Assembly (NCBI GenBank): GCA_963767925.1
Contig: CAVYGB010000002.1
Span: 544,001 to 608,000 of the forward strand
Source: an uncultured delta proteobacterium
GTDB taxonomy: Bacteria > Myxococcota_A > Polyangia > Fen-1088
DNA: 64,000 nucleotides
Reading direction: 5' to 3'
In this document: positions 1 to 64,000 of the stretch, piece after piece
Position numbering within the stretch: position 1 is the first letter of the stretch
How the letters are laid out: each line of letters begins with the position of its first letter
Made by a program: the position numbers and the translations under genes
Notes under the pieces: model-generated
The model's database searches: none
Seen by the model: only the letters and a program-made list of their open reading frames with translations
Told to the model about the DNA's origin: nothing

Positions 1-488
1 GAGCCGAGGCCCGCGGGCCGAACACGCTCACCACACACGGACACGAACTCGAACACGCGCTCGCACACGAGCACGACCACGACAGCCGCGGCAGTCATCA
101 GGGTTGGTGGCGGTGCATGCCGGCGAGCCGAGTGAGCATCGCGCACAGCCGGCCGAGCAGAGACATCACCGCTTCGATCTCGGTATCGGGAGCAAGTCCC
201 AGGATTGCAACCGCCTCCAAGGCGGCTGCCGCCTCGGACGCTTCGCCTCTGGCGGTGCGGAACCGTGAGATCCTGTCGGCGCCCGTTCGGCTGGATGCCT
301 CGGCGATGCCCAGGTATGCCGACAACAGCGCGCGCCGAAGCTGGTCCTGCAACAAGCTCAAGACCGGGTGCCTCATCCGCTGGGAACGCAAAGCCGAGAA
401 TTACTTAGCCTTCGTTCGGCTCGCCTGTGCGCTGATTGCCTTCAACGCTGCCTCTCGTGCGTAATTCACAGGTTTCAGCGGCTCACTC
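1..488 (+). mobile_element. IS5-family (IS1031-like) element, internally deleted copy 1; left end lies upstream of the window
   Basis: 1-340 is nearly identical to 25027-25366. 372-488 matches the 3' end of the 39172-39780 copy (transposase C-terminus LIRWERKAENYLAFVRLAC plus right TIR CACAGGTTTCAGCGGCTCACTC), followed by TTA. Confidence 0.85.
98..371 (-). pseudogene. Four-helix-bundle protein (23S rRNA IVS/bAvd-like), N-terminally truncated, IS passenger
   Basis: LQDQLRRALLSAYLGIAEASSR...RFRTARGEASEAAAALE matches the DQLRRA..S...NIAEG / F..ARGS..E pattern of four-helix-bundle proteins. The 5' end is lost at the junction with the transposase fragment. Confidence 0.75.
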
Positions 489-540
489 TTAACACGATCT
501 TGTGGGCTCGGTGGAGGACCCGGTCGACGATGGTGTCGGC
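489..540 (-). pseudogene. Short fragment of an IS21-family IstB ATPase
   Basis: The minus strand reads TADTIVDRVLHRAHKIVL, resembling the IstB A.AILDRL.H.A..I.L motif. Confidence 0.5.
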
Positions 541-637
541 GGTGAGTGTCAAGGTAGTTGCGGCCTGAATCGTCTTCTCTCAATGAGAGCGTGTTTAGAA
601 AGCCCCCGTCGCCAAACGGCGAGGCTCAGGCCAATCA

Positions 638-1160
638 CGGTGAGTGTCAAGGTAGTTGCCGCCATTTTCTGGTCGATTTCTCGGCTGCGTGAATGGGGGC
701 TCCCGCGGCCTCAGGCGGAAGGAGTGGTGCGGGGACCGGGACGTCCCCCCGCCCGGCGTGTGGGGATTCTCGAGGAGTGCTCGGCGCCGTAAAGGCTGCC
801 CTCGCTGCGCTCGGCGGCTACGCGGGTCGGACCCGCTGCGCCGGCCTTGACGGCGCCTGCGCTCTCCCCGTCGCTCCGCCTATGCCGGCCAAGGGGGAGG
901 CTGGGCGGCGGACTCGGTGCTAAAGCATCCGCCGCAGCGGGCGTAGATTTTCGGTGCCCAGACCGAAGCGCGGGGTTCAGCTCGACGACCTCGATGCGGC
1001 CCCAGTTGCGAGTGTCGCCCGTCCAGCGCGCGGGATTGCGTTCGCGGGCGGCGCCGTAGACCTGCTTGCGGTTCTCCAGGATGGCGATTTCGTGGCCGTC
1101 GTGGCGCTGGGCGGGGGTGACGAAGCGGATCCCGCTGTGCTGATGGTCCTCGTTATACCA
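638..1160 (-). mobile_element. IS3-family remnant (transposase C-terminus plus probable right end)
   Basis: WYNEDHQHSGIRFVTPAQRH...YGAARERNPARWTGDTRNW is typical of the C-terminus of one IS3 group. The end motif CGGTGAGTGTCAAGGTAGTTGC at 638-659 is repeated at 540-561. Confidence 0.75.
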
Positions 1161-1288
1161 AGACGGCGGGGGCAAGGGTGGTCGGTCGGACTTCCGTCGC
1201 TCTCGGTCGTTCTCGAGCTGATGATGGAGATCCACGCGCAGCTTGCGCCGGGCGAGGACTTGGAGCGTGAGGTGAGGAGGGAACGTGC

Positions 1289-2683
1289 ATGGCTTGCCAG
1301 GCGGGCGATTCCTGCCTTCCCGCGAACCCCTGCCACGAAGGGACCCTCGATTGCGCTGGAGGTGCCGCTGCGTGCACGGATAGCGGTCGGGTCAAGGCGG
1401 CCGGGAGCCAGTGCGGGGTGAACAAGGTCTGTGGTTCGGCCGGTGAGTGCGTGGCCTGCGTGGCCGGCATGGCCTGCGAGCTTCCACAAGAGCCCTGCAA
1501 GACCGGAAAGATCGAATGCACCACCGGCGCTCCTGCCTGCGTGACTTCCGGCAATGCTCAGAATGGCAAAGCCTGCGGCGACGGTCGCGTCTGTCGCGAT
1601 GGAACCTGCGAGACCTGCGCCGACGGGATGCCCTGCACCCCAGACAACAAGTGCCACACCGGCACGCTCTCCTGCACGAGCGGACGGCCCACCTGCATGG
1701 ACTCCGGGACGAACACCCGGAACGGCACCCAGTGCGGAAACAACCAGTTCTGCAGCAACGGAAGCTGTGTCGCCTGCACGCCGAACATGGCCTGCACGCC
1801 GAACAACAATTCCTGCAAGACCGGCCGCACGTCCTGCGAGACCGGCACGTCCCAGTGCGAGGAGATGGGGAATCAACGAGACGGGGCGGGCTGCGGAGAC
1901 GGCCGCGTCTGCCGGGCCGGGGAGTGCGTGAGCTGCGGAGGGCAAGGACAGCCATGCTGCGGGAGCGCCTGCAACGGCGGGCCGAGTTGCTCGGCTGGCA
2001 ACGTGGTTTCGCCTTTCTGCGACAATGGCACCTGCCGGGAGCGGGTCAGCGATGACTGCGACCCCTGCGAAGATTGCAGCGGCAACCGATGTGTGGCGAA
2101 GCAGTGTGGATCCAATTCAGTCTGTCGGGGTGGATCGTGCGTGGGTTGCGGCGGACAGAGTCAGCCCTGTTGCCCGAGCGGTTCGAACGGCGGTTGCGTA
2201 GGCAACCCCGCCTGCTCCGGCAGCAGCGTGGTCGCACCGTTCTGCGACAACGGTACTTGTCGCGAGCGAGACAGCCAACGATGCGGCTCTTGCGACGATT
2301 GTATCGGCAACCGTTGCGTGCCAAAAAACTGCGGATCCGGCCAGTGTAGAGAGGGAAGGTGTGTGGAGGTCGTCGACAATGGCAGGAGTTGCGGGGCGAA
2401 TGCCGTCTGCAAACCAGGGTCGAGCTGCAGGAACGGCCTCTGCTGTACCAACGGCACCAAGTGCCTCGGAACCGGCGCCTTGTGCATCGCCGACACCGCA
2501 GTCGCACCCTACCGGGCCAGGGACTGCGCCAGCGGACTATGCGACGTCAGCGTCGGCGGGGTTGGCGCGGTCTGCGTCGGAGGGTCCAACAATGGCGGAG
2601 GATGCATCGGCCCTCCAGAGGACCCCGAGCAGTGTGGGATGCCTGGCACGTGCCGCTGGACTGGTTCCTGCGCGGCGCCGTGA
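1289..2683 (+). CDS. Cysteine-rich repeat protein (myxobacterial type), probably N-terminally truncated
   Basis: 464 aa ORF with very high Cys content and internal repeats (e.g. PFCDNGTCRER twice). It has no signal peptide and lies just downstream of the IS3 remnant. Confidence 0.75.
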   Translation: MACQAGDSCLPANPCHEGTLDCAGGAAACTDSGRVKAAGSQCGVNKVCGSAGECVACVAGMACELPQEPCKTGKIECTTGAPACVTSGNAQNGKACGDGRVCRDGTCETCADGMPCTPDNKCHTGTLSCTSGRPTCMDSGTNTRNGTQCGNNQFCSNGSCVACTPNMACTPNNNSCKTGRTSCETGTSQCEEMGNQRDGAGCGDGRVCRAGECVSCGGQGQPCCGSACNGGPSCSAGNVVSPFCDNGTCRERVSDDCDPCEDCSGNRCVAKQCGSNSVCRGGSCVGCGGQSQPCCPSGSNGGCVGNPACSGSSVVAPFCDNGTCRERDSQRCGSCDDCIGNRCVPKNCGSGQCREGRCVEVVDNGRSCGANAVCKPGSSCRNGLCCTNGTKCLGTGALCIADTAVAPYRARDCASGLCDVSVGGVGAVCVGGSNNGGGCIGPPEDPEQCGMPGTCRWTGSCAAP

Positions 2684-2819
2684 CCCGTCCCCGCACGAGC
2701 CGCGGAAGTTTGCAGTCCCGATCCATGCAGCAGCAGCCAAGGCTTCAGGGCGCCCCCGAACACGTGTCGGGCTAGTTTAGTCTAGCTAGTCTTAGTCTAG
2801 CCGGACCGCACCGGAGGGC

Positions 2820-2847
2820 GCCGGCCCCGCAAGGGCGGGGCTCGGCA
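2820..2847. terminator. GC-rich hairpin between convergent genes
   Basis: GCCCCGC-AAGG-GCGGGGC stem-loop between the stops at 2683 (+) and 2869 (-). Confidence 0.5.
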
Positions 2848-2868
2848 CCTTACGGTGTCGCGGGACGT

Positions 2869-4029
2869 CTACTGCACGTCGCGGTGCCAGGGCACTTCGA
2901 GGCCCTCGACGTCGTTCATCACGCGGAGGATGCCTCGGCCGTTTCCGGCAATATACATGTCGGAGCATCGGAGCGCGCCGGCGCCAAACTCGATGTTCGC
3001 ACCGGGAACCTCGGCACCGATTCGGAGACGTGTCACCTGCTTCTGCGGGGTGATCTTGAACAGACCGTTTGCGGTGACGTACATGTTGCCCATCTTGTCG
3101 AACGCGATGCCGTCCGCGTTCCCGGACCCCATTCCGACCGCCATGAACATCTCCTGCGCGGTCGCGACGCCATTCGCAAGCCTGAGCTGCGTCACGGTTG
3201 CCTGGGTGTACGAGAGCACGTAGAGGTTCTTGTCCGGACCAAAGGCCAGGCCGTTTGGCTGCGTGATGGCAGCCATGTTGACCTTCTGGAGCATCTTCGT
3301 ATTCAGGTCGAACCGCCATACGTTGTTCGTGTTCTGGGTCGAGAAGTAGACCGCGTCGTCTTCACCGAGGATCACGCCATTGATCCCAGCTTCGACCGCA
3401 GTCAGGGTGGCCACCGTGGGCGGTGTCTTCGTCAGATCGACGGCGATCAGCGCGTTCCCGGTCCGGCGTCCGCCATAGATCGCCTTGCGCTTGGGGTCGT
3501 ACGTAATGCCGAGCACCGTGGCTCCGATGTCCACGAAGTTGGCTTCCGGCGCCGCCGTATAGGGCGGACGGTGCCGGCCCAGGAACGGCGTGTTGCCGCC
3601 TGAATAAGGCGCCGTCCAGTAGATCGTTCCATCCGGCGCGATGGTGAGACCTTCGGCGGTCGGGATACCCATGAAGCTCGCCTCGCTCATCCCGCACTTG
3701 ACGGCCGCCGCGGCCCCACCGGTATCCCCACTGCTCCCGCCATCAGACGGGCGGCCGGAGTCGGGGGTGCGGCCGGTGTCGGGGGTGCGGCCGCTGTCGG
3801 GGCCGCGCGCGTCGGGGGCGCGGCCACCGGAGCCGCCCGAGCCGGCGCTGCCGCCGGTGCCGGCCGAGCCACCGGTGCCGGCGCTACCGCCGGTGCCGCT
3901 GCTGCCGCCGCGGCCGCCGGTGGCGGAGCCGCCGGTTCCGCCGGTGCCGCCGCCGGGGTCGGGGTCGCTGGAGCAGGCACCGAGGGCGAAGGTCAGGGCG
4001 AGGCAGGTTCGGACCAGAATCGGCTTCAT
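2869..4029 (-). CDS. SMP-30/gluconolactonase-like beta-propeller lipoprotein
   Basis: Lipobox LGAC, Gly/Pro linker, propeller motifs PNGLAFGPD, ADGIAFDKMGNMYV and ANIEFG. RBS GGAGAG precedes the ATG at 4029. Confidence 0.8.
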   Translation of the reverse strand: MKPILVRTCLALTFALGACSSDPDPGGGTGGTGGSATGGRGGSSGTGGSAGTGGSAGTGGSAGSGGSGGRAPDARGPDSGRTPDTGRTPDSGRPSDGGSSGDTGGAAAAVKCGMSEASFMGIPTAEGLTIAPDGTIYWTAPYSGGNTPFLGRHRPPYTAAPEANFVDIGATVLGITYDPKRKAIYGGRRTGNALIAVDLTKTPPTVATLTAVEAGINGVILGEDDAVYFSTQNTNNVWRFDLNTKMLQKVNMAAITQPNGLAFGPDKNLYVLSYTQATVTQLRLANGVATAQEMFMAVGMGSGNADGIAFDKMGNMYVTANGLFKITPQKQVTRLRIGAEVPGANIEFGAGALRCSDMYIAGNGRGILRVMNDVEGLEVPWHRDVQ

Positions 4030-4257
4030 GTCACTCTCCGGGCAAAGGGGGTTCGCTGCGGTACCGGCCGGCGCAACACCCCTTCTCACCGCACCACAAA
4101 GAGCCGACGGCTGGTGTGTGAGCATGTGCCTCCGGGTGGGGCCAAAGTCAACCCGGGCACGGCTCCTGAGCGGGAGAAACCGTTTTCACGAACCGGGCGG
4201 ATCTCCTGCGCAGGGAGGTTTCGGGCCATGCGGCCCGGCGTTATCGTGGCGGCGGTG

Positions 4258-5091
4258 ATGACGCCCGCTTCGCCTGGCGCCGGGATGCCGCGGACGTTGC
4301 CCGCGGGGCACCGGCGCTTCCTCGACAACCTCGTGCGCGTGCTGCCCGAGGACGCGCGGATCGTGGGGATCGCGATCGGGGGGTCGTTCCTGTCCGATTC
4401 GATGGACGCCTTCAGCGATCTCGATCTCGTCATCGCGGTCGAGCCGGCCGACTACGCGGGGGTGCAAGCGGCGCGGCCGGCCATCGCGGCCTCGCTGGGC
4501 AACCTGCTGGCGGCGTTCACCGGCGAGCACGTGGGCGAGCCGCGGTTGCTGATCTGCCTCTATGGCGAGCCGCTGCTGCACGTCGATCTGAAGTTCGTGG
4601 CGCTCGACGACCTCGCCGCGCGGATCGAAGATCCCTTCGTGCTGTGGGAGCGGCAGGGGCGGGTCAGCGCCGTGCTGGCTCGGACGCAAGCCCGGTATCC
4701 GCGGCCCGACCGGCAGTGGATCGAGGACCGGTTCTGGACCTGGGTCCACTACGGGGCGGCCAAGATCGGGCGGGGTGAGCTGCTGGAGACGGTCGACTTC
4801 CTGGGCGGCCTGCGGGGGCAGGTGCTGGCTCCCCTCGGCGCCGAGCGCGCTGGCCGCCGGCCCGGCGGCGTGCGGCGTATCGAGGCCGCCCTGCCCGACC
4901 TGGCGGTCGAGCTGCGAGCGACGCTCGCCGGCGCGACCACCGGCGATTGCCTGCGCGCGCTGCGGGCGTGCGTGGAGCTCTATCGATCCTTGCGCGCGGC
5001 GGGCCCGGCCATCACGGAGCGGACGGTTGCCGAGCGGGCGGCGGTTGAGTATCTAGACGAGATTGCGCAGGGCGCGCCCGCGGGATCCTGA
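4258..5091 (+). CDS. Pol-beta-superfamily nucleotidyltransferase domain protein
   Basis: GGSF...DAFSDLDL motif plus downstream HVDLKF and a helical C-terminal domain. The start codon is uncertain. Confidence 0.75.
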   Translation: MTPASPGAGMPRTLPAGHRRFLDNLVRVLPEDARIVGIAIGGSFLSDSMDAFSDLDLVIAVEPADYAGVQAARPAIAASLGNLLAAFTGEHVGEPRLLICLYGEPLLHVDLKFVALDDLAARIEDPFVLWERQGRVSAVLARTQARYPRPDRQWIEDRFWTWVHYGAAKIGRGELLETVDFLGGLRGQVLAPLGAERAGRRPGGVRRIEAALPDLAVELRATLAGATTGDCLRALRACVELYRSLRAAGPAITERTVAERAAVEYLDEIAQGAPAGS

Positions 5092-5195
5092 CCGCGGCAT
5101 TCGACCATTCGGAGTGTCTGCGCGCGGGAGGGCGCCCGAACAGGCAACCGCCCTCCCCCTGCCCTCTCCTCACGGCAGACCGCGGGGAGAGGGTT

Positions 5196-5270
5196 CTGCT
5201 GGCTGCTGGCTGCTGGCTGCTGGCTGCTGGCCCCTGGTTCCTGCCTGTTTGTTGGCTGTTGGCTGCTGGC
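5196..5270. repeat. Heptamer tandem repeat (CTGCTGG)n
   Basis: Five perfect CTGCTGG units at 5196-5230, followed by degenerate units to 5270. Confidence 0.9.
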
Positions 5271-5575
5271 GCAATCGAGTGGGAGGAGGTAGGCAAAAGT
5301 GGGAAAAAGCGCGAATTTTGCCGGGGTTTTTGAGAGCGGGAGATGTCGTTCGGGGTGGCGGGGAGGGATGAAGCGAGTAAGGTTTGCCCCGTTCGAGCCG
5401 ATGTAATCCGGGGCAAAGCTGAGGGCCGAAGGGCCTGATCCGCTGGACGCGAGGTGCTCGCGGTCCGGTGTGACGAGGTGGGGTGCTGGGATCTCCGGCG
5501 GACGTTGAATGGATCCGTGTGCGCGCCGGGGCAGCTCGTGCCCGGCGTGTGCGGCGGACGCGGCGAGGAGGTCCC

Positions 5576-7279
5576 ATGTTCGGGCAGGTCACACGCAACA
5601 CTTCTTTGTCCATGCTGCTGGTTTGCGCGGCGGGCGCGGGCGGATGCAGCGGGGAGATCGTCGGCGGCCCGGGCGGCCCCGGCGCGGGCGCCGGGGGTGG
5701 TGGTGGCGGCTCTGGCGGGGCGCCGGGGGCCAGCGTGCCGCCGCCGCCCGCGGGCGACGATCGCGTCTTCTTCGCCAGCGCCGTGCGCCGCCTGACCAAG
5801 GGCGAGCTGCGCGGCACCCTCTCGGAGCTGCTGGGCCTCGACCTCGGCGCCGAGCTGAGCAAGTTCCCCGAGGACTTCTCGGAGGCGGGCGACGTGTTCG
5901 CCTTCGACAACAACTACGCCCACCAGGAGCCGTCGGCCAGCTTGGTAGAGGCGGCCCGCAACCTGGCCGACGTGGCCGGCGCGCGCGTGCTGTCCGACGC
6001 GGCCCTGCGCGGGCGCCTCGTCTCCTGCACGCCGAGCGGTCCGGGCGACGCCGACTGCCTGCGCAGCTTCGTGAGCGGCTTCGGGCGGCGGGTGCTGCGG
6101 CGGCCGCTGACCGACGTCGAGGTCGACGGCTACGTCGCCAGGACGCGCCCGGCGGCGATGGAGGCTGGCGACTTTCACCGGGCGGTCAGCCTGGTGGTGC
6201 GCGCGCTGCTGCAGGACGTGGAGTTCCTGTACCGGGCCGAGGTGGGCGTGCCGGTACAGGGGGTGGACGGCCTGCACAAGCTGACCGGCCCCGAGGTGGC
6301 GTCGCGCCTCTCCTTCTTCTTGTGGGGCACCGGCCCCGACGACGGACTGCTCGACGCCGCCGCCAGCGGGGACCGGCTGCAGAGCCCTGCCGCCATCCGC
6401 ACCGCCGCCGAGACCATGCTGGCCGACCCGCGCACCCGCCGGGGCGTCGCCCGCTTCCACGGCCTGTGGCTCGGTTTCGAGCGGCAGCCGCCGCCGGCGC
6501 TGGCCGGCGCCATGCTGGAGGAGACCCGCCGCCTCATCGACAAGATCGTCTTCGAGGACAAGCGCCCCTGGCTGGATCTGTTCCGGGCCAGGGAGACCTA
6601 CCTCGACAGCGCCCTGGCCGCCCACTACGGCCTGCCCGCCCCCGCGGGCGGCGCCGGCTGGGTAGCCTACGGCGACTCGGGCCGCCAGGGCATCCTCGCG
6701 CACGGCACCTTCCTCGGCGTCGAGCGCAAGCACGAGGACACCAGCCCCACCATGCGCGGGGCCTTCGTGCGCACCCGCCTGCTGTGCCAGGTGGTGCCCC
6801 CTCCCCCGCCCGAGCTGATGGTCGACATCGACGCCGTGCCCACCGAAGGCGCCTGCAAGAGCGACCGCTACAGCATGTGGAAGAAGGACGGCTGCCGGGG
6901 TTGCCACGTGCTGATGGACCCCATCGGGCACGGGCTCGAGACCTTCGATCGCACGGGCCGGCGGCGCACCCTCGCGCCGTCCGACGCGGGCAAGGCCGGC
7001 TGCGCGCTCGAGGGGCGCGGGGAGCTGGCGAGCGGCAGCGAGAGCGCCCCCTTCACGGGGGTGGCGGGGCTGAGCGATCGGCTGGTCGACTCGGGCACGC
7101 TGGAGCGCTGCCTGACCACCCAGCTCGCCAGCTACCTGCTGGGCCGCGCCCCCCGCGGCGATGAGGTGGCGCTGTTCGAGCGGGTGGCGGGGCGCTTTGC
7201 CGCCGGCGAGCACCGCTTCGATCGGATGTTGCTCGACATCGTGAGCTTGCCCGGCTTCGGCTACCGGATGGCCGAGTGA
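5576..7279 (+). CDS. DUF1592/DUF1588-family lipoprotein with a CxxCH motif
   Basis: RRLTKGE, EVASRLSFFLWGTGPDD, TSPTMRGAFVR, CRGCHVLMDPIGHGLETFD. RBS GAGGAGG. Confidence 0.85.
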   Translation: MFGQVTRNTSLSMLLVCAAGAGGCSGEIVGGPGGPGAGAGGGGGGSGGAPGASVPPPPAGDDRVFFASAVRRLTKGELRGTLSELLGLDLGAELSKFPEDFSEAGDVFAFDNNYAHQEPSASLVEAARNLADVAGARVLSDAALRGRLVSCTPSGPGDADCLRSFVSGFGRRVLRRPLTDVEVDGYVARTRPAAMEAGDFHRAVSLVVRALLQDVEFLYRAEVGVPVQGVDGLHKLTGPEVASRLSFFLWGTGPDDGLLDAAASGDRLQSPAAIRTAAETMLADPRTRRGVARFHGLWLGFERQPPPALAGAMLEETRRLIDKIVFEDKRPWLDLFRARETYLDSALAAHYGLPAPAGGAGWVAYGDSGRQGILAHGTFLGVERKHEDTSPTMRGAFVRTRLLCQVVPPPPPELMVDIDAVPTEGACKSDRYSMWKKDGCRGCHVLMDPIGHGLETFDRTGRRRTLAPSDAGKAGCALEGRGELASGSESAPFTGVAGLSDRLVDSGTLERCLTTQLASYLLGRAPRGDEVALFERVAGRFAAGEHRFDRMLLDIVSLPGFGYRMAE

Positions 7280-7290
7280 GGAGGCGGACC

Positions 7291-8766
7291 ATGAAGAACA
7301 ACCGGCTCGATCGACGAACCTTCCTCCGGGGCGCGGGCGGCGTGGGCATCGCCCTGCCCTTCCTGGAGGCCATGTCCCCCCGGGCGGCCTTCGCCCAGAG
7401 CGCCCCCCGGCGCTACGTCGTCTGCTTCGCCGGCATGTCGCTGGGGCGGGACAACGCCGGCCGCCTCGAGGACATCGTCCCCGACGGCGCGGGCGCCTCC
7501 TTCACCCTGCGCCCGCCGATGCTGCCGCTCCTGCCCTACAAGGACGACATCGTCATCGTCAGCGGGCTGCGCATCCCAATCGGCGGACCGGGCGGGCGCC
7601 TGGGCGGCTTTCACAAGAGCAGCATCAGCCCGCTGCTGTCGGGCGTGTTGCCGCCCGACATCGGGCCCAACTGCCACGGTCCCACCTCGGATCAGATCGT
7701 CGCGAATGATCCGGCCTTCAAGGGGAAATCGCGCCTGCCCTTCCTCACCCTCCGGGCGCAGGCCGAGGCCTACCGGGGCGGGGGCAACGTGGGGGTTGTC
7801 TCCTGGCGCGGGCGGGGCAGCAAGAACGACCCCACCGTGAGCCCGGCCCTCGCCTTCAACAACCTGTTCGCCGGGTTCACCCCGCCGCCCGCGGGCAGCG
7901 GCGGCCCCGATCCGGTCGAGGTGGCCGCCGCCGAGCGGCTGCGCCGCGAGCAGATCAGCGTGCTCGACCTGGTCCGCAGCAGCGCCGATCGCCTGAAGGC
8001 CCGCCTGGGCCGGGCCGATCAGACCCGGCTCGACCGGCACTTCGAGGAGATCCGCGCGCTGGAGCAGCGCCTGAGCGCCATCCCCGGCGGCCCGGCCCCT
8101 GGCACGCCCGGCACCCCGGCCCCGGGCACCGGCTGCGCGGCGCCCGGCAGCCCCGGCGCCGATCCGCGCATCGAGACCGGGGAGGCCGAAGGCTCGGGCG
8201 AGATCGGCTACGCCGGCGAGGAGGAGCGGGCCCAGGTGCTGACCGGGCTGCTCGCCAAGGCGTTCGCCTGCGACCTCACCCGGGTGGCGACCCTGCAATA
8301 CACCTGCGTCCAGTGTTTCATGAACGTGGAGAAGCTGGTGGGCGTCCGCATGGACCTGCACGAGCTGGCCCACCTCTCGACCATCCAGGGCGGCAAGGAC
8401 GTCGCCCAGCAGAAGGTGATGGAGATGTACGGCTGGCACATGAAACACTTCGCCAGCCTGATCGGGCAGCTCGAGGCCGAGATCGGCCCCGACGGGCGGC
8501 CGGTGCTCGACAACACCGTGCTGGTGTTCGTCAATGAAGGCGGGCTGGGGCCCGCCGAGGGCAAGAACCCCGCCTCGCACTCCACCGACAACATGATGGT
8601 GGTGCTGGCCGGCGGAAAGAACCTCGGCATCCAGGGCGGCCGCCACCACCGCGCGGGCAACGAGCACCCGGCCAAGGTGCTCACCGCCGCCATGAACGCC
8701 GTCGGGGTGGCCGCTCCCGGGCTCGGCGAGGTACAGGGTCGCCTCGAGGCGATCTTCACCGGCTGA
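7291..8766 (+). CDS. DUF1552-family protein with a Tat-like N-terminus
   Basis: LDRRTFLRGAGGVGIALPFLEAM, TSDQIVA, AFACDLTRVATL. Canonical partner directly downstream of DUF1592. Confidence 0.85.
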   Translation: MKNNRLDRRTFLRGAGGVGIALPFLEAMSPRAAFAQSAPRRYVVCFAGMSLGRDNAGRLEDIVPDGAGASFTLRPPMLPLLPYKDDIVIVSGLRIPIGGPGGRLGGFHKSSISPLLSGVLPPDIGPNCHGPTSDQIVANDPAFKGKSRLPFLTLRAQAEAYRGGGNVGVVSWRGRGSKNDPTVSPALAFNNLFAGFTPPPAGSGGPDPVEVAAAERLRREQISVLDLVRSSADRLKARLGRADQTRLDRHFEEIRALEQRLSAIPGGPAPGTPGTPAPGTGCAAPGSPGADPRIETGEAEGSGEIGYAGEEERAQVLTGLLAKAFACDLTRVATLQYTCVQCFMNVEKLVGVRMDLHELAHLSTIQGGKDVAQQKVMEMYGWHMKHFASLIGQLEAEIGPDGRPVLDNTVLVFVNEGGLGPAEGKNPASHSTDNMMVVLAGGKNLGIQGGRHHRAGNEHPAKVLTAAMNAVGVAAPGLGEVQGRLEAIFTG

Positions 8767-8880
8767 GCAGCGCCCCACCGCGCCGACCGCCGCGTGCGCC
8801 CCGGCGCGCGAGGGCCTGCCCTCTGTGTGCTAGGCTCGCGCGCGATCGGGGTCCTGCGACACACGCGAAAGGAGACCGCC

Positions 8881-11688
8881 ATGCGCGCAGCTTCGTTGTT
8901 GGCCTGCTGGGTCGTGATGTCCGCGGGGTTCGCGGGGGGATGTGCGACGGCGACGGAGGGCGGCGGGGCCGGGCCGGTTGCGGTCGCCGAGGCCGCCCCC
9001 GCCAAGGTGAACCTCACGCCCCCCGCGGGGCTGCCGCCGCTCATCGAGCGGGAGCTGTTCTTCGACGACCCGGAGATCACCGGCGGGCAGATCTCGCCCG
9101 ACGGAAAGTTCATCTCGTTTCGCAAGCCCTACAAGGGCGTGGTCAACATCTGGGTCAAGCGGCGCGAGGAGCCGTTCGAGGCGGCGCGGCCCCTCACCGC
9201 CGACGCCAAGCGGCCGGTGACCATGTACTTCTGGAGCGAGGACAGCAAGCGCATCCTCTACGCCCAGGACAAGGGCGGCGACGAGAACTTCCGGGTCTAC
9301 ACCGTCGACCCGGCCGGCAAGCCCGACCCCGCCACCGGCGTGCCGCCCGCGCGCGATCTCACCCCCTACCCGGGAGCGCGGGCCATGATCCTCGACCTGC
9401 CCGAGCGGACGCCCGGCGCCCTCATCGTGGGGCTCAACGACCGCGACCCGCAGCTCCACGACGTGTACCGGATCGACCTCGCCACCGGCAAGCGCACCCT
9501 CCTGTTCAAGAACGATCAGAACGTCGCCGGCTGGGAGCTCGACCTGGCCGGCCGCCTGCGCCTGGCCGTGCGGCAGACCGCCGACGGGGGCAGCGAGATC
9601 CTGCGGGTCGACGGCAAGAAGCTGGTCAAGGTCTACACCTGCAGCGCCGAGGAGACCTGCGGGCCGCTCCGCTTTCACAAGGACGGCCGGCGGGTCTACC
9701 TCCTCACCAACCGGGGCGCGCCCGACCTGGCCCGGCTGGTGCTGTTCGACCCCCGCAGCGGGCGCGAGGAGCTGGTGGAGAGCGATCCCGACAACCAGGT
9801 CGACCTGACCACGGTGCGCTTCTCCGACGCCAGCGAGGAGCTGGTGGCGACCTTCTACGAAGGCGAGCGCCTGCGCACCTACCCCCGCGACCCGAAGTTC
9901 CGCCAGGACTACGATCGGGTGCGGCGGGCCTTCCCCGAGGGCGACCTGCGCTTCCAGTCGAGCAGCGAGGACGACCGCCTGCAGCTCGTGAGCGTCACCT
10001 CCGACCTCGACCCGGGCAGCGTGCACCTGTACGACCGGCAGAGCGGCAAGATCGAGCTGCTCTACCGCCCGCGCCCCAAGCTGCCCGTCGAGCACCTGGC
10101 CCCGATGAAGCCGGTGCGCTACGCCGCCCGCGACGGGGTCAGCATCCCCGCCTACCTCACCATCCCCAAGGGGGTCGAGCCGAAGAACCTGCCGGTGGTG
10201 ATCAACCCCCACGGAGGGCCCTGGGCGCGTGATAGCTGGGGCTTCAACAGCCTGGCCCAGTTCCTGGCCAACCGGGGCTACGCGGTCCTGCAGCCCAACT
10301 TCCGGGGGTCGACCGGCTACGGCAAGAAGTTCCTCAACCTCGGCAACGGGCAGTGGGGTACGGGGACCATGCAGCACGACCTCACCGACGGGGTGAAGTG
10401 GCTGATCGACCAGGGCATCGCCGATCCGAAGCGGATCGCCATCGCCGGGGGCTCCTACGGCGGGTACGCCACCCTGGCGGGCGTGGCCTTCACCCCGGAT
10501 CTGTACGCGGCCGGGGTCGACATCGTGGGGCCCTCCAGCATCGTCACGCTGCTCAAGTCGATCCCGCCCTACTGGGCGCCCATCAAGAAGCTGTTCACGG
10601 TGCGGGTCGGCGACCTCGACAAGCCGGCCGACGTCGAGCGGATGAAGGCCCAGTCGCCGCTGCACGCCGCCCAGGCGATCAAGACGCCGCTGCTGGTGAT
10701 CCAGGGGGCCAACGACCCCCGGGTCAAGCAGCCGGAGTCGGACCAGATCGTCATCGCCCTGCGCGAGAACAAGCACCCGGTGGAGTACCTGGTCGCCGCC
10801 GACGAGGGGCACGGCTTCGCCGGCAAGGAGAACCGCCTCGCCATGTTCACGGCGATGGAGAAGTTCCTCGCCAAACACGTCGGTGGCCGCTACCAGGAGA
10901 GCCTGGCGGCGCCGATCGCCGCGCGGCTGGCTGCCCTCACCGTCGACGTGTCGAAGGTGGCGCTCAAGCCGGCGCTCAGCACGGAGGGGTCGGCGCTGGC
11001 CAAGCAGCCGGCCTTCGCCGGCGAGTCGCTGCGGCCGGCGACGCTGAAGTACACCTTCAAGGGCCAGATCATGGGGCGGCCGCTCGAGGGGTCGTCGACC
11101 CTGACCATCGCCGCGGGCAAGCAGGCGGATCGCGCCGTGTGGACCATCTCCGAGGTGAGCAAGACCTCGTTCGGCGACGGCAAGGACACCACCGTGCTCG
11201 ACGGCAAGACGCTGCTGCCGATCGAGCGCAGCGTGCAGCAGGGCCCGGCCACCATCGACGTCGCCTTCACCGACAAGGAGGCGCGCGGCACGATGAAGGC
11301 GGGGCCTCAGGAGATGCCGATCAACGCCAAGCTCGACGGGGCCGTGCTGGTCGACGGCATGCCCCTCAACCTGGCGGTGGGGACGTTGCCCCTGGCCCTC
11401 GGCTACAAGACGCAGCTCCGCAGCTTCGACCTGATGGGCAGCAAGGTCCAGGTCCAGCGGCTCGAGGTGACCGGCGCCGAGGAGGTCACCACGCCGGCCG
11501 GGAAGTTCTCCGCGCTGAAGGTGGTGATCACGCCCGAGGACGGGGTCGGCGGGGTAACCCTCTGGGTGGAGAAGGGCGGCCCGGGCCGCATCCTCAAGTG
11601 GGACGCCCTGCTGGCGCCCAACCGCGGCGGCGGCAAGGTCAGCGCCGAGCTGGTCGACGGCGGCGGCGGCGGCGGCAAGGCGAAGTAG
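8881..11688 (+). CDS. S9-family (prolyl oligopeptidase/acylaminoacyl peptidase) lipoprotein with an extra C-terminal domain
   Basis: [15 protein letters not shown], nucleophile [14 protein letters not shown] and DEGHGF. ~250 aa C-terminal extension. RBS AAGGAG. Confidence 0.9.
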
Positions 11689-11754
11689 ACGGCTGCGAGC
11701 ACACCTTGAGCCGCTCGCGCAGGGCGCGGGCGGCGGCGGCATGCTCCTTCAGCA

Positions 11755-14232
11755 TCAGCCGCTCGCGCGCAGGGCGCGGGCGGCGGCGGCGAGGTTGTGC
11801 AGGGCGGGGGCTACCTCCTGCCAGGTGCGGGTCTTCAGGCCGCAGTCGGGGTTGACCCACAGGCGGTCGGCGGGCAGGCCGGCGGCGCGGGCCCGGGCCA
11901 GGCGGTCGGCCATGTCGGCGGCGCTGGGGACGTGCGGCGAGTGGATGTCCCAGACGCCGGGGCCGATCTCGTTGGGATAGCCGGCCGCCGCGAAGGGGGC
12001 GACGGCGTCGCGGCCCGAGCGGGTGGCCTCGATGGTGAGGACGTCGGCGTCGAGGGCGATCACCGCCGGCAAGATGTCGGCGAACTCGGCGTAACACATG
12101 TGGGTGTGGATCTGGGCGGCGGGGGAGACGCCCCCGGCGGCGAGGCGAAAGCAGGCCACCGCCCAGGCCAGGTAGTCGGCGCGGTCGGCGCTGCGCAGGG
12201 GGAGCCCCTCGCGCAGCGCGGGCTCGTCGATCTGGATGATGCCGATGCCGGCGCGCTCGAGGTCGATGGCCTCCTCGCGGATAGCGGCGGCGATCTCGGC
12301 GCAGGTGGCGGCCAGCGGCTGGTCCTCGCGGGGGAAGCTCCACTTGAGGATTGTGGCGGGCCCGGTGAGCATGCCCTTGACCGGGTGGCTGGTGAGCGCC
12401 TGGGCGAAGCGCGCCCAGCGCACGGTGAGGGGGCCACGGCGGCGCACGGGGCCGTGCAAGATGGGCGGGCGCACGTAGCGCGAGCCGTAGCTTTGCACCC
12501 AGCCCTGCTGGGTTGTGACGAAGCCGTCGAGCTGCTCGGCGAAGTGCTCGACCATGTCGGTCCGCTCGAGCTCACCGTGGATGAGCACGTCCAGGCCGGC
12601 CGCCTGCTGCTGGGCGATGGCGGCCGCCGTCTCGCGCTCGAGGGTGGCCTGGTAGGCGGCGGCGTCCAGCTCGCCCGACCGCCAGCGGGCGCGGGCGCCC
12701 CGGATGGCGTCGGTCTGGGGGAGCGAGCCGATGGTGGTGGTGGGCCAGGGCGGGAGCTGGAGGCGCTCGTGCTGGAGGCGCCGGCGGGCGGGGTACGGCA
12801 GCCGCCGGATGAGGGCCCCGCTGCTGTCCCCCGCCGCGGCCAGCGTGAGCAGGCCGGCGAATCGGACCGCGCCGCCGGGGCGGCCGTCGCCCGCAACGGG
12901 GTGGTCAGAACCGGCGAGGGGGCCAGCGCCCGCGACGGGGCGGCCTGCGGCGGCGCCGGGAGAACACCCGCCGACACCAAGGAGCCAGCCACCGGGGAGA
13001 CGGGCGGCGAGGCCGGGAGCGACAGGGCCGGAGATCCTCCGGCTGTCCGCGATCTCCGCGCCCATCGGGGCGCCGCGCAGGGCGCGGGCCAGAGTGACCA
13101 GCTCGGCCAGCTTCTCCTCGGCGAAGGCCAGGCGCGGGCGGACCTCGGCGGGGATGGCCGGCTCGGCCCGCAGCGACCAGGGGACGTGGAGGAGCGAGCA
13201 GGAGGGGGCGATCATCAGGTGCTCGCTGCCGACCGCGGCGCGCGCCCGCTCGAGCTGGGCCCAGGCGGCGGCCAGGTCGGTGCGCCAGACGTTGCGGCCG
13301 TCGACCACCCCGAGCGAGAGCGTCCGCCCGCGCGGGAAGCGCTCGAGCAGGTCGGGCAGCTCGGCCCGGCCGCGGACGGCGTCGACGTGCAGGCCGGCCA
13401 CCGGCAGGCGCAGGAAGGTGTCGAGGTTGGCGCCGAGCGGGCCGAAGTAGGTCGCCACCAGCAGCCGCAGCCGGGGGGCCGCCGCGCGCAGCAGCTCGCA
13501 GGACCGGGCCAGGGCCGCCCGCCACGCGTCCGGCAGATCCAGCGCCAGGACCGGCTCGTCGAGCTGCACCCATGAAGCGCCCTGACGATCCAGCCGCTGC
13601 AGCACCTGGGCGTACACCGCCAGCAGCGGCGGCAGCAGCGACAGCGGGTCGAACCCGGCGGGCGCGTCTTCGGCGGCCTTGGCGAGCCGCAGGAAGGTCA
13701 CCGGCCCCAGCAGCACCGGCTTGGCCGCCAGCCCCGCCGCCCGGGCCGCGGCCAGCTCCTCGAAGGGCTTGTCGTGGGCCAGCCGGAAGGTGGTGCCCGG
13801 CCCCAGCTCCGGCACCAGGTGGTGGTAGTTGGTGTCGAACCACTTCGTCATCTCCAGCGCCCGCTGGCCGCGGGCCCCGCCCCGGGCCATCGCGAACATC
13901 GTCGCGGTCGAGATGCGCGCCTCCGCGAAGTCGAAGCGGGCCGGCACCGCCCCCACCAGACAGAGGGTGTCGAGCACGTGGTCGTACAGGGAGAAGTCGT
14001 TGCTCGCCACCAGGTCCACGCCGGCCTGGCGCTGCGCCTCCCACCCCTTCCGCCGCAGCCCCCGGGCCGTCTCGGCCAGCGCCGCCTCGCCGAGCTCTCC
14101 GCGCCAGTGGCGCTCGAGGGCCCGCTTCAGCTCCCGCCGGGGCCCGATGCGCGGGACCCCCAGCGTGTGGGTCAGGGGAGGCAAGGGAGAATCGAGAGGA
14201 GGTGCCGGGGACGGCGTCGCGTGCGAGCCCAT
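11755..14232 (-). CDS. metE: Cobalamin-independent methionine synthase
   Basis: PRIGPRRELK, EMTKWFDTNYH, PTTTIGSLPQT, WVQSYGSR and Zn-ligand motifs HTHMCY and NPDCGLKTR. Confidence 0.95.
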   Translation of the reverse strand: MGSHATPSPAPPLDSPLPPLTHTLGVPRIGPRRELKRALERHWRGELGEAALAETARGLRRKGWEAQRQAGVDLVASNDFSLYDHVLDTLCLVGAVPARFDFAEARISTATMFAMARGGARGQRALEMTKWFDTNYHHLVPELGPGTTFRLAHDKPFEELAAARAAGLAAKPVLLGPVTFLRLAKAAEDAPAGFDPLSLLPPLLAVYAQVLQRLDRQGASWVQLDEPVLALDLPDAWRAALARSCELLRAAAPRLRLLVATYFGPLGANLDTFLRLPVAGLHVDAVRGRAELPDLLERFPRGRTLSLGVVDGRNVWRTDLAAAWAQLERARAAVGSEHLMIAPSCSLLHVPWSLRAEPAIPAEVRPRLAFAEEKLAELVTLARALRGAPMGAEIADSRRISGPVAPGLAARLPGGWLLGVGGCSPGAAAGRPVAGAGPLAGSDHPVAGDGRPGGAVRFAGLLTLAAAGDSSGALIRRLPYPARRRLQHERLQLPPWPTTTIGSLPQTDAIRGARARWRSGELDAAAYQATLERETAAAIAQQQAAGLDVLIHGELERTDMVEHFAEQLDGFVTTQQGWVQSYGSRYVRPPILHGPVRRRGPLTVRWARFAQALTSHPVKGMLTGPATILKWSFPREDQPLAATCAEIAAAIREEAIDLERAGIGIIQIDEPALREGLPLRSADRADYLAWAVACFRLAAGGVSPAAQIHTHMCYAEFADILPAVIALDADVLTIEATRSGRDAVAPFAAAGYPNEIGPGVWDIHSPHVPSAADMADRLARARAAGLPADRLWVNPDCGLKTRTWQEVAPALHNLAAAARALRASG

Positions 14233-14350
14233 GCCCCGGTTGTAGGGCCGCGCCCCCCGCGGGCGTTACCTCGAGTTTTTCACTCTCATCTTCGATTCTC
14301 TGCAGCGACCCGGCGGTTGATCTTCCGCCGCCGGCAGGGAAAGGTGGGGC
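14233..14350. promoter_or_regulatory. Divergent metE/metR control region
   Basis: AT-richer intergenic segment between divergent metE and metR. Only a degenerate TGAA-type box is visible. Confidence 0.45.
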
Positions 14351-15265
14351 ATGGTCGAGGTCCGTCATCTGCGCACCATCGTCGCCCTCGCCGACACCGG
14401 CAGCCTGGGCCGGGCCGCCAAGCGCGTGCACCTGAGCGGCAGCGCCCTGTCCCACCAGCTCAAGCTGATCGAGGATCACTACGGCGAGCTTTACGTGCGC
14501 AAGAGCCAGCCGCTGCGCCTGACCGCCGTCGGCCGCCGGCTGCTGCGGCTGGCCCGGGTGGTGGAGGAGGCCGTCTCGGAGACGGAGCGCGACCTGGCCC
14601 TGCTCGAGGGCGGGCGCTCGGGCGACCTTCGGGTGGCGGTGGAGTGCCACTCCTGCTTCGACTGGCTGATGCCGGCCATGGACGAGTTCCGCGAGGTGTG
14701 GGACGCCGTCGAGCTCGACCTGGTCTCCGGCTTTCACCCCGACCCGGTGGGCCTGCTGGCCGAGCGGCGCGCCGACCTGGTGATCGTCTCGCGCCGCGAC
14801 GGCCGCCCCGGCATCAGCTACCACCCGCTGTTTCGCTTCCAGATGCTCGCCCTGGTCCCCAACCGCCACGCCTACGCCAGCAAGCCGTTCCTCACCGCGA
14901 AGGACTTCGCCTCCGAGACCCTCGTCACCTACCCCATCCCCGACGACCGCCTCGACGTCATCCGCGAAGTCCTGGCCCCCGCCGGCGTCGACCCCCCACG
15001 CCGCACCACCGACCTCACCGTCGCCATCCTGCAGCTCGTGGCCAGCCGCCGCGGCGTCGCCGTCCTCCCCGGCTGGGCCGTCGAGCCCTATCTCTCCCGC
15101 GGCTACGTCACCGCCCGCCCCATCACCCCCCAGGGCCTCTGGAGCACCCTCTTCGCCGCCACCACCACCCGCACCGCCCGCCTCGACTACATGCGCGCCT
15201 TCATCGAGACCATGCGCCGGGTGAGCTTCACCCAGCTGCAGGGGCTGCAGCCCGTCTCAGGTTGA
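14351..15265 (+). CDS. metR: LysR-family regulator MetR
   Basis: HTH with SALSHQLK, RKSQPLRLT and the MetR-specific VECHSCFDWLMP motif. Divergent from metE. Confidence 0.92.
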   Translation: MVEVRHLRTIVALADTGSLGRAAKRVHLSGSALSHQLKLIEDHYGELYVRKSQPLRLTAVGRRLLRLARVVEEAVSETERDLALLEGGRSGDLRVAVECHSCFDWLMPAMDEFREVWDAVELDLVSGFHPDPVGLLAERRADLVIVSRRDGRPGISYHPLFRFQMLALVPNRHAYASKPFLTAKDFASETLVTYPIPDDRLDVIREVLAPAGVDPPRRTTDLTVAILQLVASRRGVAVLPGWAVEPYLSRGYVTARPITPQGLWSTLFAATTTRTARLDYMRAFIETMRRVSFTQLQGLQPVSG

Positions 15266-15326
15266 AGGGGGGGGCGGCGCGGGTGTGGGCGTGCCGCCTG
15301 ATTGCGCGAAGCCCCGCCGGGCGGGA

Positions 15327-18023
15327 TCAGGGCCAGGTTTCGACGGCGACCGAGAGCTGCCAGTTTCTGACGAGGAGGACGGCGATCGCGCTGTCGGACA
15401 GCGGGACCGCGAAGGGCGGGTAGTCGGCGGCAGGCAGGACCTTCGCCGGGGCGAAGCTGCTCGCGCCCGCCTCCAGGCGGCGGGCCTCCACGGCACTGCA
15501 GACGCGGTCGGGGGTCGCGCTCAGCACGACGACGTTATCCCAGGCGTCGGCCACAAGACTGTGGGAAAACGAGAACCGATCGATCAGCCCGGGGAGAGGA
15601 CACGCCAACAGCTCGGGTAGCCCGGGGATCGTCTCCGGGGCGGCAGACCCGTCGCGCCGCCCGATAGTCAGGTCCCTGGACGTGCCGAACAGCAGGTTCG
15701 GGCTCACCGCCAGGGAGTTGCTCCACGCCCGATTGCCCGGGGGGAAACGGGGGCCCAGCTCGAAGGACCTGCCGTCGTCGCGGCTGGTGTGCAAGGTAAT
15801 GTAGTAGTCGTAGGGGTCGTCGGGCAGGGCCCAGAGGGTGTTGTCGGGGTCGACCCCCACCAGCACCGGTGCACCCGGCAGCATCGGCTTGAAGGATTGG
15901 AAGGTGCGGCCGGCGTCGTCGCTGAGCCACCAGGTGTTGCCGGTGACGGTGTCGGCAGTGACCAGCACCCGATCACCGGCGGCCGCCACGCGGAAGTTCC
16001 CGGGGGAGGGGTTGAGCATCTGGGGCGGCTGCCAGGTGACGCCCGCGTCCTCGGTGCGAACGATCGAGAGCCCTCCCGGGCCGTTGGTCGCCACCACCGC
16101 CAGACCGGGGCTGCCGGCCACCACCACCGCGCTGTAATTGATAGAGGAGGAAAGGCCGGTGTCGATCGGCGCACCGAAGGTGCGCCCGCCGTCCAGGCTC
16201 ACCATCACGAAGACGGTGGTCCCGGAGGGGCCAGCGTCGGCCCGGGGAGGCGGGGCGCCGCCGTCGGCCGGGGACATGGACGGGTCGCAGACCATCATCG
16301 CGTACAGAATGCCGGCCTGATCGACGGCGAGGTGCTGGAAGCCGTAAGTGCGGTTGCAGGGAAGGTCGCCGCTGATCACATGGGCGACCACCCGCTCGAA
16401 GTCGTTGTCGGTGTTTTGCGCGGGGCGATCGTCGGGGTCGATGCCGGAGTAGTCGACGTCGGCGCTGGCGGCGGGGCCGAACAGGACCTGATAGCCCTGG
16501 CTGCCGTCGCGCTCGTCGTCGTCGATGCCGGTCACGGTGACGGTCTGGGGCTGGTTCCAGGTAACGGGATCGAACACCAGCTCGGCGGGGCTCGCCTTGC
16601 CCTCGCCCTCGTCGCTGGTGGAAATGGGTAGGCGCACAGTGGCCGAGGGGGCCCGTCTGAGCACCACCTTGAAGGTCGCCTCGATGCCCGACTCGGAAGT
16701 GAACAGGATGGCCCGCCCCTCGAAGCTGAAGCCGGGCTCGTCATCGCGGTTCACCAGCGGCACGGCGCTGCCGCTCACCCCGGCGTAACGTGGGTCCTGC
16801 GAAACCGCAGGCCCGATGGCGACGCTGTAAGATCCATCGCCGTCCCGGGCGCTGTCGTCGGCGCCGGTGACGGTGACCGTCTGCGGTTTCTGCCAGTTGT
16901 CGGCCGTGAAGTGCAAGGTGGACGGGCTGGCGGTACCCTCGGCTGGCACCGTGCTGGCGATAGGGACATCGACCGGCTCGATCACCGGTGCGCCCAGCGC
17001 GACCTCGAAGGTGGCTTGACCGCCCGCTTCGCTGGTGGTCAGCCAGCGAGCCGCGCGGACGGAGATCGAGCCCGGCGGCGGCGGCATGATCACCAAGAGA
17101 TTGAACGGCTTCTGCGGCGAACCCTCGAAGGTGGTGGCCTCAACCACCAAGGTCTTGGTTTCCGAGTCGTTGTTGACGAAGTTGAGGTCAAAGAAACCGC
17201 CGGAACGACAGCTCGTGGCCGCGCAGCCGTCGCGCGCCACCAGATGCGCCGAGTTGACAAAATCCCCTTCGGCGGGCTGGACGATCAGGCGCAGCGACTG
17301 CTGGGGAGACAAGGTGGCGGTGTAAAATAGCGAGGGGACCCCGCGTTTGTTGCAGAGGCCTACGTTGCCTTCCGACAGGTCCTGATTGCGCAGCACCTGC
17401 CCATCCGACAGCGGAAGCGCAGTGGCGCAGGTCAGGTTCGGCGGCGGCTCGGCGATGGCGATCTCCAGCCGAAAGCGGGCGCCGCTGGCCAGCGCCAGCG
17501 AGGAGACGGCCAGCAATACCGTCTGCTCGGTGGCTCCGTCGTTGCGGTAGCGAAGCACCGATTGCCCCTGGGTGGGGTCGCTGGTCTGACAGAAGTTCGC
17601 CCCCGCGTCGCCGGCGCCGCCCGCACTGCAGCTCGAGAACGCCTGCAGGACCGGGGTCCAGGGCCGGTCGCCGGCGGTGGGCACCGCCCGGGCGGTGAGG
17701 CGCTGGCCCGCGGGGATCACCGCCCGGTAAAACAGCGCCGGGCGCGGCTCGCCGGCGACGCAGGGGGAGGGGTCGCGGGCCAGGTCCAGCTCCTGGTCGA
17801 CGAGCCGCGCACCGTCGCCGACGCGGAGGGCGCTGGCGCAGCTCGTCGGGCCGGGACCCTGGGGCACGTCCTCGGCGCCGTCACTGCCGCCGGCGCCGTC
17901 ACTGCCGCCGGCAGCGTCGCGCCCGCCGTCCGCCACCGTCGGCGCCCCCGGTCCTTCCTGGCAGCCAGCCCCCAGCGCCGCCTCGAGCAGCAACGCCCCC
18001 GCCCACCCACCGAATGTTCGCAT
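15327..18023 (-). CDS. Large secreted/lipoprotein with two Calx-beta/cadherin-like repeats and a BNR (Asp-box) domain
   Basis: Signal ending AGC. Repeats FTADNWQKPQTVTVTGADD and FDPVTWNQPQTVTVTGIDD. Asp-boxes SLDGGRTF, TEDAGVTW, SDDAGRTF and SRDDGRSF. Start chosen at ATG 18023. Confidence 0.75.
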   Translation of the reverse strand: MRTFGGWAGALLLEAALGAGCQEGPGAPTVADGGRDAAGGSDGAGGSDGAEDVPQGPGPTSCASALRVGDGARLVDQELDLARDPSPCVAGEPRPALFYRAVIPAGQRLTARAVPTAGDRPWTPVLQAFSSCSAGGAGDAGANFCQTSDPTQGQSVLRYRNDGATEQTVLLAVSSLALASGARFRLEIAIAEPPPNLTCATALPLSDGQVLRNQDLSEGNVGLCNKRGVPSLFYTATLSPQQSLRLIVQPAEGDFVNSAHLVARDGCAATSCRSGGFFDLNFVNNDSETKTLVVEATTFEGSPQKPFNLLVIMPPPPGSISVRAARWLTTSEAGGQATFEVALGAPVIEPVDVPIASTVPAEGTASPSTLHFTADNWQKPQTVTVTGADDSARDGDGSYSVAIGPAVSQDPRYAGVSGSAVPLVNRDDEPGFSFEGRAILFTSESGIEATFKVVLRRAPSATVRLPISTSDEGEGKASPAELVFDPVTWNQPQTVTVTGIDDDERDGSQGYQVLFGPAASADVDYSGIDPDDRPAQNTDNDFERVVAHVISGDLPCNRTYGFQHLAVDQAGILYAMMVCDPSMSPADGGAPPPRADAGPSGTTVFVMVSLDGGRTFGAPIDTGLSSSINYSAVVVAGSPGLAVVATNGPGGLSIVRTEDAGVTWQPPQMLNPSPGNFRVAAAGDRVLVTADTVTGNTWWLSDDAGRTFQSFKPMLPGAPVLVGVDPDNTLWALPDDPYDYYITLHTSRDDGRSFELGPRFPPGNRAWSNSLAVSPNLLFGTSRDLTIGRRDGSAAPETIPGLPELLACPLPGLIDRFSFSHSLVADAWDNVVVLSATPDRVCSAVEARRLEAGASSFAPAKVLPAADYPPFAVPLSDSAIAVLLVRNWQLSVAVETWP

Positions 18024-18265
18024 CTGCTGCCTCCTGACGAGCCCGGCCAGGTCGTGGAGCTGCGGCGCCCGGAAGGGAGCACCGGCGCCGACGTCGGCCA
18101 TGATGATCCAACGTCGGCTGGTGGCCGCTCCGATGAAAGAGCACGGTGGCCCTGATTCCGCGACGCAGCGACCTGGTCCGGCGCTCACCGTCACCGACAA
18201 GACGCCACATCTGACTAGGGACTGTTTTCGAAGTAGTCGGGTCCCCTCGCTTCGCTCGGGCCCGA

Positions 18266-19042
18266 CTAGCCCGCGCCGCCGCCGCGGGGCCAGGTCTCCT
18301 TCCGGAAGCGCTGGTACCAGGCCTCCGAGGCCGCGTCGGCCAGGCGGTCGAAGGCGGGGGCCGGGATGGCGACCGACTCGCGCCCGGGGATCTCCAGGAA
18401 GTCGAGCAGGCCGCGCACGGTCTGCTCGTACGAGGCGATGAAGTCCTCGTAGACGATGGTGTATGGGACCACGCCCCAGCGATCGAACACCTCCTGCATC
18501 TCCGCCTCGCGCGCGCTGGCCCCCACGAGGAGCTCGCGGAGGGCGTCGGGGTTGTACTTGTCGATGACCTCGGCGGCGCTGGTCCTTCTGGGCGCCTGCC
18601 CCACCACGGTGTCGTCCCGGTTGGGCCGGTGCCACTCCTCGGACACGATCGCCCGCCACCAGGAGACCGCCAGCCGCAGCTTGTTCCGCCGGGTCAGGAA
18701 CACGTGTTTGCAGGCCGGATAGAACGCCTCCCAGGCCTTGCGCCCGTCGGGATCCGGCACCCCCGGGATCACCTGCCCGAACAGCGCCGTCAGGTCGTCG
18801 TGCCCGTTCATCCCATATTTCGTCCCGATCACTCCGTTGGCCGTCGTGGCCTCCCGCCAGAGGTGCTCCCGCAGCCCGCTGGCCCCGACCACCCCGTATT
18901 TCGCCGGCAGCCCCGCCCCCGCCGCGTCGTAGAGCCACTCGCGCGGCCGCCCGGCGACGCCGGTGTCCTCGAGCGCCTGGGTCAGCAGCGTGCTGCCCAC
19001 CCGCTGGCTGAACCAGATGAGATATGAGCGCGTCGGATGCAT
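18266..19042 (-). CDS. Stf0-family sulfotransferase
   Basis: PAPS-binding QRVGSTLL, GVAGRPREW, LTRRNKLRLAVSWWRA and IVYEDF. Confidence 0.88.
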   Translation of the reverse strand: MHPTRSYLIWFSQRVGSTLLTQALEDTGVAGRPREWLYDAAGAGLPAKYGVVGASGLREHLWREATTANGVIGTKYGMNGHDDLTALFGQVIPGVPDPDGRKAWEAFYPACKHVFLTRRNKLRLAVSWWRAIVSEEWHRPNRDDTVVGQAPRRTSAAEVIDKYNPDALRELLVGASAREAEMQEVFDRWGVVPYTIVYEDFIASYEQTVRGLLDFLEIPGRESVAIPAPAFDRLADAASEAWYQRFRKETWPRGGGAG

Positions 19043-19050
19043 GCCGTAGC

Positions 19051-19554
19051 CTACAGCTTCCTGAAGGGTTGGGGCGCCAGGGTGAGGGTGGCGGTGGCGC
19101 CTTCCACGCCGGTGATCTTCTCGATGATGCCCACGTCGGCCAGGGCGCGGGCCACGCCTTCGAGTAGAGCCGGGCCGAGGTCGGCCAGGGCCTTCGGGTT
19201 GGCCAGGACCACCACCACGCGGCAGCGGTGGCCGCTGGCGAGGAGGGTTCGCAGGTGGTCCACCTTGAGGGTCAGATCGGGGGGGGCGATGCTGGCGCTG
19301 ATCCAGAGCTCCTCGACGGTGGCGTCGCCGCCGTGCAGGCGCCGGGCCGCCTTCAGACGTTTGGCCGACTCGAACTTGAATCGGGCGAAATCCATCATCC
19401 GGTAGACCGGGGGGTCGGCCTCGGCGTCGACGACCATCAGCTCGAGGCGCCGCTCCTCGGTCAGCCGCCGCGCCTCATCGATCGCCACGATCCCGACCTC
19501 GCGTCCCCGGGAATCCAGCAGGCGCACCGAGGGCGGATCCAGCGGGGCGGTCAC
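19051..19554 (-). CDS. Divergent translation initiation factor IF-3-like protein
   Basis: VRLLDSRGREVGIV...LELMVV...PPVYRMMDFARFKFE matches the IF3 N-domain; a degenerate C-domain follows. GTG start with RBS GGAGGGG. Confidence 0.8.
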   Translation of the reverse strand: MTAPLDPPSVRLLDSRGREVGIVAIDEARRLTEERRLELMVVDAEADPPVYRMMDFARFKFESAKRLKAARRLHGGDATVEELWISASIAPPDLTLKVDHLRTLLASGHRCRVVVVLANPKALADLGPALLEGVARALADVGIIEKITGVEGATATLTLAPQPFRKL

Positions 19555-19752
19555 GCTCCCCCTCCGCGCCGGCCTGGCTTCACAGGAAAAGTATAAGCCA
19601 GGTTCGGGAGCGGCAGCGCGGCTGCGACGATCTGGCGCCCGGCGGCCGACCACGAAGCTCAGCCCTTGCTGTTCTCCTCGAGCTGGGCGCGCAGGTATAT
19701 TCGGCGCCGAAGTCGTCGGCCTCGAAGACGGGGCGGAGCGGTGGCGGGCGCC

Positions 19753-20865
19753 CTACCGCACCTGAAAGTCGTCGAAATAGAGGGTGCCGGACCAGGTCGC
19801 GTTGACGTAACAGTCGACCACGGCGCGCAGGATGGGCCCGGATTGTCTGGTTCCGACCACTTGCTGCCAGCCCCCCATGGGCACCAGCACCCGGGGCGAG
19901 GCCTGGTAGTGGTAGGGCGCGCCCTCGTGAAGGACGCCCAGCTCGCAGCCGGAGCCCACGTCTCCGGCCGGGAAGGGCTGACCGCGCCACTGCACCCAGA
20001 AGCTGACGCTGCGGGCCCCCAGATCGCCCACCGCGCCTTCGCACAGGGGCTTGCTGAAGACCAGGCGGCCGCTGCCGTTGGTGATCGTGACGGCCAGCGA
20101 ACGGCTGCCCCCGTGGGCCAGCTCGGTCGTCACACGGGGCGCGGCGAACGGGCCCTCGGCCTGGGTCACCGTCCACCCGCCGATACCGCCGCTCTCGAAG
20201 TCCTGATCGAAGGCGCGACAGCTCCGGCCCGGTCCACACGGCAGAAAGCCGCTCTTGCAGGCGTACTGGCAGATGTGGTCCAGGCAGCTGCCGGTCTGGC
20301 TGGTCGGCTCGACGTCGCAGTCGGCAGAGGAGCAGCAGGCGTAGCAGGCCCCGTCGCACTTCGCGCCTCCGGCGCACTGGTAGTCGCACACCCCGTCGGC
20401 CCGGCAGATGGCCACGCCGTCCGCCGGGGGCGCGGGGCAGGCGCTGCAGCCGGGGCCGCAGGCCCGGGGCGAGTTGCTGGCCACACAGACCGACCCCTGC
20501 CGGCACATACCGGCGCCGCAAGCGGGCGGCTCCTGCGCGTCGATCGAGGGCGCGGGGGGCGGAGGCTCCGGGGGCGAAGGCTCGGGTGGCACGGGCGCGT
20601 CGCGCCTGCCGGTGGGACCGTCGGCGGCCGCGTCTGGCCGAGTTTCCTCGCCCGGCGTCGCCCCGCCCGCGTCGGCCCCTCCCGATCCCCCGTCGGAGGG
20701 GCCCGAGGTCGACCCGGTCCCGGCCTCCGCTACTGGCTCGTTTCTCGGGGCGGCGCAGGCGGGCAGCAGGACCAGCAGCGCCAGGACAACGCCGAGCGCC
20801 CGAAGCCCTCCACGGATTGTCGCGCCCGCGCGTGCCGCCATCACCCAGTTCATAGCCGAACCCAC
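19753..20865 (-). CDS. Lipoprotein with a Pro-rich linker, Cys-rich region and C-terminal CBM-like beta-sandwich
   Basis: Lipobox LPAC; DFESGGIGGW...AHGGSRSLAV...LYFDDFQV resembles CBM4/9 folds. Confidence 0.65.
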   Translation of the reverse strand: MGSAMNWVMAARAGATIRGGLRALGVVLALLVLLPACAAPRNEPVAEAGTGSTSGPSDGGSGGADAGGATPGEETRPDAAADGPTGRRDAPVPPEPSPPEPPPPAPSIDAQEPPACGAGMCRQGSVCVASNSPRACGPGCSACPAPPADGVAICRADGVCDYQCAGGAKCDGACYACCSSADCDVEPTSQTGSCLDHICQYACKSGFLPCGPGRSCRAFDQDFESGGIGGWTVTQAEGPFAAPRVTTELAHGGSRSLAVTITNGSGRLVFSKPLCEGAVGDLGARSVSFWVQWRGQPFPAGDVGSGCELGVLHEGAPYHYQASPRVLVPMGGWQQVVGTRQSGPILRAVVDCYVNATWSGTLYFDDFQVR

Positions 20866-21025
20866 CGCCGCCGGCGGACGCTTTTGGGATTCGATCGAGG
20901 AAGGCGGCCTCCGGCGGTGTCACAAATCGAAACAGCCCCGCCGCTCGGAGTCGCCCGATACTCCGTGCGTGCCCGCAGGCATTCGTGATCCTTACGTCAG
21001 ACGGTGCATCCACGAGATTTTCTCC

Positions 21026-22489
21026 ATGAATCCCGGAAGCAAGTGCCTCTTCGCTCTCCTCTGCGCCGCCTTCTCGCTCCATTGCGCGAGCCCTCGCGAC
21101 GAAGGCATCACCGAGGTCGACGCCAGCGACGACGCGCCCGCGCGCAGCCCCGCGGTTGAAGCGGGCGGTCCGCCCGGGCCGCTCGACGCGGGCCACGCTC
21201 CGCCTTCCGCAGACGGGGCGGCGCCCACAGCCGATCCAGACGCCGGAGCCATGGACGGTCGCGACCTCGATGCCTCTCCGCCGCCGACCCCTCCAGCGCC
21301 GCCGATCCCTCCAGCGCCGCCGCCGACCGACCCACCGTCGCGGCTGGTCTCGGTCACCAGCCTGGCCGACTTCGGGTATGTCGCCGTGTCGGCCGACGCC
21401 ATCTACGCGACGGGATCGTTCGGTCTGTTCACCAGGACCCACGACTTCGGGGGCGTCACCGCCGCCGGCGCCGGCGCCCAGGACTTCTACGTTGCCCGGT
21501 ACGACCTCGAGGGGAACCTGCAGTGGGTGAAGACCACGGGCAACGCCGGCTACGACTATGGAAGCGGCATCGCCCTGGCCAGGGACGGCACCGTCGTGGT
21601 CTCGGGCTGCTATCGGAAGACCCTGGACCTGGAGGGCATGACGTTGCCGGACATGGGCGGCGGCGAGAACGAGAACGGGTTTGTCGCCTGGTATTCGCCC
21701 AGCGGGAGCCTGCTGCGGGTCTCCAGCAGGACCGGCTGCGGCGGCGTGCAGTTCGATGCCTCGGGAAACCTGCTGGCCACAAGCTACTCCCTCAACCAGA
21801 GCTCGCTGGTCAGCTTCGCCCCGGACGGGCAGGTGAACTGGATCGCCGACGACAAGTTCTCCAGCGGGTCGATCGCCATCCAGGCGGACGGCAGCTTCTT
21901 CGTGGGCGCCCAGCTGAACCCCAGCCTGCAGGTCGTCCTGCGCGACGGCCGACAGCAGACGCTGATCAGCAAGGGGAGCCTCGACATCGCCGTCCTGAAG
22001 TACACCCGCGACGGCAAGGTGGTCTGGGCGACCGGGTTCGGCAGCGAGGGCTTCGACTTCGCCAACATCGCCGCCGACGCGGCCGACGTCTACGTGTCTG
22101 GCAGCTTCGAGGGGGCCAGCCTCGAGGTGGGCGGCCAGTCACGGCCGCGCGCCGCGAAGGTCACCGCCTTCGCGGTCAAGCTCGCGGGGAGCGACGGACG
22201 GCTGCAATGGGTCCAGAGCTACCGCTCCACCGACAATCTGATCATGGGGTCGCCGGCCGTCGACGCCCGCGGCCGGCTCGTCCTGGGCGTCAGCTTCAGC
22301 ACCGGCTCGGGCAGCATCGACCTGGGCCTCGGCGACGCGTCGGGCACGGGTGTGGCGGGCTTTCTGGACACCAGGACCGGAAAGCCGATCCTGGTCATCT
22401 CCACCGTCTCCGGCGTCGATTCGTTCGCCCTGTCTCCCGGCGGCGACCTCTACATCGGTGGTAGAAGGCTGCTCCGACTGACCCCCTGA
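21026..22489 (+). CDS. Beta-propeller lipoprotein
   Basis: Signal SLHC, Pro-rich linker, repeats DFYVARYDLEGNLQW and DIAVLKYTRDGKVVW. Confidence 0.75.
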   Translation: MNPGSKCLFALLCAAFSLHCASPRDEGITEVDASDDAPARSPAVEAGGPPGPLDAGHAPPSADGAAPTADPDAGAMDGRDLDASPPPTPPAPPIPPAPPPTDPPSRLVSVTSLADFGYVAVSADAIYATGSFGLFTRTHDFGGVTAAGAGAQDFYVARYDLEGNLQWVKTTGNAGYDYGSGIALARDGTVVVSGCYRKTLDLEGMTLPDMGGGENENGFVAWYSPSGSLLRVSSRTGCGGVQFDASGNLLATSYSLNQSSLVSFAPDGQVNWIADDKFSSGSIAIQADGSFFVGAQLNPSLQVVLRDGRQQTLISKGSLDIAVLKYTRDGKVVWATGFGSEGFDFANIAADAADVYVSGSFEGASLEVGGQSRPRAAKVTAFAVKLAGSDGRLQWVQSYRSTDNLIMGSPAVDARGRLVLGVSFSTGSGSIDLGLGDASGTGVAGFLDTRTGKPILVISTVSGVDSFALSPGGDLYIGGRRLLRLTP

Positions 22490-22598
22490 GTGGACGCGGG
22501 GCCGCGGTGATCGGTCGGCCAGATCACCTGGAATTGGCGAACCGCTGGGGCAGCCGAGCGGCGGGAGCCGAGTCTCGCGACCGGGCGATCGCGAGCTG

Positions 22599-22976
22599 TC
22601 ACACTCGGATGATCTCCACATGCAGCCCCGCGCCTTCGGCGAGCGGGGCGAGGTCGTCGGGGTCGGCCGTGACGATCCAGTCGCCGTCGCTGGCAAGGAG
22701 CACCAGCGCCGAGTCGACGACGTCGGCTCGCCGCGCTCGGGCGAGCAGCAGCCCCGCCCGGCGCCCGAGCTCGAGGCCCAGGTCGACCACCTCGATCGCC
22801 TGGAGGAGCCTCGCGACGCGGGCCTGTCTGGCCCCTGCCCGCCAGATCTGGCCGACCACGCCACCGTGCGTACATGGCCGCCGCCGGGCCTCGAGCTCGC
22901 GCTTCAACAGCGCCGCGACAATTCGATCGCCCCGCTCGAAGGCGATGAATGCCCCGGCGTCGAGGACGAGCTTCAC
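22599..22976 (-). CDS. PIN-domain (VapC-like) toxin
   Basis: LVLDAGAFIA, DVVDSALV and IVTADPDD acidic PIN motifs. Overlaps the upstream antitoxin by 4 bp. Confidence 0.85.
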   Translation of the reverse strand: MKLVLDAGAFIAFERGDRIVAALLKRELEARRRPCTHGGVVGQIWRAGARQARVARLLQAIEVVDLGLELGRRAGLLLARARRADVVDSALVLLASDGDWIVTADPDDLAPLAEGAGLHVEIIRV

Positions 22977-23299
22977 CGGCTCCGCCTGGGGGCGCGCGAC
23001 GGTCGCGCCGCCGCGCGGGCCTCTCCCGCCCGGGCGCCCCGGACGCTCACCGACCGCGAGCGGGCGGCGCGCACCGCTCTCTCGATCTCTCCGGGGGTGA
23101 TCTCGCCATGCTCGGCCTCGAAGACGGCGATGACCCCGGCCAGCTCGGCGAGACCCCGGTCGTGTTCGACCTTCAGTCGCATGGCGTCGTTAACCCATGC
23201 GCTCACGTTGGCCACCTCACCCCGCTTTGCCGCCGACTCCGCCGCGCCCAGGAGCTCGGCATCCACCGAGGCGCTCAGGCGCTGCTTCGTGGCCTTCAT
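22973..23299 (-). CDS. Ribbon-helix-helix antitoxin
   Basis: KQRLSASVDAELL...NVSAWVNDAM RHH pattern with acidic FEAEHGEIT tail; first gene of the pair. Confidence 0.8.
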   Translation of the reverse strand: MKATKQRLSASVDAELLGAAESAAKRGEVANVSAWVNDAMRLKVEHDRGLAELAGVIAVFEAEHGEITPGEIERAVRAARSRSVSVRGARAGEARAAARPSRAPRRSR

Positions 23300-23426
23300 A
23301 CATTCATGCTACACGCCACCCACGATCGTAGCAACGGTGCGCCGCGGGGTGCCGCTGGCTACCCCGCGACAGGCTGCGCTCCCCCAGCTCCGGAGCGTCC
23401 GCCCAGCTCGCCCGTTGGGGGGGCCG

Positions 23427-23944
23427 TCACGCGCGGGCGGGGATCGGGGCTCTCTTCCAGCGGCCCCAGGCGATCAGGGCGGCCAGGCCGCCGAAGACGA
23501 GGTTGACCGGGAGGACCTGGGGTTCTCCCCGCCAGAGGTGGAAGACGGCGGCGAGGACGGTGATGAGGGCGAGGCCCGTCGCCGCGAGGGGGGTGAGGCG
23601 CGGTTTGATCCGGGTGAGGGCGGGCAGCACCAGGCCCAGCGCGCCGGCCAGCTCGGCGAGGCCGATGAAGCGGACCAGTGCGGGCGGCAGCTCGCCCGGC
23701 CACACCATCATTGCGGCGAGCTCGGGGATAGGCTGGGTCGCCTTCATCAGCCCGCCCGTGGCGAACACCACGCCGAGCAGCGCTTGCACGACCCAGAGCG
23801 CGACGTGAAAGGCGCCGCGCGGGCGGGCGGACGCGGTCGAAGGGGCGGGGATGGTCGGTACCGTCCGGGAGGTTGCGGGCGCGGGGGCGCGGCGGGTGCG
23901 GTCAGGGCAGAGGCAGTTGCGGCGCTGGCGGTCGGGGTGGTCAT
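23427..23944 (-). CDS. DoxX-family membrane protein (apparent frameshift near 23885)
   Basis: LWVVQALL...GLMKA, VRFIGLAELAGALGLVLP and LTPLAATGL. The ATG at 23944 is out of frame with the body. Confidence 0.75.
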
Positions 23945-24268
23945 GGGAGATTCCTCGGGTTGGGGGTCACGCCGGCCCGGAGATCCGTTTCGTCTCCGAG
24001 CCTCTACCCGGGATCCGTTCCATCTTGCGGAACAACGTTCAGCGGCAGGACTGATCGCGCGAGTCAACGCTGCCGCTCGGCCACCCGCCGCATCAGACGA
24101 TCAGCGACGCCAGCAGCGGCTCGGGTTGGCGCTGGCGTTTGGCGCGGCAGTTGCTGGTGAGTCAGGGCGAGCGCCGCCGCTGGGAAGGGTTCCCGGTACG
24201 AAGTCCCGACCAGTCCTGCCCCCGCGGGGCGGCGCTCATGAGACATCCCACCTACCGAAAGGCGATAC

Positions 24269-24852
24269 ATGACCTCGATCAATTCCCTCTTTAAGACGAA
24301 GATTCCGCTGGTCGGAGTTACCTTTGCCCTGTCGCTGGCTCTCGTTGGCGGCTGCGATAGCAACGAAGCACTCGTGACACCTGATCAAGGCGAGTTCAGA
24401 GCCTCCCGCCCGCCGCGCTGAAACAGCGAATGGACGCCTCACCCGAGACAAAACAGCAGACTGGCATCGCACTCTGGGAGCTGGAGACCGTCGGTGGACG
24501 GGCGACTTTTACGGGCGTTTCATCGAGCGGACAGTCTCTTGGTCGCTGGAACGCAATTTCCCTTGGCGCTGAGACGGTCGAGATCAATCAGAGCGTGCCG
24601 AATCGAGTCGCGATCCGACTCACGAGAGATGGAAAGATCTCGTCAGAGGGCAGGCTCAATGAGTCGTCGAAGAAGATGCTCCTGGCCCTGGCTTCTGACA
24701 TTGCGTCCGGGATCGTTCCTCAGGGCTGCATCGGAACCACGATTGCCATGTTCGGCATTTGCGCCGTGGCGTTGGCCGAGCCGACGTTTCTTGGCGAACT
24801 CGCGTGCGTCGCTGCGTACATTTCGTACGTAGAAGACTGCGGGGCTTCTTAG
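24269..24852 (+). CDS. Putative lipoprotein with a Cys-containing hydrophobic C-terminal peptide (frameshift near 24390)
   Basis: MTSINSLFKTKIPLVGVTFALSLALVGGC lipoprotein signal from 24269 continues, after a one-base shift, into ORF 24430-24852. Confidence 0.55.
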
Positions 24853-24863
24853 CCGCAGCTTGA

Positions 24864-25366
24864 GAGCCAGACGCTGAAACCTGCGGAGAATTTGCGCCGA
24901 TGGGCGAAACGAGGTATCGAGGCCGGGACGCGTGCTCGTGGGCGTGTTCGAGCGCGTGTTCGAGTTCGAGTTCGTGTGGGGCGAGCGTTGAGCGGCCAGG
25001 CGGCTCTCGGTGCGCGTAAATCACGCGAGCCGAGGCCCGCGGGCCGAACACGCTCACCACACACGGACACGAACTCGAACACGCGCTCGAACACGAGCAC
25101 GACCACGACAGCCGCGGCAGTCATCAGGGTTGGTGGCGGTGCATGCCGGCGAGCCGAGTGAGCATCGCGCACAGCCGGTCGAGCAGAGACATCACCGCTT
25201 CGATCTCGGTATCGGGAGCAAGTCCCAGGATTGCAACCGCCTCCAAGGCGGCTGCCGCCTCGGACGCTTCGCCTCTGGCGGTGCGGAACCGTGAGATCCT
25301 GTCGGCGCCCGTTCGGCTGGATGCCTCGGCGATGCCCAGGTATGCCGACAACAGCGCGCGCCGAAG
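24864..25366 (+). mobile_element. IS5-family (IS1031-like) element, copy 2: left end plus four-helix-bundle passenger; right part missing
   Basis: Left TIR GAGCCAGACGCTGAAACCTGCGG at 24864. Near-identical to 39172-39382 and to 1-340. Confidence 0.85.
25124..25366 (-). pseudogene. Four-helix-bundle protein fragment
   Basis: Near-identical to 98-340. Confidence 0.75.
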
Positions 25367-25574
25367 TACTGGGGCCCGGCGCCGGATCGGCGGTGTTGTG
25401 GGGATGCGGGGCGGGCCTTGTGAGCGTCGCAGTCCTGGTCGCTTATCTGTCGCTCTTGCCCGTCTTTGGTGAACGACTGCTCCCTTCCACGTCGGGAGCA
25501 AGCACTGGCGTTGGTCGACTAGCGCTGCTCGTCATCGCCAGCGCACTTGCTGGCCCCTTTCTCGAGGAGGCCTG
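25367..25574 (+). pseudogene. Fragment of a CPBP (CAAX) intramembrane protease
   Basis: Hydrophobic helices ending LAGPFLEE, the start of the CPBP EE motif. Truncated on both sides. Confidence 0.45.
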
Positions 25575-26660
25575 GTGCGCGTGGTCTTGCCCCTGCCGGC
25601 CAACATGGACGTCCTCGATCTCGAGGGCAACGTCGTCACGCCGCCCGACCGCACCATCGCCGTGTGGCGCGGGGTTCCCAGCGTCGCCGACACGGTGCTG
25701 ACCGCCCCTTACCAGCTCGACGGGCGGGCGGCCACGCTCCCCGAGCAGGCCCGGGCCGCGCTGCTCGGCCACAGCGAGGCAGCGAGCGCCACTACCGCCG
25801 AGCTCGAGGGGATCGCCGCTTTCCAGCGGGCGACCTTCTCTTCGGGGCGGGCCCGCTTCGTCTCCGTCCTGCTCGACCTGGGCGTCCCGCTCGCGCAGAT
25901 CCCCTCCCCCGAGGACTTCATGCCCCTCACGCCGCCGCTAGCGCGGGGGCGCGCGCTGTACAAGAAGGCCTGCCTGCAGGCGTGCCACGGCGGCGCCACC
26001 ACCGACCGGATCGTCAACCGCGAGGTGCAGGCCCTGTGGTTTCCCGCGCTCACCGCCGAGGGGAACGTGCGCTTCGACGTCGTCCCGGGGCGGGGCCCGG
26101 TGCCGGTGCGCCGCTCGCGCCCGGACGTCGAGTTTCTCAACATCGGCGTCGGCCTCACCACCTACTTCGGGCAGCTCGGGCTCGGCACGGCCTTCAACGA
26201 TCCGGTGAAGCTGCCGCGCTACCGGTTCCGTTTCTATGAGGACGGCACCCGCCGCGCCGCGATCGTCGATCTGCCGCCGCGGCCCATGACGAAAAGTGGC
26301 GACCCCCTCGACCCGCGGCCGGCCCTCGACGAGCGGGGCGCGCCCATCGTGGGACCCAACCTGGTCCCGCAGCTCTTCACGACCGACCCCGGGCGCGCCG
26401 CCATCACCGGCGATCCGGCGGACTTCGAGGCGTTCGATATGCCTCCGCTCCGCGGCGTCGCCCGCACGGCCCCCTACTTCCACGACAACAGCCACGGCAC
26501 CTTGCGCGAGGTCGTGGACGCCTACAGCCGCTTCATCCTCCCGTTCGCCACGCCGCTCGGCCTCCCCGGCGTCCACCCCCCCGAACGCGCCGGGGGCCGG
26601 CCCGAGTCGCTGACTCCGGCCGAGAAGGACGATCTGCTCAGCTTCCTCGAGCGGCTGTGA
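25575..26660 (+). pseudogene. Cytochrome c peroxidase/MauG-like protein, C-terminal part only
   Basis: CLQACHGG, TDPGRAAITG, FDMPPLRGVARTAPYFHDNS and EKDDLLSFLERL. No signal peptide or first heme motif. Confidence 0.7.
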
Positions 26661-26786
26661 GGAGCGCGCTCAGCAGTGCCGAGGCTCGGGGCGCCGGCTT
26701 GAACAGATTGTTCAGCCGTTCCCGTGCGCGCGCAGCCTGTCCCTCCCCCGCGAAACGCAGGAGAGGGACAGCCGCTCGCGGGAGCG

Positions 26787-26909
26787 TCAGTTGGAGTGGC
26801 GGCCCGTGCGACGGCGGCCTCCGCCGCCCGCGACGAGGGCGAGCTCGCTCTCGGTGAGCTCGGGGAGCTGGGTGGCGGTCTGGGTCTCGGGCTCATTGTT
26901 CTTCTTCAC
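26787..26909 (-). CDS. 40 aa double-glycine leader peptide precursor
   Basis: RBS GGAGGT then GTG. MKKNNEPETQTATQLPELTESELALVAGG-GGRRRTGRHSN fits the ELSxxELxxVxGG consensus. Confidence 0.7.
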   Translation of the reverse strand: MKKNNEPETQTATQLPELTESELALVAGGGGRRRTGRHSN

Positions 26910-27248
26910 GGGTACCTCCACATGGTCGGTTCGCGCCGTTACGACCTGCCTTGAGCTCCGGCCGCATCGGCAATCACCCCCCAGTGCAGACCCCGTGCCG
27001 CCTCGCGGGCGCATGTCGACTGGGGCCAGCGGCCTGTATTTGTACAAATTGCGTAAAATACCCAGGACAAATTGTGACGATCGCCGTCTCATGTCACGCA
27101 GGAGGTGCGGCTGGCCCACCCGAGGGTCGACCACGGCGACCTGTCACATCGCCCGCGGCGCCGGCGTTCTCGCCCTCGCTGACTCGACAGCCGTGATATC
27201 GAAGCCGCTCCGTTGCACGCCGAAACCCGCTCTTCCAGGAGGCGTCCG

Positions 27249-28484
27249 ATGCAAACAAGTCGTGTGTGGTCTTCTTTCATGTGTGCCGCTCTGTTGATCC
27301 CTTCCGTCAGCGGCTGCGGCGACGATGCCCAGCCCGCTCCAGGTGGAGGAGGCGCCGTCAACGTTCAGGCCCTCACCGTATTCATGGGCACATATACCCG
27401 AGGCTGGGCCTGTCCACCTCCGACGGAGGCCGGCGCGTGCACCAGCAAGGGAATCTACCGGGCGACCTTCGACCCGCAGACCGGTGAGCTGGGCCAGCCC
27501 GAGCTGGCCGCCGAGGCCGACAACCCCTCGTACCTGACGACCAGCGCCGACGGCCGGTTCCTCTTCGCGGTCAACGAGGTCGGCGACTACAAGGGCGAGA
27601 AGAGCGGCGCGGTCAGCGCCTTCGAGATCGACCGCTCCGGAGCGCTCCGCCTCATCAACCAGCTCTCCTCGCATGGCGCCGACCCCTGCCACCTCTCCGT
27701 CGACAGCGCCGGCAAGACGCTCCTGGTGGCCAACTATTCCGGCGGCAACGTCTCGAGCTACCGGATCGGGGCCGACGGCACCCTCGCCGAGGGCAGCAAC
27801 CTGGCCAACCCCGGCGAGCACGGCCCCCACATGAACCAGGAGGCCGCCCACGCCCACTACATCGTCGAGGGCCCGACCCCCGGTCTCGTGTACGTGGCCG
27901 ACCTGGGCCTGGACAAGGTCCTGCTCTACGACCTGGACGCTGCCACCAGCAAGCTGACCCCGCACGCCGCCCAGCCCTTCGTCAGCGTCCCCCCCGGCGG
28001 CGGCCCACGCCACGTCGCCCTGCACCCCAACAAGAAGTTTCTCTACACCAACAACGAGCTGGCCACCGCCGCTTCGGTCTTCGCGCGCAACCCCGACACC
28101 GGCCGCCTCGACGCCACCCCGCTGCAGACCATCAGCACCATCCCCCTTCCCTACACGTCACGCAGCAACAACGCGGAGCTGATCCTCTCTGGCGACGGCC
28201 GGTTCGCCTACGTCTCCAACCGCGGCCACGACAGCATCACGACCTTCTCGGTGGACCCGGCCAGCGGGCGCCTCACCACCGTGGAGAACCTCGCCACCGG
28301 GGGCAAGGAACCCCGCGACTTCAAGATCGACCCCAGCGGCAAGTTCATGGTGGTGGGCCACCAGATCTCCGACGAGGTGATCCTCTTCGCCATCGACGCC
28401 ACCACCGGCAAGCTCCAGCGCAAGGGCACCCCGGTCAAGGTGTCGAAGGTCGTCAACTTCGCCTTCTGGCAAGGGCGCCAGTAG
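27249..28484 (+). CDS. Lactonase (6-phosphogluconolactonase/cycloisomerase family) lipoprotein
   Basis: FMGTYT, NPSYL, GADPCHLS, VANYSGG, AHAH, GGPRH, YVSNRGHDSI and PRDF. RBS AGGAGG. Confidence 0.9.
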   Translation: MQTSRVWSSFMCAALLIPSVSGCGDDAQPAPGGGGAVNVQALTVFMGTYTRGWACPPPTEAGACTSKGIYRATFDPQTGELGQPELAAEADNPSYLTTSADGRFLFAVNEVGDYKGEKSGAVSAFEIDRSGALRLINQLSSHGADPCHLSVDSAGKTLLVANYSGGNVSSYRIGADGTLAEGSNLANPGEHGPHMNQEAAHAHYIVEGPTPGLVYVADLGLDKVLLYDLDAATSKLTPHAAQPFVSVPPGGGPRHVALHPNKKFLYTNNELATAASVFARNPDTGRLDATPLQTISTIPLPYTSRSNNAELILSGDGRFAYVSNRGHDSITTFSVDPASGRLTTVENLATGGKEPRDFKIDPSGKFMVVGHQISDEVILFAIDATTGKLQRKGTPVKVSKVVNFAFWQGRQ

Positions 28485-28603
28485 ATCGCCCCGGGAAGGC
28501 CCGCCCCTCGAGATTCCGCCTGCGCTGACGCCCGTCTCGCTCGAGACGGGCGTCGGCGCGACGGTCGGCGGGTCGGTGTCGGGTTCGGTGTAACCTGGGG
28601 GCC

Positions 28604-29479
28604 ATGATGAAGCGGCGCGGGTTCTTGATGCAGGCGGTAGCCACCGCCGTCCCGCCCTCCCCCCAGGCGCCCTGCATCGATCTGCACTTCCATGCTGGTA
28701 ACCGCAGCGTCGAGGAGTCTCTCGCCCACTGTCGGGCGCTCGGAGTCACCCGGGCGGTGCTGCTCGGGGGGGCCGGGCAGGATGAGGCCTCCCCCGCGAC
28801 GCGGTTGCTGCGCGGGGCCGGCGCGCGGTTCGTCGCCTTCACGCGGGAGGATCCCCGGCAGGCCGAGGCGCCCGCCCGCCTGCGCGCCGCCCTCCGGGCC
28901 GGGGCCGTCGGGATCGGCGAGCAGAAGAGCGCCGTCGCCATCGACGGCCCCGAGATGCGGATGGTCTACGACATCGCCGCCGAGCACCGCGTGCCGGTGT
29001 TGCTGCACATCGGGGGCGAGGACAACTCCGGCTACCAGCGGTTCCCCGCCATCCTGAAGCGGTACCCGTCGGTCACCTTCATCGGGCACGCCACCGGCTT
29101 CTGGGGCCACATCTCGGCCGACTACGACGGCACCACCGGCTACCCGACCGGCCCCGTCGCGCCGGGCGGCTCGACCGATCGCTGGCTCGCCGAATACCCC
29201 AACCTCCACGGCGACCTGTCGGCGCGCTCTGGCCTCGGCGCCCTGACCCGTGACGCCGCCTTCGCCCGGGCGTTCCTGCGCCGCCACGGCCGCAAGCTCC
29301 TCTGGGGAACGGATTGCCCCTGCAAGGACGGCAAGGGCACCGGCCAGCCAGACGGCAAGTGCCTGGGCCAGGAGTCGAAGCGGGCCCTGGTTGCGTTGCT
29401 CGGCAACGGCCGGCTGCTCCAGGACGTCCTCGGCGGAAACGCCCGCCGCCTCCTGAAGCTCGACCGCCTTCGCGGCTGA
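28604..29479 (+). CDS. Amidohydrolase family protein (Amidohydro_2) with a Tat-like motif
   Basis: KRRGFL, IDLHFH, GIGEQK, PVLLH, FIGHA and LLWGTDCP. Confidence 0.85.
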   Translation: MMKRRGFLMQAVATAVPPSPQAPCIDLHFHAGNRSVEESLAHCRALGVTRAVLLGGAGQDEASPATRLLRGAGARFVAFTREDPRQAEAPARLRAALRAGAVGIGEQKSAVAIDGPEMRMVYDIAAEHRVPVLLHIGGEDNSGYQRFPAILKRYPSVTFIGHATGFWGHISADYDGTTGYPTGPVAPGGSTDRWLAEYPNLHGDLSARSGLGALTRDAAFARAFLRRHGRKLLWGTDCPCKDGKGTGQPDGKCLGQESKRALVALLGNGRLLQDVLGGNARRLLKLDRLRG

Positions 29480-29608
29480 GCCCGGCGCTCGCCCCTGGGT
29501 CGTGATCCTTCCGCTGGCCCGTCGCGATTTGTGACGAACCGAGCGCGACTATTCGCTCGAAGGCGGCAGGGCGGGGTGCCAAGGTCGATCGGGCTGCCGA
29601 TCGCCACC

Positions 29609-31408
29609 ATGGTCCTGACGCCACGCTCGCGCGCCACGCGCGCAACCTGCGCTCTCCGAGATCGGCGGTGTCGCGATCTGCCGGCGTGGGCCCGGGCGGT
29701 CTCGTTGGCCGTCGCGCTGGTGGGGTGCCGGGAGGTGGGGGTGGATGGGTTCCGGGCTTCCGTGAATCGGGCCTGTCCGCCGGGGTTCGACCTGGTCGGG
29801 GAGCGCTGTTTCCGGAAGACCGGTCCCGCGGAGACGGGCGATGGCGGGGTCGTGGTGGGGACGGATGGCGGGCGTGGCCCGGTCGGTCCGGGCGATGGGG
29901 GCGACATCGGTGGCGGAGATGGGGCGGTGGTGCGGTTCGATGGGCCGGGGGCAGGACGCGATGGGGAGGCCGGGATTCCGCCGGTGGGGCCGGCGCAGTT
30001 CCGGCTCGACCTCGTCGTCGAGGGGGCGGGGGTGGTGCGCGACTCGCTCACCGGGGGCATCTGCAGCGCCGGGAGCTCCTGCCAGGTGTCAGGGGCGCCG
30101 GGGCAGGTCGTCACGCTCGAGGCCGAGCCGGCCTACGACGCCCGCTTCGAGGGGTGGACGGGCGCCTGCGCCGGGATGGGGGCCTGCCGGATCACGCTCG
30201 ACGCCGACAAGGCCGTTACCGCCGGGTTCCGCCAGGTGCGGTGGGAGCCACCTCTTGGGGCCTGGGCCTCCCGGCTCGCGGTCGCCGGCGACAACGTCTA
30301 CATCGGTGGGGAGTTCGAGGGGACCGTCGAGATCGGCGGCACCACGCTGACGGCGGTCGGGGCGAGGGACGCGTTCATCGCGGCGCTCGACGACCTCGGC
30401 CAGCCCAGGTGGGCCAAGCGCTTCGGCGTCCAGATGGGTGAGAGCGTGCTGGGGCTGGCCATCGGGCCGGGCGACGCCCTCGTCATGGCCGGTCATTTCA
30501 GCGACGACGCCCCGCTGGCCTTCGAGGGGCGCAGCATCCCGGTCGACCCCCGCGTCAACGCGACGAACTTCCTCGCCACCTTTCGCCCGGATGGCACCCT
30601 CCTGTCGGCCCACGGCAACGGCGGCTGCAAAGGGCTCGCCCTCGACTCGCGGAGCAACGCCCTCTTTTACCCCCAGTATTACCCGGCCCAGCTCGCCAAG
30701 AAGACGCTGCAGGGCCAGACCATCTGGACCTATCCGGAGACCTTTCAGTTCTTCGTCGAGGACATGGCCGTCGACGCCAGCGACAGCTCGATCATCTGCA
30801 CCAGCACGGCGTCCCCCGTCACGTTGACCCTGCCGCAGGGCCGGCGCACGGTCACGCCGACGAACGAATGGGCGATCCTCGTCGTCAAGCTCGACCGGGA
30901 TGGGCAGGCCCAGTGGATGACCCTGCTGGACAACACGCGCACCTCCGACACCGACGCCGTCCTGTGCGACAGCCTGTCGCTGACCGCCGAGGGGGACGTC
31001 ATCGTGGCGGGGTACTACCACGGCACGCTCACCGGCGGGTCGTTCGCCCGGCGGAGCCAGGGCAGCGCCGACATCTTCGTGGCCCGGCTGGCGGCGAGCA
31101 ACGGCAGCCCGCGCTGGCTCAGCAGCTTCGGCTCGCCCGAGTTCGACAACGGATCGATCCGGATCGTCGAGGACAGCGGCAACCTCCTCCTCACGCCCCA
31201 GCTCGGCGGGGACACCGACTTCGGCGGCGGCGTCATCGTGCCCCCTCCCGGCGGCATCATCCGGATCGCCGGGGACAGCGGGGCCGTCGTCGGCCGCGTG
31301 TTGCCCGAGCTGAGCGACATCGTCATCGACCTGGCCCTGCACCCCCCATCGGGCGACTACTTCCTGCTCGACCTCAACCGCCGCGTCTCCCGGGTGCGGC
31401 TGCGCTGA
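29609..31408 (+). CDS. Beta-propeller lipoprotein with a divergent InlB-B-repeat-like domain
   Basis: LVGC lipobox, VTLEAEPA..ARFEGWTGAC repeat, propeller repeats DAFIAALDDLGQPRW and DIFVARLA..GSPRW. The start is uncertain. Confidence 0.7.
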   Translation: MVLTPRSRATRATCALRDRRCRDLPAWARAVSLAVALVGCREVGVDGFRASVNRACPPGFDLVGERCFRKTGPAETGDGGVVVGTDGGRGPVGPGDGGDIGGGDGAVVRFDGPGAGRDGEAGIPPVGPAQFRLDLVVEGAGVVRDSLTGGICSAGSSCQVSGAPGQVVTLEAEPAYDARFEGWTGACAGMGACRITLDADKAVTAGFRQVRWEPPLGAWASRLAVAGDNVYIGGEFEGTVEIGGTTLTAVGARDAFIAALDDLGQPRWAKRFGVQMGESVLGLAIGPGDALVMAGHFSDDAPLAFEGRSIPVDPRVNATNFLATFRPDGTLLSAHGNGGCKGLALDSRSNALFYPQYYPAQLAKKTLQGQTIWTYPETFQFFVEDMAVDASDSSIICTSTASPVTLTLPQGRRTVTPTNEWAILVVKLDRDGQAQWMTLLDNTRTSDTDAVLCDSLSLTAEGDVIVAGYYHGTLTGGSFARRSQGSADIFVARLAASNGSPRWLSSFGSPEFDNGSIRIVEDSGNLLLTPQLGGDTDFGGGVIVPPPGGIIRIAGDSGAVVGRVLPELSDIVIDLALHPPSGDYFLLDLNRRVSRVRLR

Positions 31409-31496
31409 CCACCGCTGGGGAGGTGGCCCCCCGGCTCAGCGAGCGGGGCCAGCGTCGGGCCGAGACGCCGGCCTGCTGAGGGCCTCCGGCTCCCGG

Positions 31497-32040
31497 TCAG
31501 GGCTCTACCACCTCGAAGAACACCGCGCCCGATTGCCGGCGGCCGTGGACGCGCCGGGTGAACCAGGGGTCGCGCGCGACGACGTCGTCGATGACCCGGA
31601 CGATCTGGTTGCGTTTGCCGTGGTCGCGGGGGTCGTCCGCGTCGACGCGGCAGAAGCGCGCCCGGCAGGCCACGACGTGGAACCAGGGGTGGTCCAGCGC
31701 GCGCATCGCCCGGCGCAGCTCGCTGGTCACCTTTGCGGTCAGCGCCGGATTGGACACGCTCTCCTCGAACCGGACCCACAGCGGCTTCCTCTCCTCCCAG
31801 CGCCGGGCCAGCGCCTCCACCCGGAGGTCGGTGGCGACGGCCTCGCTGCGACAGGCGTCCAGCGAGCGTGGCGGGGCGCCGGGGGCCAGGGCCTGGTGGA
31901 CGGCCCGGCGGTCCCGCGGCTCACCGGGGGCGAGGGTCGTCATCCTCGGCGTCCCGGGTCAGCCGCCGAGCGAGGCGCCGCGCCCAGGCGGCGTTGGCCA
32001 GCAGGTGACCGAAGGAGAAAGCAGCGGTTGTCTCGCTCAT
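31497..32040 (-). pseudogene. Deleted ECF sigma factor N-terminus joined to a C-terminal CRxxxC domain
   Basis: From ATG 32040 the frame reads MSETTAAFSFGHLLANAAWARRLARRLTRDAED (ECF region 2-like) and then stops. A downstream frame encodes HVVACRARFCRV. Confidence 0.5.
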
Positions 32041-32185
32041 GAAGGGGTGACGTCACCGCCCGCGGTGGTGTTGGGAAAATACCCCGCGCAGGCCCCACTT
32101 CGTCGAGAGTCATCCGACCGCTTCGTACCGCTGGCGACGGGTCAGCGAAGCAGTTCAGGCCGTGGCGCAGGCCTTCGACGGGGCG

Positions 32186-32970
32186 TCAGGGGGCGGATGC
32201 CGGCGGAGCGGACGGGGCCGTCGCAGCGACAGAGTTGTTGCGGCAGGTCCCTTCGATGCAGAAGAGGCCGTCCTTGCACGGGGTTTGACCCCAAGGGCCG
32301 GAGCAGAGCTCTCCTTCACCGGGCCGGTCACCGCAGGTGCGCGCGGGCGCAGGGGGCCGGCAGGTCAGCGGATAAACGCAGGCCTGGTTGAGGCATGCGG
32401 CGCCGCTCGGTTCGAGCGGGCGGCACATCCCGCTGGTTTCTTCGGTACTCCCGGGCTTGCAGTACAGCCCGCGCCGGCAGTCGACATTGACCCGCGACGG
32501 ATCGGAGCGTGAACAGGCCTCGCCCGCGTCCGAGAGCGGCACGCAGACCCCGCCCCGGCAGAGCAGCGGCGGCGCGCAATCGGAGGAGGAGGTGGGCTCG
32601 CCGCTGCACGCCTCTCCCACTCGCTTCTCTGGCACGCAGACGGCGGAATGGCAGATCGAGCCGGCCTCACAGCGGCCGCGACAAGGGCGGCCAGGTCCAG
32701 GGGGGCCGACGCAGACCGGAGTGGCGAGGGTGACATCGCAGATCAACGAACCTGCGCAGGGCCGGTACTCGTAGAGGTTGCCATTCATGGTCTGGCAGAC
32801 CTCGCCCGCGCGGGTATTACGGATACACACCCCGGGCCTATCGCGAGCGTCGTCATGGCAACTCAGGCCGGCAGCGCAGGCGAGATCGGTGATGCACGAC
32901 TCCCCTTCCTGCCGGAGCCCGGTGAACCCGAAGCGCTCTGTCTCCGAGATCTCCTTGAAACAGGGCTCAG
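32186..32970 (-). pseudogene. Cys-rich (Dickkopf-like repeat) protein fragment
   Basis: Repeats GESC..DLACAAGLSC, GEAC...DCAPPLLC and DCRRGLYC. No credible N-terminus. Confidence 0.6.
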
Positions 32971-33267
32971 CGTCGCTCGCGGTAGCCGAGGGAGGCCAGG
33001 AACATGTCCACGGTGGTGGTGACGAGGGCGTCGATCTGCTCGCGGAGCAGCGGCGTGTCGAGCATTCCCTGGCGCCCGCCTCATCTACCTCGCGGTTTCG
33101 GCCACTGCCTCCCGCGCCCCCTCCTCGGCCAGGTAGCCGAGGCCCTCCTGGACCACACAACCCGTTGACACCCTTCACCGTCCGCCCGCCTTTGGATGGG
33201 AAGATCGCGCCGTGCCGGCGTTGACAGATCGCCGGCTACCGGCGCGATCCCCATCCAAGGAGCTCCC

Positions 33268-33645
33268 ATGCCGATCGTCTGGAACCGCGAGGTCGAGAGC
33301 TACGTCGTCGAAGTGTTTTCCGGATCGACCCTGCCTTACACCCGCTCCCTGCGGGTCAAGCTGAAGGCCACCGACTCCTTGCCGGCCCACACCGTGAGCC
33401 TGAGCTTCCCGGTGTCCCCGCCTGCCGACTACATCGACATCAGCACCACGTTTACCACCATCCAGCTCGCCCTGAGCCAGTTCGAGGACGTGTACCGGCT
33501 CCTCCAGACGGAGAAGCCGATCTTCTTCACCGCCTACGAATACGACACCCTCCGCTTCGCCGGCTTCACCACCGACCCCGAGGCCACCGGGGAAGGGTTC
33601 CGCGACTCCGACGCCGGCCCGGCGATGACCTCGATGGCCGGCTGA
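33268..33645 (+). CDS. Hypothetical protein
   Basis: RBS AAGGAG, strong GC3 codon bias and globular composition. Confidence 0.7.
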   Translation: MPIVWNREVESYVVEVFSGSTLPYTRSLRVKLKATDSLPAHTVSLSFPVSPPADYIDISTTFTTIQLALSQFEDVYRLLQTEKPIFFTAYEYDTLRFAGFTTDPEATGEGFRDSDAGPAMTSMAG

Positions 33646-33849
33646 ACCCTCGAGGGCGAGGGCGGAGCCAGGCGCGGGCCTCCGCCCTGGCGCGCTGGCG
33701 CGCTGGCGCGCTGGTAGCACAACGCTCGCGCCCGAAAGCGGCAACGGTCGTTGTCGCGGCAACCGACGCGACGCCGATCACCGACGGCGAGAGCGCGCAA
33801 CCAAACGCCGGCTCCGCTGTCACGAGTTGCGACAGGAAGAGGTCGTCCT

Positions 33850-34423
33850 CGCGATGGCAGGCGATGCACGCGTCACCGGGTCGCATGCGAGGGCCCTCGC
33901 CGCCGGTGTACATGCTTCGGCTGGTGCAGACCGCCGCGGCGGCGAAGGGATCGGGGCCCGCGTCCGGACGGGCAGGGGCAGCGTCGCTGCCGGCGCCGGC
34001 GTCGGTGCAACCATCGGCCGGCAGGTCCATGCGCAGCCAGGTCTCGAGGGCGGCGGCCTCGCCGGGACTCACCGGCTCCCCCGGGGGCGGGGGCGGCGGC
34101 GCCTGGAGATTCGCGCAGGATCCGGTCGCGACGGGCGGAGCGACCGGCGCCGGGGCTGCGGCGGGGGGTGAGGGCAATCGATCGGGGATGGCGGCGGGTG
34201 GGGTGGCGGGAGCACCGGCCGGCGGGACCGCCGCCGCCGGCGGGACGACAGCCGCCGGTGGGTCGGACCGGGAGAGCGATTCGGCTCGGCGGGTGTCCAC
34301 TTCGCCAGCGACGCAGCCGAAGGCGGTCATCAGCAGCGTCATCACCAGCGAGGCCGGGAACCCTCTCCCGGGGGTCGTCATCACCGCCAGCGCCGGCGAA
34401 GCCGGGAACCCTCTCCCGCTGGA
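33850..34423 (-). pseudogene. Truncated c-type cytochrome lipoprotein
   Basis: Signal ending FGC, Pro-rich linker, then PRMRPGDACIACH, after which coding character is lost. Confidence 0.55.
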
Positions 34424-34684
34424 CATTCCGGAGGTCCCGCCGGTCTTTGCGGGGCACGAAGGGGAGCGATGATCCGGGAGCGCGTCGTTGCCCATCGATA
34501 GTCCTTGGGTCCTTGGAGTGAAGAGCCCCCGCAGCGGTCCGGAACGAGCCCAGCGACGACCCCGGCGGGTGAGACCGACCCTACGGGGGCCCTGGCGCGT
34601 CCGCTTGAGAGCCTCCTGAGAAGTTGCTCAAGGGCGGGCGCGGGGCGGGTGAGCGGCGGTCGCCGGGTCGGTTGGGTCTGTGAA

Positions 34685-34806
34685 CCCTCTCGCCGCGATC
34701 CGCCGTGGGGACAGGGCAGGGTGAGGGGCGGTTGCCACGCCGGAGGCCCCTCACCCGGCGCGCAGACGCGCCGACCTCTGCCCCCGGCAGACCGCGGGGA
34801 GAGGTG
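34685..34806. repeat. REP-like palindromic cluster (CCCTCTC...GGGGAGAGG type)
   Basis: Inverted CCCCTCACCC/GGGTGAGGGG units. GGCAGACCGCGGGGAGAGG is shared with 5174-5192. Confidence 0.6.
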
Positions 34807-35020
34807 ATGGAGCGGCACCTTGCGGGAGGTGAACCTGCGCGTGGGAAGAGACGGAGGCCAGCGCGGAATCCTCTCCAACCTGGTGGAACAGCAATCGGTG
34901 TTCGCCGGGGCAGAGGAGAGGGAGGGGGGCCCTGGCGCTCGTGTTAGTGTCCGCGCCTCGATGAGCGACGAAACACCTCGCCTTCCCGGCGATCGCACGC
35001 CCCCCGCGGCCGGGTAGCCG

Positions 35021-36784
35021 ATGGTTGCCTGGGCTTCGGCGGCGGCGGTGCTGCTGTACCTGCTGCCGGCTGCGGTGGTGCTGTGGCACCGGCGCGATCG
35101 GGAGCTGCTCGAGCTGGCGCAGTCGATCCCTCTCGCGGTCGCCGCCGATCTTCTGACGCTCTTCGCCGCCATGCTCGCGGTGCGGCTCGAGGTGGCGGTG
35201 ATCGCCTCGCGCGTGGCCTGGCTGGCCGGCGGGCTGGCGCTGGCCTGGGTGCGGCGGGCGCGGGACCCGGCGCGGTCCAGCGCCCTGTCTCCGCGGGCCC
35301 AGCTCGCGATCGCCCTGTGCGCGCTGGGCATGGTGGTCCTCAGCGTGGCGCTGTCCCGGCCCTACGCGATCTGGGATCGCATGTGGCACGCCCCCCTCGT
35401 CGCCTCGCTGCGCGGACAGGGCCTGCCCTTCGCCAACGTTTTCGAGCCGGGCCGCGTCCTGCACTACCACTTCTCGGGCAACGTCCTGGCGGCTGCGCTG
35501 CAGGTGCTCTCCGGCGCCACCATCCACGCCTCGCGCGCGCTCTCGCTGGCCCACGACCTGATGTTCGGCCTCATGGGGGCCAGCCTGGCGCTGCTGCTGC
35601 GCGGGTGCGGCCGCGGGCTGCTGGCCAGCGTGCTGCTGGCCTGGGCGGTGGCGCTGGCCGGGCCGTTCAGCCTGATCCCCCTCGACGCGCGTTACCCCTA
35701 CTGGGGCTACTCCATCCACGCCTTTCTCACCCTGAGCTACCGGCCCCACACCTCGATCTTCGGCCTGCTCACCGTTGGCGTGTGCGCCGTCCTGCTCGAT
35801 CGCGCGCGCCCGCGCCCGGCCGCGCTCATCGCGCTGTTCGCCCTGATGGGGATCACCGACGAGTTCTCCTCGGCCCTCCTGCTGTTCGCGCTGGGCGTCG
35901 CCTGGCTGGCCGAGCCGGCCCTCCTGCACGGCAAGCGCAGCCGCGGCCTCGGCGTGCTGGTCCTGGCGGGCCTCGCCATCCTGCTGGCGAACCTCCTGTT
36001 CCGGGCCTCGCTCGCCCCGGGCGGACCGGCGAGCGCCCTCGAGCTGGTGGCGCCGCGCGCGCCCGGCTTCGGCCACCCGTCCCTGCCGCTCACCTCTGCG
36101 AAGGGCGCGCTGGCGCTGTTCCTCGACCTGGCGCCCACGCTGGCCTGCCTGGCGGCCCTGCTGGTGCGAGGCCTGCGCCGCCGGGCGGGCCTGGCCTGGC
36201 TGAGCCTGGCGCTGGTGGCGGTGGGGGTGTTCGGGTTGACCTCGGTGCAGATCAACGGCGCGCCGGTCGAGTCCCACCGGTTCATGTCGGCGGCCGTCTT
36301 CGTCGTGGCGCTGCTCGCCTTCACCCAGGCCACCGGCCGCGCCGATCGCCTGCTGGCCGGCGTCGGCGGCGCGCTCGCCGCAGTCTCCACGCTGGTGTGG
36401 GCCGCCGTGGGGCACCCGCGGGCCTCGCGTTATTACCTCGACAAGGGCAACTACGCCGTCGACTGCCGGCAGGAGGTGGGCGCGCACCTCCTCGAGCGCC
36501 CCGTCCCCACTTACGTGTCCCCCGCGATCTGGGAGAGCTACTCCGGCTGCCGCCCCCTCTACGCCGCCGGCCTGCCCGCCTCGAACCAGTGGGGCATCAG
36601 CCTGGGCCCGCTGCTCGGCCCCGATGCCCTCGCCGCCGTCGCCGCCCAGCCCCCGCAGCAAGGCCCGCTGCCGATCGCCTGCCGCCGCGGCGACCCCGAC
36701 CCGATCTGCGCCGCCGCCCGCGCCAGCGCCCCCTGCCAGCCCGCCGGCCAGACCGCCGAGCGCTGCCTCCGCCCGCGGGAGTAG
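35021..36784 (+). CDS. Polytopic membrane protein, possibly GT-C-like
   Basis: Many hydrophobic helices, a periplasmic loop WDRMWH...HYHFSGN and a soluble C-terminal domain. Confidence 0.65.
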   Translation: MVAWASAAAVLLYLLPAAVVLWHRRDRELLELAQSIPLAVAADLLTLFAAMLAVRLEVAVIASRVAWLAGGLALAWVRRARDPARSSALSPRAQLAIALCALGMVVLSVALSRPYAIWDRMWHAPLVASLRGQGLPFANVFEPGRVLHYHFSGNVLAAALQVLSGATIHASRALSLAHDLMFGLMGASLALLLRGCGRGLLASVLLAWAVALAGPFSLIPLDARYPYWGYSIHAFLTLSYRPHTSIFGLLTVGVCAVLLDRARPRPAALIALFALMGITDEFSSALLLFALGVAWLAEPALLHGKRSRGLGVLVLAGLAILLANLLFRASLAPGGPASALELVAPRAPGFGHPSLPLTSAKGALALFLDLAPTLACLAALLVRGLRRRAGLAWLSLALVAVGVFGLTSVQINGAPVESHRFMSAAVFVVALLAFTQATGRADRLLAGVGGALAAVSTLVWAAVGHPRASRYYLDKGNYAVDCRQEVGAHLLERPVPTYVSPAIWESYSGCRPLYAAGLPASNQWGISLGPLLGPDALAAVAAQPPQQGPLPIACRRGDPDPICAAARASAPCQPAGQTAERCLRPRE

Positions 36785-36849
36785 CGCTCAGCACGGCCCG
36801 CCCAGACAGTCGATCAGGCGAGGGGCATTCTTGCTGGTCGAGGTCGCAT

Positions 36850-38364
36850 TCAGCGAACGGCAGAACCGGCGAGGCGGAGGCGGTCGGGGCGGCGGGGGCG
36901 GGAGCGGGCGGAGCTGGCGGGTGGGCAGGTGCCGCTCAGGTCGCGGGAGAAGGACCAGCCGCCCCAGCCGTCGGGGAAGGTGGTGGTGAGCTGGAAGCCC
37001 AGGCTGGCCAGCCGCTTGCCGGTCCAGAGATCGCGGCCGTTGGCCATCCGGGGCACGGGGTTGGCGGGCGCCCAGGAGACGTCGGCCGCGTCGAGGCGGT
37101 TGCCTTCGAACCGGAAGACGGCAAAGTGCCCGCGGCCTCCGTTGGTCGACTGCCCTTCGTAGTAGGGCGATCCGAGCGAGAAGACGTCGAGGCGGCGGCC
37201 GCCGAGGTCGGTGATCGGGTAGGCCCGGGTCTCGTGGACGTGACCGTGCAGGATCGCGGCGACGTTGTAGGGGCGCAGCGCCGCCAGCAGGGCGTCGCGC
37301 TGATCCTGATCCCACCAGCGGACCTCCGCGCTGAAGGGATCGAAGCCGTAGTGCATGACGACGAGGACGGGCCGGCAGGACGCGCCCACCTCGGCGGCCA
37401 GGTCCTCCTTCAGGAAGGTGAGCGCGCTCCGCGGATCACGCGTCGGCTGCCCAGCCGCGGGCGGTCGATCGGCGGCGACGAGGTTGAGCTGGACCAGGTG
37501 CAGGGCCTCCCAGTCCCAGGAGTAGTGGCCGGCGTTCCCGGGGGCGATGCGACGCACCTCGGGCCAGCCGCGCCGGACGCGGTTGCGGATCGACACGACG
37601 TCCACCGCGGGGGCTTGCCCCTGGTAGAGGAGGGAGACCCGCTCCAGCACGTCGAAGTCGTGGTTGCCGTACCCCTCGAACACGCGCCACCGGAGCTTGT
37701 GGAGATTCAGCCCGTCGTCACCCCGCAGCCCGTAGTCGCGCAGGAACAGCCCCAGCTCCGCGCTCATCCGTGGCCCCGCCACCTCGACCCCGTATTCGCC
37801 GGCAAGGTCGAAGCTGTACCGCTCCTCCGTGTACCACTCGCCCAGCGGATTGCGCCCCGCCTGCCCGTTCTGGGTGAGATCCCCCGCGATGATCACCCCC
37901 CGCGGCGCCCCCACCCGCTCCCCCTCCGCCGCGAACCCCCGCCCGCTCGGCCACAACAGCTCGGCCGCCTGATTGAGCGCCTGGATGTGAAACGCGTTCT
38001 TGTCCCCCGGCCCCCCACCGTATTGCGGATCCCCGAACGCAAAGAAGGTGACCGCCGTGGACGCGCCCGGCGCGGGCGCAGGGCTCGGCGCCGGCGGAGA
38101 GCTGGTTGCAGGCGACGGCGGGGTGGATGTCGGCGGAGGGCTGGGCGCGGGCTCGGGCGGCGGGCTCGGCGCCGGCGTGCCCGGCGGCAGCGGGTTCCCT
38201 GACGGGGGCGGCCCGGTTCCTGAAGTCGACGACGAGGGACCCGGCGCTCCCGGTGGGACGGGCGGCGGACCAGGCTGGCGATTTTGACCACAACCGAACG
38301 TCGATAGCGCCAGCGCGAGTACCAGCGCGCTCGCAACGGGCCCGAAAGCAACGCTCGACATCAC
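36850..38364 (-). CDS. Calcineurin-like metallophosphoesterase lipoprotein
   Basis: GDPQY, AGDLTQNG, GNHD, MHY and LHGHVH motifs; lipobox TFGC. Confidence 0.88.
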   Translation of the reverse strand: MMSSVAFGPVASALVLALALSTFGCGQNRQPGPPPVPPGAPGPSSSTSGTGPPPSGNPLPPGTPAPSPPPEPAPSPPPTSTPPSPATSSPPAPSPAPAPGASTAVTFFAFGDPQYGGGPGDKNAFHIQALNQAAELLWPSGRGFAAEGERVGAPRGVIIAGDLTQNGQAGRNPLGEWYTEERYSFDLAGEYGVEVAGPRMSAELGLFLRDYGLRGDDGLNLHKLRWRVFEGYGNHDFDVLERVSLLYQGQAPAVDVVSIRNRVRRGWPEVRRIAPGNAGHYSWDWEALHLVQLNLVAADRPPAAGQPTRDPRSALTFLKEDLAAEVGASCRPVLVVMHYGFDPFSAEVRWWDQDQRDALLAALRPYNVAAILHGHVHETRAYPITDLGGRRLDVFSLGSPYYEGQSTNGGRGHFAVFRFEGNRLDAADVSWAPANPVPRMANGRDLWTGKRLASLGFQLTTTFPDGWGGWSFSRDLSGTCPPASSARSRPRRPDRLRLAGSAVR

Positions 38365-38529
38365 CGTGGCGCAATCTACCCCCGCCGGTCTTCAAGCGGG
38401 TATCGATCCCGTCACGATCTCGAGGACCAGTCCTCCAAGCCGTCTCCTGAGCGCCGCAACCGCGTCGCCGGCCCGATCCGGGCCGGCACGGTCAGGCGGG
38501 AGGTGGGGGTTGGCCGTCGATACGAGGGA

Positions 38530-39007
38530 TCCGTTCGGACGAGGCGTTCGAAGGTCTTGCCGATGGTGTTGTAGTCGCCCTCGTGGGCGAGGGCGGCGAC
38601 GGGGATGGAGGGGCTGTCAACGAGCTCGACGGGGTACATGTCTGGTCTCCTTTTCATGAGGGCCAGGGTGGCGGCGGCGCCGCCCTGGTAACGCGAGGGT
38701 GGTTTTCCGTACTCGAGGCGAAAGGCGCGCGTGAAGGCGGCCTGGCTGCCGTAGCCCGCCCGGCGCGCGATCCGCTCGATGGGCACGTCGCCCGCCAGCA
38801 GGTCGATGGCGGCGCGGTGAAGGCGCAGCCGCCGGACGGTGTCGCGGGCGGTCTCGCCCTGGATGGCGTGATAGATGCGGTGAAAGTGGTAGGGCGAGAA
38901 GCAGGCGATGCGGGCGAGCTGCTCGAGTCCAGCGCATCGTCGAGGTGCTCGGCGATGTGGCTGGTGACGCGCTCGATGCGCGCGAAGTAGTCTCGGCTGC
39001 TGTCCAC
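38530..39007 (-). pseudogene. AraC-family regulator with GyrI-like domain, frameshifted and truncated
   Basis: ARIERVTSHIAEHLD / LARIACFSPYHFHRIY / AGYGSQAAFTRAF / ALAHEGDYNTIGKTF. Frameshift near 38925 and loss of the C-terminus. Confidence 0.8.
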
Positions 39008-39171
39008 GGCCGGACAGTAGCGAATCGCCTTTGATTCGGTTTGCGATTCTGGCCGGCCGGAGCGCCGGCCAGCGCCCCGGCGCGGCAGGCCGCCGCGGGG
39101 CGCTCGCTGGCCGTGGACGCGGCCGGGTCCGAGAGACTTGCGACGCTGCAGTCAGCTTGCGTCGCTGCTAA

Positions 39172-39780
39172 GAGCCAGCCGCTGAAACCTGTGGAGAATT
39201 TGCGCCGATGGGCGAAACGAGGTATCGAGGCCGGGACGCGTGCTCGTGGGCGTGTTCGAGCGCGTGTTCGTGTTTCGAGTTCGTGTGGGGCGAGCGGTGA
39301 GCGGCCAGGCGGCTCTCGGTGCGCGTAAATCACGCGAGCCGAGGCCCGCGGGCCGAACACGCTCACCACACACGGACACGAAGCCGTCACCATCACAGGG
39401 GCGAACGTGCACGACAAGTGGATGGTGGGCCAGACCCTGGATGCCATGGTCCTGCGGGGCCCTCGTGGTCCACGTCGCCCCAAGAACTTGTGCCTCGACA
39501 AAGGCTACGACTACGCCGACTGTGAGCAGGAGGTTCGCCGCCGTCGAATCGTTCCTCACATCCGCCGGCGAGGCGAACCACCACTGGTCGGCTGTGTTCA
39601 CGGTAGGCCGCGACGCTGGGTGGTCGAGCGCACCAACAGCTGGCACAACCGATATCGAGGTCTTCTCATCCGCTGGGAACGCAAAGCCGAGAATTACTTA
39701 GCCTTCGTTCGGCTCGCCTGTGCGCTGATTGCCTTCAACGCTGCCTCTCGTGCGTAATTCACAGGTTCAGCGGCTCACTC
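39172..39780 (+). mobile_element. IS5-family (IS1031-like) non-autonomous element, copy 3, both ends present, TSD TAA
   Basis: TAA|GAGCCAGCCGCTGAAACCTGTG ... CACAGGTTCAGCGGCTCACTC|TAA. Internal transposase 3' part ITGANVHD, LDKGYD, RWVVERTNSW. Confidence 0.9.
39383..39757 (+). pseudogene. IS5-family DDE transposase, C-terminal part
   Basis: AVTITGANVHD...CLDKGYD...RWVVERTNSWHNRYRGLLIRWERKAENYL. Confidence 0.85.
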
Positions 39781-40327
39781 TAAGACGCAAAAATTCGGGC
39801 AGGGCGAAGCTGGTTCCGTCGAAGGCCAGGCGCACGCCCTCGAGGTGGGTGAAGGGGCACTCCTCGGCGAAGTCCTGATCCGCGACGGTGGCTACCAGCC
39901 CCAGCTCGATCAGGTTCCCGTGCGAGATGATGAGGGCCGCGCCGGGGTCTGGCAGCTCGCGGGCGATGGTCAGCCAGGTCTCCCGGAGGGCCAGGCCCAT
40001 CCTTCGCGCCGGGCCCTCCTTCGCGAGGAGCTCCCGAAATTTCAGAAGCGGGCGCTCCGAGCTCCAGCGCTCGTGGCGGCCGATCTGCTCGTAGAAATCG
40101 GCGGGCAGGTCGCCCAGAACCTCCAGGCAATCCGTGACCGCATGTCCCATCGCCAGCGCCGTCTCCAGGGTGCGGGGGATGAGGCTGGTGAACACGCCCT
40201 GGAACGCGCCCAGCTCCGCGCCGAGCTGGCGCGCGCGCCTCACCCCCTCCAGCGACAGGTGGCTCCCGCGGCCGCGCCCGGAGTCCTTCTTCGTGAACGA
40301 GTGCCGCCTGACCTCCAGGACTCTCAT
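39767..40327 (-). CDS. Histidine phosphatase (phosphoglycerate mutase-like) family protein
   Basis: VRRHS, LSLEG, TSLIPRTLETA and IISHG. The last codons are supplied by the IS right end. Confidence 0.8.
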   Translation of the reverse strand: MRVLEVRRHSFTKKDSGRGRGSHLSLEGVRRARQLGAELGAFQGVFTSLIPRTLETALAMGHAVTDCLEVLGDLPADFYEQIGRHERWSSERPLLKFRELLAKEGPARRMGLALRETWLTIARELPDPGAALIISHGNLIELGLVATVADQDFAEECPFTHLEGVRLAFDGTSFALPEFLRLRVSR

Positions 40328-40472
40328 GGCGTCGGCCGAGCGTAGCCAACCCCGCCGGAGGCGGCAAGGACGTGACCCTGGCGACCCCATGCTCGCGAAT
40401 CAACCCGCCCGCCCGCCGTGGAGTCACCTCTCTTCCGCAGGCACGGGACATGTCGCGCGCCGCCTGGAGAAC

Positions 40473-40806
40473 CGAATGGTTTGTCGCCCAGACCCCTCAC
40501 CCCTCCCTCTCCCCGCTGGCGCGGGGCGAGGGCGAACGGACAGTGGGGAGCAGTAGATCCCGGCCGATTGCACCCTCGATCGTCAGATCAGATGACCGGG
40601 GGGAAGGGAGGTGTCGCGCCCCGCTACGGATAACGAATGGTTTCGTTGGGACCCCTCACTCCTCCCCGCTGCCGCGGGGCGAGGGGGAACGGACAGTGGG
40701 GAGCGGTTGATCTCGGCCGTTTGCACCTTCGATCGCCGGATCAGATGAGCGGGGCAGCTGGCCGGTTGTTCGCCCTCGCCCCGCGGCAGCGGGGTGAGGA
40801 GGGGCT
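40473..40806. repeat. Two ~125 bp direct repeats with REP-like hairpins plus an inverted arm
   Basis: CGAATGGTTT...CCCCTCAC...GGGGCGAGGG.GAACGGACAGTGGGGAGC...GATCAGATGA at 40473 and 40634. 40769-40803 is complementary to 40652-40689. Confidence 0.75.
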
Positions 40807-41056
40807 CCGGGGTGGACGTGAAGGCTGTCGGTGCTCCACGGGCGGCGGCGGGTGCGGAGGCGGCGCCAGAGGGTGACGATCAGGGGGTCGGTGGAGGAGC
40901 TCCACATGGCCGGGCCCATGAACAGAACCGCCACCAGTGTGCCGACCAGGGCAAACAGGATGGCCTGCCAGTACGTCCCCATGGGGACAAGTCTAGCAAG
41001 CGGGGGCATCTGGCGGTTTCGACAGGGCCCGGTGGCGGCGAGGCGCCGGGTGGGGG

Positions 41057-44173
<3,117 letters not shown>

Positions 44174-44333
44174 CCCGACTGTCTACAGCCTCGCGCCGGC
44201 GCGTGCCACGCCCGTATCGCCCAGGGCCTCAGGGCGGATCGGGCGGGATCCCCGCTGACCAATCTCCGCACGTGAGGTGGTCAACGCTGCCGGAAACTTG
44301 CCGGTCACCTGAACATATGGATAGTCTGAGGGC

Positions 44334-45270
44334 ATGGCCGCCCGTGTGCCGTCCGAAGCCCTCAACCCCGCGCAGCAGCGCGTGGTCGACCACGGAGACG
44401 GGCCGCTGCTGGTGGTGGCGGGCGCGGGATCGGGCAAGACGCACACGCTGGCCCACCGGGTGGCGGCGCTGGTCGCCCGGGGGGCCGACCCCCGGCGTGT
44501 CCTCCTGCTCACCTTCACCCGCCGGGCCGCGGCCGAGATGGTGCGCCGGGCGGCGCGCATCGCGGGGCTCGGCGGCAAGCACGACGGCCTCTGCTGGGCC
44601 GGCACCTTCCACGCCGTCGCCAACCGGCTGCTGCGCATCCACGCCCCCCGCCTGGGCCTCGACCCGGCGTTCACCTTGCTCGACCGGGAGGACGCCGCCG
44701 ACCTCATCGATCAGCTCCGTCACGAGCAGGGGCTGTCGCGCACCCACGAGCGTTTTCCCCGCAAGGGGACCTGCCTGGCGATCTACTCGCGCGTGGTCAA
44801 CACGCAGGTCCCGCTGCAGGCGTGCCTCGAGACAACATTCCCCTGGTGCCTGTCCTGGCACGATCCCCTGCGCGCGCTGTTCGCCGCCTATGTGGAGGCC
44901 AAGATCGAGCGCCAGGTGCTGGACTACGACGATCTGCTGCTCTACTGGTACCACCTCATGGGCGAGGCAGCCCTCGCCGCCGAGGTAGGCAGCAGGTTTT
45001 CCCACGTGCTCGTCGACGAGTACCAGGACACCAACACGCTGCAGGCGGAGATCCTGGCCCGGCTGCGGCCCGATGGCCGCGGCGTCACGGTGGTGGGCGA
45101 CGACGCCCAGGCCATCTATTCCTTTCGCGCCGCCACCATCCGCAACATCCTCGCCTTCCCCCAGGGGTTCGACCCGCCGGCGGCCGTGTACGCGCTCGAG
45201 CAGAACTACCGCTCGACCCAGCCCATCCTCGCCGCGGCCAACGCCGTCATCGCCCTCGCTTCCGAGCGCC
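44334..45270 (+). pseudogene. UvrD/Rep-family helicase, 5' part (interrupted)
   Basis: LNPAQ, AGAGSGKT, LTFTRRAA, GTFH, VDEYQDTN, VGDDAQAIYSFR and QNYRST; breaks off at 45270. Confidence 0.9.
44781..45270 (+). repeat. 490 bp direct repeat, copy A (copy B at 58809-59298)
   Basis: Base comparison by eye shows near identity (two substitutions noticed). Confidence 0.92.
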
Positions 45271-45366
45271 GGGGCTCGGGGGGGCCGGGCCGCGCGAGTT
45301 GACATAGGACACGATATCGGTCGTCTACGTCCGCGCGCGTCATGCAGCGTGATTTTCCTATCATCC
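45269..45366 (+). repeat. 98 bp direct repeat R, copy A (copy B at 58601-58698), containing TTGACA and an ATG
   Basis: CCGGGGCTCGGGGGGGCCGGGCCGCGCGAGTTGACATA...CATGCAGC.TGATTTTCCTATCATCC in both copies. Confidence 0.9.
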
Positions 45367-45539
45367 GAAACCTACGACCCCGAACGGTTCATGGAGACCC
45401 TGGACAACTGGGGCTGGTTCGCCCGACCGTCCGAGGCGCCCCTGTGGTTCGCGGGCGGTTTCTACCGACGAGGCGGCGCTCCCTGACCGGGCGGCCGGCC
45501 GGCGCTGCGGGCGAACCCGGCCATCCCGACAACCGACTC

Positions 45540-45854
45540 CTACGACGGCGGTGACGGCTGGTCTTCCGGCGCGCGCCGTCTGGGCAGGTGGACGCCGTAG
45601 GCGCTGCCGGAGCCTTCCCGGACGACTATCAAGCTGAGGAGGGAGCCCGGAAAACCGAAGATGAACGCGAGGGCCCGCCAGCCGACGCTGGGGTGGTGCT
45701 GCGCCCGCATCCCGGCGTAGCTGACATTGGCCAGCATCCACAGCGCCGTCACGCCACTACGGCCGATCGAATCGCGCGCCCCCTGGTCCGCGGCATGGGC
45801 CATGGTTGTCCACAGCAACGGCAAGAGACCGGACAGGATCTGCATCCAACGCAT
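45540..45854 (-). CDS. Small hypothetical membrane protein
   Basis: MRWMQILSGLLPLLW... with further hydrophobic segments (WRALAFIFGFPGSLLSLIVV). Confidence 0.55.
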   Translation of the reverse strand: MRWMQILSGLLPLLWTTMAHAADQGARDSIGRSGVTALWMLANVSYAGMRAQHHPSVGWRALAFIFGFPGSLLSLIVVREGSGSAYGVHLPRRRAPEDQPSPPS

Positions 45855-45938
45855 GCTTCCGGCTATCACGCCGGCGGGGCCTCCGGGCAAGAAATTTTCA
45901 CGGATCGCGGCCCGCCCAACACGTTGACACTCTTTTTT

Positions 45939-47470
45939 GGCTCTCCGACAGAATCAGTGGGTGATCTGAGACCTCCTGGAGGCCGGTCGCGCCCGCCGCT
46001 CGCTGGATGATACGAGCGTGCGCGGGCGGGTAAAGGGTTCGCGCGGCGGCCGCGCCGGCGCAGCGCCGCCCTTGACCCACCCTGTGCGCGCTCTGCGATT
46101 GGCTGAGATGCGGCGGGCGGGGACGGACTGGGCGGCGACGGGCGAGGGAGAAAGTGGGTCCAACGCTTCCCGGGGCGGGTATCGTCCCGGTTTGCATGAA
46201 CCCGAAGGACCCGAGGTGCAAGTTAAGACGATCTTGAACCGATGTCACCGGTTCAAGTGCTTCGTGTACGGCGTCTGCTACTTGGGCGACGACGGCTCGA
46301 TAAACGTGGCGGTTCGTCCCCGCAAGGGGTCGGCGGCGGTGTGCTCAGGGTGCCAGCGGCCGGGCCGGTCTACGACACGAGCCGAGCACCGCGCGGCTTT
46401 GCCTTCGTGCCGCTGTGGGGCTTCGCCGTGTGGCTGTGGTACTGCATGCCGGGTCGACTGCGCCGAATGCGGCGTCACAGTCGAGGAGGTTCCGTGGGCT
46501 GATGGCAAGAACCCGACCTGCAACGCTTACCGCTTGTTTCTGGCCCGCTGGGCGCGACGACTACCCTGGAGCCAGGTCGCCCAGATCTTCAACAGCAGCT
46601 GGGGCGTGGTGTATCGAGCCATCCGGTGGGTGGTGGACTACGGCCTGGCCCACCGAGATTCCGACAGCGTCGAGGCCATCGGCGTCGACGAGATCGCCGT
46701 GTGGAAGGGTCACAAGTACCTCACCGTCGTGTACCAGATCGACCAGGGCGTTCGCCGGCTGCTTTGGGTCGGCAATGAGCGCACAGTCGAGAGCTTCCGT
46801 GGTTTCTTCGCGATGTTCGGCCAGACCCGCACCCTGGCCCTTCGCTTCGGTGCCAGCGAAATGTGGAAGCCCAACCTCGATGTCATCGCCGAGTTGGCTA
46901 GCCAGACCGTACACGTCCTGGACAGGTTTCACATCGTCGCCAACATGAACAAAGCCGTCGACGAGGTCCGCGCCGGGGAAGCCCGTGAGCTGGTGCGCCA
47001 AGGCTACGAGCCCATCCTCAAGCATTCGAGGTGGTGCTTTCTCAAGCGCCTTGGAGAACCTCAACGACGCCCAGCGGGCCAAGCTCGCCGACGTCCTCAA
47101 GTACGACCTAAGGTCGGTGCGTGCCTACCTGCTCAAGGAGAGCCTGCAGGCCTTCTGGAGATACACCACGGCCGGCGCGGCGGGCTGGTTCCTCGACAAG
47201 TGGTGCACCCGTGCGCTGCGCTCGCGCCTGGAGCCCATCAAGAAGGTCGCGCGTTCTCCGCGGGGCCACCGCGAGCTCATCCTCAACTGGTTCCGAGCGA
47301 AAAAGGAGATCTCCGCCGCCGCCGTCGAGGGTCTGAACGCCAACGTCAAACTCGCACTCAGAAAAGCTCGAGGCTTCCGCACCTTCCAGGTCCTCGAAAC
47401 CGCCCTCTATCACGAGCTCGGCCGGCTATCCGAGCTCCCAGAGATCACCCATAGATTCTGTTGAGGGGGC
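45939..47470 (+). mobile_element. ISL3-family insertion sequence with a frameshifted transposase
   Basis: TIRs GGCTCTCCGACAGAATCAGTGGGTGATCT and AGATCACCCATAGATTCTGTTGAGGGGGC with T-tracts on both flanks. Transposase motifs IGVDE..KGHKY, LDRFHIV and VEGLNANVK..RKARGFR are split over frames. Confidence 0.9.
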
Positions 47471-47486
47471 TTTTTTTCAGGTTGCA

Positions 47487-49124
47487 ATGATTCCTCATTT
47501 GATGCTTCTACGCTCTCAGGCGTCCCGGACCTGGTTTCTTGGGCTGATGCTGGCCCATCTGGGCCTGATCTGGGCACTTCCCGTCCTGCCCGCTCAGGAC
47601 CTCCCGCAACATCTCACCTACGCAACCATCCTGCGCGACTACCAGCGCCCGGATAACTTGTTCCGGGAGTTTTACCAGCCCGATGGCGCCAACCAGAGCT
47701 ACTACACCACCTATCGTCTGCTGGTCGGCGCTGCCCGCTTCATAGCGGTCGAGGCCAGCGCGCGCCTGCTCTTTTCCGCCTACGTCATCGCCCTTTTCAT
47801 GTCCTTTCGCGCCCTGGTGCGCACCTGCGTCCCGCCGGGCGGGCCGGCGGCCCAGGCTACTCCGCTGCTCGCATCGCTGCTGGTATGGAATCCGGTCTCA
47901 TGCATGGGGTTTCTGGCCTTCCAGCTGGCGATTCCCGCGCTGCTGAGCGGCGTGGTCGCCTTCGTGCGCCTGGCCGAACGGGAGCAGGAAGTGTCCGTCC
48001 GAAACGCCTGGCCGCTGCTGGCCGCGACGGCCGTGATCGGTTCGTTGCATGTGGTGGCCAGCTGGCTTCTGCTGCTGTTCGCGGGCCTCTATACGGCCCT
48101 CAGCCCGCATCGGCGTCGTCTGCACGCTTTCCTGGTCTTGACCGGCGCAGTGGTCAACGTCACCGCCATCTGGGGCGCCCTCGGTGATGCGCAGATCGCT
48201 GGGCAGCAGGCGCTGGACCTCGCCTCACACGTGAAAAGCGCCTTCGCCTTCGAGTTCATAACCGAGGCTTTCCGCCTGACCTGGCGCGATCCCATCGCCA
48301 AGCTCGGCTACCTGCTCTGGAACGTATTAGGTCCTTTCCGCATCACCGGTCAGGTTCTTGTCGCAGGCGTGCTGCTGGCCGCCTACCTCATGCTGCGGCG
48401 TCCTCCCCGAGAAGCACCGACCGGCCCAACCGGCCTGCGCCGGGCTTTCACCCGTGCGACGCTGGCCCTGCTCGCTCTCAGCTGGCTGATTCCCTGGGGA
48501 ATCCACTTTCCATCCGAAGTGACCTTCCTGGACTTCCGGGTGATGGCGGTGGCCATCATCTTGCTCGCGGCGGTTCCGGATCTCCGCTGGCCGACGCCAA
48601 CCCGGGCGACGGCCCTGGTCGGAATCGCCTGCGCCATCTTGACCGTCCATTTCGGTGTGCGGGCGTTTGCGTTCGGCACCGAGGCCAGGAGTGCGCTCAC
48701 GCTGCTGGAGTCCGCCAGACCAGCTGGGGTGATGATGGGCCTGACGTTTTTTAACCGAAGCGACCACTTCGGCAAGCAGTTCCGGCAGTCTCACTTTCTG
48801 CCCCTCTACTACACGGTTCGCCACGGCGGGATCTCCACCCAGTTCTGGGCCCGCTATACCGACCACCTTCCAGTGGCCTATCGCCCAGGCAAGCGACCCT
48901 CCGCTCCACCGGACTGGCACCCCGGGGAGCTCCGGCCGGCTCATCTCGAGGGCCCGCTCGACTACGTGCTGCTTCAGCGAGCCACCCAGGACAACAGCAC
49001 CCGCGAGCAGCAGACTTCCGGGACCGTCGAGGCGATGCTGAAGACGCGGGCCGATCTGGTTAGCTGCGAAGGAATCTGGTGTCTCTATCGCACGCGTCGG
49101 GGTGGCGTGCCTAAGACACCCTGA
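47487..49124 (+). CDS. Polytopic membrane protein, putative GT-C-fold glycosyltransferase
   Basis: N-terminal TM followed by PAQDLPQH loop, multiple TMs, DFRV motif and a soluble C-terminal domain. Confidence 0.7.
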   Translation: MIPHLMLLRSQASRTWFLGLMLAHLGLIWALPVLPAQDLPQHLTYATILRDYQRPDNLFREFYQPDGANQSYYTTYRLLVGAARFIAVEASARLLFSAYVIALFMSFRALVRTCVPPGGPAAQATPLLASLLVWNPVSCMGFLAFQLAIPALLSGVVAFVRLAEREQEVSVRNAWPLLAATAVIGSLHVVASWLLLLFAGLYTALSPHRRRLHAFLVLTGAVVNVTAIWGALGDAQIAGQQALDLASHVKSAFAFEFITEAFRLTWRDPIAKLGYLLWNVLGPFRITGQVLVAGVLLAAYLMLRRPPREAPTGPTGLRRAFTRATLALLALSWLIPWGIHFPSEVTFLDFRVMAVAIILLAAVPDLRWPTPTRATALVGIACAILTVHFGVRAFAFGTEARSALTLLESARPAGVMMGLTFFNRSDHFGKQFRQSHFLPLYYTVRHGGISTQFWARYTDHLPVAYRPGKRPSAPPDWHPGELRPAHLEGPLDYVLLQRATQDNSTREQQTSGTVEAMLKTRADLVSCEGIWCLYRTRRGGVPKTP

Positions 49125-50674
49125 GGCGCCGGGCTGGCGCTTGACCTCGTCCACCAGGCGTGGACCCACCTGACCCCGAGATAGGCGGCGAGCAACAAGG
49201 ACGGCAGGAAAACCACCGGGGTCCGCAGCGTCGAGTACTTCAAAGGATAGATGGCCAGCGCCAGACATGAGAACAGCACCGCCAGCTGGGTGGTGGCCCG
49301 TCGGCTGGCTATGGCGGAAAGGCACACGAACCAGGTGACGTACCAGGGCCAGAACCAGACCGCCAGCAGGCACACGGAGAACATGACCCAGGCGGCGGCA
49401 AGAACCGCCGTGGTCATCGTGGTCACCGAGATCGCTCCCAGGGCGATCGCCGCCAGCGAACCGGTGTTGGCCGCGGCGCGGGCGACCTCTCTGGTCCGGG
49501 AGCCATCCGGTCCCGCCATCATACGGCCGGCCGCGGGGGTCGCCTGACGCTTCTGCAACTCGAGGATGAGCGCCCCCACCGAGTTGGCGAGAAGCTTTTG
49601 CGGCGGGGACCCGGTCAGGACGGCGATGGTCCGCGAACCCTCCCAGAAGCGGCCGTAGAGAACGACGGTGGTGCAGGCGACGATGACCCCGATGCCGGCC
49701 AGCCGTATCCACCGCCGCCAGTCCGGTGGCGCCTCGCGTACCGCCACGATCACGTAGAAGAGTAGCGCCACCAGCGCGGTCCACTTGGTGAGCACCGCCA
49801 GCGTGAACATGACGACCGCCGTCTTCCAGCGTTGCTGATACCCCAGCCAGATTCCGACCAGCATGAGAAACAACATCATCACGTCGTTGTGGCCGTGTCC
49901 GACGAACTCGATCAACAACAGTGGGTTCAACAGATAGAGGAGCGTGCTGAAGGCCTGTCGGTCTGGCGCCACCCGTCCCACGATTTTCCAGATCAGGCCC
50001 GCGCTGCCACCGTGCAGGGCGGCCGCCACCAGCTTGAACAGCAGGACGTAGGTGATGATGGTGCCGCCCAGCCGCTCGGCCAGCCAGGTGACCCCCATTC
50101 CCAGATAGAGCCAGGCGGGCCCGTAGACGCTCGGCTCTCGCTTCCAGTGAACCCACTGCAGGAAGGGATCGGAGACGTACCGCACCGGAGACTCGAGCAG
50201 CGAATTCCCCCCGTGCACCAGGTCGATCCGCCCGTACATGATGTAGCTGTGGATGTCCCCGGAGAGCAGATTGGGCAGGGCGAGCAGGGGCGCGCTGGCC
50301 AGCCCCAGCATCCAGACGGCCGGGCGCAGCCGCCGCCGGGCCACATCGGACGAGCGCGAGCCCAGCAAGAGCCCCACGTATCCCAGCACGATGAGGGCCA
50401 GGGCTCCCGCCTGCCAGAGCTGAGCGCTGGTCACAGCGACGCCGGGGGCAGCCTGGAGCAGTTCCCGGGTCGTCGCCTCCGTGCCCTGCCGCCACGCCGG
50501 GTACTGGAAGAAGCTGTCCCAGATATGGCCGGGAGCCCAGGCCAGGCTCCTCAGCCGCATCACCAGGAACAGACCGAGATGACCGGCCAAAAAGCCGACC
50601 CCCGACACGAGGAAGCCGGACGGACGCGAGAGCCAGCGATCCGCCCGGGCCCGCGCTCGGCGAAGACGGTTCAC
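49085..50674 (-). CDS. MptA/MptB-like polyprenol-phosphate-sugar glycosyltransferase (GT-C)
   Basis: LSGDIHSYIMYGR, PSVYGPAW, LNPLLLIEFVGHGHNDVMM and WFWPWY. The GTG start overlaps the dsbA-like stop. Confidence 0.8.
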   Translation of the reverse strand: MNRLRRARARADRWLSRPSGFLVSGVGFLAGHLGLFLVMRLRSLAWAPGHIWDSFFQYPAWRQGTEATTRELLQAAPGVAVTSAQLWQAGALALIVLGYVGLLLGSRSSDVARRRLRPAVWMLGLASAPLLALPNLLSGDIHSYIMYGRIDLVHGGNSLLESPVRYVSDPFLQWVHWKREPSVYGPAWLYLGMGVTWLAERLGGTIITYVLLFKLVAAALHGGSAGLIWKIVGRVAPDRQAFSTLLYLLNPLLLIEFVGHGHNDVMMLFLMLVGIWLGYQQRWKTAVVMFTLAVLTKWTALVALLFYVIVAVREAPPDWRRWIRLAGIGVIVACTTVVLYGRFWEGSRTIAVLTGSPPQKLLANSVGALILELQKRQATPAAGRMMAGPDGSRTREVARAAANTGSLAAIALGAISVTTMTTAVLAAAWVMFSVCLLAVWFWPWYVTWFVCLSAIASRRATTQLAVLFSCLALAIYPLKYSTLRTPVVFLPSLLLAAYLGVRWVHAWWTRSSASPAPQGVLGTPPRRVR

Positions 50675-52005
50675 TAGTTCTGCGCCTTGCGACTGGCGCC
50701 TTCTGCCTCGGGGGCTTCCGTCGCGACCTTGTTCGCCCCGCCGCCGGCCCTGGCCAGAGCCTTCTCCACCAGCATCCGGAGGGCCCAATACGGCGCCGGG
50801 CCTTCTACCCGGCTCCCGTTGATGAAGATCGTCGGCGTCGTCGTCACTCCCAACGCGCGGGCCTGCCCGACATCGGTCAGGACCCGGCTGCGCGCCTGCA
50901 CGTCGGGGCCGCCCGAGGCAGGCAGAGCCAATCCGAGGGCTTCGGCATGGCGTTCGATATCGACGGGCGACTGCGAGATCTGATTGAGGAACAGGTGGTC
51001 GTGCATCTGCCAGAACTTGCCCTGACTCCTCGCTCGCTCGGCCACCTCCGCGGTGCGAAGTGCATCCTGGTCGGTTTCCCCGGGAAAATGCTTGTAAGTG
51101 AGGCGGACGCTGGATCCGTAGGCATCGATGATCCGCTTCAGAGTCCCCGCCATGCGCGCCGATTCACCCGACCTGAAGTCGGCAAACTCCACGATGGTCA
51201 CCAGAGGACGTTCCGCACCCGTCCAGGGACTGTCCCCGGTATCGACCGGAACCGGGCTCTTCATCCGATCCTCCAGCCGGGCCTGTACCCGGGCCAGCTC
51301 ATGGGACAGCAAGGGATCGGGGGGGACCAGCACACGGTACAGGTCGTCCGGATAGCTCGCGCCGGGATGATGACGCTGCACCCGCAGCAGTTCTTCCTCC
51401 ACGACCTTCGACAGCTCTTCGAAGGGGATGGTTCCCGCGACCCGGCGGCCATTCACGAAGAACATGGGAACCTCGTTGAGGGCCAGGCGTCCGCCCCATT
51501 CGATGTCGTCCTCCAACCGCGCCCAGGTCGCATTCGATTGCAGGTCAGCGAAGAACCTGCCCGTATCCATCCCCAGCACGGTGGCCGCCCCGACAATCAC
51601 CTCGCGGCTGGCATCATTCCCCGCGCTGAGCAGCTTCTCATAGAGCTGCAATCCCTGACCCTGACCGCCAGCCGCAATGGCCGCATGGGCCACCAGGCGC
51701 GAGGACTTGTGTCCAGGGAACGGGAAGTGTCGGAGCGACACCCGCACGTCCCTGGGCTTTGCGGCGACCAGGCGTTTCGCGCCGTCGAAGGCCTTCTGGC
51801 AGGGCGGACAATCGCTGTCGCTGTAGAGGATCAAGGTGACCGGCGCGTTCGAAGGGCCAGCGTTGATGTCGGCGATCGGGACGTGGACGCGGGCGATGGC
51901 CACTTCTGACCCGGCGCCGGTGCGCAAGAGCTTGATGAGCCCGTACCCGGCGAAGATCGAGGCCAGGACCGCAGCTGAAGTTGCAATCACATTTTTCATC
52001 ATCAT
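50674..52005 (-). CDS. Two-domain DsbA-like thioredoxin-fold protein
   Basis: N-terminal TM. Domain 1 has SDSDCPPC, RHFP and VPMFFVNG. Domain 2 has EFADFRSGES (no Cys), KHFP and TPTIFING. Confidence 0.85.
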   Translation of the reverse strand: MMMKNVIATSAAVLASIFAGYGLIKLLRTGAGSEVAIARVHVPIADINAGPSNAPVTLILYSDSDCPPCQKAFDGAKRLVAAKPRDVRVSLRHFPFPGHKSSRLVAHAAIAAGGQGQGLQLYEKLLSAGNDASREVIVGAATVLGMDTGRFFADLQSNATWARLEDDIEWGGRLALNEVPMFFVNGRRVAGTIPFEELSKVVEEELLRVQRHHPGASYPDDLYRVLVPPDPLLSHELARVQARLEDRMKSPVPVDTGDSPWTGAERPLVTIVEFADFRSGESARMAGTLKRIIDAYGSSVRLTYKHFPGETDQDALRTAEVAERARSQGKFWQMHDHLFLNQISQSPVDIERHAEALGLALPASGGPDVQARSRVLTDVGQARALGVTTTPTIFINGSRVEGPAPYWALRMLVEKALARAGGGANKVATEAPEAEGASRKAQN

Positions 52006-52961
52006 TTTTCACCAAACAACGCTTTGTCGAATGTCGGTTGTTGCAAGGAAAACAATCTCACCGCACGCCGCACCTCACGCGCAGACAGCAGCAGCAGCGG
52101 CGCTGGCGCATATGCGAACCAGAACAGAAATGGAACTTCGAAGGCCACAATGATGGAGAGGAAAAAGGCCTGGTAGACCACCGTCGCCCAGAGCCGGGTG
52201 CGTCTCCAGGCGATGGCCAAGGGAAGGGTCAGCTCCAGCAAGACGGTTGCCCAGTTGGCAACGACCGCCACCCCGGGCCACCGCAGGAGCCCCAACTCGA
52301 CCAGCCATCCGCGCACGACAAAGCCGGCGGGGTAGTCGGCCAGCTGGTGAAACCCTCCCTGGAGCGGCCAGCCGGCCGTCAGCTTTTCGACTCCCGCGAA
52401 GAACAGCGAGACGAGAACCAGGCCACTCAGCAGCAGGGCTCCAACCTGGTCGGCGGTGGGTCCCGACGCCGCCGGGAGCGAGCGACCGTCGTGGCCGGCG
52501 GGAGGTGAGTCCCCGTCAGTCTTCTTCCGATCGAGCAAGGAACGCAGGGATAGGGCCTGGTCGGTCGTGACGAAGATGAGGACCGGCAAGAGAATCCAGA
52601 TCGTCTCGAGGGCCAGGGTTCCGACGCTCAAGGCATTCATCGAGGCGAAGAAATACAGGCCCACCAGCGAAACTGCGGCGCACAGGCGGGTGCAAAGACC
52701 GAGCGCCCCTCCCAGGCAGGCCAACATGGTCAGGGCCACCAGAGGCATCACCAGCGTCAGGGGCAGCCGGGCGGCGAGGTCATGGAGGGTGGCGTTGTAT
52801 TGACCGATGCGAAAGGCGTCCCGGCCGAAATTCTCGTCGAAGGCGAAAAACGCCGGAAAATAGTGGACGATCACCCCGCTGAAGAAGAACGCCCGGAACA
52901 GGCCCAGCGCCCGCGCGCGAACTTGCCGGTCAGGACTGGTCGATTGTCGAAAGAGATCCAT
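52002..52961 (-). CDS. HTTM-domain membrane protein (SdpB / vitamin K-dependent carboxylase-like)
   Basis: ALGLFR, LGLCTR, ALSL, LFFAGVEKL, LLELTLP and RTRL are characteristic of HTTM proteins. The stop overlaps the next ATG. Confidence 0.75.
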   Translation of the reverse strand: MDLFRQSTSPDRQVRARALGLFRAFFFSGVIVHYFPAFFAFDENFGRDAFRIGQYNATLHDLAARLPLTLVMPLVALTMLACLGGALGLCTRLCAAVSLVGLYFFASMNALSVGTLALETIWILLPVLIFVTTDQALSLRSLLDRKKTDGDSPPAGHDGRSLPAASGPTADQVGALLLSGLVLVSLFFAGVEKLTAGWPLQGGFHQLADYPAGFVVRGWLVELGLLRWPGVAVVANWATVLLELTLPLAIAWRRTRLWATVVYQAFFLSIIVAFEVPFLFWFAYAPAPLLLLSAREVRRAVRLFSLQQPTFDKALFGEK

Positions 52962-53391
52962 TCCAGCACCTGAAAAGCTCGCGTCGGTCGCGGTCCTCAC
53001 GCTCCAGATTTCGCCAGGTCAGCTCGAGGTGGGCGCCCTGCAGGTCCGGTCGTCGGCGACACAGCGACTCCAGATAGGGGCGGGCAGCCTTCATCAGGTT
53101 GAGCGCCAGGCGACTCTGGTGAAAACCTGCGGTCCGCGTGTCCACCAACTCCTGGACAGAGCGGAGCTGCGTTTCGTTCGCCGGCCTGAAGCGCGCAAAG
53201 GGCACCAGTTCGTGAAGCCGGGCGAACATCAGGAACCCGATCGAACGGTGAACGAAGGGGAGAGAAGGAAGCCGGTCCTGCCAGGCGGGCGGCAGAAAGG
53301 TGGTCTTCACCGCCATGACCAGGAACAACCCGAACCAGCACGCCGCCGCGATCATGGGCAGCTGAGCTCGAACGGTTCGCAGGGAAGGCAT
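52930..53391 (-). CDS. Small single-TM partner of the HTTM protein (SdpA-like)
   Basis: N-terminal TM, GFLMFA (cf. WxMFA) and YLESLCRR...FRC cysteine pair. Overlaps the HTTM gene. Confidence 0.6.
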   Translation of the reverse strand: MPSLRTVRAQLPMIAAACWFGLFLVMAVKTTFLPPAWQDRLPSLPFVHRSIGFLMFARLHELVPFARFRPANETQLRSVQELVDTRTAGFHQSRLALNLMKAARPYLESLCRRRPDLQGAHLELTWRNLEREDRDRRELFRCWNGSLSTIDQS

Positions 53392-53411
53392 CCAGGTCTC
53401 CGCGGGTTCGA

Positions 53412-54059
53412 TCAACGCGGGTTCAGGCCCGGTAAACATGCGAGGGCGCCCTGGGTCCTGACCCGGACCCGGTCACTGCCCTGGTAGGCGTCCGGGAACT
53501 CATGGTCCGGGGCGGGTTCGGCCGCCCTGAGCGTGGAGGCCCGCAGGGCGAAGCAGTCCAGGGCCTGGGGAGGAAGCGTCAGATTGCCCAGAACGCGCTC
53601 GAGGACGATGTTGGAAAGACTGGCCTTGTATTCGGTGGCATTGATGTCCACCCGGAAGATCAGGTCGACGCTGGCGGCGCTGTCCGGCGGCCAGCAGGGC
53701 TCCAGGCGGTCGACCAGCGCCAGCTCGATTGCGTTGCGTAGAGCCGCCGCTCTCCTCGAAATCTCGTATTTGCTCTCCACGATCATCTCGTCCAGGGGGC
53801 CGAGCTCGACAGCGGTTTCCGACGCCTTCGCCGAGCTGATCACCTCCAGCGCTCCCCGCAACTGATCAGCCGTCGGGCGAGACACCGGTCCTTCGGCGGG
53901 AAGCGGGCGGGAATCCTCGGTCGGGGCGGGGGCGGCCGAAGCCAAGGGAGCCGGCCCGTCCGGGGCGGGATGACCCCTCAGCATGACCAGTCTCGTCAGG
54001 ACAAACGCCGTCGTGAGAGGCAGCGCCGTGATCAGCAGCAGCGAGGCAAGTGGTCGCAT
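53412..54059 (-). CDS. Hypothetical membrane-anchored protein
   Basis: N-terminal hydrophobic segment, Pro linker and LEPCW...LDCF cysteine pair; in operon. Confidence 0.65.
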   Translation of the reverse strand: MRPLASLLLITALPLTTAFVLTRLVMLRGHPAPDGPAPLASAAPAPTEDSRPLPAEGPVSRPTADQLRGALEVISSAKASETAVELGPLDEMIVESKYEISRRAAALRNAIELALVDRLEPCWPPDSAASVDLIFRVDINATEYKASLSNIVLERVLGNLTLPPQALDCFALRASTLRAAEPAPDHEFPDAYQGSDRVRVRTQGALACLPGLNPR

Positions 54060-54069
54060 GGGTCTGGCC

Positions 54070-54747
54070 TCAGATGGGCGGTATGGGTGGAAAATCCGTG
54101 GGGCGGAACGTCTCGCGGCTACGCAGCGTCTCCAGGTCGGTCTGGCGCGCCTTCTGATACCAGGCTCGGTAGTCATCGGGCGCGCGGTGGCTCGCGCTGA
54201 AAACGAGGGTCAGACAGGTGCTGGCCCCACCATTTTGCAGTCTGGAATTCGGCCCGAAGTGCACGGTGTCGGCCAGGGGGACGTAGGCCGCCAGACGGCG
54301 CGCTTTGGTCAAGTAGCTCAGGTCGTCCGCCTCCATGCACAGTCGACAGGTCATCGTGCGGCAGTCGACATCGGACAGCCGCGCGCCGGGCAGGACGGCG
54401 GCAAAGTCCCGGGTCAGGGTCTCCTTCACTGACTGCTCGATGCGCGAGGCCCAGACGTCGTCGCGGCCCTCCTTGTCGTAGAGCTCACCCGGCCGCATCG
54501 ACAGCTTGACCAGCTTGTTCGCGTCGTAGTCGGGGGCGCGATGGTCGAGCGTCAGTGTCTTCTTCGCGGAAACTGGAGGCACGAACTTCGGAACCGTCTT
54601 CGGTCTTTCGCGGGCGGCTATCTCCGCCGCGGGTTTGCCGCTTCCGACGTCACCGCCAGCCCAAGGAGGCCGCGGCGTCAACCACCAGGCCAGGCAGATC
54701 CCCACCAGCGTGCAGGCAGCCGCCAGCACCAACTTGCGTCTGTTCAT
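54070..54747 (-). CDS. Hypothetical membrane-anchored protein with a CRxxxC motif
   Basis: MNRRKLVLAAAC signal-anchor; EGRDDVWASRIE...DVDCRTMTCRL. Confidence 0.7.
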   Translation of the reverse strand: MNRRKLVLAAACTLVGICLAWWLTPRPPWAGGDVGSGKPAAEIAARERPKTVPKFVPPVSAKKTLTLDHRAPDYDANKLVKLSMRPGELYDKEGRDDVWASRIEQSVKETLTRDFAAVLPGARLSDVDCRTMTCRLCMEADDLSYLTKARRLAAYVPLADTVHFGPNSRLQNGGASTCLTLVFSASHRAPDDYRAWYQKARQTDLETLRSRETFRPTDFPPIPPI

Positions 54748-54822
54748 GGTCGTCACCACGTCCGAGGTCGCGGCCGTGAGGGCCTCGATGGGGGCCGAGT
54801 CCTCACGGCGTTGCGAGTTGAA

Positions 54823-55107
54823 TTAGGTTCCTGATCCCTCGTCGCAGCCGGACACTTCCTTGCAGCTGTTGCAGGTCAGAAGATCGAACGGGCCGCAGGG
54901 GTTCGTCTCCATCGTGCAGCTCTTCTGCGTCGATTCCGGACCGTTGCAGTCACAGCCCGCGGTGCAGAACTGGCATCGCTCCCAGGTGCTGCAACCGGCT
55001 TCGGCGGGCGCTCCCACAGCCAGTCCGCCTCTGCTCGTGTCGATCGACGCCACAAAGGCGCCCAGGGCAATCCCGAGGACAGACAGGACCAGAGTCACTT
55101 TTTTCAT
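54823..55107 (-). CDS. Secreted cysteine-rich peptide precursor (94 aa; 57 aa core with 10 Cys)
   Basis: RBS AGGAAAG. MKKVTLVLSVLGIALGAFVA...APAEA leader, then GCSTWERCQFCTAGCDCNGPESTQKSCTMETNPCGPFDLLTCNSCKEVSGCDEGSGT. Confidence 0.8.
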   Translation of the reverse strand: MKKVTLVLSVLGIALGAFVASIDTSRGGLAVGAPAEAGCSTWERCQFCTAGCDCNGPESTQKSCTMETNPCGPFDLLTCNSCKEVSGCDEGSGT

Positions 55108-55320
55108 GTGCTTTCCTATCGCAGGTGGTCGTTGATGAACTGGCACGTAAAAACAACGCGCCTGATTAGAGAATAGAGACCGTGCCCACGACGCTGTCTA
55201 CCAAAGATTCATGGATTGCCGCTTAAGGCGGGAGTCTGACCGGCCCGACAGCATAAAATAGATCGTAATTACATGGACTTATGACGAGAGCCTGGACGTG
55301 CAAAAAATTGCCGCCTGAGA
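55108..55320 (-). promoter_or_regulatory. AT-rich upstream region of the peptide operon
   Basis: Non-coding and markedly more A/T than its surroundings, directly upstream of the precursor gene. Confidence 0.45.
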
Positions 55321-55492
55321 GGCCCCTGCGCTCTGTCGACCACGAGAAGAGGGCTACTGCCAATAGGTCTGTGCCCATCCGCATACCCGTGCGTCGGCGT
55401 CAAGGGGGCGTGGATAGAGGACTGAATGCCGTCAGCAACGCTTCGCGTCTCGAATAAGCGGGGCCTGAAATTGACCCGACAGGGACGAGTCC

Positions 55493-56764
55493 TCAGGCGG
55501 GCTGGGGCTCTCTACGTCCCAGCGGGCCCCAGAGGTGCCCGGCGGTGGCCACCGCCAGAAAGGGCAGGACCCAGAGCAGGTAGTTCCGGTGCACGATCCC
55601 GCTGCCCAGGAAGAGAAGCACCAGCGTCTGGGACACCAGGGCGGCGATGGCGGCGGGCGTGTGGGGCCGGGGCGAGCGCAGGTGGCGCCAGATCAGGAAT
55701 CCGATCCCCAGGACGGTCGCCGCGCTGACGACCAGTCGGGCGGCGGGCGGCAGGAAGAAGGCTAGGCTGGTGGAGTCGGGGCGCCGTGAAAGCTGGAACA
55801 GGAGGATGCCAGCGATCAGCTCGCGCGGGGAGGTCAGCAGGGAGGGCAGGTAGCAGGCGATCGAGACGGCCCCGGCCACCGCGAGAGCCCGCCACCGGCC
55901 CCGCCAGGTCGACGGTCCCGCCGACGCCGACGGCGCGAGCAGCAGCGGAACCGCCAGCAGCAGACCGGGCAACAGCTTGGCGCCGATGCTCGCTCCGATC
56001 AGGGCCGCTGAGAGGAGGGGGCGATTCCGGCTGCGCGCGGCGAACGCCAGCAGCCCGAGCGCCACCGGGACCGCGTCGTTCACCCCGGCCTGGAAGAGCT
56101 CCTTGTGAACGAATCCGGGAACCAGGACCAGAAGGGCAGCCCCCAGCCCGGCGGTCAGACCGCCCCGGTCGGCGGCCCACAGGCCCGCGCCCGCCGCCAT
56201 CAGCCCGTAGGCCACGACGGTCGTCGCGAAGTACCCGGCCAGGCCCGCCCCGAGGACACCCGGCGCGTAGGCCCAGATCATCATCGGTCCGTACTTGAAG
56301 CCGCCGTAAAAGGCGAAACCCGAGCCGCCGGGATTCTCCCGCGCCCCCAGGCGGTCCATGAAAAGCTCGTAGGGCGAAAGGCCACGCGCCCACAGCTCGA
56401 CCGCCCGGATGGTCGTCTGGCCGATGTCCACCGTCGGCATGCGCGCGTCCAGCACGACCGCGCCCGCCTGCACCAGACGCCAGGCCAGGAGCATCCCCAG
56501 GGCGACGGCCAGCGCCGCCACTAGCCCGGGCAGGGGCCGGGGCTCCCGCTCGCGCAGAGCGGTCACCAGCATCAGCACCCCGCCCAGCATCAGGGCCCGC
56601 TCCACGCCCCGACCCCAGTCCGCCCAGGCCAGGGCGAAAAACCCGACGAAGAAGCCGACCAGCGGCAGCAGCACCCCCAGCGCGAAGGTCCGGGCTTCGC
56701 CGGCAACCGATGTGGCCACCGGCGGCCAGAAGGTTCGCGAGTTGACCGGCGCCCGCGCGCTCAC
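55493..56764 (-). CDS. GT87/DUF2029-like membrane glycosyltransferase
   Basis: VDIGQTT...GLSPY, GFKYGP, GVND, GAKLLP and HRNYLLW. The GTG start overlaps the upstream TGA. Confidence 0.75.
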   Translation of the reverse strand: MSARAPVNSRTFWPPVATSVAGEARTFALGVLLPLVGFFVGFFALAWADWGRGVERALMLGGVLMLVTALREREPRPLPGLVAALAVALGMLLAWRLVQAGAVVLDARMPTVDIGQTTIRAVELWARGLSPYELFMDRLGARENPGGSGFAFYGGFKYGPMMIWAYAPGVLGAGLAGYFATTVVAYGLMAAGAGLWAADRGGLTAGLGAALLVLVPGFVHKELFQAGVNDAVPVALGLLAFAARSRNRPLLSAALIGASIGAKLLPGLLLAVPLLLAPSASAGPSTWRGRWRALAVAGAVSIACYLPSLLTSPRELIAGILLFQLSRRPDSTSLAFFLPPAARLVVSAATVLGIGFLIWRHLRSPRPHTPAAIAALVSQTLVLLFLGSGIVHRNYLLWVLPFLAVATAGHLWGPLGRREPQPA

Positions 56765-58458
56765 GACCGACCCGTGGCCAGGTCGGTGGACAGAGCCACC
56801 TGACGGTGGCGGGCCCACCAGGCGCGGGCCCACCTGACCCCGAAGTAGAGCGTCAGCAGCATGGTGGGAACGAACACCACCACCGTGCGCAGGTACGAAT
56901 ACCTCAGGGGATAGATGACCAGCCCCAGGGAGGAGAAGAGGACCCCGAGTTGCATGAGCGCCCGGCTACCCGTCAGCGGAACCAGACTCAGGGACCAGGT
57001 CGCGTACCAGGGCCAGAACCACACCGCCAGCAGGCAGACGAAGAACAGGACCCAGGCGGCCGCCGCGACCGCCGCGCTCATCGAGGTCACCGTTGCCGCC
57101 CCCAGCGCCAGCGCCACCAGAGTCGCCGTCTGGCTGATGTCACGTACCACCGTCTTGTCCCGGTAATTTTCCGGTCCCGGCATCACGCCCATGCGGTACC
57201 CTCGGGCGGGGCGGCCATCGCCTGGACCGTGCGGCGCGGAACCGGGGCCAGCATTCCGTCCGGACCCACCAGCGCGCGTTGCACGCCCTTGCGCCGATCG
57301 ACGATCAGCGCTCACCGAGTTCGCCATCATCTTCTGCGGCGGCGACCGGGTGAGCATGGCGAACGAGTCCGGCCCCCCCCAGAAGCGAGCGTAGAGCGCG
57401 ACAGTGGTGAGCGCCACCAGCATGCCGGCTTCCGCCAGCCGCGCCCACCGCCGCCAGTCGGCAGGGGCCTCCCGCGCCACCACGATGAGGTAAAAGAGCA
57501 GCGCCACCAGGGCGGTCCATTTCGTGACCACCGCCAGGGTGAACGCCACCACCGCCACCGGCCAGTGCTTCTGGTACCCCAGCCCGACCCCCAACAGCAT
57601 CAGGAACACCATCATGGCGTCGTTGTGCCCCTGTCCCACGAACTCGATCAGCGCCAGGGGATTGATCAGATAAAAGAGTGTGCCGAAAGCCTGCCTCTCG
57701 GGCGCCACCCGCCCCAGGATCTTCCAGATCAGGCCCGCGCTGCCAAAGTGCAGGGCGGTGGGCAGGAGCTTGAACAGCAGGGTGTAGACGATGATGGTGC
57801 CGCCCAGCCGCTCGGCCAGCCACGTCACCCCCATGCCGACGTAGAACCAGGCCGGCCCATAGACGCTCGGTTCGCGTTTCCAGTGGACCCAGGGCAAGAA
57901 GGAATCAGAGACGTAGCGCGACGGCGCTTCGAGCAGCGAGTTGCCCCCGTGCAGCAGGTCGATGCGCCCATACATGATGTAGCTGTGGATGTGGCCCGAC
58001 AGCAGGTTGGGCAGCACCAGCAGGATCGCGCTCGCCAGCCCGGCCAGCCAGACGACGCTGGGTAGCCGGCGCCGGGAGAGCGCGGGGGTGAGCGAGCCCA
58101 GCAGGATCCCGACGTACCCGAGCACGATCACCATCAGGCTTCCCAGCTGCAAGAGCTGCTCGCCCGTCACGGCGATCCCCGGGGCGGCCTGCAGCAACGC
58201 CCGGGCACCGAACTCCGTGCCGTGTCGCCACTTCGGGTAGTCGAAGAAGCTGTCCAGGATGTGGCCGGGAGCCCAGGCCAGGGTCCTGGACCGCATCACC
58301 AGGAAAAAGAGGAGATGGCCGGTCAGAAAGACCGCCGCCGACACGGCGAAGCCCGGCCGTCCCGAGAGCCATCGGACCATCCGCTCCCTGACCGAAGTTG
58401 AACGGGTCGCTCCGGAAGGACTGTCTGCTGGGCTCAAGAGATCACCTAGGGTTCGCAT
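56761..58458 (-). CDS. Second MptA/MptB-like GT-C glycosyltransferase (paralogue of 49085-50674)
   Basis: LSGHIHSYIMYGR, PSVYGPAW, GHNDAMM and WFWPWY; extensive similarity to the first copy. Confidence 0.8.
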   Translation of the reverse strand: MRTLGDLLSPADSPSGATRSTSVRERMVRWLSGRPGFAVSAAVFLTGHLLFFLVMRSRTLAWAPGHILDSFFDYPKWRHGTEFGARALLQAAPGIAVTGEQLLQLGSLMVIVLGYVGILLGSLTPALSRRRLPSVVWLAGLASAILLVLPNLLSGHIHSYIMYGRIDLLHGGNSLLEAPSRYVSDSFLPWVHWKREPSVYGPAWFYVGMGVTWLAERLGGTIIVYTLLFKLLPTALHFGSAGLIWKILGRVAPERQAFGTLFYLINPLALIEFVGQGHNDAMMVFLMLLGVGLGYQKHWPVAVVAFTLAVVTKWTALVALLFYLIVVAREAPADWRRWARLAEAGMLVALTTVALYARFWGGPDSFAMLTRSPPQKMMANSVSADRRSAQGRATRAGGSGRNAGPGSAPHGPGDGRPARGYRMGVMPGPENYRDKTVVRDISQTATLVALALGAATVTSMSAAVAAAAWVLFFVCLLAVWFWPWYATWSLSLVPLTGSRALMQLGVLFSSLGLVIYPLRYSYLRTVVVFVPTMLLTLYFGVRWARAWWARHRQVALSTDLATGRS

Positions 58459-58808
58459 AAATCAAAAAAGATGCTGCGGGACAAATAATGAGGTCTCTTG
58501 CGACAGGCATGTCCATGGAAAAGGGCGGCCCTTTCGAGCTCGTGCGATCTCCCTCACGCCGCGCGCGGGAGCGGGCGGGTGCCGATACGGATAGAACGCC
58601 CCGGGGCTCGGGGGGGGCCGGGCCGCGCGAGTTGACATAGACACGATATCGGTCGTCTACGTCCGCACGCGTCATGCAGCTTGATTTTCCTATCATCCCA
58701 TCGCCTCCGGGTCGACCAGCTTGGTCCCCAGGGGCGGCATCTGCAGCAGCGGGTGGCGCGTGCGCATGTTCGCCAGGTGCTGAGGGTGGTGACCAAGGCC
58801 TCGATGCA

Positions 58809-60394
58809 ATCTACTCGCGCGTGGTCAACACGCAGGTCCCCCTGCAGGCGTGCCTCGAGACAACATTCCCCTGGTGCCTGTCCTGGCACGATCCCCTGCG
58901 CGCGCTGTTCGCCGCCTATGTGGAGGCCAAGATCGAGCGCCAGGTGCTGGACTACGACGATCTGCTGCTCTACTGGTACCACCTCATGGGCGAGGCAGCC
59001 CTCGCCGCCGAGGTAGGCAGCAGGTTTTCCCACGTGCTCGTCGACGAGTACCAGGACACCAACACGCTGCAGGCGGAGATCCTGGCCCGGCTGCGGCCCG
59101 ATGGCCGCGGCGTCACGGTGGTGGGCGACGACGCCCAGGCCATCTATTCCTTTCGCGCCGCCACCATCCGCAACATCCTCGCCTTCCCCCAGGGGTTCGA
59201 CCCGCCGGCGGCCGTGTACGCGCTCGAGCAGAACTACCGCTCGACCCAGCCCATCCTCGCCGCGGCCAACGCCGTCATCGCCCTCGCCTCCGAGCGCCAC
59301 GCCAAGGAGCTGTTCTCCACCCGCCCCGGCGGACAGCGCCCGCGGCTGGTCACGGTGGCCGACGAGATCGCCGAGGTCGACTACGTCGTCGGGCGCATCC
59401 TCGAGCGGCGCGAGACCGGTGTGCCCCTGCGCCAGCAGGCGGTGCTCTTCCGGGCCGCCCACCACAGCGATCTGCTGGAGGTGGAGCTCGGCCGCCGCAA
59501 CATCCCCTTCGTGAAGTACGGAGGCCTGCGCTTCCTGGAGGCGGCCCACGTCAAGGACATGCTGGCCGTCCTGCGCTGGGCGGAGAACCCCCGCGACGCG
59601 CTGGCCGGCTTCCGCGTGGCCCAGCTCCTGCCCGGCGTCGGCCCCCAGACCGCCGCCCGGCTGTGCGCGGAGCTGGCGGCGGCCAGCGTCGGCACGCGCG
59701 AGGCGCTGGCCGGCTGGAGCCCGCCGCCGGCTGCCCGCGCCGACTGGCCCGCCTTCGTCGATCTGTACGCCCGGCTGTGCGACGTCGCCACCCCCTGGGC
59801 CGGCCAGCTGGGCCTGGTCCGCCGCTGGTACGAGCCGCACCTCGATCGAATCTACGACAACGCCCGCGTGCGGCTGGGCGACCTGGAGCAGCTCGAGCAG
59901 CTGGCCGCCGCCGCGCCCTCGCGGGAGCGCTTCCTGTCGGACCTGGCGCTCGATCCCCCGAGGCCACGGGCGCCGAGGCGGGCCCGCCCCACCTCGACGA
60001 GGATCACCTCGTCCTTTCGACGGTCCACTCGGCCAAGGGGCAGGAGTGGGACTCGGTGTTCGTGCTCCACGTGGCCGACGGCTGCTTCCCCTCCGACCTG
60101 GCGACGGGGAGCCCCGACCAGATCGAGGAGGAGCGGCGGCTGCTCTACGTGGCGATGACCCGGGCCAAGAACCTGCTCGAGCTGGTGCACCCGCTGCGCT
60201 TCTTCATCCGCCAGCAGGCCCGCCGGGGCGACCGCCACGTTTTCACGCCGCGCACGCGCTTCATCCCCGAAGCGATCCTGGACCGCTTCGAGCGCACCTC
60301 CCCGATCCTCGAGCTCCCGAGCAACGACGTGGCGCCGGGGTCGGCCCCGCCGGCCGTGGACGTGGCCGGACGCTTGCGCGCCTCCTGGCGCTGA
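58809..60394 (+). pseudogene. UvrD/Rep-family helicase, 3' part (lacks Walker A; one frameshift near 59958)
   Basis: Begins with the 490 bp repeat and continues AVLFRA, GGLRFLE, LSTVHSAKGQEW and EERRLLYVAMTRAK. Confidence 0.88.
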
Positions 60395-60484
60395 GCGCTG
60401 GTTTCGTCCGGCTGATCCGCCTGACGCCCGGGCGGCGCGCAGCCGATCCCGAACTATCTCGGGGCTCAGCCGCGCGATCGCAGG

Positions 60485-61141
60485 TCAGCGGACCTGGAAA
60501 TGCGAAGGTGGCGCCAGCTGGGTGTGCGGCTCGGTGAGGAAGATCGCCTTGTAGCGACCGGGCGGGAGGGGCCATTGGCGCGAGCCCATCGAGCCGGTGC
60601 CGAAGGTAACCGCGCCATCTCTGGGGCCGACGCCGCCGCCCGGGGGCCGGGTGGCCCATCCCTTGTTGTCGGTGTAGTACCAGAGGAGCGATCGGCTGGC
60701 ATCGCTGGGCGGGGGCGCGCTCTCCTCGTAGATTCCGATCCAGTCCGCTGCCTGGCCCGGACCGTTGACGAAGGACACGACGATGTCCTGTGCGGAGTCA
60801 TAGATGCGCCTATCGAGGGTGAGCGCCGGCGCTGGCGGAACGCCGGGGCCGTCGGGCTCTGCCCCCGAGTCGACGCCCGCGTCGCCCGGACTGGCCCCGG
60901 TGGCTCGGGTGTCGCTCGGCGGGGCCAGCGCGTCGGCTGCCGGGGACGCGTCCGCGATGGCCGGAGCAGACGGTGGCGGCGGCGCCATCGGACCACTGGC
61001 GGGCGAGGTCGGCGCGGCTGGTGGCGCGGGGCCGCCAGTCGGCGCGGTGGAGATCTCCACCCGGAGTCCATCCTCCGAGAGCCCACATCCCGCCAGGATC
61101 AAGAACAACCAGACGCCGGAAACGCGATTGGGGTGCTTCAT
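60485..61141 (-). CDS. Lipoprotein with a Pro-rich linker and a C-terminal Ig-like domain
   Basis: ILAGC lipobox; IVVSFVNGPG..ADWIGIY...PPGRY. Confidence 0.7.
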   Translation of the reverse strand: MKHPNRVSGVWLFLILAGCGLSEDGLRVEISTAPTGGPAPPAAPTSPASGPMAPPPPSAPAIADASPAADALAPPSDTRATGASPGDAGVDSGAEPDGPGVPPAPALTLDRRIYDSAQDIVVSFVNGPGQAADWIGIYEESAPPPSDASRSLLWYYTDNKGWATRPPGGGVGPRDGAVTFGTGSMGSRQWPLPPGRYKAIFLTEPHTQLAPPSHFQVR

Positions 61142-61532
61142 GAATCACACGAAAGAGATGGAGCGGCGTGCCTCTGATTCCCTTGCCCTGGGCCCCTGAA
61201 ACCAGACCACTCTAGGTTCGGCCCAGCAGCGCGCCGTTGACTGTTTCGTGTCGTTTCGACGGCCTTGCCCAACTTTTACGAGGCATGCCGTGGCCGAACC
61301 GCGAGGCGCGGGTGCGCTCGGGCAGTCCGTAGCGCACGCCGGCTCCCGCCATGCGGAGGTGGGTGACGCGGAATGTCCGTATCCGGCTGGCACAGGCGGC
61401 TGCGGTTTCCGCAGCGGCGCGAGCGGTGAGGCGGACCGACGGGCGCGGGATCGGGCCGGTTGCGGCCGATCCGGGAGGCTGGCCCGGCGGCTGCAGTAGC
61501 GGTGGTCGTCCGCTAACGAAAGGAGACCGCCC

Positions 61533-61988
61533 ATGAAGATCATCGCTTTCACCGTATCCACCGCCCTGCTGGCCCTCGGGGCCGCGCCGGCCGACGCCGC
61601 CCGGGGCCGCCGCTACCAGGACCAGCGCGCCGAGTGGACGAACCTCGGTGTCGTGCAGGCCGACGGCCGGGACGACACCATCGACGTGCACCGCCGCGCG
61701 GGACGCATCGACGATCTCAGGATCGAGGCCACCCGGGGCAGCGTCGACATCAGCAGCGTGGTGGTGACGGCGCGGGACGGGCGGCGCTACACCCTGCCCG
61801 TCCACCAGCACCTGCGCGCCGGCAACTCGCACTTCCTCCGCCTGCCGGGCCCGGCCCAGCGGGTGGCCAGCATCGAGCTGAACTACGCGAGCCCCCGTGA
61901 AGCCCCTCGCGGGCGCTGGTGGCGCCGGGTGTTCGCCGGCAACCGCGGCCCCGGCACCCGCGCCGAGCTGGCGGTGCTCGCTCGCTGA
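61533..61988 (+). CDS. Secreted hypothetical protein (DUF2541-like)
   Basis: RBS AAGGAG, Sec signal ending ADA, and WTNLG...DTIDV...LRIEA...RLPG..RVASIELNY. Confidence 0.7.
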   Translation: MKIIAFTVSTALLALGAAPADAARGRRYQDQRAEWTNLGVVQADGRDDTIDVHRRAGRIDDLRIEATRGSVDISSVVVTARDGRRYTLPVHQHLRAGNSHFLRLPGPAQRVASIELNYASPREAPRGRWWRRVFAGNRGPGTRAELAVLAR

Positions 61989-62099
61989 TCGGACGGCGGA
62001 TCGGCCGGTCGCTGCGCGGCAGGGGACGGGATGAAAACCCACCCTGCCGCGCCGGCGTTTCGTGCCCGGCCCGGCCGGTCCCATCCCGACGTGACCTGC

Positions 62100-63695
62100 T
62101 CAGAAGCCCGCGGCTTCCAGGGCTGGCCAGCGGCGGGCGACGTATTCCAGGAGGCGGTCCTTGCTCTCCTCCGGGTCGGCGCCGGGATCGAGCAGCGGAT
62201 CGCTCACGACCCGGGTGGAGATGGTGGCCCAGAGCGCGTCGACCCGGCGGGTGATGGCCTCGGGTGACAGCACACCCGTGCGCAGCCGCCGCACGGCCGC
62301 CTGGTAGAGCGCGAGGCCCTCGCCGGTGGCGGTCAGCTTCTCGAGGAAGAGGTCGCGGTAGGCGGGGTTCCGCTCCCGGCAGGACTGGTGGGGCTCGGGG
62401 GCGCGGGCGTTGGGAGCGGGCAGGCTCTCGGGCACGAAGGTGTCGTCGTTGCCCAGGATCACGAGCCGCAGCCGGTTCAGGGCCGTGTCGTGGTACAGGC
62501 GGAAGTTGCCGGCGGAGGCCGAGAAGCCGTCGCGGTTGCCGGCCAGCGCGGTGTCGATGGCGAGCTGGTCGATCCATTCCGACAGGGGGATGAGGGGGCC
62601 GACGGCGGCCAGGAACTGCTCGGGGGGCCCGTTCATCACCTGGCAGAGGGCGACGAGCTGCTCGCCCTGGGCGACGCTGTCGTTGAACACGCGATCGAAG
62701 TGGTCGACGATGCGCGCGCACCCGCCCAGCGCGGGGCTGACGAAGCCCTGGCAGCCCGCCGGCTCGAACGAAGGGCCGTCGCCGTTGCCGGTCCGCTCGC
62801 GCACGAAGCCGTCGGTGAAGGCCTCCTCGACGAAATACAGGCCGTGGGGCTGGCCGTTTACGATCAGGTCGGCGTAGGTGGTTCGCGGCGCCAGGAGGTT
62901 CGACTCGCGCATCGCCTGGTACAGCAGGGCCTGGCGCAGGCCCGACACGTCCTGGGCGTTGTTCTTCAGGCGCATGCGCTCGATGCCACGCAGGCTCTGG
63001 CCGGCGACGTACTGGTCGATGTCGATGCTGAGGTTCGGCTTGTTCCGGTTCTCCAGGCGGCTGCCCCAGCCGAAGGTGTGGAACCCCACGTTGCGCAGGG
63101 GCGTGCCATCGATGACGAAGTCGCCGGCGAACCACTTGTCTCCCGGCGGCACGGGAAACGACCGGTGCCGGTTCAGATAGGCCTGCCAGAGGGCCGGATC
63201 GATGGTGACCTCGATCCGGTGGATCACGTCGCTGCGAAAGAAGTCGGCCCGCGCCTGGCCGGGCGCGGGGGCGGGCGCTGCGGGCGGAGGGGGTGCGGGC
63301 GCGGCCGCCGTATCCATGCTGGCCGCGCTGTCGGCAGCGGCGTCCGCCGGGCTGGGCGGCGGTGGTGCGTCGGTTGCCCCCGCATCGGGGGATCCGCCGC
63401 TCGCCGTGTCGGTGCTGCGTGGGGCATCGCGGGGGGCGTCGACGGCCGGGCGGGCGTCAGCCCCACCCGAGGCGGGCGTGCCGGGCGTGCTCGCCTCCGG
63501 CGTGCTCGCGTCGCGCGCGCTCGCGCCAGGTGCGCTGCCCCCGGCCGGGCTCCCCTCCGGCGTCCCCGCGCCCGCCGGCGCGCCACCGGCGCCAGCGTCG
63601 ACCATTCCCATCGGATCGGGCGACTCCGACGCGGGCCGCTCCTGGGCGCCCCCACAGGCTGGAAGCGCCAGGAGCAAGAGCCAATATCGTTTCAT
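62100..63695 (-). CDS. CotH kinase family lipoprotein
   Basis: LPAC lipobox, KPNLSIDID, RLKNNAQD, APRTTYADLIVNGQPHGLYFVEE and DG..GNFRLY. Confidence 0.85.
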   Translation of the reverse strand: MKRYWLLLLALPACGGAQERPASESPDPMGMVDAGAGGAPAGAGTPEGSPAGGSAPGASARDASTPEASTPGTPASGGADARPAVDAPRDAPRSTDTASGGSPDAGATDAPPPPSPADAAADSAASMDTAAAPAPPPPAAPAPAPGQARADFFRSDVIHRIEVTIDPALWQAYLNRHRSFPVPPGDKWFAGDFVIDGTPLRNVGFHTFGWGSRLENRNKPNLSIDIDQYVAGQSLRGIERMRLKNNAQDVSGLRQALLYQAMRESNLLAPRTTYADLIVNGQPHGLYFVEEAFTDGFVRERTGNGDGPSFEPAGCQGFVSPALGGCARIVDHFDRVFNDSVAQGEQLVALCQVMNGPPEQFLAAVGPLIPLSEWIDQLAIDTALAGNRDGFSASAGNFRLYHDTALNRLRLVILGNDDTFVPESLPAPNARAPEPHQSCRERNPAYRDLFLEKLTATGEGLALYQAAVRRLRTGVLSPEAITRRVDALWATISTRVVSDPLLDPGADPEESKDRLLEYVARRWPALEAAGF

Positions 63696-64000
63696 TCCTG
63701 CGAAGTCTAGCGACCATCCGACACGCCCGCAGCTTTCCTGCAACGTAAGTCCCCACTCCCCCCGACCCTAAGGCCCACCACGCTTCACGACGGCGCAAAT
63801 GGTGTGCCCAGGGAACGAGCCATGCTCTTAGAAGATAGGTCCTCCCTTCGGCTCGCGAGCGGGATTGGCCTTTGGTGGTCGCCGGGAAGAGGCCCGCTGC
63901 GCTTCGGAGGGAAAGGTCCCTCCCTGGGGCTCGCCGGGGCTTACAGCGCTTCGCGCTTGCCCCTCTGTCGGCGCTAGCAAGCTCGCGCAGACGCGAGCTG

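Follow-up and report, generated by a model that had tools for sequence, protein, structure and literature searches.

The locus and its genes

The 64,000-nt stretch of DNA analysed here (the window) contains a 13-kb island, inserted in a gene for a UvrD-like helicase and bounded by direct repeats (Table 1). The UvrD-like segment at 44778–45270 is present again at 58806–59298 with 99% identity, and in genome G001, which belongs to the same genus, the gene is a single 696-aa ORF without an insert. The island carries a block of genes with a mosaic composition. All ten ORFs reported in the initial annotation are present with the same coordinates and arrangement; the island nature of the block and the conserved role of the two 'hypothetical' genes, named hypA and hypB here, had been overlooked.

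The genes for the peptide, hypA, hypB, a small single-TM protein, an HTTM protein, a DsbA-like protein and the first MptB-like protein form one co-oriented run of seven intact ORFs with tight spacing: the gaps are 76, 10 and 20 nt, and thereafter the genes overlap. The small-TM gene and the beginning of the HTTM gene have 32 nt in common, and the previously described stop/start overlaps were found as ATGA between the HTTM and DsbA genes (52002–52005) and as TAGTG between the DsbA and MptB-like genes (50674–50676). The two upstream glycosyltransferase (GT) genes need not share the peptide transcript, because an intergenic gap of 385 nt divides them from the peptide gene. No sigma-70 signal above chance was found near the peptide gene. 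One DNA sequencing run of low depth contains short, nearly identical stretches from the flanks and from the GT-C genes, with the core almost uncovered.

Table 1. Features of the island and its borders (positions in the window)
Feature	Position	Strand	Description
UvrD-like helicase gene, interrupted, 5′ part	44334..45270	+	
Direct repeat, left copy	45266..45366		101 bp, bounds the island; 95% identical to right copy
ISL3-type insertion sequence	45939..47470	+	transposase frameshifted; copy on contig C4 86% identical
Convergent multi-TM GT-C-like protein	47487..49124	+	about 8 predicted helices, early Asp motif
MptB-like GT-C, copy 1 (MptB-1)	49085..50674	-	start overlaps DsbA stop; first-loop Asp present
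Tandem DsbA-like protein, membrane-anchored	50674..52005	-	domain 1 with CPPC; domain 2 with no cysteine
HTTM protein, 319 aa	52002..52961	-	PF05090, 32 bits (cut-off 27.7); GGCX membrane-domain fold
Small single-TM partner of HTTM, 153 aa	52930..53391	-	putative SdpA/LinL/DUF5819-like role
hypB	53412..54059	-	membrane anchor, Pro/Ala linker, domain with two invariant Cys
hypA	54070..54747	-	N-terminal membrane anchor, linker, 167-aa domain with invariant CxxxxC pair
Peptide precursor, 94 aa	54823..55107	-	long signal peptide ending AEA, then 57-aa acidic core
GT87-family GT-C	55493..56833	-	26.3 bits (cut-off 25); ends 385 nt upstream of peptide gene
MptB-like GT-C, copy 2	56761..58458	-	64% identical to copy 1; first-loop Asp replaced by His
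Direct repeat, right copy	58598..58698		101 bp, island boundary
UvrD-like gene, duplicated internal part and 3′ part	58806..60394	+	

The cysteine-rich peptide

The precursor with its ten-cysteine core after AEA, as originally proposed, is confirmed, and its gene has a ribosome-binding site. The core contains 10 Cys, 5 Glu, 3 Asp, 7 Thr and 6 Ser, with a Cys spacing of 5-2-3-1-9-6-7-2-5; it is hydrophilic, with a net charge of about −5, and the precursor is hydrophobic at the N-terminus only. No match to the precursor was found in Pfam and NCBIfam. The AEA end and the core of the exported precursor stand as first described, but the separate 'signal/pro region' is more simply read as one long signal peptide, since an AxA-like site lies 0–3 residues before the first Cys in several sister peptides.

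The number of cysteines is even in 12 of the 13 module peptides found upstream of hypA, which supports the earlier proposal of an exported, most likely five-disulfide peptide. The module is hypervariable: Cys number and spacing vary freely among the 13 peptides. Myxobacterial cis-defensins are likewise small, signal-peptide-bearing and Cys-rich; their pattern, CX(2,18)CX3CX(2,12)CX(4,17)CXC (PMC11561630), fits none of the 13.

hypA and hypB, the usual partners of the peptide

The peptide, hypA and hypB are the conserved three-gene core of the block, a core without a family match. Of 27 stand-alone hypA loci (5 genomes), 13 have a peptide upstream, compared with a background of 0.33% at random positions of genome G000; these counts lean high, as the peptide filter was relaxed after examples had been seen and the hypB profile came from the same loci, and loci from related genomes are not independent. 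Upstream of the other 14 hypA genes no peptide was detected. When a whole genome was scanned under a stricter filter, 5 of 13 candidate peptides preceded one of 12 hypA hits. The neighbourhoods were drawn from 151 and 401 genomes, the second set giving a floor owing to its stricter first look. The usual partners of the peptide are hypA and hypB, not HTTM, DsbA or GT-C proteins; since no such enzymes are encoded next to most peptide modules, the peptide class does not need them. A literature search, with most subscription journals beyond its reach, returned no description of a peptide–hypA–hypB unit.

The hypA family comprises 2936 representatives at E ≤ 1e-3 (50% clustering) and matches no Pfam or NCBIfam family; viral contigs and plasmids gave no match. 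The structure model of the domain (pLDDT 96.9) weakly resembles GspL in its ferredoxin-like periplasmic domain (PDB 2w7v, 8a9w, 6ghu), which can serve as a lead only: Z is 5.7–6.2, tied with phage neck proteins, and the best match (Z 6.2, rmsd 2.6, 79 aligned) is equalled by unrelated structures. GspL and the hypA model would share a single anchor, a linker and a ferredoxin-like domain, whereas hypA has no cytoplasmic domain. The best Foldseek E was 4.5e-3, and an Atlas search with hypA returned unnamed clusters only, all under 0.9. For hypB, family and structure searches, including the PDB, gave no match; a TonB_C cluster scored 0.92 on just 112 shared features, so a TonB-C-like domain is likewise a lead only. 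Profile comparison shows that hypA and hypB are mutually unrelated. Their Cys pairs are probably structural. A complex prediction for hypA, hypB and the peptide core gave a score of 0.02 and a mark of 0.32 and is given no weight here.

In a rival explanation, the peptide would be a signal rather than a weapon. Membrane-tethered ECF sigma factors carry the hypA and hypB domains as their outside part, for which reason hypA and hypB could be a receptor or decoy and the peptide its ligand, with or without modifications. Sigma–TM–DsbA–hypA and sigma–TM–hypA–hypB fusions were found (P0018, P0140; three loci in the hypA neighbourhoods); the acidic, hydrophilic core is unlike SDP, and at least five divergent peptides occur within one genome. 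However, the helix of hypA and hypB in the window begins at residue 4–6, leaving almost no cytoplasmic part, and thus these two proteins cannot signal alone; nor is a sigma-54-like motif shared upstream of the module peptides (the pattern occurs in 1 of 13 regions). A signalling role is considered rather improbable.

The small-TM/HTTM pair

An SdpAB-like HTTM pair had been suggested from the outset; the partner gene, present in 45 of 52 related loci, and the GGCX fold support this. A Foldseek search with the HTTM model gave 15 hits at E ≤ 0.001, every one GGCX (E 1e-5, TMq about 0.6), and the VIA comparison with GGCX gave Z 12.0, rmsd 5.8 and 190 aligned residues, the next-best Z being 8.0. 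K193 and E243 fall on K218 and D263 of GGCX in the alignment and are invariant in 18/18 family members; according to the sources on GGCX, MloH and the DUF5819–HTTM split (bioRxiv 2025.02.09.637231; 10.64898/2026.08.19.745780), K218 and D263 activate the quinol, E being tolerated at 263, and N159 and H160 bind the substrate Glu. The HTTM protein has T115 and L116 at the N159 and H160 positions, with Thr/Leu in 18/18 members, in a sequence alignment that has a gap of two residues close by. In the structural comparison, the match spans GGCX 47–327 and ends before the propeptide-binding domain, which is absent from the HTTM protein; part of this domain may be supplied by the 153-aa partner.

That the HTTM protein acts in the manner of DsbB or VKOR is unlikely, as it has no invariant cysteine (C82 occurs in 15/18 members, and a column with 16 Cys holds Phe in the window protein). 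The small-TM partner, unlike the HTTM protein, has an invariant Cys pair; these two cysteines and a G-x-x-M-F motif are found in 120/120 homologues.

The initial annotation had also envisaged formation of Gla. In this explanation, the pair turns Glu of the peptide (or Asp, in a MloH-like manner) into a malonate-type residue, as might be expected from the GGCX fold with its K218 and D263 equivalents, from 5 Glu and 3 Asp in the core, and from the bacterial homologue MloH, which carboxylates Asp as cited in a 2026 preprint. Gla is very unlikely, because the Glu-binding residues, as aligned, and the propeptide domain are not kept. In addition, the share of Glu is not unusual (5/56 against 34/651 in sister peptides, p = 0.22), and ExxxExC, the pattern of Gla domains, was searched for in the core and is absent.

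Three known systems resemble the pair. In Bacillus subtilis sdpABC/yitPOM (PMC6818787), SdpAB is required for SdpC processing, and small partner and HTTM genes stand beside a Sec-exported precursor, as in the window. The precursors differ: SdpC has 203 aa and a C-terminal hydrophobic toxin domain, and the window precursor is short, acidic and rich in cysteine. An SdpB-type HTTM protein next to its partner is seen in the window at the level of the PF05090 domain, with no NCBIfam SdpB hit, and a loop reads G/Q-T-L instead of G-G-D as in SdpB-like proteins (inspection). The partner has no NCBIfam hit to the SdpA family (TIGR04034), which has 0 matches in G000, the B. subtilis control being positive; its profile matches SdpA weakly (E = 0.0012, probability 19%; controls E ≥ 0.16), and it has no sequence relative in the PDB. 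DsbA, hypA, hypB and GT-C genes go beyond the sdpABC set.

In linaridin clusters, the HTTM protein LinG and its partner LinL are implicated in Dhb/D-residue formation (PMC9927463, bioRxiv 2020.07.09.196543, PMC10373908). The window shares with them an HTTM protein at the domain level, a putative partner and a ribosomal peptide, but this peptide has a signal peptide and is of the disulfide type, whereas linaridins have a PxxxTP leader, a motif absent from the precursor on inspection. None of the 10 island ORFs scanned is a LinE alpha/beta hydrolase, methyltransferase, decarboxylase or ABC exporter. Finally, an HTTM and small-partner pair has been modelled as a split GGCX resembling MloH (10.64898/2026.08.19.745780). 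Compared with GGCX, MloH and this model, the window pair shares the membrane fold, the catalytic Lys, the D263-equivalent acid and the two-gene split, and differs from GGCX in the Glu pocket and the propeptide-binding domain. DUF5819 (PF19136) matched 0/11 members of the partner family and none in G000; hhalign against two members gave E = 0.64.

DsbA and the glycosyltransferase-like proteins

The identity of the DsbA-like gene holds, with the correction that its product has two domains and a CxxC in the first only. Two stretches each exceed the cut-offs of DSBA (PF01323) and Thioredoxin_4 (PF13462); the protein has a thioredoxin fold and an N-terminal helix as export anchor. Elsewhere, hypA is linked to DsbA as well: in 3/30 loci it follows DsbA domains within one fused protein, in locus L046 the two are adjacent, and P0018 provides a further link.

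Four GT-C genes had been counted. One matches GT87 above its cut-off; the two MptB-like proteins score 57.5 and 38.7 against TIGR03459, far under the cut-off of 439, and the convergent protein, with no hit in Pfam, NCBIfam or the PDB, is GT-C-like by its helices and Asp motif only. MptB-1 has no sequence relative in the PDB. A paralogue of the convergent protein (36% identical) lies directly 3′ of hypA–hypB on contig C12.

It has been considered that MptB-1 or the convergent GT-C protein acts in the periplasm and O-glycosylates Ser/Thr of the peptide. Translation of MptB-1 is coupled to that of DsbA, the C12 arrangement points the same way, and the core offers 13 Ser/Thr. However, MptB and GT87 enzymes are known as polysaccharide or lipoglycan mannosyltransferases, no peptide was detected with the C12 unit and GT-C relatives occur peptide-free. 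A glycopeptide is regarded as unlikely.

Co-occurrence across genomes

The full gene combination was found in this window alone. As a single query, the HTTM protein gave no match in the genome collection and, among 101 genomes, was found in G000 only; none of the 88 further genomes from this order has its subfamily. The relatives that were found are at most about 40% identical to the window protein, so the substrate is not readable across. The proposed recurrence of HTTM and DsbA homologues beside small Cys-rich ORFs was not borne out: 0 of 52 HTTM-subfamily loci (27 under 7 kb, 25 of 7 kb or more) carry DsbA, hypA, hypB, MptB, GT87 or a small peptide. The link of the subfamily with GT-C genes fared better, as these occur in 17 of the 25 long loci; a larger Cys-rich exported protein occurs in 24 of the 25. 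When profiles were compared, neither hypA nor hypB clearly resembled the 4-Cys protein found in the canonical HTTM cluster.

The block could be a chance mosaic, in which peptide, hypA and hypB work alone with housekeeping disulfide enzymes, and the HTTM pair and GT-C proteins, derived from a larger conserved cluster, have a lipid, glycolipid or surface protein as their target or are left without the substrate they once had. The modules travel separately: none of 20 extended hypA loci has the HTTM pair or GT-C types of the window, and among 7 extended loci of GT-C relatives there is no hypA, no HTTM pair and no convincing peptide, MptB-like relatives being paired with GT87 genes and no peptide in L122 and L123. 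The Cys-rich lipoprotein of 390 aa that usually accompanies the HTTM subfamily is not among the window ORFs; the block is an island bearing an insertion sequence and a duplicated MptB gene; and truncated GGCX-like proteins of giant viruses have been proposed to serve in lipid chemistry. On the other hand, the seven intact ORFs are tightly spaced from the peptide to MptB-1, and the convergent GT-C family, found after hypA–hypB on C12 and in 9 of the 52 HTTM loci, links both modules independently. Such a mosaic is a real possibility, if not a probable one.

Proposed function

The preferred reading, with a probability of about 0.45, is that the island joins the peptide module to borrowed envelope enzymes which act on the peptide. 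The precursor would very probably be Sec-exported and cut after AEA, its core forming five periplasmic disulfides with DsbA domain 1 (CPPC) as local oxidase/isomerase. With good likelihood, hypA and hypB would be dedicated partners of such peptides, tethered to the inner membrane and holding the peptide during or after folding; their association with the peptide is observed, and binding may follow from it. The small-TM and HTTM proteins have the fold and residues of a split GGCX-like enzyme, which would probably produce a strong base with the help of menaquinol and O2; that the Cys-rich peptide is its substrate is tentative, with odds just short of even. Since the Glu pocket is missing, the reaction is thought most likely to be removal of an alpha proton, which would give D-residues or dehydrated Thr/Ser, as proposed for LinG/LinL; alternatively, the pair might promote a processing step, by analogy with SdpAB. 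Compared with sister peptides, the core is mildly rich in Ser/Thr (13/56 against 85/651, p = 0.04; this was one of a pair of tests made post hoc). The GT-C proteins would most likely glycosylate a cell-surface acceptor; their action on the peptide itself is doubtful. Most likely, the product serves in strain-specific competition or recognition.

Of the overall picture first drawn, the exported disulfide peptide, the HTTM pair and the GT-C association persist and Gla does not; one integrated production line is possible, seen just once. A bolder and improbable extension is that hypA and hypB are a platform for interchangeable tailoring cassettes, where, in this copy, the split GGCX homologue, dependent on menaquinol and O2, epimerises or dehydrates, DsbA folds and GT-C proteins glycosylate the peptide. 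The peptides would then form an unnamed, widespread, hypervariable disulfide-rich class, with RiPP tailoring that is wholly extracytoplasmic and uses non-carboxylating vitamin K chemistry.

Significance

The chemistry of bacterial HTTM pairs is a question common to SdpAB, LinG/LinL and DUF5819 pairs. The pair in the window is divergent, keeps the quinol-activating residues, has no Glu pocket and stands alongside a short, soluble candidate substrate; because of these features, vitamin K-driven deprotonation without carboxylation is directly testable here. Judging from the genes, the block is a plausible candidate pathway for making modified peptides of a new kind. The peptide–hypA–hypB unit points to a large reservoir of disulfide-rich mini-proteins in bacteria, and hypA can be used as bait in mining for peptides that sequence search misses; this remains so even if the enzymes are passengers.

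Island and insertion site

The gene block, which lies in the window G000:C2:544001–608000, is an inserted island in a 9.3-Mb genome with a GC content of 71%. The GC content of the island is 66%, compared with 71–72% for the flanks, and the insertion splits a UvrD-like gene, a 493 bp internal part of which is duplicated across the island. In a genome of the same genus (G001), the UvrD-like gene is a single 696-aa ORF that matches both halves from the window. The island is bracketed by 101-bp direct repeats, of which blastn found no other copies in the genome. It contains an ISL3 element; no integrase was seen. The HTTM subfamily encoded in the block was found in none of 88 other genomes of the order. 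All ten ORFs of the initial annotation are present as described, and both overlaps of stop and start codons were verified. The peptide precursor does comprise 94 aa, with a 57-aa core containing 10 Cys, 5 Glu, 7 Thr and 6 Ser. Without modification, the calculated monoisotopic mass of the core is 5976.3 Da in reduced form and 5966.2 Da if five disulfides are formed. The intergenic region 5′ of its gene has a lower GC content and carries two similar 16-nt elements starting with TGGGCAC, possibly regulator sites.

Features discussed in the text (G000, source genome; C1, C2 and C12, its contigs; L, loci examined in G000, other genomes and metagenomes; P, proteins with a hypA domain)
Feature	Position or handle	Remarks
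Island	window 45367–58597	
101-bp direct repeats	window 45266–45366 and 58598–58698	either side of island; split UvrD-like gene with the repeats, window 44334–45366 and 58598–60394
Short repeats	window 40445–40814 and 63845–64000	many copies genome-wide
Intergenic region	window 55108–55492	5′ of peptide gene
Further peptide–hypA modules	G000:C1:165680, C2:1277145, C2:2199610; L064–L072	6–12 Cys peptides
7-Cys peptide, hypA, single-domain DsbA, 607-aa protein	L063:12802–16364 (G000:C2:2252801–2256363)	in that order
hypA–hypB unit on C12	L001:8791–11782	insertion-sequence remnants on both sides
ECF sigma factor + membrane helix + DsbA domains + hypA, or + hypA + hypB	P0018, P0140; L040, L044, L045	

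Peptide, hypA and hypB

The peptide gene is followed by hypA and hypB, which encode membrane-anchored proteins, each with two invariant Cys. Of 151 genomes, 11 gave a total of 31 matches to a hypA profile; the source genome itself has paralogues. Thirty of these matches were taken as loci, and 27 were left after removal of three with a hypA–DsbA fusion. An exported Cys-rich peptide is encoded on the same strand, up to 1.7 kb upstream of hypA, at 13 of the 27 loci (0.33% of random positions in the source genome score as peptide-bearing), hypB is found at 14 and both at nine; these counts lean high because the peptide filter was loosened after examples were known and the same loci served for iterating the hypB profile. 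The 13 peptide-bearing loci represent five genomes in all, with five loci from the source genome; at one further locus (L030), the peptide ORF is interrupted by the contig end. A stricter, earlier genome-wide filter yielded 13 candidates; five of these precede one of the 12 hypA matches.

The module peptides contain 6 to 12 Cys with variable spacing, and the number of Cys is even in 12 of 13. None of the 13 fits the cis-defensin Cys pattern, as given in PMC11561630. At L065, L070 and L072, a 310–345-aa lipoprotein-like gene lies between the peptide gene and hypA. The sole odd-Cys peptide is that of L063; the 607-aa protein encoded at this locus has a weak match to DUF6271 and contains a DDD motif. 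Glycocins carry S-glycosylated Cys, and one might guess that the 607-aa protein is a GT-A-type enzyme that similarly S-glycosylates the spare Cys. At 20 further hypA loci, with flanks as wide as the contigs allow, an adjacent DsbA gene was found once; the HTTM pair and the GT-C types of the window were absent. Immediately downstream of hypA–hypB on contig C12 lies a gene paralogous to the convergent GT-C-like one; no peptide gene was detected at this unit, from which it may have been lost.

The hypA family has 2936 representatives at E ≤ 1e-3. Apart from scattered weak matches, no Pfam or NCBIfam family was found among 148 members. The predicted structure of hypA (pLDDT 96.9) has weak fold matches, with GspL periplasmic domains tied with phage neck proteins at Z of about 6; a TonB-C-like domain is a lead for hypB. 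Domains of both proteins recur in ECF sigma factors that are tethered to the membrane, where they make up the outside portion and may or may not be joined by DsbA domains. A signalling role of the peptide, compatible with the other readings, is considered rather unlikely.

The small-TM/HTTM pair

Pfam bears out the HTTM identity of the membrane protein, and its model (pLDDT 79) has structural matches to GGCX only. K193 and E243, invariant in 18 of 18 members, align with GGCX K218 and D263. According to bioRxiv 2025.02.09.637231, K218 is catalytic and N159, H160 and Y395 form the Glu pocket; PMC13486548 gives a role for D263 and describes truncated viral homologues as epoxidases. In the alignment of the 18 members, Thr and Leu occupy the N159 and H160 positions. 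The HTTM pair thus lacks the Glu pocket, and carboxylation of the peptide is therefore less likely than epimerisation, dehydration or a processing role; Gla formation, suggested initially, is very improbable. The small partner has a G-x-x-M-F motif and two Cys in all of the best 120 of 204 homologues. It aligns weakly with SdpA at this motif; membership of the SdpA or DUF5819 families was rejected by family and profile tests.

A DUF5819–HTTM pair is modelled as a split GGCX resembling MloH (10.64898/2026.08.19.745780), SdpC processing requires SdpAB (PMC6818787), and linaridin Dhb formation involves an HTTM protein with LinL and LinE, GrmL being a candidate epimerase (PMC9927463, bioRxiv 2020.07.09.196543, PMC10373908, PMC10125368, PMC10849128). 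For the linaridin or Sdp enzymes, we infer quinol chemistry. The window locus would work like SdpABC and linaridin clusters, yet belongs to neither. Several more HTTM genes of different subfamilies occur in the source genome (L049–L059), some followed by their own small single-TM partner. Related genomes have DUF5819–HTTM and SdpA–SdpB pairs (L091, L092, L094, L095), with a candidate exported precursor near the last three; their HTTM proteins have G-G-D where the window family has Q/G-T-L.

Named relatives of the window HTTM gene are mostly from Polyangia, Polyangiaceae and Kofleriaceae assemblies, which suggests a host akin to myxobacteria. Among 52 related loci (12 from genomes and 40 from metagenomes, some near-duplicates, 27 under 7 kb), 45 have the small partner gene. 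With profiles derived from the first 12 loci, a ~390-aa Cys-rich lipoprotein, a 4-Cys anchored protein and a multihaem-TPR protein were each found at 24 of the 25 loci of at least 7 kb, a trypsin-like protein at 20 and a GT-C-like gene at 17. DsbA, hypA, hypB, MptB, GT87 and a small Cys-rich peptide were found at none of the 52; for scale, PF13231 has 14 matches across the 9.3 Mb of the source genome. This usual cluster (L006–L017, L127–L166) shows high conservation and has the look of a separate system akin to SdpABC. Its lipoprotein has a conserved N-terminal half and a Cys/Gly/Trp-rich C-terminal half, and its trypsin has a Cys-rich tail.

GT-C and DsbA-like genes

Four GT-C genes had been proposed. 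Pfam supports one as GT87. With TIGR03459, the MptB-like pair scores far under the cut-off, and neither Pfam nor NCBIfam has a match to the convergent membrane protein. MptB-1 and MptB-2 share 64% identity and flank the GT87-to-DsbA stretch; in MptB-2, His replaces the first-loop Asp, which may reflect inactivation or a sequencing error. Relatives were detected in 21 of 151 genomes. In five MptB and two convergent-type loci, when extended, neither hypA nor the HTTM pair was found, and no peptide candidate was convincing; two of the seven pair with GT87. The convergent type is the sole GT-C family found beside both hypA–hypB and HTTM modules. Glycosylation of the peptide is compatible with other readings but unlikely. 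The DsbA-like gene does encode two DsbA domains by Pfam, but CxxC is present in domain 1 only.

Proposed working of the locus

From the gene content, folds, residues and co-occurrence observed, binding, substrates and chemistry can be proposed. The precursor would be exported and cleaved after AEA, DsbA domain 1 would introduce five disulfides, and hypA and hypB would tether the peptide to the inner membrane. The split GGCX-like pair could use menaquinol and O2 to generate a strong base, more likely for epimerisation, dehydration or aid in processing than for carboxylation, and the GT-C proteins probably act on a surface acceptor. This whole line is given a probability of about 0.45. Against it count the merely marginal Ser/Thr excess of the core (p = 0.04, post hoc), the combination of modules being a single case, the lack of enzymes at most sister peptide modules and the absence from the window of the usual partner protein of the HTTM subfamily; a chance mosaic of modules is somewhat less probable than the whole line. 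No description of the peptide–hypA–hypB unit was found in the literature covered, which excludes most subscription journals. This unit is the unnamed conserved core of the locus.
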